Positions 1 through 64,000 of a stretch of DNA of 64,000 bases are shown here, piece after piece. Origin of the DNA: Nemertoderma westbladi. Its lineage: Eukaryota; Animalia; Xenacoelomorpha. Each line of letters begins with the position of its first letter. Positions within the stretch are counted from its first letter, which is position 1. The translations under genes and the position numbers were made by a program. The stretch lies in NCBI GenBank assembly GCA_032718475.1, contig JAUCBJ010008295.1, forward strand, positions 62,001-126,000, given 5' to 3'. The notes beneath the pieces are model-generated. The model did not search any database and was not told where the DNA came from. It worked only from the letters and a program-made list of their open reading frames with translations.

Positions 1-1
1 C

Positions 2-1321
2 CCTTCCACCCCAGTCTGTAATAATATAACTACCTCAGTAACTTATAATACTAAACTAGCACCAAACACTACACCTAACCCCGTTTTCTCAGATCCAATA
101 ATAACGACCCCAATATCTAACCTTACACCTCCTGATTCCAACATCAATATTCCAGAAACCATCCTATCTATCTCAGATCCTAATAGAACCATAACTAACG
201 AAACTACCTCAACCTCGGATCCAAACATAACCCCCCCAGACGATAATACAACTTACCCTATTCCATTCTACAAACGGTTTGTTGACGACAGCTATGGTAT
301 AGTACAACGTATATTAAGTGAACAGGACATTCACAACATACAGAAAATCACTAACTCCTCTTGTAACGACTTATTCCAAAACTCTGATATACAATTCACC
401 ATTGAATACTCCCACACATCACTCCCATTCCTTGACGTCTTGACACAGATTAACAACGAAACACTAACAACTACATTATACAAAAAACCAACTAGCAATA
501 AACTCCCGATTCACTACAATAGCTTCCATGATAAGAAATTACTACTATCCGTAATTCGCAGCCAACTCCTACGCATCCACCGCAGATGTAGCGAGTCTAA
601 CGACTATACCAAACTCAGAGACGAATTCCTTGGCGAATGTCTACTCAGGCAGTACCCCCAGAACCTCCTTAACAAACTTAGACATTGGACTCCCCAAACT
701 AGACCTAAAGACACTAACTCGAAACCCACATTTTACCTATCCACTAACCAACAGATGAAGGGCATATTCCAAAATACTGTACGTAGATACTCCAAAAACT
801 ACGACCTTGACATCAACATTAATGTAGTCACGAAGAATCCCACATCACTAGGACAAATACTAACCAAAAATAAAACTCAATCGCAAACACACACAAATAA
901 CACCACTAATGAGCCATGTAACTCTAGCCGCTGCCTTACATGCAAAACTATCACTAACATACAACAGACACCATGGGGTGAAAAGATAAAAGGACACTAT
1001 ACATGTAAGTCCCACACTGTATGTTACTTGGCCTGGTGCCACTGCCACCCTACTCTATACTACATAGGCCAAACGAGACAGAAACTTCACGAACGCTTTA
1101 ATGGACACCGCAACAACATACGACACTACCCCTCACGAGCCAATGACGGAAAAACACACGAAGACATACTCCTAGCTAGGCACATATACGGTTGTGGTTT
1201 AGAAAATCTACGCACCGCAACCATAAAACAATTCACAAACATACCCGAACTACTAGCGACGGAAGCTAACCTAATCTATACCTACAACCCCCCACTTAAC
1301 GTAGCAAGACCAGCAATCTAA
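2..1321 (+). mobile_element. Penelope-like retroelement ORF (RT C-terminal half + GIY-YIG endonuclease), 5' end outside the window
   Basis: Frame 2 is open from base 2 into ORF 440-1321. It contains FYKRFVDD (278-289), LPFLDV, TTLYKKPT, a Cys linker CNSSRCLTC...YTC, and GIY-YIG-like VCYLAWC...YYIGQT...ERFNGH...E...YNPPLN. Confidence 0.92.
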
Positions 1322-1816
1322 ACCCAACGTTTTATATAATACAACCTATATTCTATATCTTACACAACTACAGTGCCCTTATAGCGAATTTCAGGGGTTT
1401 TTTATGTGCTTTTCCCCTACCTTCATTTTTGTTTTTGTCTTAGTTTTTCTGTTTCTTGTGATTTCTTACTCTGTAAAAATTACAGCTATCACTATGATGC
1501 GTTTTAAGTAGATACCTCATAATCCTATGTAACCTACCTAATCCAATTGTACCATTCAGTATGTAGACACATGACCACTCCTGGGATTTCCCTATCAACT
1601 TCTCCCAACCTTATAACCCAACCTGCAACCCTATATTTGTACTTTAGATTGACAGCTTACAACCAACTCGGTGTACTTTCCCTATCACAATTACCTTACG
1701 TTATATATTACATACATACACGTTAACCTTTCTGGGATTTACCTATCAGGTATTCATTCCCCTTTAAAACTTATATATATATATATAGACCCCCACCTTT
1801 TCCTGTTAGTTGCCAG

Positions 1817-1863
1817 TACATAGTCTGATGCAGACCGGTAGGTCGAAAACGTTTACTATTGTA
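1817..1863 (+). ncRNA. Minimal type I hammerhead ribozyme (PLE-associated)
   Basis: Stem I TACATAGT/ACTATTGTA, core CTGATG(C)A, stem II GACC-GGTA-GGTC, GAA, palindromic stem III AACGTT followed by T. It lies about 500 bp downstream of the PLE ORF, where such ribozymes are known. Confidence 0.75.
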
Positions 1864-2039
1864 TCTTTATCTAATATAATATAACCAGCTAAAGACCCTC
1901 TATACTTTATTTTTTCTATCATCTTTACACGATTTAAATAACGGCTATAGCGTACAAACCTATGGTATGAAATGGACGTGGTGTCCTGTGTGCTCTGCAG
2001 ACATCCTACAGTGCACATGGAGCATTTACACACACAGGG

Positions 2040-2041
2040 AG

Positions 2042-2079
<38 letters not shown>
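2040..2079. repeat. (GA)n microsatellite
   Basis: Directly visible. Confidence 0.95.
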
Positions 2080-2081
<2 letters not shown>

Positions 2082-2182
2082 CTGCTTGATTGACACACGG
2101 CTCAGTGGGAATCTAGACTTTGAAGTGCAGCGCCTTTGGTAGAACTCAATGGCAGGATTTATAAGCCTGGTACATTTCAATA

Positions 2183-2235
2183 TTTGATCAAACTTTGATC
2201 AATGTTTGATCACAGTTTGATCAATGTTTGATCAA
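2183..2235. repeat. Short tandem repeat of TTTGATCA-containing units
   Basis: About 5 copies of TTTGATCA(A) at 11-12 bp spacing. Confidence 0.8.
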
Positions 2236-2439
2236 AGGAATGCTTTTTCAGAGATTTGTAATAATAGTTCGTTGATTCAATAGAACTCCTGGAGGAGGTA
2301 ATTCTCGTGCATACTGAACACAGTAACAAGCTTTATATATTGTATCATCATTAATTAATACCATGTCTCTTTTGCTCATCTACTAACCAATAAATCATTT
2401 GTATGTTTAAGATTGTATATATTTATAAACCCTTTCGAT

Positions 2440-4113
2440 GTAACTCATATTAATTGGTACTTGTTAATTCCTATGTAACTCATTAATTCATATGTAACTC
2501 ATTAACTCCTACGTAAACTAATTAACTCTATATAACTTTACTCATTAATTCATATGTAACTCATTAACTCTGTGTAACTAATTAACTCCTATATAAATAA
2601 TTAACTCCAATATAACTCATTATATCCTATGTACCTGATTAACTCTATGTAACTAATTAACTCAAGTGTAACTCATTACATCCAATGTAACTCATTACAT
2701 CCAATGTAACTCATTACATCCAATATAACTCATTAACTTATATGTAACTCATTATCTCCTATGTAACTAATTACCTCCTATGTAACTCATTAACTCCTAC
2801 GTAACTAATTAACTCTATGTAACTCGACTCATTAATTCATATGTAACTCATTAACTCTGTGTAACTCTTTACATCCAATATAACTCATTAACTTATATGC
2901 AACTAATTAACTCCCATATAACTAATTACCTCCTATATAACTCATTATCTCCTATGTACCTGATTACCTCCTATGTAACTCATTAACTCCTATATAACTC
3001 ATTAACTCTATGTAACTAATTAATTCAAATGTAATTCATTAACTTTGTGTAAATCATTACATCCTATGTAACTCATTAACTCATTGACTCCCATGTAACT
3101 CATTAAATCCTATGTAACTGATTAACTCATTGACTCCCATGTAACTCATTAACTCCTATATAACTGATTAACTCATTGACTCCCATGTAACTCATTAACT
3201 CCTATGTAACTGATTAACTCATTGACTCCCATGTAACTCATTAAATCCTATGTAACTGATTAACTCATTGACTCCCATGTAACTCATTAACTCCTATGTA
3301 ACTGATTAACTCATTGACTCCCATGTAACTCATTAACTCCTATGTAACTGATTAACTCATTGACTCACATGTAACTCATTAACTCCTATGTAACTAATTA
3401 CCTCCTATGTAACTCATTAACTCCTATATAACTCATTAACTCTATGTAACTAATTAATTCAAATGTAATTCATTAACTTTGTGTAACCCATTACATCCTA
3501 TGTAACTCATTAACTCATTGACTCCCATGTAACTCATTAACTCCTATGTAACTGATTAACTCATTGACTCCCATGTAACTCATTAACTCCTATGTAACTG
3601 ATTAACTCATTGACTCACATGTAACTCATAAACTCCTATGTAACTGATTAACTGATTAACTCATTGACTCCCATGTATCTCATTAACTCCTATGTAACTG
3701 ATTAACTCATTAACTCCCATGTAACTCATTAACTCCTATGTAACTGATTAACTCATTGACTCCCATGTAACTCATTAACTCCTATGTAACTGATTAACTC
3801 ATTAACTCCCATGTAACTCATTAACTCCTATGTAACTGATTAACTCATTGACTCCCATGTATCTCATTAACTCCTATGTAACTGATTAACTCATTGACTC
3901 CTATGTAACTGATTAACTCATTGACTCCTATGTAACTCATTAACTCCTATGTAACTGATTAACTCATTGACTCCCATGTATCTCATTAACTCCTATGTAA
4001 CTGATTAACTCATTGACTCACATGTAACTCATTAACTCCTATGTAACTGATTAACTATTGTGTAACTCATTAACTCCTATGTAACTGATTAACTTATTAC
4101 CTCCTTTGTAACT
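2440..4113. repeat. AT-rich minisatellite, core TAACTCATTAACTCCTATG (~19 bp) with compound higher-order units
   Basis: Dozens of degenerate copies. From about 3070 a longer unit containing TAACTGATTAACTCATTGACTCCCATG recurs. Confidence 0.95.
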
Positions 4114-4626
4114 GCACCAAGCTCTCCCGTCCTCCACAATCCCCATTATCGTATATATTCCCTACGAGAGCCGGAGTAATAAACTGGTGTGGTTCAAACT
4201 ATAGGTAGAAACAAACTGCCAAGAGATCCTCCACTGCCTAGGTGTTCCAGTAACTGCACCAATGCAATCATAGCCAAAAATGTTCATTGATTAAAGTTAA
4301 ATTCAAAGCTGAATATAAGGTTCGCCAGAAGTTGAGATAACATACTATACAGTAACCATAATAAACCTATACATTGGTTGCTACAAACACATACCATAAT
4401 ATTATTAATAAAAACTGCTCGTTAATTATATTCATTTTCTTTTATGGCTAAGCAGTATGGAATAAAAATGGCGAACGTGTGATTAACGCCAGTCGAAGGC
4501 GAATTTGATTATTCATCGCTAAAATTGGCAGTCTATGTTCCCTTCGGGTCGCCTCGTCTCAGGCTTTGGGCCAATTGTTTGTTTGATTGATTTGCTTGAT
4601 AATATGCCATTCAGCTGCTCATTTAA

Positions 4627-4858
4627 GCAAAAAGCAAACAGTCGGCCGAAGCCGGAGGTGACCTGAAGGCTCCTCTTTCGATAGCTGCTACCCGAGGGTA
4701 GGGGTCGGCGCTACTCTTATCCCAAGATTTGCTCCCAGTTATTTAACTGGTACTCATTTTATCGACCCCAGTGGATGAAAGGCTGAGTGGACCCTGGCGG
4801 GGCTGAACCTACAACCAACAGATTGCAGGCCCGACGCTCAACCAACTGAGCTACCCCA
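4627..4858 (-). mobile_element. tRNA-derived SINE, full length, with 12-bp TSD
   Basis: The minus strand begins GGGGTAGCTCAGTTGGTTGAGCG (A box)...GGTTCAGCCCC (B-box-like), then CTCAGCCTTTCATCCACTGGGGTCGATAAAATGAGTACC. Flanking direct repeat CTGCTCATTTAA at 4615-4626 and 4859-4870. Confidence 0.85.
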
Positions 4859-4904
4859 CTGCTCATTTAACTTTAAGTAATTCACTCAACACAGGACAGA
4901 TTTA

Positions 4905-5810
4905 TCAAGCAGTTTGTACTGAACCCAAAACTTCGTTGGAACCATTTTCTATAATCTTCTTAACCCGCTGGCGAAATGATTTACTCATGAACACAAAGAC
5001 TAGAGGGTTTATACTGAGGTTAATGAGTAGCAATAGGAACATCCAGAATGGTGTAGAGGCGTCTGTGACTACCATCCCGTAAATATTGTCTACCACGTTT
5101 GGTGTCCAACATACGAAGTAAGTAATTCCACACACTATAACTGTGAATACCAAGTTTCGTTCCCTGATGGTGGAGGTGGCGACCCCTAGCGGTGCGACGC
5201 GGTTCCGCAAACGGCGCATCCATCTGTAAATAGCGCCGTAGCAAGCGCACATAATACACAGAGGCACAACCCAGTCATCAGTTATATAAAATATGTTGAC
5301 TGCTGTTGTGTAAGAGTAGCTGCTAACATCCAATATGCACTTGTTTTCTTGAGTTACGTTTATAATAGAGTATAGAAATAATTCTTGCGCATTTCCATAA
5401 ATCCAAGCAAACGCTAAAATTGGCACATATACAGCCTTCCCGTTGCTATGGTTACGATGCTTGATAGGATGGCACACGCTAGACCACCTATCCATGTACA
5501 ATAGGTTAAGACTCCAGACAGATGTTTATATGATGCCCCACATTGGAAGACTGCTCCACCACAGCAGGCAGTAGGTGTAGTTACCTGGGTAACCAATGGG
5601 TGTTCGAGTTTTACCTTCTATGCTACTCACTGCAAATATTAATCCGGCCAGCAGGTTTGCCACTGATTGGTTAATCATTATACGATCGGATAACAGATAG
5701 GGAATCTTGGATAGCCAATATATAAATAGGTTAAAACCGTTTATCACCACTGCTAAACAACCAATCAAAGTGTAGATCACAATAATTACAATATTGTCAA
5801 AATCCATATC
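4905..5810 (-). pseudogene. Single-exon rhodopsin-like (class A) GPCR with an in-frame premature stop
   Basis: ORFs 5822-5526 and 5501-4905 share a frame and are separated by TAA (WGII*TSVWSLNLLYMDRW). Hydrophobic helices and the motifs DRW..VCHP, CWTP and NPLVF are present. Probable ATG at 5810. Confidence 0.85.
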
Positions 5811-6549
5811 GATGAACAACAATATTGAAATTACGAAACATTGAAATTAAGAAGCATAAAAATGAATAACAATTGCAACTTGAAAATTTAACATTTATTA
5901 TTATATTACTATTACTGTTAGAAGTTCAGTTGAAAGATTGTATATTATTAAGAGAGGATAAGGCCAACACCCACTGTAACATTAACCCGCGGTAGTAGTT
6001 GAGTGTGGCAATAAATAATAAGAAATATTAATAACAACGCATCAGTACCTTGGTTTGGTATGAATTGAGTAGTCCGTTAATACCCACCCGTAATAGCGGG
6101 GGATTTGTTGTTATCACTCCACAACACAAACTTGCAAGGATGTTTTCCCACAAGCTTTATATTAGAGTTGTGTATACTACTTAACTTTAAACCATTTTAC
6201 TCGACTTAGCATAGTGTTTTGCTGTTATTTTACCATAGCTTCCGATCTTATACCCATTGGTTTGATTATGGCCTGTTTCTCTTCTATCTTTGTGCAATAC
6301 ACAATGAAATGTAATGGAGGTTGCATTTTGTATTCTGCTACTGCTCTGCAGGTGCTGCCGTAGATTTCGCATTGTAACCTCATCAACTTCCTTTAAGAGT
6401 TGCTCCATAAGTGAGTTAGTTAAAATAAATTTAATCACTGAGTTTAATGAACGATTTTAAAGATCATGGGAAGTTAGCTGGATGGCTGATCCTGATAGAG
6501 GCTGTGCACAATTGATTATATACGTAATTGAATGCTCCAGGTGTATATT

Positions 6550-7166
6550 CAATGCACAATACACGTTGCGGCTAAGTCAACAATGTACAATACATGTTGC
6601 GGCTAAGTCAGCAATCACAATACATGTTACGGCTAAGTCAACAATGCACAATACACGTTACGGCTAAGTCAGCAATGTACAATACACGCTACGGCTAAGT
6701 CAGCAATGCACAATACACGTTACGGCTAAGTCAGAAATACACAATACACGTTACGGCTAAGTCAGCAATCACAATACACGTTACGGCTAAGTCAGCAATG
6801 CACAATACACGTTACTGCTAAGTCAGCAATCACAATACACGTTACGGCTAAGTCAGCAATGTCCAATACACGTTACGGCTAAGTCAGCAATGTACAATAC
6901 ACGTTACGGCTAAGTCAGCAATGCACAATACACGTTACCGATAAGTCAGCAATGCACAATACACGTTACGGCTAAGTCAGCAATGTACAATACACGTTAC
7001 GGCTAAGTTAGCAATGCACAATACACGTTACGGATAAGTCAGCAATGCACAATACACGTTACGGCTAAGTCAGCAATGTACAATACACGTTACGGCTAAG
7101 TTAGCAATGCACAATACACGTTACGGATAAGTCAGCAATGCACAATACACGTTACGGATAAGTCAG
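6550..7166. repeat. 30-31-bp minisatellite (ACAATACACGTTACGGCTAAGTCAGCAATGC), about 20 copies
   Basis: Head-to-tail copies without unique spacers. Confidence 0.95.
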
Positions 7167-8415
7167 GTTTGACATTATGATGAATATTATCATCAATAAT
7201 GCGATTGATGCCCATCTATCATCATTGATAAATCATATATAACTTGACATTTAGCCATCGTCGAGAGATCGGTTGTGACTGATCAAACATCGCTAGCGTA
7301 TAATTACTTTACGACTTATAATCTAGAAATAGGTACAACACCTGTAATTGCTATCATCCATACACTATGTAACCGCTGGTGAATGAGAGCCTACCACTTC
7401 ATCCGTTCGTTTCCTATGGATTACAGATGTAAAAGACCTGCCGTATAAAGTTATACATTTTGTACATCCTGTTTTACTTACGTATTTACTTAACATAATA
7501 TTACCATATACGAATAAAAAAAACTACAGCTAAAAGCGATGGAATATTACAAGTATTTCATTGCAGCTAAACTTATAATGCAATACATCATAGCATTGAG
7601 ACATTGTTTTAAAGGCATAGTTTGTTTGTCTCCAGCTGATGTCAGCAATACATACACAAAAAACATGTATAGTGTACACAGATGCCGCTATCCTCAATCA
7701 TGTCAGCTTTGAATCAGGGGGATTATGTTTCAACTATATTAGTTACAGTTTTAAATCATTGTAAAGATCTCGTCTAAAGCTGGTTTTACTTAGCGACTAA
7801 ATTCAGATAGGGGGGAGGGGAAACTGGACGCAATAAAAATTAATCCCTCTCCAGGGGAAATTCGACGCAAATAACAGTTGATTACTCTCAAAAATAAAAT
7901 TGTCACCTGTTCTATTGCGTTTAGTTTATTGTTTTGGTTAAAATAACGTGCCACTGTAACCTGCTCCTTTCCCTAAATTGAGAATTTAACATTGAGGCGG
8001 GATATTAATTCGCCAAGATGGTATTGCCGTCCAGCCCACCCCCCCCCCCCCCCCCCCCCCCTACCCCCCCATGTCTCACTAAATGTCCCCTCTACTGTGA
8101 TATGTTATCCCTCTGAGTTACAATGTGTTGCTTAACACTAAGGTCGTTAACTACTGTTAAAACTTGGCGATTAAATAGATAGCTACATTACACGCCGTAA
8201 AGTGAATTGCCACACGTTTTATGTTACGCTACCGTAAAGTAACATAAATATTTTATTTTTTGTTTAATTACTTTATTACTTTTGCAGAATATTTCAAAAT
8301 TATTATTCCTTATAATAATTTATTGTAACTTTATCGCTCATACTTTTGTAATTTTAGCTCGATTTCTGACCAACCTGCTTCTTTTACACAATACTTTTCA
8401 ACCAATAAAGAGCGT

Positions 8416-8960
8416 GTGGGAAGGGATTCAAGCAGCCATGAACGTTGGATATTGTGTTGGGTGGGAAGGGATTCAAGCAGCCATGAACGTTGGTTATTGT
8501 GTTGGGTGGGAAAGGATTCAAGCAGCCATGAACGTTGGTTATTGTGATGGGTGGGAAGGGATTCAAGCAGCCATGAACTTTGGTTATTGTGATGGGTGGG
8601 AAAGGATTCAAGCAGCCATGAACGTTGGTTTTTGTGTTGGGTGGGAAGGGATTCAAGCAGCCATTAACGTTGGTTATTGTGATGGGTGGGGAGGGAATTC
8701 AAGCAGCCATGAACGTTGGTTATTGTGTTGAGTGGGGAGGGATTCAAGCAGCCATGAACGTTGGTTATTGTGTTGGGTGGGAAGGGATTCAAGCAGCCAT
8801 GAACGTTGGTTATTGTGTTGAGTTGGAAGGGATTCAAGCAGCCATGAACGTTGGTTATTGTGATGGGTGGGAAGGGATTCAAGCAGCCATGAACGGTGGT
8901 TATTGTGTTGAGTGGGGAGGTATTCAAGCAGCCATGAACGTTGGTTATTGTGTTGAGTTG
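8416..8960. repeat. 45-bp satellite, left part (about 12 copies)
   Basis: Unit TGGGAAGGGATTCAAGCAGCCATGAACGTTGGTTATTGTGWTGRG. It is interrupted at 8961 by an LTR. Confidence 0.97.
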
Positions 8961-10161
8961 TGTAAAAGCCTTTGCTGAATTGCCCCGTTATTTTTATTAT
9001 CTTTTACATTAAAATACTCTGTAGTTGATTTAATAGGTGTAAGAGACCGTATTATTGCTGTATCGGTGTTTTTTAGAGGATCTAAGACCTATTTCCTCTG
9101 TATGTGTACTGTGAAAGGCATAGTTGATGATTCTATGGCAATTCCATGACGCAAAGGGTGATAGCTACTCTTGAACAGTAGTTACTATGACTACGGTTAA
9201 CAGCTGATATTCATACGTGTTGATTTTCTTTGTTCTACGGCGTCTCTCAGTTCAGTCAGCCAATCAGAGCATTTTTATGGCTCTTGTAGAGAAATTTCCT
9301 AGAAATCACGTAATGCTTTATGTGCAGTGTTTACATTCTGTCCTGAGCCAGGAGAGAGCGGCTTGGAAATATTTTGTGCTGTTCTGTTTTTAGCCTAACA
9401 CTAGTAGGCTTAATTATAAGGACATATATCCGTTATCTCAACTCAAATCATAACATACCATACCTAATCAAACACTGTGCATACTTTATATTGTTATACT
9501 GCTATTTACTGTCGGTCCTTCATAATATGGTTGATGAATTATTATATTTGGAATAACGATAAATAACCCCGAAACCCAATATTCTTGATATACCGAAGGT
9601 AAGAGAGAAAGGTTATATATAACGATTGTGACTTATGTTGAAGTGGTTTGAAGTGAATCTAATGTTATTTGATAGACCCTACATGAGTCGGTCCGTGTTC
9701 CTTTTATATGTGACTAAAATCAGTGAAGATCGGCAGATTAGTCTGCAGTATTGTGCAGCATTGTGTATGAGTGAGACTGATAACGAAGCATTTCCTAAAG
9801 AATGAGCCATATATGTGAATTATAACTAAGCCATATCGTTGTGAGTAGTTTAAGTCATAACTCTGTTTATATAGATAGAGCGCCACGTCCTAAAGGAACT
9901 GTTAATATTTCCCGAAGGTGAATAATATTGTCAGAGATTATATAATACTGTCAGTCGAATAATACATTAGGCTTACATAGCAATAAGATTAAGCCGTCGA
10001 ACCCAATCTCCCGGGTATATCCAGCGGGTGAATGATCGCGCACAGATTGGTTTCGACTAGTGTAGTGAATCAAATACTTGTCATAGGCTAAAAGTGATTT
10101 ATTATCTAAAAGACATCCTAATTTGGCGGGTTAAACTGCCAAAGGTCTGAAAGCGCGAACA
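8961..10161 (+). repeat. 5' LTR of element A (1201 bp)
   Basis: TGTAAAAGCC...GCGCGAACA. It matches 23725-24089 + 36121-36961, with about 5 substitutions seen by eye. Confidence 0.96.
9258..9436 (+). promoter_or_regulatory. Putative LTR promoter and start region (CCAAT box, conserved TAGTAGGCTTAA(A)TTATA block, candidate +1 near 9425-9426)
   Basis: AGCCAATCAGAGC at 9258-9270 is conserved in B (35794-35806, minus) although the rest of U3 has diverged. The conserved block lies directly upstream of the PBS-complementary 11-mer. The start site is inferred. Confidence 0.5.
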
Positions 10162-10173
10162 ATAACGGATATA
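10162..10173 (+). other. Non-tRNA primer-binding site of element A, complementary to its own LTR
   Basis: ATAACGGATATA is the reverse complement of TATATCCGTTAT at 9425-9436. There is no TGG next to the LTR. Confidence 0.8.
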
Positions 10174-10529
10174 GCTTCTTTATTGCAGTAAGCAATAAAG
10201 TTGAAAGTACCGGTCAACCGGTAAACCTGAACGGTACATCTGTAGGTCAGTAGGCCCAACTGCCAGAACCGGTACTGCCATAGGTCCGTAGGTCCAACTG
10301 CCAGAACCGGTACTTCTGTAGGTCCGTAGGCCCAACTGTCCTAACCGGTACTTCCAGTATAAGTACATTAGTATTATTCGAATTTGATAATTATATACCG
10401 GTAGGTCTTAGTACTTAATCAGGGAACGGCCGCCCTGGTTTTTTATTGAGATTTTTACTTATTTCTGTCAAGTTTTATTTGTTTGTAGGCCAGTATTGAA
10501 CAGAAGGCGTGTAAGCCTGATCAGATTGT

Positions 10530-11105
10530 ACAGACAATTTGTAGGCTGAGCTGTTGTCTGATTGTTGTTAAGTCTGAACGGATTGCAGTGTGTGTAGATC
10601 ATCTGTCCGATAAAGAACGGTTAGGAAGTAGGGGCAGCCAATGCTGTAAGGTAAACCCCCAACTAAAGAATAAGTCGTACTACTGGGTTAGAACGCATAC
10701 TACCTAATCATTTCGGAGTCTGCATGTCCTGTAGTTTATTTAGGCTTGAGAGTAGTCTGCCATCGTTTAGTCTGTACTTTGTTTGTGTAAGTCTGTACGG
10801 GTAGCGTATAATATTTATTTAGATAATTTGTAGGCTGGATAGTTGTCTGGCTGTTATTAGGTCTGAACGGATTGCAGTGTGTGTAGAGCCTCTGTCCGAT
10901 AAAGAACGGTTAGGAAGTAGGGGCAGCCAATGCTGTAAGGTAAACCCCCAACTAAAGAATAAGTCGTACTACTGGGTTAGAACGCATACTACCTAATCAT
11001 TTCGGAGTCTGCATGAGCTGTAGTTTATTTAGGCTTGATAGTAGCCTGTCAGTATTTGGTCTGCATTTTGTTTGAGTGGTTTGTACGCGTAGCGTAATAT
11101 TTATT
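10530..11105 (+). repeat. Tandem duplication (about 290 bp) in the 5' leader of element A
   Basis: The block GTCTGAACGGATTGCAGTG...GGAGTCTGCATG occurs at about 10572 and 10861. A counterpart duplication is present in B at about 33940-34500. Confidence 0.85.
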
Positions 11106-12416
11106 ATTCAGAGTTTATGCGATTATTCGCAACATTCATTCCCCAAGTTTGTTCCTACAATAATTGTGTTTGTTATACATACCGTTATAGTTAAATTAAC
11201 CCCGGTACTACACGGGCTGCTTGGCGTAGGTAAAGACTGGTGATTTTGTGCACCGGTCACTCCAGCAGATGCCGTGGTTCTTTTAGCTGTTCAAGTATAT
11301 TTAACTACTGATTATATGTTGTACAAGTACTCGTACCTAATTTAGGGTTTAGTATACAGTGCTTTCCGAAAGTAATTAGTGTAGGCATTATATTTGTGTT
11401 GTAAAGTGGTTGATAGGCACGTTCGATTAGCTCTATTAACTTCTAGGTAGGAACACTCCGTGATACATAACGTAGTACCTATAGCGATACGGCTATAGGT
11501 CGTCAGGCGGTGGTATTTTCCTATCTGGACAACGCAGTGTATTTACTACTACGTATTATTTTCAAATACCGCAGTACCCTGTCCGTTGTAATAACCAGAA
11601 TTCTAACCCTTTGTTAGGCTGGTTTGTAGACTTCTTGTAAAATTACCCTGAAAATTCGTATTTTGTGTTTTTGTAAATTTTTGTGTTTATTTAGAGATTG
11701 TAATCTCACCCGAATTGTACGTAATTTGTAGTATTAAGTAACTTAGGTAAATTAGTATTATTTGTTTTAGTGTCTTATAAGTAACACTTCACTGAAAGCG
11801 CACCGCTTTGTGTAGTGATTACTCCCCATAAATAATAACATTTATTTCAAACATCGACAAAACCCATTAAAACGGGTATATATATATTATAAATCAAATC
11901 TAACGATTTATAAATAGTAGGCCTACCATACAACCATTAGGTCTCAATATCAGTTGGATTACTGCTCAAATAACGGTAATAAAGTAAGTAAAGTAACCAA
12001 GTAACCCTAAAATTCAGAAATTCAATTATTTAAAATAATTGATATACCGGTATTTACGATAGGCCTATTATCTTTATTTCTATAAGTTTCGGCTGAAATT
12101 ATACCGGTACTTGTAATTAATTCTAGTCCAGAATTATATATACTATAAACTGTAAGCTGTATACCGGTATTCCCGATAGGCCTATTATATATTTATATAC
12201 ATTTGTGCTAAAATTATACCGGTATTCTGTGATAAACCTAGTCTGTAATAATACTTATATATACAATAAGCATACCGGTATTCTAATATATTATATATAT
12301 CACGCTACACTGAGTAGCAGTATCGGTAATTAATTACTAGGCTAGCAGTTAACACTGAATTACTAGACTTGCTTAGACTGTAATATAGCGGTAGACATTC
12401 AACTGTGTAAACAAAC

Positions 12417-15400
12417 ATGTCTGATACTAAGCAGAACTTGTCAGACAGTTTATTAGATGTAACTATCTGCGACTCAGATAGAGGTGTAGAACCGTCTAGT
12501 CCTAAGTTCAGTTCACCTCCCACTGTGAGGAAGGTCATCCCTCCTGTAGTAATAACAGAACCTAGTCTGGTCCAACATCGTAGGTCTATCATAGGCACTC
12601 GAGCTCAGGTCAAGCGGGACCAAGAAGCAGCGGAACAGCAACAACCCGCGAGCCAAGAACTTATTTCTCAGCGGCCCGACAGCTCCAGTAGTGAAGATAC
12701 GGTAGAACTGATACCCGAACGCGGAGCAAGGATGACGGACGAGGCTTATTCAGATCCCCTTCTCATCCTTCCTGCAGCCGTACTCACTAGGTTATTGATC
12801 GCTGTGGAAGAACACCAGATCGATTGGGCGAGAAGCCAGCGTTCAACTAGAGATAGTTATGCTGGATACACAAGGGAAGAACTGAAGTCCATGGTCGAGT
12901 CGCAATGGAACTTCCCCGGACCCGGACTCCCGTTTGATTTATCAGAAGCTGCCTGGGAAGACATACACCGGATGGGAGTAGCCAAGGAAACCATCGATCC
13001 AGCTGTGTGGAAGAGGTCCGCAGCCGGATACGCACAGGGATTCTTCAACTCTATGGAGAGAGTAGAAAAACAACTGTTACAACAACCTCAAGGACCTCAA
13101 GAGCAGGGACAGCTGCTTTATCAAGTTAGAGAAAGAATTCTGCGAATTAGGCTAATATTATCAGCCTTTGAAGAGGCTTCTAAAAGAAGACAAGACACGT
13201 CGTTGCAAGTTGCCGTAAAGACTTGGTTTCAACGGGTGAGTCGCCAAGTTCAAGGAACAGCTCAGTGGAAAGCTCAGCTGGAGGAGCGCTCAACCCATGG
13301 AGAATCAACAGACGCTACTTTTTCCCAAGTGGAAAGTGAAGCGACGGCAGAGAAGCCGCATAAGAGGGATGCCATTGACATCTATCTGTCAGACTATCAA
13401 CGTTTTTTAGGTGATGACGAGTTGAGGAGAAGGTTAGAGGGACTTAGCCCTAATAGTGAAGGAACCAAGCTTGTGTTGGATGCCATTGATGTGGAAATGA
13501 GGGCTGCGAATCAGGCTAAATTTGATGAACAACTCCGCATCACACGAGTCCAAGAAGAACAAGTAAAGAAAAAACGTATAGAAGACAGAAAGAAAGCAGC
13601 AGTGGTAGCTGCAGAAGCAGAAAGAAAAGCGGCAGCGGCAGAGGCAGCGGCAGAGGCAAAAGTGGCAGAAGCAGAACGGAAAGCGGCTGAAGAAATCACC
13701 CAATTAGAATTGGAAAACATTCAGGAGAATCAAGACTGCATAAATAAACAGTTAACAGCTAGTAATATGCAGATGATGAATCGATCTACTCCCAAAAGGC
13801 AGGGATATACATCATCTGAGGAAGGCGATACCACCGACACTGAAGGCGGAGGAAATCGATCTCGCCTAAGCAGACGTAAAAGAACATTCCACCGTCAGAA
13901 ATTGCCTGATTTGCCTCCAGCTGTTAGAAGGCAACTAAATAACACCAACTTAGCGAGTACAGAACCCACAGACCAAATAATTACAATAGAGAGACTCCCT
14001 ACTATAGTAGATGAGCCTGAAATAATTAGGCCTGTTCCCGAAGCTACCCTTTCGTTCGTAGAGACACCTGTACTCCCTGAACCTACCTCTCAATTCCCGT
14101 TGCACAGCACTAAGCTACCTGTGCCCAGTAGAACAGCCCATGAGACAGTTCATGCTCTGGACTCCGAGCGGAATGTTCATGATTTGTCGCCTGTTGTCCC
14201 TCGTCCGCCCGCTACAACGTTGGCGGATCCCGTTTCGGCGGTTGATTGGGTGGACGAGAGACGGCGGGGGATGGACATTCTCCTCGGAAAGATGGAGGAG
14301 AATCAAAGGCGCTCCTCCCAACAGGTCCGAGAGTTAGAAGGGACTGTTCAACAGTTAAAGGGAACCGTAAAGGAAAGTAGGTTAGAGTTGCAGGAAGTGC
14401 AGCAAAATATCGCGTTAGAACGTGATAAATTAGTAAATTTACAAAAGGGTATACCACCACCCCTTGTAACAATGTGTCAACCTGTTAGGTCTGAAGTATC
14501 TCATGCGCAAGGTGTGGAGCCTACACGCATCTATACTGCTAGCGAAGTAGAAACTCCTATAGTGAACCCTATTAAGGGTAATTATAGACCTGTTGATAAT
14601 GATATTCCATATAGAACGGATCATAATCCGAGAAATTTATATACCGATAACTCGATATTAAATAACACGATGGCCCAAGAAAGTTTTACGCGTCAAATGG
14701 CTAGAACCGAAGCCCGGCAAGCTGTAAAGGTGGGAGAGATTGTAAAGTTCAATGGAGATGAGATGAAATGGTTACCTTTTAATGAATATTACAAAGATAA
14801 CATACAGAACTATGTGCTATCTAATGGAGAGAAACTTAGATACCTCATCGAATGCTTGGAAGGATCTCCCAAGTTAATGGCATTAAAGTTTATTGGACAT
14901 CCAGACGGATTAAGACAAGTTTGGGATACACTAAACATCAGGTATGGTAATAGGAATAACATAGCTGGGTATTTGTATGCAAAGTTGGTAGCGCCCCGAA
15001 AGTTTATTAGCAGCGGAATTATCGAGTTTTCCGATGAGATTCAGGAGATCTGTAGACAATTAGATTGGCTAGGTAAGTCTCAGGAGTATCAGAATGCTAT
15101 GGTTATTAGAGCAGTGGCTTCTACTTTACCGAAGGGTGGAGTAGGTACACGCTGGGATAAGAAAGTGTTATATATGATGGAACAACAACGACGAGACCCT
15201 ACCATGGCTGATCTAATGTCATTCCTAGATGGAGAAGTGAAATTACAGCTCCTGAAACTGTCCAGAGAGAAGACACCGGAAAACAAGGTAAGTGAAAAAC
15301 CCGTCTCTAGGAGAAAGGTAACACCAGTGTGTTATACAGACGACGGCGAAAGCCAGACTTCTCAAGGAGAAGATAGCGGAAAAGACACTGATAGATCTTA

Positions 15401-18400
15401 TTACGTAAATAAAATGCCTAAAGATCAGGTAAGTAAATTCAAGTCTCGAACAAATGACAGGAGAGAACAGGTAAGAAAAACTCCTCCTACGTCTCCCAAG
15501 AGAATTCAGGTGAGAAAGCCCGAAGAAAAAGCAAGTGTACACAATGTGACTCAGAGTAAGGTGAGTAACATCAAACCGAAATGTGCGCTGTGTGACGGGA
15601 CCCACCATTTGAATATGTGTGATAAATTCCTGAAGAAGTCATTAACGGAGAGACGTGAAGTCATGTGGGACAAGCGGTTGTGTTATAATTGCCTCAGACA
15701 AGGACATCAACGGCGAACCTGTTACTCAGACATAAGGTGTGCAAAGTGTGGTGCGAAACATCATATCTTGTTGCACGCTGAATTCGATCGAAATAGTCCT
15801 AATCAGGTAAGTGATTCCGAACTACATGTCCAATTCAGTGATGTGAACGACACTGATCAATCTGAGATGGAAGGATTCTATACGGACGAGTTCTCCGACG
15901 AAAACGAATCCTGTTACATGATAAATACCGCAGTGTATCGAGCACTCACATATGAAAAAGATACAGACAGCGACTTCACTCTAACTACTTCTGAGCGACA
16001 ACCATCGTGGAAAGCACCAACTTCCAATGTAGGAATCCGAGAATTTCCTGTAGTCCAGTTACGGGTCCATGGACCTCAGAAGAGCTATATAGTGAACGCC
16101 CTCCTGGACTCCGGCAGCACAGGAACATTCATTGATAAAGAACTAGCCGAAGACATCTTCGCTGGACAACCTAAGTTCCGAACCAAGCTAAATATGTCAG
16201 GCATTATGCAAGTTTGGAAATCTACAGTAACAGCTGATTATTATGTAGGCGCGTTGTCCACCCCACAAGACGAACTAGGAGAACATAGCATAAGGTCGGT
16301 GAAAATGGTGGCTATAAAGAACTTCGCTACTACTCAAGCAGACCTTTATAATTGGGACGAGGATGAGAGCATCCAACATCTTAAGATACCTCGATTCCAG
16401 ACTGATTATCCTGGAGTGCAAATACTCATCGGCCAAAACGCGCATGAGGCGCTGGAGACATTGGAGAAACGGCCTGCTCAACCGCAGCCACTACAGACCT
16501 ATGCGGTAAGAACTAGAGTAGGTTGGTACTTTACTGGCCCTTCCCGTAGAACACTCAGAGAAAGACTACCGCAAGAGCGCGTCTACCAGGTGAGTGAATG
16601 GGAAGATGATACTAGTGAGGGAGACGATTTAACTGAGGGAACCCCATACTCCTCAGATAACGACGACGTTCACCAGCTTTTTGATGAGGAGAATACCATC
16701 GATCTCCTTAAGGAAAACGAGGCTTGGCAAAACCAAGTGAACTTATGTCAACTTCTTTATCCAACTGAACGAGAAGCTTATAACGACGAGTTAAATGACG
16801 TCATTGAGCGTTGTAATGCCAAGACTCGAGATGAACATGCCGTAAGATTCTTTACGCAAGAGGCGGTAGAGCCCAATTCCTACGATAAAGCCTTGTCGGT
16901 GGAAGAGGAAAGGGCCAAGCAGATCCAAGAGACAACTACACGTTTCCTCAAAGATCAAGGTAGGTATGAAGTCGGTCTACCTTTCCGCAAGAGAGAACCG
17001 AAGTTCATCAATAACAGACCCTTGGCGGAAAAAAGAATCGCGCAACTCCATCGACGCCTTACGGCTAATTCTTCAGCTAAAGCAATGTATCAAACACAGC
17101 TGGAGAAATTTATTAGTAAGGGATACGCGGAGAGAGTACCGGAAGAAACACCTGTGACTGAAAGAACGTATTACTTAACTCACCATTACGTTCCTAAACC
17201 CGGTAAGCCACATGAAGTGAGAGTAGTGTTTGATGGCTCCGCTCTTTACATGGGTCAATCCCTTAACTCTGAATTGTTACCCGGACCCAACTTACTTCAA
17301 TCTTTGTTGGGAATTCTTTTAAGATTGAGACAATATTCGATTGCTTTCGCCTCCGATATAGAAGGCATGTTCTTACAAGTCAAGGTGTTAGATAGGGATC
17401 GAGATAGTTTACGATTTCTGTGGTGGCCCGAAGGAGACCTCAACATGAAACCGGTGGAGTACTGGATGACCATCCAGGCCTTTGGGATAATCTCAAGCCC
17501 TTCCAACGCCTGTTCGGTAGTGCGTACCACTGCAGAGGACAACCGAGAGGCCTTCTCTAAGGAAGTGATCGACAACATCAAGCGAGACATATACATGGAC
17601 GACAATCTGAAGTCCCTTCCATCAGTTGAGGAAGCCATTGAGGTCGCTAAAGGAACGGTAGAGTGCTTAAAAAGAGGTGGGTTTCGATTAACGAAATTCA
17701 CCAGCAACTCCCGTGAGTTTCTGGAGTCGATCCCTGCGGAAGATCGAGGGGCGAAAGATCTAGATTTGATCAAAGATGATCTGCCAGAAACCAAGACACT
17801 CGGCTTGAAATGGGACACAGAGCGAGATATCCTGTTTTTCCAGCTAAAACAGCGAGATAATCCAGTTCGAACCAAACGGATTTGCTTAAGTATACTGAGC
17901 ACTTATTTCGATCCATTGGGATTTATTAGCCCAGTTATATTGATTGCTCGTAGTTTGGTACAACAAATGTGGCTTGAAAACCACTCATGGGACGATCCAC
18001 TTAAGGGAGAATTATTAAAGAAGTGGATGAAATGGGAAGATTCTCTGCCGGCTATCGAGGATTTTATAATTTCCCGTTCATATTTTGGTCATGTTCTCCC
18101 TACGTATTCCTATCAACTCCATGTGTTTGGAGACGCCAGCGATATGGGAATAGGTATAGTAGCCTATCTAAGAGTGGAAACTCCGGATGGAATCAAAGTC
18201 GCCTTAGTTACTTCTAAGGCATTAATCAACAACAAGTTGAAAGTTCCTCGAGCGGAGTTAAAAGCGGCTCTATACGCTACAGCCATCGGCCGGAATGTAA
18301 CAGAACAGATTGACTATCCATTAGAGAAAACTGTCTATTGGACCGACGCTTTACTCGTGTTAGAGTATATAACCAATGAAGTCTGTCAGTTCAGCGTCTT

Positions 18401-20477
18401 CGTTACCAACAGAGTAGCCATCATACTTAGTCGCACGACGATGGACCAATGGAGACATTGCCCCGGAACGATTAATCCAGCAGACATCGCCTCCCGAGGA
18501 GCGACTCCAAAGGAATTGGTAAATACTCCCGAATGGTTAGGTGGACCCGACTTTCTCTACAGAGAAGAAGAAGAATGGCCTCCCCATCTCACAACAGCAG
18601 AGATCAGACAGGCCAAGGGAGCGGAGAAAGTTAAACCCAAAACTCGAGCGAGTAAATCGAAGTTGTTTAAACCTGCGGTTGATCTATCTGTATTATTTAC
18701 TTCCGGAGAGGATGCTTTGGATCAGAAACCCACAGCCACGGATAAAGAAGTCTTAGAAATCCGTGACAAGGATTGGAAATCTGGAATACCAGATATTTCG
18801 CAAGGACTCTCACCTCTCTTGCAGAGAGTGATACGTCATTACAGTTCCTGGAATCGGCTCTGTAAAGCCGTCACCTATTTAAAACGATGTTTTCATCATC
18901 GTTACTCCGGGACAAAGACCAATAGTGATGATGCTCCATCAACATCTGCAAGAGTCCATGTTGTTAAAGATCTTCCTAAATATAAGATATCCGACAGGTT
19001 TCTAAAGGAGAAGATCAGTTACCAGGAGCATGATGAAACCAACAAACAGATGCTGAGACTCCTACAATGCTATGAGGATCCCGATAAGTATTTCCTGTTG
19101 TTAAGAAATCCGCAGATGCGCTTAAGGGATCGCTTCTCTAGTACCATGATAGATGGGTTAATACGTGTTGGAGGCAGGCTCACCAACGCCCCCTTATCCT
19201 TTGACACTAAGTTTCCCATACTCATTAGAAATCTTGACATACAAATCAAGATGATTGTAGATGTTCATAGCAAACTGTATCATGCTGGAAGAGAACGAGT
19301 TCTGAGCGAAATTCGAACTCGCTACTATTTTTATAAACCCCGTAGGGCTCTGAACCAAGTCCTTAGGAACTGCATACCCTGTAGGAAAGCATTCAGTAGG
19401 CCTTTGACACAGCGAGAGGCAGAATTACCTAGGGAAAGAGTAAGCTTCTATGAACCACCCTTTACTAATACCGGTGTGGATTTATTTGGCCCTATTGAAG
19501 TATATCGTGCCCGGACTATAGTCAAGAGATGGTGTGTCATCTTCGTTTGTATGACTTGTAGAGCTATCCATCTCGATATGGTAAACGATCTATCCACCAA
19601 CAGCTTCGTGTTGAGTTTACGACGACAGATCGCTCGCTTCGGAACCAGTAACACGATGAGATCGGATAAGGGAACGAACTTCATTGGCGCCAACAACGAA
19701 ATTCAAGCTTTCGTAAAGGACTGGAACAAAAGACAGGTGGACGATCAGCTAAGGATAACAGCGTCTAGCTGGACCTTCAACGCCGCCGACGCCCCTTGGT
19801 GGGGAGGAAGTTGGGAGAGATTGATTAGGAGCGTGAAGACTGCGTTCCACTTTATTGTGCCTTGTCGCGCTTATCTCACCGACGAACTATTGCGGACGTT
19901 AATGGAGGAAATCGCCGCTTATCTCAACGAAAGACCGCTTATGCCAGTCTCTTCAAGTCCTGATTCCCTGGAAGCGCTAACACCCGCGCACTTTCTACTG
20001 AAGAAACCCGTAGCCATGCTCCCACGATCGGAGATCACAGACGGAGACGAGTACTGCCGTCGAACCTGGCAACTTATGCAGTTGCTATCCCGTCGTTTCG
20101 CTGACCATTTCGAGAAACATTACCTGCCCACTCTACAACTTCGAACTAAGTGGTTTGCGCAGCAAGAAAACGTCAGCGCTGGAGACATGGTGCTTATTGT
20201 GGACCCCGATCTCCCACGTAAGCGATGGCAAACAGGACGTATCATCGAGACTCATATCTCGAGCGATGGTTTGGTGCGATCAGTAGAACTCGTCGTCATG
20301 CGGCGTAACTTTAAGAAACCAGGGATAGTCTTTGAGACTCAACAGCTCAACCGCCCAGTGGGTCGTTTATGTTTACTGGAAAGAGACAGAGAGCTCTCCG
20401 GAAACTATGGAAGGCAAGAAACTCTTCCCACGACCACTTCCCTAATCCAACCGACATCTAGGGACTCCCCAACTTAA
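12417..20477 (+). CDS. BEL/Pao Gag-Pol polyprotein (2686 aa, uninterrupted)
   Basis: Gag KFNGDEMKWLPF (DUF1759-like). Three BEL-type Zn knuckles (CALC..H..C, CYNC..GH..C, CAKC..HH..LH). Protease ALLDSGS. RT DIEGMF/YMDD. RNase H VFGDAS/PRAEL/YWTDA/NPAD. Integrase HHCC, GVDLFGP, RSDKGTNF, WWGGSWERL. Confidence 0.97.
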   Translation: MSDTKQNLSDSLLDVTICDSDRGVEPSSPKFSSPPTVRKVIPPVVITEPSLVQHRRSIIGTRAQVKRDQEAAEQQQPASQELISQRPDSSSSEDTVELIPERGARMTDEAYSDPLLILPAAVLTRLLIAVEEHQIDWARSQRSTRDSYAGYTREELKSMVESQWNFPGPGLPFDLSEAAWEDIHRMGVAKETIDPAVWKRSAAGYAQGFFNSMERVEKQLLQQPQGPQEQGQLLYQVRERILRIRLILSAFEEASKRRQDTSLQVAVKTWFQRVSRQVQGTAQWKAQLEERSTHGESTDATFSQVESEATAEKPHKRDAIDIYLSDYQRFLGDDELRRRLEGLSPNSEGTKLVLDAIDVEMRAANQAKFDEQLRITRVQEEQVKKKRIEDRKKAAVVAAEAERKAAAAEAAAEAKVAEAERKAAEEITQLELENIQENQDCINKQLTASNMQMMNRSTPKRQGYTSSEEGDTTDTEGGGNRSRLSRRKRTFHRQKLPDLPPAVRRQLNNTNLASTEPTDQIITIERLPTIVDEPEIIRPVPEATLSFVETPVLPEPTSQFPLHSTKLPVPSRTAHETVHALDSERNVHDLSPVVPRPPATTLADPVSAVDWVDERRRGMDILLGKMEENQRRSSQQVRELEGTVQQLKGTVKESRLELQEVQQNIALERDKLVNLQKGIPPPLVTMCQPVRSEVSHAQGVEPTRIYTASEVETPIVNPIKGNYRPVDNDIPYRTDHNPRNLYTDNSILNNTMAQESFTRQMARTEARQAVKVGEIVKFNGDEMKWLPFNEYYKDNIQNYVLSNGEKLRYLIECLEGSPKLMALKFIGHPDGLRQVWDTLNIRYGNRNNIAGYLYAKLVAPRKFISSGIIEFSDEIQEICRQLDWLGKSQEYQNAMVIRAVASTLPKGGVGTRWDKKVLYMMEQQRRDPTMADLMSFLDGEVKLQLLKLSREKTPENKVSEKPVSRRKVTPVCYTDDGESQTSQGEDSGKDTDRSYYVNKMPKDQVSKFKSRTNDRREQVRKTPPTSPKRIQVRKPEEKASVHNVTQSKVSNIKPKCALCDGTHHLNMCDKFLKKSLTERREVMWDKRLCYNCLRQGHQRRTCYSDIRCAKCGAKHHILLHAEFDRNSPNQVSDSELHVQFSDVNDTDQSEMEGFYTDEFSDENESCYMINTAVYRALTYEKDTDSDFTLTTSERQPSWKAPTSNVGIREFPVVQLRVHGPQKSYIVNALLDSGSTGTFIDKELAEDIFAGQPKFRTKLNMSGIMQVWKSTVTADYYVGALSTPQDELGEHSIRSVKMVAIKNFATTQADLYNWDEDESIQHLKIPRFQTDYPGVQILIGQNAHEALETLEKRPAQPQPLQTYAVRTRVGWYFTGPSRRTLRERLPQERVYQVSEWEDDTSEGDDLTEGTPYSSDNDDVHQLFDEENTIDLLKENEAWQNQVNLCQLLYPTEREAYNDELNDVIERCNAKTRDEHAVRFFTQEAVEPNSYDKALSVEEERAKQIQETTTRFLKDQGRYEVGLPFRKREPKFINNRPLAEKRIAQLHRRLTANSSAKAMYQTQLEKFISKGYAERVPEETPVTERTYYLTHHYVPKPGKPHEVRVVFDGSALYMGQSLNSELLPGPNLLQSLLGILLRLRQYSIAFASDIEGMFLQVKVLDRDRDSLRFLWWPEGDLNMKPVEYWMTIQAFGIISSPSNACSVVRTTAEDNREAFSKEVIDNIKRDIYMDDNLKSLPSVEEAIEVAKGTVECLKRGGFRLTKFTSNSREFLESIPAEDRGAKDLDLIKDDLPETKTLGLKWDTERDILFFQLKQRDNPVRTKRICLSILSTYFDPLGFISPVILIARSLVQQMWLENHSWDDPLKGELLKKWMKWEDSLPAIEDFIISRSYFGHVLPTYSYQLHVFGDASDMGIGIVAYLRVETPDGIKVALVTSKALINNKLKVPRAELKAALYATAIGRNVTEQIDYPLEKTVYWTDALLVLEYITNEVCQFSVFVTNRVAIILSRTTMDQWRHCPGTINPADIASRGATPKELVNTPEWLGGPDFLYREEEEWPPHLTTAEIRQAKGAEKVKPKTRASKSKLFKPAVDLSVLFTSGEDALDQKPTATDKEVLEIRDKDWKSGIPDISQGLSPLLQRVIRHYSSWNRLCKAVTYLKRCFHHRYSGTKTNSDDAPSTSARVHVVKDLPKYKISDRFLKEKISYQEHDETNKQMLRLLQCYEDPDKYFLLLRNPQMRLRDRFSSTMIDGLIRVGGRLTNAPLSFDTKFPILIRNLDIQIKMIVDVHSKLYHAGRERVLSEIRTRYYFYKPRRALNQVLRNCIPCRKAFSRPLTQREAELPRERVSFYEPPFTNTGVDLFGPIEVYRARTIVKRWCVIFVCMTCRAIHLDMVNDLSTNSFVLSLRRQIARFGTSNTMRSDKGTNFIGANNEIQAFVKDWNKRQVDDQLRITASSWTFNAADAPWWGGSWERLIRSVKTAFHFIVPCRAYLTDELLRTLMEEIAAYLNERPLMPVSSSPDSLEALTPAHFLLKKPVAMLPRSEITDGDEYCRRTWQLMQLLSRRFADHFEKHYLPTLQLRTKWFAQQENVSAGDMVLIVDPDLPRKRWQTGRIIETHISSDGLVRSVELVVMRRNFKKPGIVFETQQLNRPVGRLCLLERDRELSGNYGRQETLPTTTSLIQPTSRDSPT

Positions 20478-22122
20478 TATCGTTCGGAGTGGGCGTGTGA
20501 CTCTATTATTTTATATTATTTTATTATTTTTATATTTAGGTATGTATTACTATGTAATTTTATTATAATCGTTTTATTTAATTTAGTAGAATATTATTTA
20601 GCGATCATTTAGTAGAATAGTGCAATATATTCGTGTTTATTGCGTACGTAATTACTTATATTATATTTAGTGTGACGGCGAGAAACAATTCTTTTTCTCT
20701 TTCCTTACTGTCCGTATTATATTATAAATACGTAACTACAGTAAGATGAAATGTCCGTACTTATTAAAGTACAATAAAGCCACTACTATATTTAAGTATT
20801 ATTGGTAGGCAGAGTATTAGGAATGCAAAGTTCAGATCCTCGTGTCTCGGCTAAACCAAGCTCTGGGTAGACCTTGGAAACGACTTGCCTCTTCACACTG
20901 ACATTGCTTCGTGCGATATTGCTCTCATACCGTATATTAAATAATACATATAGTAGCGTGATGTCCCTTTAACAGTAGCGTATAACGCAAAATAAATCTG
21001 TTAAACCCTTTGACCATCTGCAATTCTAGTCGATTAAGATATCGCGGCACCCACCGATATACTTGAAAGACAAATTCTAGAATCAGTGGTTAACGTCCCC
21101 AGACAAGTTCTGGAATAAATCGGTGCCCATCTCAAATATTAATTATTTAATATTTGCAAATCTAATAAATCAAAATCTGTAAAATTCAGATCCTTCAACA
21201 ATTCTAGTCAATTAAGATATCGTAGCATTTACCGATATTCTTAAAAGGACAATTTTCATAGAATTAAGGATCTTGTGTCCCCAGACATGTTCTAGACTCA
21301 AAATATGTCCATTTAATTATCAAATAATAAAATTTCAGGGAATAAATTTAAATTCATGCCTTTTAATGAATTTAATAAATTGCCATTTTTACGCAATTTA
21401 TAACATTCCCAAAATTCCATTAATTAATAGATCAAGGGAGCGGAGATTTGTCTTATTATGAGTATGAGTGTGCGAAAGTCTCCCAAACATGGTCAATAGC
21501 CGATAAAATTCATAAAGTCATGTATCAAACAGGACATTGACTATTAAAGAATTACTATTAAATAACATCCCAGATCTGTATGCATGGGAATTACTCTAAT
21601 TCTACCGCTAGCTTTGCATAATGTCACCATGGCAACAACCACGCTAGAATTAGAATTGAGTTAAAAGAACAATAGAAAGCTTGTCCCATTGAATAGCATA
21701 GGGAATAAATAGCGCACTGCTAGTATCCAAGGATACATAATAATACAGTGACATTCTGGAAGGCATTGACTAACGGACAAATGGCCCGAATGTGCGTAGT
21801 TGTGACCAGTTGTGTGGTATTTGTGAGTTTATAGGTGAATGTTACTGCTAAAGTGTGTTTACAGTAGCTAGTCGCAATCGTGAAAGTAACCTAACTCTCC
21901 AAGGAAAACCTGAAGTACATCTAAGCCTTTGGGACAGACAGTGGAGTGACTTGTGCCGGTTGTCGTTGTCGTTGTGCGGCTACGTCGTTGGCGAAAGTAC
22001 GGCGGCGACGACACATCGGCGCTGAGGATCTCGCACTGTCCGGGGGCTGATTGGGGTAGGCAGCGACGCCCGCTCGCCTAAATATAAACTCATTATAATA
22101 TGGATAAATTTATATAGCAGAT

Positions 22123-23253
22123 ATGATTGAGTTGATAGAAGATGATCTTGGTATCAGGGAGCGATATACTCTACCTTTACAAGCGTTTGTTGATAGCTTG
22201 ATACATGGCGACGCTGGTCCAACTGCTACGGAGGACGATGATCGTTATATCGAACCGCCAATGTCCCAAGAGCAGCTCACGCGTGAGTTGGACTATAAGA
22301 AATTCACCGCTCGCTATACGCATCGTAATGGTACGTATGTGGACTTCTTAACTACTGGTCATCCTATCGATTTACACGATACGGACAATGTCGACACCAA
22401 AAGGGAAATGGTACGATTGAAATATCCTACCCAGCGGAGGCGGAACGATAAACCGAGAATGGAACACGAGAATTCTATTCGAATCAGACTCGAAAGAGAA
22501 GACGTTGAGGAGCCGGATAAACGCAGCGACTTCAACGATTATCTGGAATTCCTGATAGAAACATATCTCAATATTGCCAGTCAACAAAATCTAGAAACTC
22601 AATATCATCAAGGTATACATCATGACCGCATGGTAGAACTCAAATGGCTCGATTCCCCTATGATGTATCTTACCGCCGATCGACCGCTACCTGTTGTACC
22701 GAATAGCTTCGAACGGATGGAGGAATATTGTAAGCTGGAGAAAGATCACTCGCGTTTCCCCTATAAGACGTACGTTTTTGGGTATTATTGCGATGAATGC
22801 CCAAGACCCAACCAACAAACGGAAAGACATAAACATCCGCGGAGACGTTGCTTTAAACACGGTTTTACTCGCTATACTTACAGGAGTTTCGAGCGAAACT
22901 TGTTCAATGTATCACCTACGCTCGTTCGACTCAGACGATCCTTAAATAAACCAATGATCAGAGTTTCGGAATACTCGATCAGAGCTCCTCATTCCCTAGT
23001 GAGACCTCAGACTCTTGATCCTATTAGTATGACGGATCCTCCCGAGCTGTACTCACTGCTCAAAGATCTAGTGTTACCTGAACGATTAGTCGGTGGCACC
23101 CCAGTTGTGGGTTTCTTAGATATTAGCCCATCCTACCTAGCCGGATTGGGACGCGGACATTTAATATCGTCGTTTAACCCTTACCATCGTCCCGGCTTGA
23201 CACGATATAACCTGTCACCAGAGTGGCGGAGAACGTTGTACCAAACGAGTTAA
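22123..23253 (+). CDS. Accessory ORF2 of element A (376 aa, unknown function, env position)
   Basis: Long ATG ORF between pol and the 3' LTR. The first ~125 aa are strongly conserved in B. It has a CDEC...C..H motif and no obvious signal peptide or transmembrane segment. Confidence 0.75.
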   Translation: MIELIEDDLGIRERYTLPLQAFVDSLIHGDAGPTATEDDDRYIEPPMSQEQLTRELDYKKFTARYTHRNGTYVDFLTTGHPIDLHDTDNVDTKREMVRLKYPTQRRRNDKPRMEHENSIRIRLEREDVEEPDKRSDFNDYLEFLIETYLNIASQQNLETQYHQGIHHDRMVELKWLDSPMMYLTADRPLPVVPNSFERMEEYCKLEKDHSRFPYKTYVFGYYCDECPRPNQQTERHKHPRRRCFKHGFTRYTYRSFERNLFNVSPTLVRLRRSLNKPMIRVSEYSIRAPHSLVRPQTLDPISMTDPPELYSLLKDLVLPERLVGGTPVVGFLDISPSYLAGLGRGHLISSFNPYHRPGLTRYNLSPEWRRTLYQTS

Positions 23254-23714
23254 ACGCTATTCTACAAAGATCAGAAAGGAAACCTACGTTTGTTCAGATA
23301 AACGTAAGTTGTAGCAGCAAGTCCAAGCGATAAACGAATTGTCTTTATCTCAGTTCGATTGTGAAATCCAGAATCTCTAAGAAGATATCGCACTTAGACA
23401 ACCCCATTCTCTGCGAGAGTTTTTGGATGAACGTATCCAGCTACGAGCGGAGGAAAATCAGCTCGAGGAGAAGCATATCGAAACGGCGGATACCCCGACC
23501 ATAATCCTACACCTTCTGATGCAATCATATTGCACCCTTCACCCAGGATTTATAGCCCTCCTAGTAAAGTGGCTCCCCCCAAAGAGAAAGGGACTCTTGC
23601 TAGCCTCAAAAAACTACGTAAACGCCGTCTGCGTAAGAAAGACTAACTGTTTAGAGTATCTTTAGGTTTTAGAAACTGTGATTTTTATATTTTATAGACT
23701 GAAAATCCCATTTT

Positions 23715-23724
23715 CTGGGAGCGG
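23715..23724 (+). other. Short polypurine-tract-like site of element A
   Basis: CTGGGAGCGG abuts the 3' LTR. The same ATCCCATTTTCTGGGAGCGG precedes B's 3' LTR (25344-25363, minus). Confidence 0.7.
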
Positions 23725-24089
23725 TGTAAAAGCCTTTGCTGAATTGCCCCGTTATTTTTATTATCTTTTACATTAAAATACTCTGTAGTTGATTTAATAG
23801 GTGTAAGAGACCGTATTATTGCTGTATCGGTGTTTTTTAGAGGATCCAAGACCTATTTCCTCTGTATGTGTACTGTGAAAGGCATAGTTGATGATTCTAT
23901 GGCAATTCCATGACGCAAAGGGTGATAGCTACTCTTGAACAGTAGTTACTATGACTACGGTTAACAGCTGATATTCATACGTGTTGATTTTCTTTGTTCT
24001 ACGGCGTCTCTCAGTTCAGTCAGCCAATCAGAGCATTTTTATGGCTCTTGTAGAGAAATTTCCTAGAAATCACGTAATGCTTTATGTGC
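23725..24089 (+). repeat. 3' LTR of element A, left fragment
   Basis: Matches 8961-9325 and ends in the TSD TGTGC. Confidence 0.95.
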
Positions 24090-25343
24090 TGTACGCGCTT
24101 TTGGAAGACCTTTAGCAGTTTAACCTGCCAAAATTTATATGTCTTTTGGTTTATCAATATACTTTAGAAGATGACAAATATTTAATACCAATAAACACAA
24201 CATTAGCAGAAGCCAGCCTAGTGCGCGTCCATTCACCCGCTGGATATTCCCGGGAGACTGGATTCTGAGGGCTTAGATTATTATTGCAGTGAAGCTTACT
24301 GTATTATTCGATTGATCGTTAATAAATAATTTCTGACTAATATTATTCACTTTCGGGAAATATTAACAGTTCCTTTAGGACGTGGCGCTCTATCTAAGTA
24401 AACAGAGATATGACTTATACTAATCACAACGGTAAGTCGGTAAGGCTTATGATTCACGTATGAGGCGCATTCTTTAGGAAATGCTTAGTTATCGGTCACA
24501 ATCATGCACACTACCGGTAACACACAATACTGCTCATTAATTTGCCGCCCGTCAATGTATTTTATCATATATAAAGGGAATAGCAACGGACCAATGTAGT
24601 GCTTATCAAATAGCATTAAATTCACTACAAACCACAACAATATAAGTCGCAATCGCTATATATATAACCCGTCTCTCTAACCTGTAGTGTATCAAGAAAA
24701 TTGGGAAATTTGGGTTCTTTATATATGTTCTCCAAATAATATTCAACCAAACACAACAGTAAATAGCAGTATAATAATGTATGTTGAACAGTAATAACAA
24801 CAAAGTATTGAATTGTGAATGGATTTGACTGATAACAGCCATACGCTCTATAATTTAAGCCTACTAATGTTTCTTCTTAAAGTATGAAAAGAATTAACTC
24901 TAGAGCCGGTGTTTCTGGCTTAGACAGCAATAACAACAAAGTACCAAGTAAAAAACAGTAAGACTGAACACTCTCCTTATGATCGGCCGAAAAGCTACAC
25001 GTCGACAGGAAAAATCGCTCTGATTGGCTCAAGCCAAACAAAGAACCATGCGTCCAATGGCTGTTTCCATGTCAGCAACCAGCTGTTAGATGTCGTAATA
25101 TGAATCATCACGGCTAAGCTGTGAAAGGTAGTTGGTGCATTGCAGGCTTTTTGCCTTACCATGTCCGCCAAAACACGTATATAGCAGAATGACTTTTATG
25201 TCCGTTAAAACACCTGTAACGGTACCTTGAGGGCGAGGGGAATATTTATACAGTTAGAGAACCTTTTTAGAGTATTCCAGCGCCTGGGGGGAAACTGGAT
25301 TGCGAAGCAAAAGGGCCAGTTATATCCCACAGAAGCTTTTACA
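24090..25343 (-). repeat. 3' LTR of element B (1254 bp)
   Basis: Near-identical to 34867-36120, with about 4 substitutions seen by eye. Confidence 0.95.
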
Positions 25344-25421
25344 CCGCTCCCAGAAAATGGGATTTGAGTCTATACAATATACAAAATCACAGTTTCTAAT
25401 ATACGTAAATACTCTAAACAG

Positions 25422-25754
25422 TTAGTCTTTCTTGCGCGGACGGCGTTTACGCAGTTTTTTAAAGCTAGCCAGAGTCCTTTCCTCTTTGGGGCGAGCCACT
25501 TTACAAGGAGGACTATAACTCCTGGGTGAAGGGTGCAATATGATTGCATCAGAGGGTGTAGGATTATGGTCGGTGTATCCGCCAGTCGAAGTACCGGGTT
25601 GATTGACATCAACGTCAGGTGAGAGGGGTCTAACGGCTTTGAGAGCTCGTTTCAAGACAGCCGCTCTTACGGGTCCTTTACGAGTGGTCTGAACGAGGGC
25701 CGTGGGTGGACCATAGGCAGTTAGAAACCTCCGGGGTTTAATGGTCCTTTCCAA
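25422..25754 (-). CDS. Basic-tailed small ORF of B (possibly the frameshifted C-terminus of ORF2)
   Basis: It ends KKLRKRRPRKKD. The homologous tail (KKLRKRRLRKKD*) is at about 23485-23646 in A. Confidence 0.4.
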   Translation of the reverse strand: MERTIKPRRFLTAYGPPTALVQTTRKGPVRAAVLKRALKAVRPLSPDVDVNQPGTSTGGYTDHNPTPSDAIILHPSPRSYSPPCKVARPKEERTLASFKKLRKRRPRKKD

Positions 25755-26710
25755 CTCGCGTTCGCGGGCTCGGTATTCGTAAGGCCGTCGATATACTTCC
25801 TGTAACTCGATATGCGTGATTTCTGTTCGACAGAAGCGAATAGATAAGGATGGAACGCATAAATTCCTTCGTAAGCGCGTCCAGGATAATAGCGATGGCG
25901 CGAATCACGATGTAAATCAGCGTTCGCTTCCCAAGCTCTAATGTAACGTAGTGTGATCATTTCATCTACGCTTTCCAAATCGCGATTAAAAGGGCAATCG
26001 AAACTGGCGTGTCCCTTTAGTTGACAATGGTGACATTGAGTCATAAATTGAGGGCAAACCGCAAAAATATGCAAATTATTAAATCCGCAATACGCGCAAT
26101 AAATTTCCATCGTCGGTTGTTCGTGGAAATAGGAACAGCGGACGTTTGTGTCCATGGGCGTAACATGGTCTCTCGATGCGCATAACCGACAACGTTGCCG
26201 AGAAACATAGTTGGCATGGCGATAATCGTACGCAGTGAGACACTGTGGACCTTGATACCATTCTAGGATGTAATCGTTGTCGCTGTTCCGAGCGCGATAG
26301 GCTGAATCTCCTCAGATTCTAGGCATATTGGTTCGTCTTCCCAGTCTGTTACGAATAGAATTTTCGTGATCTATTCTCGGTTTATCGTTACGACGCCGCT
26401 GGGTATGATATTTAAATAGAACCATTTCCCTTTCGGTGTCTACATCGTCCGTATCATGTAAATCGATAGGATGGCCGGTAGTTAGGAGGTCCATATACGT
26501 ATTATTACGATGCGTATAGCGAGCGGTGAATTTTCGATAGTCCAATTCACGCGTAAGTTGCTCTTGGGACGTCGGCAGTTCGATATAACGACCATCGTCC
26601 TCCGTAATGGTTGGATCGGTTTCACCGCGTATCAAGCTATCCACAAATGCTTGCAAAGGTAGAGTATATCGCTCCTTGATACCAAGATCATCTTCTATCA
26701 ACTCCGTCAT
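25721..26710 (-). pseudogene. Accessory ORF2 of element B with one in-frame TGA; zinc-knuckle C-terminal half
   Basis: ORFs 26710-26312 and 26155-25721 are in the same frame, and the linker is open after the TGA. Motifs are CRLCASRDH, CAYCGFNNLHIFAVC and CHHCQLKGHASFDC. Confidence 0.75.
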
Positions 26711-28338
26711 ATCTGCTATCTGAGTTTGTTAATATCGAAATGAGTTTATGTTTAGGCGAGCGGACGTCTCTGCCCACCTCTCTTTGCCCCCGGACAGTGG
26801 GATCCTCAGCGCCGATGTACCGTTGTCGCGGTGTTTACGCCAACATGTAGCAACATTACGACAACGATAACCGGCACAAGTCACTCCACTGTCCATCCCA
26901 AAGGCTTGAATCCACTTTAGGTTCTTTCTATATGAGAGTTGGGTTACTTTCACAATTGCGACTAGCTACTGTAAACACACCTTAGCAGTAACATTCACTT
27001 ACAAACGCACAAATTCCACACAACTGTCACCAATTGTACATATACAGGCCATTTGTCCGTTAGTCAGTGCCTTCCAGAATGTCACGTTATTACTGTGTAT
27101 CCTTGGATACTAACAGTGTGCTATATTCTCTATGCTATGCAATGGGACAAGCTTTCTATTGTTCTTTTAACTTGTTTCTAATTCTAGCGTGGGTGTTGCT
27201 ATGGTGACATTATGGAATGCTAGCGGTAGAATTAGGGTAATTCTCATGCATACAGATCTGGGATGCTATTTAATAATAATTCTTTAATTGTCAATATCCT
27301 CTTTATGCATGATTTTATTAATTTTATCGGCTATTGACTATATGTTGGAGATTCTCGCACTCTAATACACTCAATAGGATGAATCTCCGCTCCCATGATC
27401 TATTAATTAATGGAATTTTGGGAATGTTATAAATTGTACAAAATGACAATTTATGCAATTCATTTAAAATATGAATTTGAATTTATTCCCGTGAATTTTA
27501 TTATTTGATGTTAAAATTGACACAATTTGATTCCAGAGCAAGTCTGGGGACATAGGATCCTTAATTCTATAAAATTGTCTTTTAAGAGTATCGGTAAGGG
27601 CTGCGATATCTTAATTGACTAGAAATTTCAAAGGACCTGAATTTTACAGATTTTTACTAAATATTAAATTAATATTTAAGATGGGCACCGATTTATTCCA
27701 GAACTTGTCTGGGGACGTTAACCACTGATTCTAGAATTTGTCTTTCAAGTATATCGGTGGGTGCCGCGATATCTTAATCGACTAGAATTACAGATGGTCA
27801 AAAGGTTTAACAGATTTATTTGCGTTTTACGCTACTGTTATAGGGACATCACGCTACTATAAGTATTATTTAATATAAGGTAGAAGAGCAATATCGCACG
27901 AAGCAATGTCAGTGTGAAGAGGCAAGTCGTTTCCAAGGTCTACCCAGAGCTTGGTTTAGCCGAGGCACGAGGATCTGAACTTTGCATTCCTAATACTCTG
28001 CCTACCAATAATACTTGAATATAGTAGTGGCTTTATTGTACTTTAATAAGTACGGACATTTCATCTTACTGTAGTCACGTATTTATAATATGATACGGAC
28101 AGTAAGGAAAGAGAAAAATAATTATTTCTCGCCGTCCCACTAAATATATATTATAAGCAATTACGCACGCAATAAACACTAATATATTGCACTAATCTAC
28201 TAAATAATCACTAAAATAACATTCTACTAAATAAAATTAAAGAAAACGATTATAATAAAATTACATAATAATACATACATAAATATAAAATAAAAACAAA
28301 TATAAAATGATATAGTCACACGCCCACTCCACATGCTA

Positions 28339-31300
28339 TCACGTTATGGAGTCCCTAGATATTTGTCGGATTAGGGAAGTAGTCGTAGGAAGAGTATCTT
28401 GCCTTCCATAGTTTCCGGACAGTTTTCGGTCTCTTTCCAGTAAACATAAACGACTAGCTGGGCGATTGGGTGGTTGTGTTACTTTCTCCGCTCCCTTGGC
28501 CTGTCTAACCTCCGCCGTGGTAAGATGAGGAGGCCATTCTTCTTCTTCTTTACTTAAGAAGTCGGATCCACCTAACCAGCCTGGAGTATCTATCAGTTCT
28601 TGAGGAGTTGCTCCTCTGGAAGCGACGTCGGCTGGATTAATCGTCCCAAGGCAATGTCTCCATTGATCTACATTGGAGTTAATATCGTCATTATCTGAGG
28701 AGTATGGTGTTCCCTCAGTTGGATCGTCCACATCACTGCTCTCCACTTCCCATTCCTTTACTTGGTATACCTGTTGTTGAGGTAATCTCTCTTTGAGAGT
28801 TCTACGGGAAGGGCCAGTGAAGTACCAACCTACTCTAGTTCTTACCGCATAGGTTTGTAGTGGCTGCGGTTGAGCAGGCCGTTTCTCCAATGTCTCGAGC
28901 GCCTCATGCACGTTTTGGCCGATGAGTATTTGCACTCCAGGATAATCTGTCTGGAATCGAGGTATCTTAAGATGTTGGATGCTCTCATCCTCGTCCCAAT
29001 TATAAAGATCTGCTTGAGTAGTAGCGAAGTTCTTTATAGCCACCATTTTTACTGACCTTACACCTTGTGTTCCTAACTTATCCTGGGGGGTGGACAACAC
29101 ACCTACATAGTAATCTGCCGTTAGGGTAGATTTCCAAACCTGCATAATTCCTGACATATTCAATTTAGTCCGGAACTTGGGTTGTCCAGCAAAGATATCT
29201 TCGGCTAGTTCTTGATCGATGAATGTTCCTGTGCTGCCGGAGTCAAGGAGGGCGTTCACTATGTAGCTTTTGTTAAGACCGTGAACTCTTACTTGAACTA
29301 CAGGAAATTCTCTGATTCCTACGTTGGAAGCTGGAGCTTTCCAAGATGGTTGTTTGTCAAAGGTGGTTGGGGGGAACTCCGTGTCGGTGTCTTTTCGTAC
29401 GTAAGTGCTCGATACACTGCGGTATTTATTAGATAACAGGATTCGTTGGCATCGGAGAATTCGTCCGTATAGAATCCTTCCCACTCAGAACTTTGGTCAG
29501 TGTCGTTCACATCACTGAATTGGACATGTGATTTGGGCTCACTTACCTGACTCGGGCTGTTTCGTTCGAATTCCGTGTGCAACAAGCTATGATGTTTCGC
29601 GCCGCACTTAGCACACCTTGCGTCAGAGTAACAGGTTCGCCGCTGGTGTCCGCGTCTGAGACAGTTATAACATAACCGCTTATCCCACAGGACTCCACGT
29701 CTATCTGCCATGGATTTCTTTAGGAATTCTGCACACGCACTCAAACGGTGGGGCCCGTCGCACAGCGCACATTTTGGTTTGATGTTACTCACCTTAACTT
29801 GGTTAACGTTCTGCACTCTCGTTCTTTCTTCGGGCTTTCTTCCGTGAATTCTCTTAGGAGACGTAGGAGGAGTTGTTGTTACCTGTTCTCTCCTGTCACT
29901 GGTTCGAGACTTGTATTTACTTACGTCTTTATAGGTCTTGTTGTCATAGTAAGATTTTGCTGTGTCTTTCCCGCTGTCCTCTTCTTGAGAAGCTTGGCTT
30001 TCGCCGTCGTCAGTATAACACACTGGTATTATCCTTCTCCTAGAAACGGGTTTCTCACTTACCTTATTTTCCGATGTTTTCTCTCTGGACTGCCTTATGA
30101 GTTGTAATTTTACTTCACTATCTAAGAAAGACATGAGATCAGCCATGGTAGGACTTCGTCGTTGTTGTTCATTCATGTACAACACTTTCTTGTCCCAGCG
30201 TGTACATACTCCACCCTTTGGTAAAGTAGAGACTACGGCTCCAATAACCATGGAACTCTGATATTCATGCGACTTACCTAACCAGTCCAGTTGTCTACAG
30301 ATCTCTTGAATTTCATCTGAAAACTCTATAATCCCGCTACTAAGGAAGTGTCTGGGGGCTACTAATTTTGCATACAAATACTTAGCTATGTTATCCTTGT
30401 TACCATACCTGATGTTTAATGTATCCCAAACTTGTCTTAATCCATCTGGATGTCCAATAAACTTTAACGCCATTAACTTGGGAGGTCCTTCCAAGCACTT
30501 GATGAGGAACCTAAGTTTCTCTCCGTTAGATAGCACAGAGTTCTGTATGCTGTCTTTGTAATATTCGTTGAAAGGTAACCATTTCATTTCGTCTCCATTG
30601 AATTTGACGATCTCTCCCACTTTGACCGCTTGGCGGGCTTCTGTTCTAGCCATCTGACGCGTAAAGCTTTCTTGGGCCATCGTGTTATTTAATATCGAAT
30701 TATCGGTATATAAATTTCTCGGATCATTATCAGGTCTATAGGGAATATCATTAATAACAGGTCTATAATCACCCTTAATAGGGTTTGTTATAGGAGTTTC
30801 AACTTCACTAGCAGTATAGATGCGTGTAGGCTCCACACCTTGCGCATGTAATACTTCAGACCTAACAGGTTGACACAATGTTACAGGGGGTATTGGTATG
30901 CCCCTTTGTATATTGACTAATTTATTGCGTTCTAGTGCGATACTTTGCTGCACTTCTTGCAACTCTGCTCTACCTTCCCTCACTGTTCCCTTAAGTTGGT
31001 GGACAGTCTCCTGCATCTGTCCTAGCAGGAGATTCATCCCCCACCGTCCCTCTTCCACCCACTCAACCGCCGAAGCGGGAGTCGCCAACATAGTAGCGGG
31101 CTGACGCGGGACGACGGGAGACAAATTTTTGATTTCTCTCTCTGCTATCTGGACAGGGATACTTGCATGGACTGTTCCACCGGGTACAGGTAGTGTGGTA
31201 CTATGTAAAGGGAATTTAGAGTTAAGCTCTGGAAGTGCAGGGGTCTCTAGCACAGAAGTGACTTTGGGAACAACAGGCCTAATTATTTCAGGTTCATCGA

Positions 31301-32609
31301 CTATAGTAGGGAGTCTTTTGACCTGGATAAATTGTTCTATGGGTTCTGCACTACCTAAGTCTGTGCTAGTTAGCTGTCTTTTAACAGCTGGGGGCAAATC
31401 AGGCAATTTGCGACGGTAAGATGTTTTTCTACGCCTACTTAGATGAGATCTATTTCCTCCGCCTTCAGGATCGGTGGTCTCGCCTTCCTCCGAGGATGTG
31501 TATCCCTGGCGCTTGGGAGTAGATTTTCTCATCATCTGCATTTGATTAGCAGTAAACTGTTTATTTATACTGTCTTGTGTCTCTTGCAGATTTTCCAACT
31601 CCAGTTGGGTAGTCTGCTCAGAGGCTCTCCGTTCTGCTTCGGCCACTGCCCTTTCCGCCTTTGCTTCTGCCGCCGCTGCCTTTCTTTTTGCTTCTGCTTC
31701 TGCCGCCGCTGCCTTTCTTTTTGCTTCTGCTTCTGCCGCTGCTGCCCTTCCTTTTGCTTCTGCTTCTGCCGCTGCTGCCCTTGCTGCTATTCTTTCTGCT
31801 TCTACTTCTGCCGCCGCTGCCTTTCTTTCTGCTTCTGCTTCTGCCGTAGCCGCCGCCTTTTGTTCCTCTATCCTTCTTTTCTTTATTTGTTCTTCTCGGA
31901 CTCTAGTGAGGCGGAGTTTTTCATCACATTCAGCTTGGTTTGCAGCTAACATTTCGGCATCGATTGCGTCCAACACAAGCTTGGTTCCTTCACTATTAGG
32001 GGAAAGTCCAGACAGCCGTCTCCTCAACTCTTCGTCTCCTAGGAATCGCTGATAGTCGGACAAATAAATGTCGATAGCGTCTCTAGTTCGCGGCTTCTCT
32101 GCTGATGTTAATTCGCTTTCCACTTCGCTTTCCACCTCGCTTTCCACTTCGCTTTCCACCTCACTTTCCACTTCGCTTTCCACCTCACTTTCCACTTGAG
32201 AAGAAGTGGCGTCAGTTGATTCCCCACAGGCTGGCCGCCCATCATAAACCGTATCCGCCATCTTCGCTCCGCGTTCTGGCGTCCGCTCAACAGTATCCGA
32301 ACTACTGGAGCTATCGGGCCGCTGAGAACCAGGTTCTTGGCTAGGAGGTTGCTGCTGTTTTATAGCTTCTTCTTGATCCCGCTTGACTTGGGCCCGAGTG
32401 CTTATGGCAGACCAACGGCGCTTCGCTAACTTCGCAAATTGCGAAATCTTTTCTACCAACCTAGGTTCTGTCACAACCACTGCAGGGGTTGCCCTTCTTA
32501 CAGTATGAGGGGTTTCAGACCTCGGTCTGGGATTCTCTACACTTTGATCTGAGAAACAGGCTGTTGTTTCTAGGAGACTATCTGACAGAGTTTGCCTTGT
32601 GTCAGCCAT
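28339..32609 (-). pseudogene. Gag-protease of element B with a frameshift near 29395 and two large pol deletions
   Basis: ORF 32609-29319 is Gag. ORF 29484-28339 carries ALLDSGS, jumps to DQWRHC..NPADVASRG, and then to the terminal RLCLLERDR. One A is missing relative to A at YEKD. Confidence 0.9.
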
Positions 32610-34855
32610 GTTTGATTGTACAGTCGAATGCCTACTGCTATATTACAGTTAAAGCAAGTCTAGTAATTCAGTATCACTGTTAGCCTAATAATTAATTACC
32701 GATACTGCTACTCAGTGTAGCGTGATATATATATAATATATTAGAATACCGGTATGCTTATAATATATATATAAGTATTATTACAGACTAGATTTGTCAC
32801 AGAGTACCGGTATATAATTTTAGCACAAATATATAAATATATAATAGGCCTATCTTGAATACCGGTATACAGCTGACACTTATAGTATATATAAGTATAA
32901 TTATTACTAGAATTAATTACAGAATACCGGTATGATTTCAGCTCAAATTTATAGAAATAAATATAATAAGCCTATGGTAAATACTGGTATGTCAATTATT
33001 TTAGAATAATTGAATTTCTGAATATTTTAGGGTTACTTGGTTACTTTAACTTACTTTGTTACAGTTATTTAAGCAGTAGTCCAACTGATATGGAGACCTA
33101 GTTGTTGTATGGCAGGCCTACTATTTATAAATCGTTTGAGTTGATTTATAATATTTATATACCCGTTTAAAAGGGTTTTGTCAATATTTGAAATAAATGT
33201 TATTATTTCTGGGGGAGTCACTACACAGAAGCTGTGCGCTCTCAGTGAAGTGCTATTTATTTGACACTAAAACTGATAATTCTAATTTACCTAAGTTACT
33301 TAATACTACAAATTACTTACGATACGGGTGAGATTAAATCTCTAATTAAACACAACAAAAATATTACGTACGAATTTTTAGGGTAATTTTACAGGAAGTC
33401 TACAGACCAGTCTAACAAAGGGTTAGAATTTCTGGTTATTATTACGGACAGGGTACTACGGTATTTGAAAATAATAAGTAGTAGTAAATATATTGCACTG
33501 TCCAGATAGGAAAATACCACCGCCTGACGACCTATAACCGTATCGCTATAGGTACTACGTTATGTATCACGGATTGTTCCTACCTAGAAGTTAATTACCG
33601 CGGACTACCAGATCCAGCGTGCCTATTAACCACTTTACAACACAAATATACTGCCTACACACTAATTACTTTGGAAAGCACTGTACACTAAACCCTAAAT
33701 TAGGTACAAGTACTGGTATAACAAATAATCAGCAGTTAAATATACTTGAACAGTTAAAAGAACCACAGCATCTGCTGGAGTGACCGAAGCACAAAGTCAC
33801 CAGTCTTTACCTACGCCAAGCAGCCCGTGTAGTACCGGGGTTAATTTAACTATAACGGTATGTGTAACAAACACAATTACTGTAGGAATAAACTTGGGGA
33901 CATGAATGTTGCGAATAATCGCATAAACTCTGAATAATAAATATTACGCTACCCGTACAGAATACTCAAACAAAATACAAACTGGCAGACTACCACCAAG
34001 CCTAAATAAACTACTGTATGTGCAGATTCCAAAACGGTTAGTTAGTATGCGTTCTAACACGGTAGTACGACTTATTCTTTAAGAGGGGATTGACCTTACA
34101 GTTATGACTACCCCAACTTACTAACTGGCACTTTATCAGACAAACTCTACACAAGCAGCAATCTCTTCAGACCTAATAATAGCTAGACAACAATCCAGCC
34201 TACAAAATATCTGAGTAATAACTATTACGGTATCTGAACAGACCACACAAACAAACACAAGCCAAAACGCTGGCAGAATACTGTCAAGCCTAAATAAACT
34301 ACAGTATGTGCAGATTCTGAAATAGTTAGTTAGTATGCGTTCTAACACGGTAGTACGACTTATTCTTTAAGAGGGGATTGACCTTGCAGCATATGGCTGC
34401 CCCAACTTACTAACGGCACTCTATCAGACAAACTCTACACACGCCGTAATCTCTCCAAACTCAACAACAATCCGACAACAGTCTGGCCTACAATTATCTG
34501 AACAATCTGAGCAGACTTACACGTCTTCAGCTCAATATTAACTTACATGTAAATAAAACCAACAGAAATAAGTAAAAATCTCAATAAAAAACCAGGGCTG
34601 CAGTCCCTGATTAAATACTAAGACCTACCGGTATACAATAATCAAAATCGAATAATACTAATATACTTATACTGGAAGTACCGGTTGGGACAGTTGGGCC
34701 TACGGACCTACAGAAGTACCGGTTCTGGCAGTTGGACCTACGGACCTACAACAGTACCGGTTCTGGCAGTTGGGCCTACTGACCTACAGAAGTACCGGTT
34801 CAGGTTTACCGGTCGACCGGTACTTTCAACTTTATTGCTTACTGCAATAAAGTCA

Positions 34856-34866
34856 ATGACTGTTAT
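34856..34866 (-). other. Non-tRNA primer-binding site of element B, complementary to its own LTR
   Basis: Minus-strand ATAACAGTCAT pairs with minus-strand ATGACTGTTAT at 35619-35609. Confidence 0.8.
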
Positions 34867-36120
34867 TGTACGCGCTTTTGGAAGACCTTTAGCAGTTTAA
34901 CCTGCCAAAATTTATATGTCTTTTGGTTTATCAATATACTTTAGAAGATGACAAATATTTAATACCAATAAACACAACATTAGCAGAAGCCAGCCTAGTG
35001 CGCGTCCATTCACCCGCTGGATATTCCCGGGAGACTGGATTCTGAGGGCTTAGATTATTATTGCAGTGAAGCTTACTGTATTATTCGATTGATCGTTAAT
35101 AAATAATTTCTGACTAATATTATTCACTTTCGGGAAATATTAACAGTTCCTTTAGGACGTGGCGCTCTATCTAAGTAAACAGAGATATGACTTATACTAA
35201 TCACAACGGTAAGTCGGTAAGGCTTATGATTCACGTATGAGGCGCATTCTTTAGGAAATGCTTAGTTATCGGTCACAATCATGCACACTACCGGTAACAC
35301 ACAATACTGCTCATTAATTTGCCGCCCGTCAATTTATTTTATCATATATAAAGGGAATAGCAACGGACCAATGTAGTGCTTATCAAATAGCATTAAATTC
35401 ACTACAAACCACAACAATATAAGTCGCAATCGCTATATATATAACCCGTCTCTCTAACCTGTAGTGTATCAAGAAAATTGGGAAATTTGGGTTCTTTATA
35501 TATGTTCTCCAAATAATATTCAACCAAACACAACAGTAAATAGCAGTATAATAATGTATGTTGAACAGTAATAACAACAAAGTATTGAATTGTGAATGGA
35601 TTTGACTGATAACAGTCATACGCTCTATAATTTAAGCCTACTAATGTTTCTTCTTAAAGTATGAAAAGAATTAACTCTAGAGCCGGTGTTTCTGACTTAG
35701 ACAGCAATAACAACAAAGTACCAAGTAAAAAACAGTAAGACTGAACACTCTCCTTATGATCGGCCGAAAAGCTACACGTCGACAGGAAAAATCGCTCTGA
35801 TTGGCTCAAGCCAAACAAAGAACCATGTGTCCAATGGCTGTTTCCATGTCAGCAACCAGCTGTTAGATGTCGTAATATGAATCATCACGGCTAAGCTGTG
35901 AAAGGTAGTTGGTGCATTGCAGGCTTTTTGCCTTACCATGTCCGCCAAAACACGTATATAGCAGAATGACTTTTATGTCCGTTAAAACACCTGTAACGGT
36001 ACCTTGAGGGCGAGGGGAATATTTATACAGTTAGAGAACCTTTTTAGAGTATTCCAGCGCCTGGGGGGAAACTGGATTGCGAAGCAAAAGGGCCAGTTAT
36101 ATCCCACAGAAGCTTTTACA
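34867..36120 (-). repeat. 5' LTR of element B (1254 bp)
   Basis: Minus strand TGTAAAAGCTT...GCGCGTACA; the termini are similar to A's LTR. Confidence 0.95.
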
Positions 36121-36961
36121 TGTGCAGTGTTTACATTCTGTCCTGAGCCAGGAGAGAGCGGCTTGGAAATATTTTGTGCTGTTCTGTTTTTAGCCTAACA
36201 CTAGTAGGCTTAATTATAAGGACATATATCCGTTATCTCAACTCAAATCATAACATACCATACCTAATCAAACACTGTGCATACTTTATATTGTTATACT
36301 GCTATTTACTGTCGGTCCTTCATAATATGGTTGATGAATTATTATATTTGGAATAACGATAAATAACCCCGAAACCCAATATTCTTGATATACCGAAGGT
36401 AAGAGAGAAAGGTTATATATAACGATTGTGACTTATGTTAAAGTGGTTTGAAGTGAATCTAATGTTATTTGATAGACCCTACATGAGTCGATCCGTGTTC
36501 CTTTTATATGTGACTAAAATCAGTGAAGATCGGCAGATTAGTGTGCAGTATTGTGCAGCATTGTGTATGAGTGAGACTGATAACGAAGCATTTCCTAAAG
36601 AATGCGCCATATATGTGAATTATAACTAAGCCATATCGTTGTGAGTAGTTTAAGTCATAACTCTGTTTATATAGATAGAGCGCCACGTCCTAAAGGAACT
36701 GTTAATATTTCCCGAAGGTGAATAATATTGTCAGAGATTATATAATACTGTCAGTCGAATAATACATTAGGCTTACATAGCAATAAGATTAAGCCGTCGA
36801 ACCCAATCTCCCGGGTATATCCAGCGGGTGAATGATCGCGCACAGATTGGTTTCGACTAGTGTAGTGAATCAAATACTTGTCATAGGCTAAAAGTGATTT
36901 ATTATCTAAAAGACATCCTAATTTGGCGGGTTAAACTGCCAAAGGTCTGAAAGCGCGAACA
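36121..36961 (+). repeat. 3' LTR of element A, right fragment
   Basis: Matches 9321-10161 and is followed by the TSD AGTTG. Confidence 0.95.
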
Positions 36962-39900
36962 AGTTGGAAGGGATTCAAGCAGCCATGAACGTTGGTTATT
37001 GTGATGGGTGGGGAGGGAATTCAAGCAGCCATGAACGTTGGTTATTGTGTTGAGTGGGAAGGGATTCAAGCAGCCATTAACGTTGGTTATTGTGATGGCT
37101 GGGGAAGGATTCAAGCAGCCATGAACGTTGGTTATTGTGATGGGTTGGAAGGGATTCAAGCAGCCATTAACGTTGGTTATTGTGTTGAGTGGGAAGGGAT
37201 TCAAGCAGCCATTAACGTTGGTTATTGTGATGGCTGGGGAAGGATTCAAGCAGCCATGAACGTTGGTTATTGTGATGGGTGGGAAGGGATTCAAGCAGCC
37301 ATGAACGTTGGATATTGTGTTGGGTGGGAAGGGATTCAAGCAGCCATGAACGTTGGTTATTGTGTTGAGTGGGAAGGGATTCAAGCAGCCATTAACGTTG
37401 GTTATTGTGTTGAGTGGGAAGGGATTCAAGCAGCCATGAACGTTGGTTATTGTGATGGGTGGGGAGGGAATTCAAGCAGCCATGAACGTTGGTTATTGTG
37501 ATGGGTGGGGAGGGAATTCAAGCAGCCATGAACGTTGGTTATTGTGTTGAGTGGGAAGGGATTCAAGCAGCCATTAACGTTGGTTATTGTGATGGGTGGG
37601 GAAGGATTCAAGCAGCCATGAACGTTGGTTATTGTGATGGGTGGGAAGGGATTCAAGCAGCCATGAACGTTGGTTATTGTGTTGAGTGGGAAGGGATTCA
37701 AGCAGCCATTAACGTTGGTTATTGTGTTGAGTGGGGAGGGAATTCAAGCAGCCATGAACGTTGGTTATTGTGTTGAGTGAGAAGGAATTCAAGCAGCCAT
37801 GAACGTTGGTTATTGTGATGGGTGGGAAGGGATTCAAGCAGCCATGAACGTTGGATATTGTGTTGGGTGGGAAGGGATTCAAGCAGCCATGAACGTTGGT
37901 TATTGTGTTGAGTGGGAAGGGATTCAAGCAGCCATTAACGTTGGTTATTGTGTTGAGTGGGAAGGGATTCAAGCAGCCATTAACGTTGGTTATTGTGATG
38001 GGTGGGGAGGGAATTCAAGCAGTCATGAACGTTGGTTATTGTGTTGAGTGGGAAGGGATTCAAGCAGCCATGAACGTTGGTTATTGTGATGGGTGGGAAG
38101 GGATTCAAACAGCCATGAACGTTGGTTATTGTGTTGGGTGGGAAGGGATTCAAGCAGCCATGAACGTTGGTTATTGTGTTGAGTGGGAAGGGATTCAAGC
38201 AGCCATTAACGTTGGTTATTGTGATGGGTGGGGAGGGAATTCAAGCAGCCATGAACGTTGGTTATTGTGTTGAGTGAGAAGGGATTCAAGCAGCCATGAA
38301 CGTTGGTTATTGTGATGGGTGGGAAGGGATTCAAACAGCCATGAACGTTGGTTATTGTGATGGGTGGGAAGGGATTCAAGCAGCCATGAGCGTTGTTTAT
38401 TGTGTTGGGTGGGAAGGGATTCAAGCAGCCATGAACGTTGGTTATTGTGTTGAGTGGGAAGGGATTCAAGCAGCCATGAACGTTGGTTATTGTGTTGAGC
38501 GGGAAGGGATTCAAGCAGCCATGAACGTTGGTTATTGTGATGGGTGGGAAGGGATTCAAGCAGCCATGAACGTTGGTTATTGTGTTGGGTGGGAAGGGAT
38601 TCAAGCAACCATGAACGTTGGTTATTGTGTTGAGTGGGAAGGGATTCAAACAGCCATGAACTTTGGTTATTGTGATGGGTGGGAAGGGATTCAAGCAGCC
38701 ATGAACGTTGGTTATTGTGTTGAGTGGGAAGGGATTCAAGCAGCCATGAACTTTGGTTATTGTGATGGGTGGGAAGGGATTCAAGCAGCCATGAACGTTG
38801 GTTATTGTGTTGGGTGGGAAGGGATTCAAGCAACCATGAACGTTGGTTATTGTGTTGAGTGGGAAGGGATTCAAACAGCCATGAACTTTGGTTATTGTGA
38901 TGGGTGGGAAGGGATTCAAGCAGCCATGAACGTTGGTTATTGTGTTGAGTGGGAAGGGATTCAAGCAGCCATGAACGTTGGTTATTGTGATGGGTGGGAA
39001 GGGATTCAAGCAGCCATGAACGTTGGTTATTGTGTTGAGTGGGAAGGGATTCAAGCATCCATTAACGTTGGTTATTGTGTTGAGTGGGGAGGGAATTCAA
39101 GCAGCCATGAACGTTGGTTATTGTGTTGAGTGAGAAGGAATTCAAGCAGCCATGAACGTTGGTTATTGTGATGGGTGGGAAGGGATTCAAGCAGCCATGA
39201 ACGTTGGATATTGTGTTGGGTGGGAAGGGATTCAAGCAGCCATGAACGTTGGTTATTGTGTTGAGTGGGAAGGGATTCAAGCAGCCATTAACGTTGGTTA
39301 TTGTGTTGAGTGGGAAGGGATTCAAGCAGCCATTAACGTTGGTTATTGTGATGGGTGGGGAGGGAATTCAAGCAGTCATGAACGTTGGTTATTGTGTTGA
39401 GTGGGAAGGGATTCAAGCAGCCATGAACGTTGGTTATTGTGATGGGTGGGAAGGGATTCAAACAGCCATGAACGTTGGTTATTGTGTTGGGTGGGAAGGG
39501 ATTCAAGCAGCCATGAACGTTGGTTATTGTGTTGAGTGGGAAGGGATTCAAGCAGCCATTAACGTTGGTTATTGTGATGGGTGGGGAGGGAATTCAAGCA
39601 GCCATGAACGTTGGTTATTGTGTTGAGTGAGAAGGGATTCAAGCAGCCATGAACGTTGGTTATTGTGATGGGTGGGAAGGGATTCAAACAGCCATGAACG
39701 TTGGTTATTGTGATGGGTGGGAAGGGATTCAAGCAGCCATGAGCGTTGTTTATTGTGTTGGGTGGGAAGGGATTCAAGCAGCCATGAACGTTGGTTATTG
39801 TGTTGAGTGGGAAGGGATTCAAGCAGCCATGAACGTTGGTTATTGTGTTGAGCGGGAAGGGATTCAAGCAGCCATGAACGTTGGTTATTGTGATGGGTGG

Positions 39901-40803
39901 GAAGGGATTCAAGCAGCCATGAACGTTGGTTATTGTGTTGGGTGGGAAGGGATTCAAGCAACCATGAACGTTGGTTATTGTGTTGAGTGGGAAGGGATTC
40001 AAACAGCCATGAACTTTGGTTATTGTGATGGGTGGGAAGGGATTCAAGCAGCCATGAACGTTGGTTATTGTGTTGAGTGGGAAGGGATTCAAGCAGCCAT
40101 GAACTTTGGTTATTGTGATGGGTGGGAAGGGATTCAAGCAGCCATGAACGTTGGTTATTGTGTTGGGTGGGAAGGGATTCAAGCAACCATGAACGTTGGT
40201 TATTGTGTTGAGTGGGAAGGGATTCAAACAGCCATGAACTTTGGTTATTGTGATGGGTGGGAAGGGATTCAAGCAGCCATGAACGTTGGTTATTGTGTTG
40301 AGTGGGAAGGGATTCAAGCAGCCATTAACGTTGGTTATTGTGATGGGTGGGGAGGGAATTCAAGCAGCCATGAACGTTGGTTATTGTGGTGAGTGAGAAG
40401 GGATTCAAGCAGCCATGAACGTTGGTTATTGTGATGGGTGGGAAGGGATTCAAACAGCCATGAACGTTGGTTATTGTGATGGGTGGGAAGGGATTCAAGC
40501 AGCCATGAGCGTTGTTTATTGTGTTGGGTGGGAAGGGATTCAAGCAGCCATGAACGTTGGTTATTGTGTTGAGTGGGAAGAGATTCAAGCAACCATGTAC
40601 TTTGGTTATTGTGATGGGTGGGAAGGGATTCAAGCAGCCATGAACGTTGGTTATTGTGTTGAGCGGGAAGGGATTCAAACAGTCATGAACTTTGGTTATT
40701 GTGATGGGTGGGAAGGGATTCAAGCAGCCATGAACGTTGGTTATTGTGTTGAGTGGGAAGGGATTCAAGCGGCCATAAAGAAGCCAATTGGTTATTGTGT
40801 TGG
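36962..40803. repeat. 45-bp satellite, right part (about 85 copies)
   Basis: Same unit as 8416-8960; it resumes in register after the LTR. Confidence 0.97.
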
Positions 40804-41689
40804 CTTACGTTGGTTTAATGGAAGTTGTTTCGTTTAGATCAGGGGGATGGGATGGAGTTGGTTAGTTTAGCTGATGCAGAACATCGTATCCTTATGGAGT
40901 TAGCACGTTACACTGAACACGGACGAACGTAGAGACCGAGTCCAAATATGGTCTTCAGAATTGGCAAGAGTTTCAATGTATAACATTTTTGTAGCTAATT
41001 TCTTATTTTAACATCATATGAAGGATATAAGTTATATAACTGTTAATTACCCCACCCTTAATTAATATAATATGTATTGTTGGAATAATATGATGTAATT
41101 AAGTATGTTTATAACATTTAGTTATATATCTTTATTACTTTTTCAACAGCTTCTCAACCAGATGTGTTGATCTTTTGATCTGTTGATCTGTCGTTCTGTT
41201 GTGTCCAATTTTTAACCAAACTTGGTACACATGTAGTCTGGCCAAAGTTTAGAAATTTTCCAAGTTGAATTTCCGTGTGGCTTTCGAGAAGCTAAGATAA
41301 TAGCAGTTAATTTGTTAATTAAGTTGATTAGGGCAAAAACATAAATTTCAACCTGCCTCCTTAAAGGATATTAATTATTTTCTAGTATAAGATTTAAATA
41401 ATTATACTTAAAAGTTATACAGCTGTAATCCCCATACAACATTCCATTATAGTTTTTAATTAGTTCAAGTGATTTGCTTTAAGAAATGTGTTTTTAATGG
41501 ATCTAAACGTAATTAAGTTAAAATGCATTCCATCACTCTATACTTCCAGTCGCATTCTTGATATTGCCTATTAGATGGGAAACACGTTCGTGGGGCCATC
41601 GCGCAGGACGAGGCTCAGTTACCAGATACATATTAAAATTGAGCGACTGTATCACAAAATCAGGTTTTGAGAAATTTACCCACACCACC

Positions 41690-42340
41690 AAACGTCGTTG
41701 TGCTCGTCCTGTTTTGTATTTAAACATATTTCCTAAACGCAGACTGACGGACGATCTTTATAACTACCGATGTCTTCAATAGGCGAAGCCAGGTATGGTT
41801 AATAGGAATATAGTCTACGCAGTACTCGTCTTCATTATATGCCTCGTTGCGCTTGTCGCTCGTCCTGTTTTACATTAATATATTTTTCCTAAACCAAGAC
41901 TGACGATCTTTATACAATTATAACTATGCGAAGTTTCGAAACTGTGCGAGTAACTGCTGATACATCTATGTGGTATGTATGTCTGTCAGTCTGTCTGTCA
42001 AAAAATAAGGTAGCCTATTATGTAATAAAAACATTTACCATGGGGGTTTTCCATGTCTCTGATTTCATATCTGATGACAGTTTTTACGACTGACCACTCT
42101 AGGATGTATGTGTCTGTATGTATGTCTGTTTGTCTGTCAGTCTGTCTGTCAAAAAATAAGGAAGCCTATTATGTAATAAAAACATTTGCCATGGGGGTTT
42201 TCCATGTCTCTGATTTCATTTCTGATGTCAGTTTTACGACTGACCAACTCTAGGCTGTCTGTCTGTATGTCTGTTAGTCTGTCTGTTAAAAAATAAGGAA
42301 GCATATTATGTAATAAAAACATTCGCCATGGGGGTTTTTC
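41690..42340. repeat. Complex repeat: a duplicated ~70-bp block, then 3 tandem ~140-150-bp units with (GTCT)n; probable non-autonomous DNA element
   Basis: GCTCGTCCTGTTTT...AGACTGACG(GACG)ATCTTTATA occurs twice. GTCTGTCTGTYAAAAAATAAGG...CCATGGGGGTTTT occurs three times. Confidence 0.6.
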
Positions 42341-43644
42341 AGGTTGCGCAGGTTTTTCGTGCACCAAATTGGGTGCCAAAAAGTTCAATTTCCCACATCT
42401 GGGTAACCCTAAAACATGTTACATTGTAATTAGCACCTCAAAAAACCCCATATGGCATTGAATAGTGATCGAATATCGTATCTGCAAAAAATGTGCAAAA
42501 TTTTGCAGTTTTTTTGTTTGACAACATGAAAACTGATATTTCACAGAAACCGCACATGTTTATTTCAAATTTTAGTGACTTTTAAAAAATCGAAATACAT
42601 TACAAAAATATACCACCTGAAAGAGCGAAAAATTATTTATCAAAATAGGGCAATAAACTTCGATTTTTTGACGAATAACGCCTTTCTATGTATATGCACC
42701 GCCACATATTCACGGACATGGTGCATTAAATTAATAGGCTTGATAATTTAGAATATTTTAAGCTAGTGGTTATGATTACTACTGTACTACGCGAGAGATT
42801 CACAAAATATTTCTGATTTTAATTTGAGTGGTACATAATGTATAATTATTATTATATTTATAAGTTACGAATGCAGTTGCGATTAAACCGCAGAACACCA
42901 CGTCGAATATGATAATAACTGCGGCAGCAGCGCAGCACTTTGTTAATAACTGGAATACCCACATCCACAACCTCAACGTGCGACATGTAATAAGTGACAT
43001 GGAAACTGTGAGCATGGCACAACAGGTGTTTATGCCGAGGCCTACTAACAGTTGAGGCCTACTTACTAGTTCTACAGTAACTGATACCGTTATTTTATAA
43101 AACTTCTACCTCGTCTACATTTTGTTGAAAGTTTCCGCAAGGTTGTAGACCTAAATAAGCATTATATTCAAATTCGGTGGAAAATAAAATGTTTGGTTAT
43201 TTCAGTCACCCTAGACCCTCCCAGTTCACCCTAGACCATCCGAATTCGAATTTCCCATCATCAATAAAAAAAAACTTTTAAGAGTATGATTTTTTTTTGG
43301 TAGTACAGATCGGATAGGCAGAAACTACTAGTTTCTTATGTAGGAATGAAGATGTCAAGAGGTGGATGTCTCCTGGAAAATTGCACGTGTTTGAAAAAAA
43401 AATCTTTAACTTCTGATCCGTTATCTAAACATTTGGGAAAAGTTGTTAGATCACTCTGGTGAACTCCTAGTAAAGCTGAAAACTTCCACTTTGCAGCTTT
43501 ACTGTCTAATTGTCACAACGCTGCTTAGTAATGAATATCTGAGTAACAATAAACAATTTATTCATTCAACTTAGAATGGGTGATAGCGGTTGTGTCGTTC
43601 CTCTTTGGTGTTTGAACAATTGGTTGCATTGAATTCACTTTGAA

Positions 43645-43832
43645 TCTCTCCGGAGGTCGTGGGTTCGATCCCCGCATGGGGACCTGTGCAGTTTTCGTAT
43701 CGACACGTATGCTTGAATAATGGGACTAGCCAGGGCACATCTCTGCCTTGCATGCTTAAATGGTAGCTAAATGAGTACTGGAGTTTCCTCTGGGGAGTAT
43801 AGTTTTGTGGGGGCCGCATTGGAAATAAGTCG
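43645..43832 (+). mobile_element. 5'-truncated tRNA-derived SINE-like fragment
   Basis: B box GGTCGTGGGTTCGATCCCCG followed by a GC-richer body containing TAAATGAGTAC. Confidence 0.45.
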
Positions 43833-44380
43833 TTAAGATGTTACTTTACCATTTTTTAATTGTATGATAAATATTAGTTGACAGAATGTAACACAATTAT
43901 GTGTATATAATATATAATATATATATATATATATTATACACACCATTGTATGAAAAGAGCGCTATTCATCGTTTATGACCATTATCTATCTATTTACGTA
44001 AACCTCCCTCGCTGCGTTCTTTCGGTACAGACAGATACATAAATACAGTGGGATCAGAGCGCTGAAAAGTGGTACTTTTCACATGATGATGTAAATAGTT
44101 ATAACATAATAAATTATATCTTACCTATTAGGGGCCTATACATATATTATATTACTGTTTTAATGACATAACAAACATCAGTTAATAATTATAAAGGGTG
44201 CAGTTAACTATTACATATAATAATTGGTAAATTTATAAAATGATTTAAATAGGAAACGTGATTTTTTTGGATTAATAACTCAACCAAATTTTCTCACATT
44301 ATTATAATAAACAAATAATACTTTATTCAAATCATACAACGTTCTTTTCTAGAAAATATAAACTTTAAATACTAGACCAA

Positions 44381-44640
44381 GCAGCAGCTTGGTCTAGCGG
44401 TGACATTACTGGGCTTCCAATTAGGGAGCCCTGGTTCGATCCCTAGATGGGGCAGCTCTATTTGGGTACAGTGCTTTAAATGCTGCAGCCCAGCCCAACC
44501 CCGGCTTTCATCCTTCAGTGTTCGATAAATGGGAACCAAAGCAACTTTGTGATCAGAGTGGAAGGGTTTACTGTGGAAGATCACCCATAGTGGTGAACAG
44601 GCATTCCTTGGCTTAATGAGCCTAAAAGAATATCCCATTC
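44381..44640 (+). mobile_element. tRNA-derived SINE
   Basis: A box TGGTCTAGCGG, B box GGTTCGATCCC, and a central GCTTTCATCCTTCAGTGTTCGATAAATGGGAACC resembling the core of the 4.7-kb SINE. Confidence 0.7.
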
Positions 44641-47538
44641 CAAATATAAATGAATTCTTACAACTATTTAAAACTTAATTCAAATAATTAAAACTTAAAA
44701 TTTTATACCTTTGAGTTAAGTATCAGAGTTTGTCACAGTATTACACAAACGAAAACTTTACTTTGCAACAAGTATGTATCTAAATTTCCTCCCAAAAATA
44801 TTATAACTTTAAGAAACGATTGCTGATGAAAAACTAACTAAATATAGCGGTGTATTCGGGCTCTGGCTGTCTGGAAATAAATCCGCAGTTAATAATAACC
44901 ACCAGCATTGAACTAAGAGAAAGAAAATAAAAGAGAACCTTACAAGAGAAGTAGATGAATAAAAGTGAAATGACATTACCGGTAGTTATTTATCTAATGG
45001 AACACATTTAATGTGGTACATATTTATGTTGTTAGAATTGTTACAGTTTTGGAATTGTATTTTCTGCTTTTTTATAAAAAAATATCACAAAATTAAGAAA
45101 TCTCTGGGTCTGTAATGTAAGATATTAAAGTACTTGGACTACATCCATCACTATATCAATCATTTTACTCTGAACTGTGTCTGAACTGTTAGGTAGCGAT
45201 TGAACCGTGTAGTATCAGCTGTTGTGTAGCGATTGGACCGTGTAGTATCAGCTGTTCTGTAGCGATGGTTTTATCAATAATTGACGTTGCTTTTTGCGCG
45301 ATCTGTAACGTCTCTGTTTTTCACTGAATTCCCGCAAATGTTTCGAATATTTTTCGGGATCAGTTATTTTTACCAAACGCCATTTACGCGCTTCTCTCGA
45401 AATACCAGGTTCTCCGGGATCCAAGAAGACGGATAATCTATAATATACAAAAATATGATTTGTAGGGGAAACTTCTTCAGTTCACTTAAATCATACTATG
45501 CCTTATTACAATGGTTAGAATTTTGCAGTACTACTACAGTAGTACAAAACTGTATAGTGCTTATACAGTACATACAGTAGAGCGTGGGTTTAAATTCAAA
45601 AAAATTAATTAGAAGATTGGTATTACGGTAGGCTTGTTGTAGTTTCATACCGTACCGACGCAGTAATGTAATTGATACCCTATACCATTCTCACCTTTCA
45701 GCCCATTTTCCTAACCATTTAAGGAATTAATTAAAGTAATGTTGATTCTGTAAGAAATGCACCTGTTTCATTACTCACAATGTGCAAATATACTTAAAAT
45801 AATGTAAATTGTGATCGACCAATAGTACACTATTATTTACTGCTAATAGCATAATTGAGTTTTACGAGAGCGAATAATTGTTTGAACAACTATGATACAA
45901 TACATAGGGATAGTTTGTTCTAATTCTAAAGCAGTTAAATTCATATTTTCGATCGAGAGTTTAATTTAGTTGTTACTTTTTCAAAACGTTTCCTCACGGC
46001 CGCTTAATACTGTAACATTTTCGAGGCCCCTAAAATATCCATAATTAGGTGCCCCCCTAGGCAGTATTTTTTTAAATTTATTATAACGAATTTTGCATAT
46101 GGTGCAGCTGTCGCGAAACAATTATTTTATGTGGTTTTAGGAACCAACCAATCATCTTTAGAGTTAATTTAGTTTACCTAATTTATAATCTACATAGCCG
46201 TAATTTTACTGGGATTTGGGGTGGCGCCAACATTTTTAGCGTTTCCATCAAAATTTACAATATAATTCGATCGATTTTCTGATATTTTCGATCGATTATC
46301 GATGATTTTCGATCATTACAGATGTAATGAAAAATTGAAGTGATCACTTGAAGAAACATTAATATAAATTTTTAAAATTATTAAAAATTATTGTTCAAAC
46401 AATTATTATTAAGACCAGTAACTATCCACTGGGAAGCAGCACCACAAACTTGGGCCAATCACGATTCTGCTTGTTGATAATGGGCCGGCGAGTGCGAAAA
46501 TAATACATTTCAAGCTTTTGCAGAACAAGCAATAATGGGCGCCGTGCAATTACTTTGAAATAATTAAAATGCTCGCACCAGTCAGTTAGCCAACGTGTAG
46601 GCCTATTGGGCTCGCCACGGTGTGTCATGATGTGATTGTGTAGAGTGTTGCTTTGTTCACTACCATCCTGATAGCAGCCCCATCCTGGTGCTGCTGTCTA
46701 ACGCATTCAAACAGGCGTGTCCAACATGCTTTTTAGTTTTTTACATACTTTGGTCCTTGCCGGTAAGGGTTTTTACTTAACTTGCTTGACTATTAATAAA
46801 TAATATAGTAATAAAAATATTGGTTAAATGATTAATTGGTTACTTTTTGAAAAATTTTCATCATAAAAAGAAGATACTAAATCTTAATACAGTATTTCGA
46901 AAAGTTGCTGCGAGTAGAGTGGTAACTTCAATGCCTCGCTCATTGGTGGTATTCCAAATGACTTCGTTTATATATTACAGACTAGATCATATCCTCACGC
47001 GCTCCGCTTTTCACAAAACCGACCATAAATTACAGTATTACATTTTTATGTGACACAATTCAGTCATTGTAAAGAATTGCGTTTAGAAAGTGTATGTTTT
47101 TAACACATAGTTGGGTCAATATTCAACAATATTAAATATGTATTGATTAAAAAAAAAGTTGAAAATAGTAAAGGGCGATGCGGTAAGAGGTCCAATTCCA
47201 TATACAAATTGTCCTCATTAATAAAATAATATTATGTGAATATTAAAAAATAAAAATATTTGGTGTACATCAATATTTTGAAAAAAATTTAAAAAGTATA
47301 TAGTATTGAATCCCAGTCGGTTTTATTATAATTTTCAAGGATTCCGTTTAAACACTGACTACATAGGGTTGTACTGATATACGAGCATGTGAATACTATA
47401 ATATAATTTATATTGTGTATATATATTATTTGATATTGGTTTGAGATCCAGAGATTGTATAAATTATTAAGTAAGGCTAACTTGAAAGGAACTATCGAAG
47501 AACAACTCTATAAGAAAATTGAGCGAATATTTGAATTC

Positions 47539-47610
47539 GCCAAGAGCGGGGATCGAACGCGGACTTCCCAACAAACGTTCAGGAATGCTGACCATTACAC
47601 CAGGAAGGCT
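47539..47610 (-). mobile_element. tRNA-like SINE head or tRNA pseudogene
   Basis: Minus strand TGGTGTAATGGTCAGCA (A box) and GCGTTCGATCCCCGC (T arm/B box); the acceptor stem pairs poorly. Confidence 0.5.
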
Positions 47611-47896
47611 AACCTGAACGTTTACTGTGGAACACCTTACCGGAGGCCAATTCATTTTTGCTATAGAGTTGTTCATCCAAAGTCTTGTTTAAATTGCTTA
47701 ATAATATACTTTATTATATTTCATATTTAGTATTCGTAACAAAATATTATCTATTTCTGTAAATATAATTATTATCAAAACAATACTAAGAAACAAGCAA
47801 TGGTAATTCCACGTATTGTATATGTTTATTTATGGTTGATCTTTTTTAGCATTATTTCAAACACAAATAGAGCCGGTAAGTTTTAAATCTAGTTAC

Positions 47897-49660
47897 CCAG
47901 TCCAGTCCAGTCCAGCCCAGCCCAGTCCAGTCCAGTCCAGTCCAGTCCAGTCCAGTCCAGTCCAGCCCAGCCCAGCCCAGCCCAGCCCAGTCCAGTCCAG
48001 TCCAGTCCAGTCCAGTCCAGTCCAGTCCAGTCCAGTCCAGTCCAGTCCAGTCCAGTCCAGTCCAGTCCAGTCCAGTCCAGTCCAGTCCAGTCCAGTCCAG
48101 TCCAGCCCAGACCAGACCAGACCAGCCCAGCCCAGCCCAGCCCAGCCCAGCCAAGCCCAGCCCAGCCCAGCCCAGCCCAGCCCAGCCCAGCCCAGCCCAG
48201 CCCAGCCCAGCCCAGCCCAGCCCAGCCCAGCCCAGCCCAGCCCAGCCCAGCCCAGCCCAGCCCAGCCCAGCCCAGCCCAGCCCAGCCCCGTCCAGTCCAG
48301 TCCAGTCCAGTCCAGTCCAGTCCAGTCCAGTCCAGTCCAGCCCAGTCCAGTCCAGTCCAGTCCAGTCCAGTCCAGCCCAGCCCAGTCCAGTCCAGTCCAG
48401 TCCAGTCCAGTCCAGTCCAGTCCAGTCCAGTCCAGTCCAGTCCAGTCCAGTCCAGTCCAGTCCAGTCCAGTCCAGTCCAGTCCAGTCCAGTCCAGTCCAG
48501 TCCAGTCCAGTCCAGTCCAGTCCAGTCCAGTCCAGTCCAGTCCAGTCCAGTCCAGTCCAGTCCAGTCCAGTCCAGTCCAGTCCAGTCCAGTCCAGTCCAG
48601 TCCAGTCCAGTCCAGTCCAGTCCAGTCCAGTCCAGTCCAGTCCAGTCCAGTCCAGTCCAGTCCAGTCCAGTCCAGTCCAGTCCAGTCCAGTCCAGTCCAG
48701 TCCAGTCCAGTCCAGTCCAGTCCAGTCCAGTCCAGTCCAGTCCAGTCCAGTCCAGTCAGTCCAGTCTAGTCCAGTCCAGTCCAGTCCAGTCCAGTCCAGT
48801 CCAGTCCAGTCCAGTCCAGTCCAGTCCAGTCCAGTCCAGTCCAGTCCAGTCCAGTCCAGTCCAGTCCAATCCAGTCCAATCCAGTCCAATCCAGTCCAAT
48901 CCAGTCCAATCCAGTCCAATCCAGTCCAATCCAGTCCAATCCAGTCCAATCCAGTCCAATCCAGTCCAATCCAGTCCAATCCAGTCCAATCCAGTCCAAT
49001 CCAGTCCAATCCAGTCCAATCCAGTCCAATCCAGTCCAATCCAGTCCAATCCAGTCCAATCCAGTCCAATCCAGTCCAATCCAGTCCAATCCAGTCCAAT
49101 CCAGTCCAATCCAGTCCAATCCAATCCAGTCCAATCCAGTCCAATCCAGTCCAATCCAGTCCAATCCAGTCCAATCCAGTCCAATCCAGTCCAATCCAGT
49201 CCAATCCAGTCCAATCCAGTCCAATCCAGTCCAATCCAGTCCAATCCAGTCCAATCCATTCCAATCCAGTCCAATCCAGTCCAATCCAGTCCAATCCAGT
49301 CCAATCCAGTCCAATCCAGTCCAATCCAGTCCAGTCCAGTCCAGTCCAGTCCAATCCAGTCCAGTCCAGTCCAGTCCAGTCCAGTCCAGTCCAGTCCAGT
49401 CCAGTCCAGTCCAGTCCAGTCCAGTCCAGTCCAGTCCAGTCCAGTCCAGTCCAGTCCAGTCCAGTCCAGTCCAGTCTAGTCCAGTCCAGTCCAGTCCAGT
49501 CCAGTCCAGTCCAGTCCAGTCCAGTCCAGTCCAGTCCAGTCCAGTCCAGTCCAGTCCAGTCCAGTCCAGTCCAGTCCAGTCCAGTCCAGTCCAGTCCAGT
49601 CCAGTCCAGTCCAGTCCAGCCCAGCCCAGTCCAGTCCAGTCTAGTCCAATCCAGTCTAGT
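47897..49660. repeat. 1.76-kb compound pentanucleotide microsatellite (CCAGT/CCAGC/CCAAT)n
   Basis: Directly visible. The ORFs over it (DWTGL repeats) are artefacts. Confidence 0.98.
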
Positions 49661-49693
49661 GCGAATAATTTTGGATTTGTTAATGTTTTATAG

Positions 49694-50025
49694 GTGGTCG
49701 ACTTATAGAAAACGGAAGTTACGACAATGGATATATAGTGACAATATACAACGATTATATAACACTAACTAATCCAGAGTGCAAAGACCAGCGTCCAACA
49801 TACTCGAAAACTTGCTCAAATGTCATTATTATTTCTCCAATTTTATCTGACACAATAAGTCTTACGGTATTAGAAAAAGTAATAAGAATATTGGGTGTAA
49901 TTTTTCTCTGCATTGGAATTCCAGCTAATCTTGTTACGGTTTACGCGATGTGTAAAAGCAAAGTGTTCAACCAACATAGCCAGTACGTAATAAGTGCGCT
50001 AGCAACTAGCGATACCTGTCTTCTA
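49694..50025 (+). pseudogene. Class A GPCR fragment (N-terminus, TM1, TM2) cut by the downstream repeat
   Basis: ILGVIFLCIGIPANLVTVYAM (TM1) and VISALATSDTCLL (TM2, LAxxD). It is preceded by an acceptor-like TTTTATAG and fuses at 50026 to repeat sequence. Confidence 0.65.
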
Positions 50026-53000
50026 GTTGGATATGCGGACTCCAGAAAGTAAAAAAATAAAGAGTAAATTCGTTGGCTTCCGCAGTCAGGAAGCCAACCT
50101 TCCCGTGTACACGTTTCTACATATAGGATATTCCGCGGAGTTCACTGAATCTAGAGATCTACAATAGCTGGCAAGCCGAAACTCGGCACGCGTATAGTAC
50201 TCCAGATTCTAAGAATCGCTCAACCCTACGATTTTTGATTTTTGACCTTTAAGGGTCAAAGGTCAAAGGTCAAAGTTGGAAAATTTCCCGAAAATCGCGT
50301 TTTTTTTTATAAATCCAAAATTATCTCGAAAACAAAAAACAAATCTCCAAATGTCCTACGCTGAACTTTTAGCTAGATAAATTATACGTAATCTATCAAA
50401 ATTTCAGATTTCCGAAATTGGCCATTTTGGCCCTGTCTTCGGGGAAGTAAGAAAATTTTCAAAAAACGCTATTTTTCGATATAACGTAGCCTCGCGCTCC
50501 TAGCCCATTAGACCTAGGGGCTTCAAACTTATACCACAAACGCAACTATGGCGTGGGCATGTTCTCTGAAAATTTCAGCCAAAAGGCATTCATTTGTCGG
50601 CTATGGGCAAGACGTAGACATTACGGCGCCAATTTCCGACGATTTGAGCCAATTTTGTAAGCTATGTAGCTCTGTTAGTATATATCGGATCGAGACCGTT
50701 CCACTTTTAATCAATAGAGGGAAGGTGGATCTACCTTCTCAATATTTCAGATCCGGACCTTGGTCAATTTTAGGGGGGGAAAAAGGGTGGACAAAAGGTG
50801 GAAAATTGCAAAATCGGAAAAAACCACTTTGGGGAAAATTAATTTTCTCAAAATTCTCTGCTTATTTTTTTTTTAAACTTTAACATGTTTTAGTACTACT
50901 CAATAGCTACCTTCTGTAGACAGAAAGTTAAGCACAAAAATCTACCGTTTTGGAGTAAATGGACGACGGAAATTTTTGTCCACCAAAAATTCAGTTTTTT
51001 TCAAAAAACGCAAATTTTCGGAAGCCAATATCTCGAGAACCCTTGGTCTAGGGGCTCCAAAAAAAAAATGAAGCCTGTCTGATTTTTTGAGTTCTACAAA
51101 TCCACTATACATTGTTTTATAAAAAAAATTAATCTTCAGGGGCCATAGGGGGGACAAACTTTTTTAAAAAAGGGCCAATTTTTTTTACTAAATTGGCCAT
51201 AAATTGGCCAAAAGTGGTTTTTATCGAAAATGGTCCAATATCTTATTATACCTTTTATTCTTGCGCAACTTTTCACCAAATTTCAGCGTTTTTTATTTTT
51301 GGCCAAAAATCACAGTGCTACCCCCCCTTACGAGATTTGTCAATTTTTGACGATTTGCGCAAAAAAAAATTTTTTGCCCGAAAACACTTTTTCTGGGTAA
51401 TATTGATGCGCTAATTCCAAATTTCGAAACCGTTTTCGATTTCGCCCAACCAAAAAAATTTTAGAGCACTTTAAAAACCGTATTTTTAATGAAAATTCTT
51501 TTTTATATTATTAATCAATTTCCAGCTCGGTTATTCCTTATTTTATCATCTTCTATTTGGTATTATTAGATCCGCGCGTTCAATACGAGTCGTTTGAGCC
51601 ATATAACATCATTGTATCTACTATTCTTCATGAGTTATAAGCGTTTTAATGGGGACGCACATCTAATGTCATTACATGCCTGGTCATTCACCTTACCACA
51701 CAGAAGCCAGGGAAGGGAGGGAGTGGGGTGGGGAACACTGATAGTTCCTGGACATGCTGGTGTTATTGTTGGTTGCTATGGAGATATACTGAATATTATG
51801 CCCTTGGGGTTGTGGTGAAGGCTAAACCAACAACGTACCAACCAACCTTTCCTGACTGCCAGTAGTAGCCCAGCATTCAACCCTGTATAGGCAGAGATAC
51901 ATGTAGACATCGGGAGAGTAAGTTGGTGACGAATTTAAATACATTTACTAACTGACTAAGTTAATTAATAATAATATAGGCATAGCCTAATGTATTATCT
52001 GAGCATAAATAATGGCTAATGGATAGGCCTACATACCAGACAGGTAGGCTGAACACTGTATACCCAGCAACCGTATTTGATTCAGGATTTGTTTATATTT
52101 ATTTGGTTTATTTTTTTATTGTGGTCCAGAATCGCCACCATTTCAGCATTTGGTAGTGTGGGTAGATGTTATCATTAAAGCGATTTGGGGTTTGACGAAT
52201 AATGGGTGTACCAAAGCTGTTAGGTATCATTTAGTTAGGTACAAACCGCTGATATTCTGTGTCATGGATTTTGCTTTCGTAAAGTGCCGCGCAGTTCATT
52301 CAACCCATTCAGCCAGTAAGTTTACTTACTGTCACATATGACCGGGTTCGCCTTGATGTTAAAGGGTAGATATATAAATCCTGTAAACCCACATGTTGTT
52401 ACGGCTGTGAGTGGCAAGTCCAGAGCAGTTCATGGTGAGTTAGAGCATGTGCGAGATAAACGGAAAGCTTCCCGTTAGTCTAGAAGAATGGTACCGCAAT
52501 GGGATTCATTTAAATTAGTCACCCAGGAACTCAGATGTACCCCGCACTGATTTATGGTTGTATTTTGGTACTCTGCACGCATTTGGTGGGATCCGAGCTT
52601 TGGGGATTTTATTTAATAATAGGCCTCTATTGATTACTTCCATTCCCTGCGTTATTTATTATTTGTTTATAATTATTCAAATATATTGTATTTTTTATTG
52701 AGAATATTCTAGTGTATTTGTTCAGTTAGTTTTGCAAATTTGCAATCGTTGTCATTCTGATAATTTATTACAAAATTGTTACATTATTATGACAACATTA
52801 CACATTATATACAACGCACCATTTGTATTAACAGCAAGTTGTTAAGTTATCAATATTTCGTAATGTTGAAATTTTGTGATAAACTACAAGGGCAAATACT
52901 GTCAAGTTCTTTTATAATAAAATTAACCGTGTATATTTATTCAATTATGTAAAATAACTATCCCCAACGCTCATCAACACTTGTGTTGATGTGCGTTGGG

Positions 53001-56000
53001 GCGCAAATGACAACTCTTTAGTTGCCCCCCCCCCCCCCCCCCCCCCCCGCAGCCTGGCTGCCTAACATTTTATTGCTGAGAGATCAACTGTGGGTGGCTG
53101 GCTATTTCGTATGCATCAAATACTATTATGTTACAAGGTACTGAAGATAGTATAATTAAACTTTTAATGTTGATAACTTTTTGTTTATATAAAGTGCCTA
53201 CAATATTTGTGGTTAAAATTTATCATTATTTATATTTGAATTGAATTTCGTATCTTGTATTTGATGGGTTGTTCCCTATTTAATACTTTAATTGTTTATA
53301 TTTGAGTTTAATATGCATTGTTCAGTTCATACACTGGTACTTTATTTATATAATTTATTATTTATAAAAACAATTGTCATTTAAATTATTATTTAATCTG
53401 CATTTGTGTTTGTGCAGAGATAGGGGTTATAATCAATGGGTAATGAATTAGGGTGTTATATAATGTTTTATAATATCATGATATCCTAACTTATTCGGGA
53501 GGGATGGTGGGTTCTCTATGAAGATTTCATAAATTCATCTACTATTTTATTTACTTTATATCCTTGCATTTATATTATATTTGTGCGATAGTATATCTTC
53601 ACACTCCCCATATGTCAGTTAGCATTGATCTCTCAATTCAATCAATCTTTTATTTCTCCCCACTCTTCCCATTGACATTCCACTCCACCCCACCCCCTCC
53701 CATACTCTCTCTCTCTCTTCTCTCCCCCTCCTAGCATCCGCCCCTTGTTGGATATGCGGACCTCAGAAAGTAAAAAAATAAAGAGTAAACCCGTTGGCTT
53801 CCGCAGTCAGGAAGCCAACCTTCCCGTGTACACGTTTCTACATATAGGATATTCCGCGCAGTTCACTGATTCTGGAGATCTACAATAGCTGGGAAGCTGA
53901 AATTTGGTACACGTATATTTCGAGGAATTCTAAGATACGCTATTTTTTTATTTTTTTTAATTTCGACCCGGAAGTGTTAAAAATTTAACTCCAAAGTTAA
54001 AAAATTTAACTAAAATCTGGAATTTTTTTATTCGCAGCTAATTATCTCAAAAACCATAGGGAAATTTCAAAATGTCTCTCTATCCGATTTTGCGCAGATA
54101 ATTTATACATAATCTATCAAAATATCAGATTTCCCGAATTGGCCATTTTGGCCACACTTAACTTTTCCCGGTAAAATTTTCAAAAAACGCTATTTTTCGA
54201 TATAACGTAGCCTCGCGCTCCTAGCCCATTAGGCCTAGGGGCTTCAAACTTATACCACAAACGCGCCAAGAGAGTGGGCATGTTCTCTGAAAATTTCAGC
54301 CAAAAGGCATTCATTTGTCGGCTATGGGCAAGTCGTAGACATTACGGCGCCAATTTCTGACGATTTGAGCCAATTTTGTAAGCGCTCTAGCTCTGTTACT
54401 ATATATCGGATCGAGACCGTTCCACTTTTAATCAATAGAGGGGAGGTGGATCTACCTTCTCAATATTTCAGATCCGGACCTCGGTCAATTTTAGGGGGGG
54501 AAAAAGGGTGGACAAAAGGTGGAAAATTGCAAAATCGGAAAAAACCACTTTGGGGAAAATAAATTTTCTCAAAATTCTCTGCTTATTTTTTTTTTAAACT
54601 TTAACATGTTTTAGTACTACTCAATAGCTACCTTCTGTAGACAGAAAGTTAAGCACAAAAATCTACCGTTTTGGAGTAAATGGACGACGGAAATTGTTGT
54701 CCAACAAAAATTCCGTTTTTTATCAAAAAACGCAAATATTCGGGAGCCAATATCTCGAGAACCCTTGGTCTAGGGGCTCCAAAAAAAAAATGAAGCCTAT
54801 CTGATTTTTTGAGTTCTACAAATCCACTATACATTGTTTTATAAAAAAAATTAATCTTCAGGGGCCATAGGGGGGACAAACTTTTTTAAAAAAGGGCCAA
54901 TTTTTTTTACCAAATTGGCCATAAATTGGCCAAAACTGGTTTTTATCGAAAATGGTCCAATAACTTATTATACCATTTATTCTTGCGCAACTTTTCACCA
55001 AATTTCAGCGTTTTTTATTTTTGGCCAAAAATCACGGTGCGGTCCCCCCTTACGAGATTTGTCAATTTTTGACGATTTGCGCAAAAAAAAATTTTTTGCC
55101 CGAAAACACTTTTTCTGGTAAATATTGATGCGCTGATTCCAAATTTCGAAACCGTTTTCGATTAAAAACAATAGGAAAAAAATTAGAGCATTTTCAATTC
55201 TGGAATTTCAAATATATGATGAAAAAAAATTTTTTTTTTAATTTTTTCAAATATTGTAAATCTTATTGTATCAACTTGAATTTGGTATTAGTAGATGCAT
55301 AAACATATTTTAAGATGTTTTAGGTACATTATGATGGAATTGTACCTATTATACATAAGATGTTAGAAGCACCTAATTCCAGGTTGGCTATGAAACTGGA
55401 GGTGGCCACGAAACTGCAAAGTGCAAAGATAAACTATATTTATTCTTATATAGAAAGTGTTTCTCCCCAATCCTCATCAACACTTGTGTTGATGGGATTG
55501 GGGCTATAAATTATAATGTTTATTAACCCCCCCCCCCTTCCCCAGTATGACCATGTCCATTCATGCTTATTATGTGGGTACCCAAATTTCTTACAACAAT
55601 TGAATATTATTCATACGATAATTTATAATATGTGGATAAGATAGGGGGTTAACAGGGCTTGTAGTGAATGGGTCAAGGAATAAGACGACAAACAATTATG
55701 TAAAATACAATATATTAATGTAATTTGGGAGGGAAGGCGGGTTTAATATATAGACTTCAGAAGTTCATATCTACACTTAATATTCTATTTACATTCTTGA
55801 ATAATATTACAACACCGTACAGTGTACCTACACACCTGTCAGTGATTTTGTAAAACCTGCATATTCCCTAACACTACCACCCTCTTAAATCCCCTCTCTC
55901 TCTCTCTTCTCTCCCCCTCCTAGCATCCGCCCCCTCGTTGGATATGCGGACTCCAGAAAGTAAAAAAATAAAGAGTAAATTCGTTGGCTTCCGCAGTCAG

Positions 56001-59000
56001 GAAGCCAACCTTCCCGTGTACACGTTTCTACATATAGGATATTCCGCGGAGTTCACTGTAGCTGGAGATCTACAATAGCTGGGAAGCTGAAATTTGGTAC
56101 ACGTATATTTCGAGGAATTCTAAGATAAGCCATAGTTTTATTTTTTTTAATTTCGACCCGGAAGTGTTAAAAATTTAACTCCAAAGTTAAAAAATTTAAC
56201 TAAAATCTGGAATTTTTTTATTCGCGGCTAATTATCTCAAAAACTATAGGGAAATTTCAAAATGTCTCTCTATCCGATTTTGCGCAGATAATTTATACAT
56301 AATCTTTCAAAATTTCAGATTTCCAAAATTGGCCATTTTGGCCCTGTCTTCAGGGGAGTAAGAAAATTTTCAAAAATCGCTATTTTTCGATATAACGTAA
56401 CCTCGCGCTCCTAGCCCATTAGGCCTAGGGGCTTCAAACTTATACCACAAACGCGCCTAGAGAGTGGGCATGTTCTCTGAAAATTTCAGCCAAAAGGCAT
56501 TCAATGGTCGGCTATGGGCAAGTCGTAGACATTACGGCGCCAATTTTGGGCAATTTGAGCCAATTTCGTAAGCGCTCTAGCTCTGTTACTATATATCGGA
56601 TCGAGACCGTTCCACTTTTAATCAATAGAGGGAAGGTGAATCTACCTGCTCAATATTTCAGATCCGGACCTCGTTCAATTTTAGGGGGGGAAAAAGGGTG
56701 GACAAAAGGTGGAAAATTGCAAAATCGGAAAAAACCACTTTGGGGAAAATTAATTTTCTCAAAATTCTCTGCTTATTTTTTTTTTAAACTTTAACATGTT
56801 TTAGTACTACTCAATAGCTACCTTTTGTAGACAGAAAGTTAAGCACAGAAATCTACTTTTGTCGGAGTAAATGGATGACGGAAATTTTTGTCCCTCAAAA
56901 ATTCCGTTTTTTTCAAAAAACGCAAATTTTCGGAAACCAATATCTCGAGAACCCTTGGTCTAGGGGCTCCAAAAAAAAAATGAAGCCTGTCTGATTTTTT
57001 GAGTTCTACAAATCCACTATACATTGTTTTATAAAAAAAATTAATCTTCAGGGGCCATAGGGGGGACAAACTTTTTTAAAAAAGGGCCAATTTTTTTTAC
57101 TTAATTGGCCATAAATTGGCCAAAAGTGGTTTTTATCGAAAATGGTCCAATAACTTATTATACCATTTATTCTTGCGCAACTTTTCACCAAATTTCAGCG
57201 TTTTTTATTTTTGGCCAAAAATCACGGTGCTACCCCCCCTTACGAGATTTGTCAATTTTTGACGATTTGCGCAAAAAAAAAATTTTTGCCCGAAAACACT
57301 TTTTCTGGTAAATATTGATGCGCTGATTCCAAATTTCGAAACCGTTTTCGATTAAAATCAATAGAAAAAAAATTAGAGCATTTTCAATTCTGGAATTTGA
57401 AATATATGATGAAAAAAAAATTTTTTTTTTAATTTTTTCAAATCTCGTAAATCTTATTGTATCAACTTGAATTTGGTATTAGTAGATGCATAAACATATT
57501 TTAAGATGTTTTAGGTACATTATGATGGAATTGTACCTATTATACATAAGATGTTAGAAGCACTTAATTCCAGGTTGGCTATGAAAATGGAGGTGGCCAT
57601 GAAACTGCAAAGTGCAAAGATAAACTATATTTATTCTTATATAGAAAGTGTTTTTCCCCAATCCTCATCAACACTTGTGTTGATGGGATTGGGGCTATAA
57701 AATATAATATGTTTATTACCCCCCCCCCCCCCCCTCCCCTTCCCTGGTATGACCCTGTCCATTCATGCTTATTATGTGGGTACCCAAATTTCTTATAACA
57801 ATTGAATATTATTCATACAATAATTTATTATATGTTGATAAGATAGGGGGTTAACAGGGCTTGTAGTCAATGGGTCAAGGAATAAGACGACAAACAATTT
57901 ATAAAATACAATATATTAATGTAATTTGGGAGGGATGGCGGGTTTACTACTGTATATAGACTTCAGAAGTTCATATCTACACTTAATATTCTATTTACAT
58001 TCTTGAATAATATTACAACACCGTACAGTGTACCTACACACCTGTCAGTCATTTTGTAAAACCTTCATATTCCCTAACTCTACCCCCCCTCTTATATCTC
58101 CTCTCTCTTCTCTCCCCCTCCTAGCATCCGCTCCCTCGTTGGATATGCGGACTCTCGAAAAATAGAAAAAAAAAAGTTAAACCCGTTCGCAGCCGCAGTC
58201 AGGCTGCGAACCTTCCCGTGTACACGTTTCTACATATAGGATATTCCGCGGAGTTCACTGTAGCTGGAGATCTACAATAGCTGGGAAGCTGAAATTTGGT
58301 ACACGTATATTTCGAGGAATTCTAAGATATTCCATAGTTTTATTTTTTTTAATTTCGACCCGGAAGTGTTAAAAATTTAACTCCAAAGTTAAAAAATTTA
58401 ACTAAAATCTGGAATTTTTTTATTCGCGGCTAATTATCTCAAAAACTATAGGGAAATTTCAAAATGTCTCTCTATCCGATTTTGCGCAGATAAATTATAC
58501 ATAATCTATCAAAATTTCAGATTTCCGAAATTGGCCATTTTGGCCCTGTCTTCGTGGGAGTAAGAAAATTTTCAAAAAACGCTATTTTTCGATATAACGT
58601 AGCCTCGCGCTCCTAGCCCATTAGGCCTAGGGTCTTGAAACTTATACCACAAACGCGCCTATAGCGTGGGCATGTTCTCTGAAAATTTCAACCAAAAGGC
58701 ATTCAGTGGTCGGCTATGGGCAAGTCATAGACATTACTGCGCCAATTTTGGGCCATTTGAGCCAATTTCGTAAGCGCTCTAGCTCTGTTACTATATATCG
58801 GATCGAGACCGTTCCACTTTTAATCTATAGAGGGAAGGTGGATCTATCTGCTCAATATTTCAGATCCGGACCTTGGTCAATTTTAGGGGTGGAAAAAGGG
58901 GGGACAAAAGGTGGAAAATCGCAAAATCGGAAAAAACCACTTTGGGGAAAATTAATTTTCTCAAAATTGTCTGCTTATTTTTTTTTTAAACTTTAACATG

Positions 59001-59860
59001 TTGTAGTACTACTCAATAGCTACCTTCTGTAGACAGAAAGTTAAGCACAAAAATCTACTATTTTCGAGTAAATGGACGACGGAAATTTTTGTCCACCAAA
59101 AAATCCGTTTTTTTCAAAAAACGCAAATTTTCGGGAGCCAATATCTCGAGAACCCTTGGTCTAGGGGCTCCAAAAAAAAAATGAAGCCTGTCTGATTTTT
59201 TGAGTTCTACAAATCCACTATACATTGTTTTATAAAAAAAATTAATCTTCAGGGGCCATAGGGGGGACAAACTTTTTTAAAAAAGGGCCGATTTTTTTTA
59301 CTAAATTAGCCATAAATTGGCCAAAAGTGGTTTTTATCGAAAATGGTCAAATAACTTATTATACCATTTATTCTTGCGCAACTTTTCACCAAATTTCAGC
59401 GTTTTTTATTTTTGACGAAAAATCACGGTGCTACCCCCCCTTATGAGATTTGTCAATTTTTGACGATTTGCGCAAAAAAAAAATTTTTGCCCGAAAACAC
59501 ATTTTCTGGGCAATATTGATGCGCTGATTCCAAATTTTGAAACTGTTTTCGATTTTGTTCGACTAAAAATTTTTTAAAGCACTTTAAATACCGTATTTTT
59601 AATGGAAATTGTTTTTTATAATAATAATAAATTTCCAGATCGGTTTTTCTTTGTCGAATCAACTTCTATTTGGTATTATCAGATGCGCGCGTTCAATACG
59701 AGTCTTTTGAGCTATATACCGCCGTTGTATCTGTTATTCTTCAGGAGTTAGAAGCGTTTTAGTGGGGGCGGACATCAAATCTCATTACTTGCCCAGCCCA
59801 CATTGCCCGGTCATTCAACTCATTACTCCTAAGCCAGGGAGGGAATGGGGTGGGTTACTT
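50026..59860. mobile_element. Four head-to-tail units of a non-coding element (starts 50026, 53747, 55937, 58138); possibly non-autonomous rolling-circle (Helentron/HINE-like)
   Basis: Each unit begins GTTGGATATGCGGAC, an A-tract and a 10-bp hairpin, and shares about 1.4 kb. Units 1-3 end (CT)n-CCTAGCATCCGC. The repeat is certain; the class assignment is inference. Confidence 0.7.
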
Positions 59861-62800
59861 ACTCTACAGCAGTGTGCGCATGTGGAATACACTGTGTTTG
59901 GTGCTTGGATTAGAGTTGCATCAGTTGGTTGCTAGGTGATGGTTTGATTGAGATGGCATGGCTCTCTGGCCTTTATAAACTCATCAACTGCCAACTGCTC
60001 AGTAGTTGAAGTCAGCCTGTACAGGTGCTGAGGTGTATGCAGGTATTCTGGTATGTGTAAATCCTTTACTGTACTGCTGTACTGTACAGAAAATGATTTG
60101 TGCTGTATTGGTACTAACACTGCTGCAGTGTTACTGTTACACAGTTCTGCAGTTCACAGTTAGGTGGCCCTGACTGCCTGACATATGCTTACTGACAGAC
60201 TGACATACGCTGAAACCGGTAGGGAGAGCCAATTTGTGATTAATTTATTTACAGTTACTACTACTGCAGTACTGTACTGCAGTACTGTACTATATAAATT
60301 AAATAGGCCCCTATAATATAGGCCTACTTATGTATGAATAAATGCAGTGTGGGTAGAACTGTACAGCTGTAGGCCCATGGCCTGGCCAGGCCTACAAGAT
60401 ATCAGGATATCCAGATGTCGGCAGTAGTGATGAGCATGCAGGCATGAGCCTAGCCTGCTAAGAGAATACCGTTACCGCAGTACCGGTATATTATTGATGC
60501 ATTCCTACATACAACATACTGACATAGGCCTACGGTAGGCCGCCTACCTGCATATTCATATTTTTAGGTTCGTTATGGTTACAGTCTCGTTGGCTGGTTG
60601 GCGGACTGCCGGATACTGGCAGACTGGGATACTAAACCACCACGTTCACCCACGATACAAAAAGACTGATTTGCAATTGCATTGCACAGCGCTGCTCAGT
60701 CAGTCAGTTTATGCCGTATACACTAAGGAACTCTACACAAACCCTCTGCACACTGCCCATGGAAAACTCTGACAAAAACATATCCACTAAACTACTCGCG
60801 AATGTAACGAAAGAGATTTATCCCCCTGATAAAATGACTTTAGTAAATCGGATGTAGTGGACAACAGCGAATAGATCCATCCTGCAACACCAAACCAATG
60901 ACAGGTGACAGTCTGGAAGATGGGTACAACTTCGAGATTCTGTTCTGTGCCTCGTACGGGCACTGGGATGTCGGAACTCCAATGCATCACGCGGTAGCTA
61001 AGATGGTGTGTCGTAACGTTGTAACTGTATCCTTTTGTCAGTTTATAACTGCATGGGTGTATGATCTGGGGATAGCTCAGGGTATATTGCAAAAGCAGGT
61101 TAGTTACAACGGGATGACGAGATACGTTCTTGTTGGTCAGGAAGCTGGGTTCTACTTCAGTACTGCAGTATGTGAGGGTATATCGCTCAGAACCAGGGAA
61201 CAACAAGCCGAGTGACAGTTGAGATGTACAGAAGTCCAGTGTTCATAACGTCCTATAAACCGCAGTGACGGACACCATGTACAACGCCATATACCTGTAA
61301 ACGGACTGCAATGTCGGCAATGCGGGCAGAAGGTTGGATCCCAGTAGCTGCGGTTTGGAATTTGTAAATTATTTAATTGCCTGCGTTTTGTATTCTTATA
61401 AATATCGCTGTTATATTAATAAATAATATTTATAAAGAATTTCCAGTTTTAGAATAAAGAAGTTAAAAAAAGTGATAATTTATTCTGAAGAATTTTCTTA
61501 TTTATTTTTTTCATTTAAAGTTCCTATTCATATTGAGAAGATTTGTGGTCTTAGTAATTCAGGTAATTTTTTACAAAATTGTTAAACAAATTTTACAAGA
61601 AAGTTCGAATTATTTAATGCAACGCCATTTGTTTTATGGAAGATGTTATGTTAATCTCACTTTATTATTTCGTAATGTTGTTGCATTACTTTATAGTGTT
61701 TTAGCCCTGGCGGCTTTATTTCCATTTAGTCATTTCGTTCAATTCTGTGGCATTGTACTGGGATCAGCGTACAAAAATTACTACGGTATTTTACATACAA
61801 TGTAATTTATATGAATATAATAAGCAAGAATTCAGTTCCAATCTTGAATGAATAAATATAATTTGACGTCTCCATTTATTTACCACAATTTATTTTATTA
61901 ATAGTTTGGTATTTTTTAGTTATGACCCGTCCCCTCCATAAATTACGTCACTTGTGTACACTTGAATTTGAACAACCAACCCCCCCCCCCCCCCCCCCCT
62001 CCCCGAACCCACCTTCAGGTCCCGATTAAATGTATAATTAAATAAATTAAATTCTTCTTTCTACATAGTCACATTATTTTTTTCACTGTGAGTGTCCCAT
62101 ATTACAGTATGGCGTCATATGTTGTTATACAGAGATATATATACCCCCCCCCCCCCCATCCTGCATTAGTCAAAGGGAGTGGGTGACCTTACGTACATGT
62201 GACATGGCGAGACCATATCAACGCATTCTTACTACCCTGGGAAAAATTATTATTTCATATTTATTAATGTTGAATTTACACTTCAATCCAAATATTTGAA
62301 ATTTACAATAAAAATTGAAAAAAAATCCCCTCCCCCCTCCCCAACCACTTACACTCATGTCACAGGTTTATCACAATTTGAGATCCCCCCCCCCCCCCCC
62401 CCACCCCTCACTCTTGGCTGCGGCTTCATTTATGAAAGGGTCCATAGTGCATTTCTATTATATATTATATTTTATCTTAATGAAAATATATCTAAAAAGA
62501 TCTCAAATATTTTATCTTAAATATCTAGAAACTTTTTACATTCTTCGTTGAAAATTGATGCTTATTGCGACCCAGATCTAAACATAATATTTGCTTCATC
62601 TTTCAAAATATTATGACATGAGGCATATAACATTTTACCAATATACTCAGTCAGTTTATCAGTTTTAGGCTCGCGCCCTAACTTACTAATTTAGACATTA
62701 TTAGTTATTGTGCTTTTGGCAGTTTTATCACATATGTTTAACCCAGTATCACCCTTCATGACCATCTTTTCTACGCTTGTGGAAATGTAAGCTTATTACT

Positions 62801-64000
62801 GAAACTCTTATTAATTTTATTATAATTTGTATTGGAAATGTATTTGTGAATCAAATAATTTGAATCAACGACATTAAATAGTTAAATTATTATAATACAA
62901 AATAACTATTTAGTAAAAAAACTATGGCTGAAAGCCTGGCGTCAATGCTCGAGTGACTCCTGTTCTGACCATTTCGGTGTCTCATTACAGAGTTCTAATG
63001 GTTCGGGGACTGGTATTGCCTTGGAGACGTCCACATTTATTCATTACTGAATTGAAATTATATTTTGTTTTTTGTTAAGTAAATCAATTATTACGGTTCA
63101 AGTGGGCATTAGTAACAAACTTAAACAGGCCTGTACAGAAGGGGTCTGAACAGAACGCAAAAATTAATAATACGGCCACCAAGACGGACCTCGGGCTGGG
63201 AAAATTCCACCTCTGTATTTTTAGATATTTTGAACTGCAATATTCTATAATTTATAATTTCCATTAAACTATTGTAGTTAAAAGTACAACAGTACATCAC
63301 ATTAACCGTATTTGGCCCGGTTTTTTGTAATTCAACTGTATTTTTGAGACTTGTTTGTCCTGATTTCGTGAAACAGATTTCGTGACTTTCCCTCTACTGC
63401 AAACGGTAATTATGCTATGTTAGTTTTCGTGCGCTGAATTTTAAAAAAATAGTACGGCTCGCTAAATTAAATTAAATTGCGTTACTTATATAGATTTTGG
63501 ATGCTGTGGTCTGATTATGGAACTCAAACATTCGGGAAAAGTTCTGGTAATTTGAATAAAAGGAAATAGTGCAAATATGATGATGAAAAATCACACCCGA
63601 ATCAACATGACTTTAAAACCGTATGGATTTTCTGGGATGCGAATCACGATTATAATAACACCGAAATATATCGTAATTATTGTTTATGGCATTTTGGGAT
63701 ATGTGTCAATGTGGAACGAAATATACAATAAGCGCAAACTTAATAATAAAAATTAATTAATAGGCTTCAAATTAACATTTTATAAATTTTAACATCTGTT
63801 TAGCCCGGTTGCCAAGGTAACTGGATTTTCTATTTAGCCTCAATCGGCTCTGCTATGGACCTTATAGTTGTGTTGCAGAAACCCCAAGTTTATATCTATT
63901 ATAGTTTTCCTACAAATAGAGTTATAAATATTGACTTGAAATACATAGACTTTTTTTGAAGTCCGTTGCCATGGAAACCAGATTTTTCCTGGATATGAGA

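Follow-up and report, generated by a model that had tools for sequence, protein, structure and literature searches.

Introduction

The closest described parallel to the locus reported here is the fission yeast retrotransposon Tf1, in which, according to the available part of PMC7175516, the element's RNA pairs through its initial 11 bases with the primer-binding site, and RNase H cleaves it between bases 11 and 12. The site of Tf1 starts with ATAAC, and about half of the Tf1 cDNA carries this site copied as single-stranded DNA (PMC11042837, available in part). The 'pretzel' described for this element includes two flanking duplexes (bioRxiv 10.1101/2022.12.06.519325, available in part). Self-priming is listed for Tf1/sushi, Tcn1 and the TAR lineage of Copia in the accessible text of PMC6317226, which with the TAR lineage already treats it as having arisen more than once, and the criterion used there is complementarity between a site beginning 0-5 bases past the LTR and 10 or more bases in the 5' LTR of the same element. 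For BEL/Pao elements, the ICTV profile gives an 18-nt site for tRNA-Arg or tRNA-Gly and a size of 4.2-10 kb, and it describes their replication as poorly understood (PMC8742986).

No paper on BEL/Pao self-priming was found in our search of the literature, outside which lay subscription journals, Repbase, GyDB entries and supplements. The available parts of PMC4600332, PMC3601003, PMC5341516 and PMC6934838 make no link between self-priming and BEL/Pao, and primer, PBS and tRNA go unmentioned in PMC3118150 and PMC554778. What appears to be new here is an apparent self-priming signature in a superfamily defined as tRNA-primed, together with a possible primer-masking rod in the LTR. If this reading is correct, BEL/Pao would be the third superfamily with such a mechanism and tRNA-independent priming would be a recurrent solution among LTR elements. 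Host tRNA fragments would have no hold on elements of this kind, which would also be overlooked by annotation tools that depend on a tRNA site.

Two related BEL/Pao elements, one nested within the other

The window, by which we mean the whole 64-kb stretch of DNA analysed, contains two related LTR retrotransposons: A on the plus strand and B on the minus strand, nested within A by insertion into A's 3' LTR. Their parts are as follows.

8956..8960 and again 36962-36966, plus strand: 5-bp target-site duplication of A, AGTTG
8961..10161, plus strand: 5' LTR of A, 1201 bp, TG...CA, with 5 differences from its own 3' LTR
12411..20477, plus strand: gag-pol of A, a single open frame of 2688 aa
22108..23253, plus strand: extra ORF of 381 aa ahead of the 3' LTR, partly retained in B (82% over 128 aa)
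23717..23724, plus strand: purine-rich tract preceding the 3' LTR of A
23725..24089, plus strand: left part of the 3' LTR of A, which is split by B
24090..25343, minus strand: 3' LTR of B, with an 11-mer copy at 24842-24832 that carries one A-to-G change at 24839
25344..34855, minus strand: internal region of B, in which the parts corresponding to A's RT, RNase H and integrase are missing
34867..36120, minus strand: 5' LTR of B, 1254 bp, with 4 differences from its own 3' LTR; B has a 5-bp target-site duplication, GCACA
36121..36961, plus strand: right part of the 3' LTR of A, holding the second 12-mer copy at 36225-36236

The gag-pol frame of A contains DUF1759, three CCHC-type knuckles, a protease, an RT with YMDD, an RNase H with D-E-D, an integrase with H2C2 and D-D-E, and DUF5641, and the catalytic motifs of protease, RT, RNase H and integrase are all present and in the correct order. 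Pfam matches on A (Peptidase_A17 at 9e-36, DUF1759, DUF5641 and Integrase_H2C2) are the same set as on its best protein homologues. These Pao-type domains, with the catalytic motifs in Gag-PR-RT-RH-IN order, uphold the assignment to BEL/Pao made in the initial annotation. As in Belpaoviridae, this domain set and order is found in a single gag-pol frame between 1.2-kb TG...CA LTRs with a purine tract, and the LTR features expected of BEL/Pao (0.2-1.2 kb, TG...CA, purine tract, target-site duplication) are present, B's 1254 bp being slightly over the range. Unlike Belpaoviridae, A has no 18-nt tRNA-Arg/Gly site, is ~16 kb long when B is left out (versus 4.2-10 kb) and carries an extra ORF of no known family, since Pfam, sequence and atlas searches with the 381-aa ORF at 22108-23253 all returned no match. 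The polyprotein of A exceeds the ~2000 aa of most relatives because of a low-complexity N-terminal extension of ~770 aa ahead of DUF1759 (12417-14700). The leader (10174-12410) is unusually long at 2.2 kb and includes 38-bp and 289-bp tandem repeats; its first 250 bases are near-identical in A and B.

Judged by protein identity, the A/B family is isolated: its protein relatives are all distant (28-43% identity in the best 120), and the RT-RNase H-integrase region of A reaches at most 41% identity among the best 150 library matches. Viral contigs gave no match to the family by protein, alignment or LTR motif, metagenomes gave zero exact matches to the conserved LTR motif, and there was no Rfam match within 8900-12500.

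A and B are ~82-87% identical across long internal stretches; as relatives of one family, they are not independent cases. Since the LTRs of each pair differ at only 5 (A) and 4 (B) positions and both elements have 5-bp duplications, both moved recently, and both versions of the primer-binding site described below were therefore carried by recently mobile elements. In the case of B, which lacks RT, RNase H and integrase, this must have been movement in trans.

The sequence after each LTR is complementary to the element's own LTR

The features that bear on priming lie at the following positions.

9258..9270, plus strand: CCAAT block kept in both elements, the rest of U3 having diverged
9402..9413, plus strand: conserved TAGTAGGCTTAA block, predicted base of an LTR rod (9407-9412 with 9827-9832)
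9425..9436, plus strand: candidate self-primer of A, 12 bases, exact complement of 10162-10173
10162..10173, plus strand: putative primer-binding site of A, right after the LTR's CA and without TGG
34856..34866, minus strand: putative primer-binding site of B, right after the LTR's CA
35609..35619, minus strand: candidate self-primer of B, 11 bases

The initial annotation had reported that the sequence following each LTR is the complement of a stretch within that LTR, and this is what we find. In A, 10162-10173 is the reverse complement of 9425-9436 at 12 of 12 bases, with a single occurrence in the LTR, and on the minus strand 34866-34856 of B is the complement of 35619-35609 at 11 of 11. The two 11-mers differ at three of 11 positions, as had also been reported, and all three pairs are compensated in the site with none broken; pairing A's site with B's LTR, or B's site with A's LTR, gives only 5-6 bases. 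Both sites begin ATAAC, and the first base of the duplex is precisely the one that follows the terminal CA of the LTR. A primer 3' end must sit right past the LTR end in order to produce that LTR end. The CCAAT box noted upstream of the 11-mer is likewise present, at 9260 in A (165 bases upstream) and at 35804 in B (185 bases). In the 3' LTR of B, the change at 24839 places a G.U where an A-U would stand against the site, a state that could be an intermediate through which compensated changes pass.

Both the complementarity and the covariation are genuine and lie far beyond chance. From base composition, such a match is expected 2.5e-4 times per LTR in A and 8.4e-4 times in B. Empirically, none of 13,471 internal positions of A reaches 12 bases (one reaches 11) and eight of 9,411 internal positions of B reach 11, and the probability that the three changes fall on partner positions with the right bases is ~2e-4. 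A coincidence would be helped by the AT-rich LTRs and by the relatedness of A and B, which are not independent; set against the two expectations, the further factor of ~2e-4 for the compensation and the identical register and offset in both elements, it is a negligible explanation.

The TGG with which a tRNA's CCA end would pair was said to be missing, and it is absent from the first 12 bases past either LTR; the 18-nt tRNA-Arg/tRNA-Gly site of BEL/Pao is thus not found there, and no tRNA gene lies within the 64-kb window. By the complementarity criterion given above, A has 12 and B has 11 complementary bases at offset 0. As in Tf1 and Tf2 of Schizosaccharomyces pombe, Tj1, Tf1/sushi and Tcn1 (Ty3/gypsy chromoviruses), so far as the available parts of the sources describe them, the sites of A and B lie right after the LTR's CA, are matched by ~11 bases of the element's own LTR and have no tRNA match, and with the site of Tf1 they share the first five bases, ATAAC. 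Unlike Tf1/sushi, A encodes a BEL/Pao polyprotein with Pao-type Pfam domains and has no chromodomain match; by this sequence criterion, A and B would work like Tf1-type self-priming elements without belonging to the Tf1 group. Self-priming in the plant Ty1/copia TAR lineage (Houba, Osr-1) has likewise been inferred from complementarity between site and LTR alone (PMC6317226, available in part), although A and B belong to another superfamily.

A putative self-priming cycle

We infer, with a probability of roughly 0.7, that A and B prime minus-strand DNA synthesis with their own LTR RNA, taken from the 5' LTR. Of the initial annotation's interpretation, self-priming is the part that stands as the best supported, through the complement, the covariation and the inability of a tRNA 3' end to pair; its proposals of a transcript start at 9425/9426 and of an independent evolution of the mechanism in this lineage go further than the sequences carry, the latter for reasons that come from the relatives described below. 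The transcript would start at or slightly upstream of the 11-mer (~9413-9426), and the 11-mer would then pair with the site across ~725 bases. A cut just behind the 11-mer, after 9436, probably made by the element's RNase H, would free a 3'-OH from which RT would copy U5-R before jumping to the 3' R, and at plus-strand strong stop the new site would be made as a copy of the primer. Since the site would be re-templated from the primer in each cycle, site and LTR would stay in step and the three compensated changes would need no separate selection; the perfect covariation would in this way be explained without two tRNAs.

The covariation also bears on the proposal that a host RNA, such as a tRNA half or another small RNA, acts as the primer and that the LTR 11-mer is a regulatory mask held in step with the site by selection. 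Such a primer would be in keeping with the tRNA-Arg or tRNA-Gly priming that the ICTV profile gives for the family (PMC8742986) and with the half-tRNA primers without a 3' CCA match that exist in Copia lineages (PMC6317226, in its available part). However, two host RNAs differing at three of 11 bases would be needed, with matching LTR changes each time, neither site has a TGG, and the tRNA-type TGGTCC that is recognisable in two of 40 relatives is absent in A and B, so that we consider host-RNA priming rather unlikely.

Where the transcript begins determines the form that self-priming would take. A start no more than some ten bases away from the 11-mer has a fair claim, at somewhat less than even odds, and a start further upstream, which would make a longer primer, is more doubtful. 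The latter would still be compatible with self-priming, because the candidate primers of relatives lie at splice junctions 192-322 bases into the LTR. No TATA box is present 25-30 bases upstream of the 11-mer. At the usual TATA spacing, a TATA-like motif at 9415 would place the start near 9445, just past the 11-mer; only the 3' LTR copy would then be in the RNA, and for it to prime it would have to be cleaved and brought to the site in an arrangement that is circular or involves two RNAs. In A this motif is followed some 30 bases on by an initiator-like TCAAATC, which also follows the 11-mer in B. B has TATAGA, however, and the spacing is not kept; moreover, that RNA would lose R and its poly(A) tail through the cut, folding predicts that the rod described next locks up the 3' copy, and the literature, as far as the sources are available, yielded no precedent. 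A start beyond the 11-mer is, on balance, quite improbable.

A predicted LTR rod and start-dependent folding

When each LTR is folded alone, a rod is predicted at 9407-9832 in A and 35639-35220 in B, which also pairs with the 11-mer. The predicted arms and the structures near the site are listed here.

9779..9832, plus strand: predicted 3' arm of the rod (9809-9816 with 9422-9429; 9779-9785 with 9431-9437)
35233..35240, minus strand: predicted rod arm of B, pairing with 35623-35616
9980..9986, plus strand: complement of the sequence just past the primer site, a possible flanking duplex (7 bases in A and 10 in the corresponding stretch of B)
10036..10041, plus strand: predicted to form a 6-bp duplex with 10153-10158, just ahead of the primer site, in which B has one compensated change
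10178..10200, plus strand: 9-bp hairpin closely following the primer site, the same in both elements

The rod has z=-3.4 in A and -3.6 in B against 25 shuffles each, for a region picked after the fact, and a U3 control has 0.25. Between A and B, the helix 9422-9429:9809-9816 shows three compensated changes, one one-sided change and no broken pair, and the pair 9424:9814, which lies upstream of the 11-mer, is among those compensated. Across the whole rod, compensated changes are not above the null (P=0.13-0.74) and broken pairs are fewer than the null (P=0.015-0.03), a deficit confounded by local conservation. Taken together, these predictions give us moderate confidence in the rod.

The richness of leader and LTR in predicted conserved structure, and the second covarying partner of the 11-mer, would also suit a structural role for the pairing, in packaging, dimerisation or translation control, with priming by another route. 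The position of the duplex argues against this, as it starts at the base after the LTR's CA, where a primer 3' end must sit, and no other primer site is visible; we regard a purely structural role as unlikely.

Returning to self-priming, folding calculations put the cost of imposing the primer-site duplex at 2.9-4.2 kcal/mol for RNA that includes the TAGTAGGCTTAA block. For A, the predicted probability of primer-site pairing is 0.96-0.98, at a cost of 0, when the transcript starts at 9415-9426, versus 0.02-0.11 for starts at 9340-9400. For B, the cost falls from ~4 to 0.4-0.8 kcal/mol without the block and the pair probability is 0.14-0.41; primer-site pairing is not the minimum-energy fold of B, and its probability depends on the 3' end chosen, being 0.35 with one end and 0.0 with a longer one. 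Folding thus favours a transcript start after the conserved block (9415-9426), and the block may be more than a promoter element, namely the foot of an RNA rod. According to this model, RNA that contains the upstream conserved block, such as the 3' LTR copy, would have its 11-mer masked by the rod (9407-9832), and the 11-mer would stay accessible in a transcript starting after the block. Masking of the 3' LTR primer copy would be the simplest use of the rod. Unlike Tf1, so far as the available sources describe it, A and B have a loop of ~725 bases and a predicted LTR rod that would compete for the primer, and a three-duplex 'pretzel' is only weakly indicated, the 7- and 10-base complements past the site competing with a perfect local hairpin.

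Splice-junction complements in distant BEL/Pao relatives

A metagenome scan yielded 72 BEL/Pao loci at 30-45% identity, 40 of which had enough upstream DNA and were tested (three were too short and 29 others were outside the test). In eight of the 40, representing seven families, the site is complementary over 11-15 bases to the exon-exon junction that removal of a GT...AG intron from the locus's own LTR would create; the cross-locus control gave 4 of 160.

L010, L011, L013, L019, L022, L025, L030 and L046, 5' regions: loci with a splice-junction complement

A further locus, L045, has a 10-base splice-junction complement by eye. Six of the eight loci have a known LTR start; in these the splice donors lie 192-322 bases into the LTR, two of them with a TATA-like motif ~140 bases upstream, and the splice-type primer is likely, from its position, to be internal to the RNA. 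A tRNA-type TGGTCC site was recognised in two of the 40 relatives, most others being uncallable since their contigs end inside the LTR.

Like the eight marine splice-junction loci, A and B have a non-tRNA site complementary to their own LTR RNA. Unlike those loci, in which the complement appears only after removal of the LTR intron and mostly begins 2-3 bases past the CA, the match in A and B is contiguous and at offset 0. A splice-made primer was considered for A and B and ruled out: the complement is contiguous, and no spliced form is longer. Among the relatives, contiguous matches of at least 11 bases are not above the control (3/40 own versus 6/200 cross). Possible contiguous 11-base self-primers, within the control rate and from one subclade, are seen in L067 (226-236 with 392-402) and L051 (215-225 with 452-462), each preceded by a TATA-like motif and followed by AATAAA, in loci with putative LTR ends.

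In a FastTree pol tree of 59 rows, built with no named BEL/Pao reference elements, the splice-type loci all fall in one 49-row clade (support 99), and A forms a long branch with no firm placement outside this clade; the two tRNA-type loci also lie outside it. With self-complementary sites spread over a large group of related loci, and A on a long branch beyond that group, the suggestion that self-priming evolved independently in A's lineage is not borne out; as far as these sequences go, a shared and an independent origin of the sites are both possible. A more comprehensive reading would join two proposals: that self-priming works through a start-dependent RNA switch, in which the rod keeps the primer concealed both in the 3' LTR copy and in RNA started upstream and releases it in the genomic transcript only, and that self-priming, whether contiguous or splice-built, is normal across a large marine BEL/Pao clade. 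We offer this combination tentatively, as something that may well not hold in full.

Variation of the family in public DNA runs

Six public runs from four studies contain the stretch or part of it, none of them recorded as RNA. Contigs of four sets across 9250-10350 include many diverged copies, and the bin that holds the 11-mer (9398-9434) is covered far above its neighbours in X1, X3 and X5, where summed contig depth is not equivalent to copy number. The commoner variant has other letters at site positions 10162 and 10166, amounting to 53-69% of the depth in X1 and X3 for the site side, which was the side read; ATAAC is therefore not family-wide. The full comparison of site and LTR, of the kind made for A and B, covers two related copies. 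This pair consists of a coding and a non-coding element whose primers are compensated by nature, and it offers exact coordinates for a test.

Surroundings of the elements in the window

A sits inside a 45-bp minisatellite array (8416-8955 and 36966-40776). An open frame at 2-1321 has an FVDD motif and a GIY-YIG-like end and no Pfam match, and resembles a fragment of a Penelope-like retroelement. On the minus strand, a GPCR sequence of the rhodopsin family at 4905-5810 contains an in-frame stop and is probably a pseudogene. At 47897-49660, 176 copies of the 10-bp satellite CCAGTCCAGT account for a stack of long ORFs.
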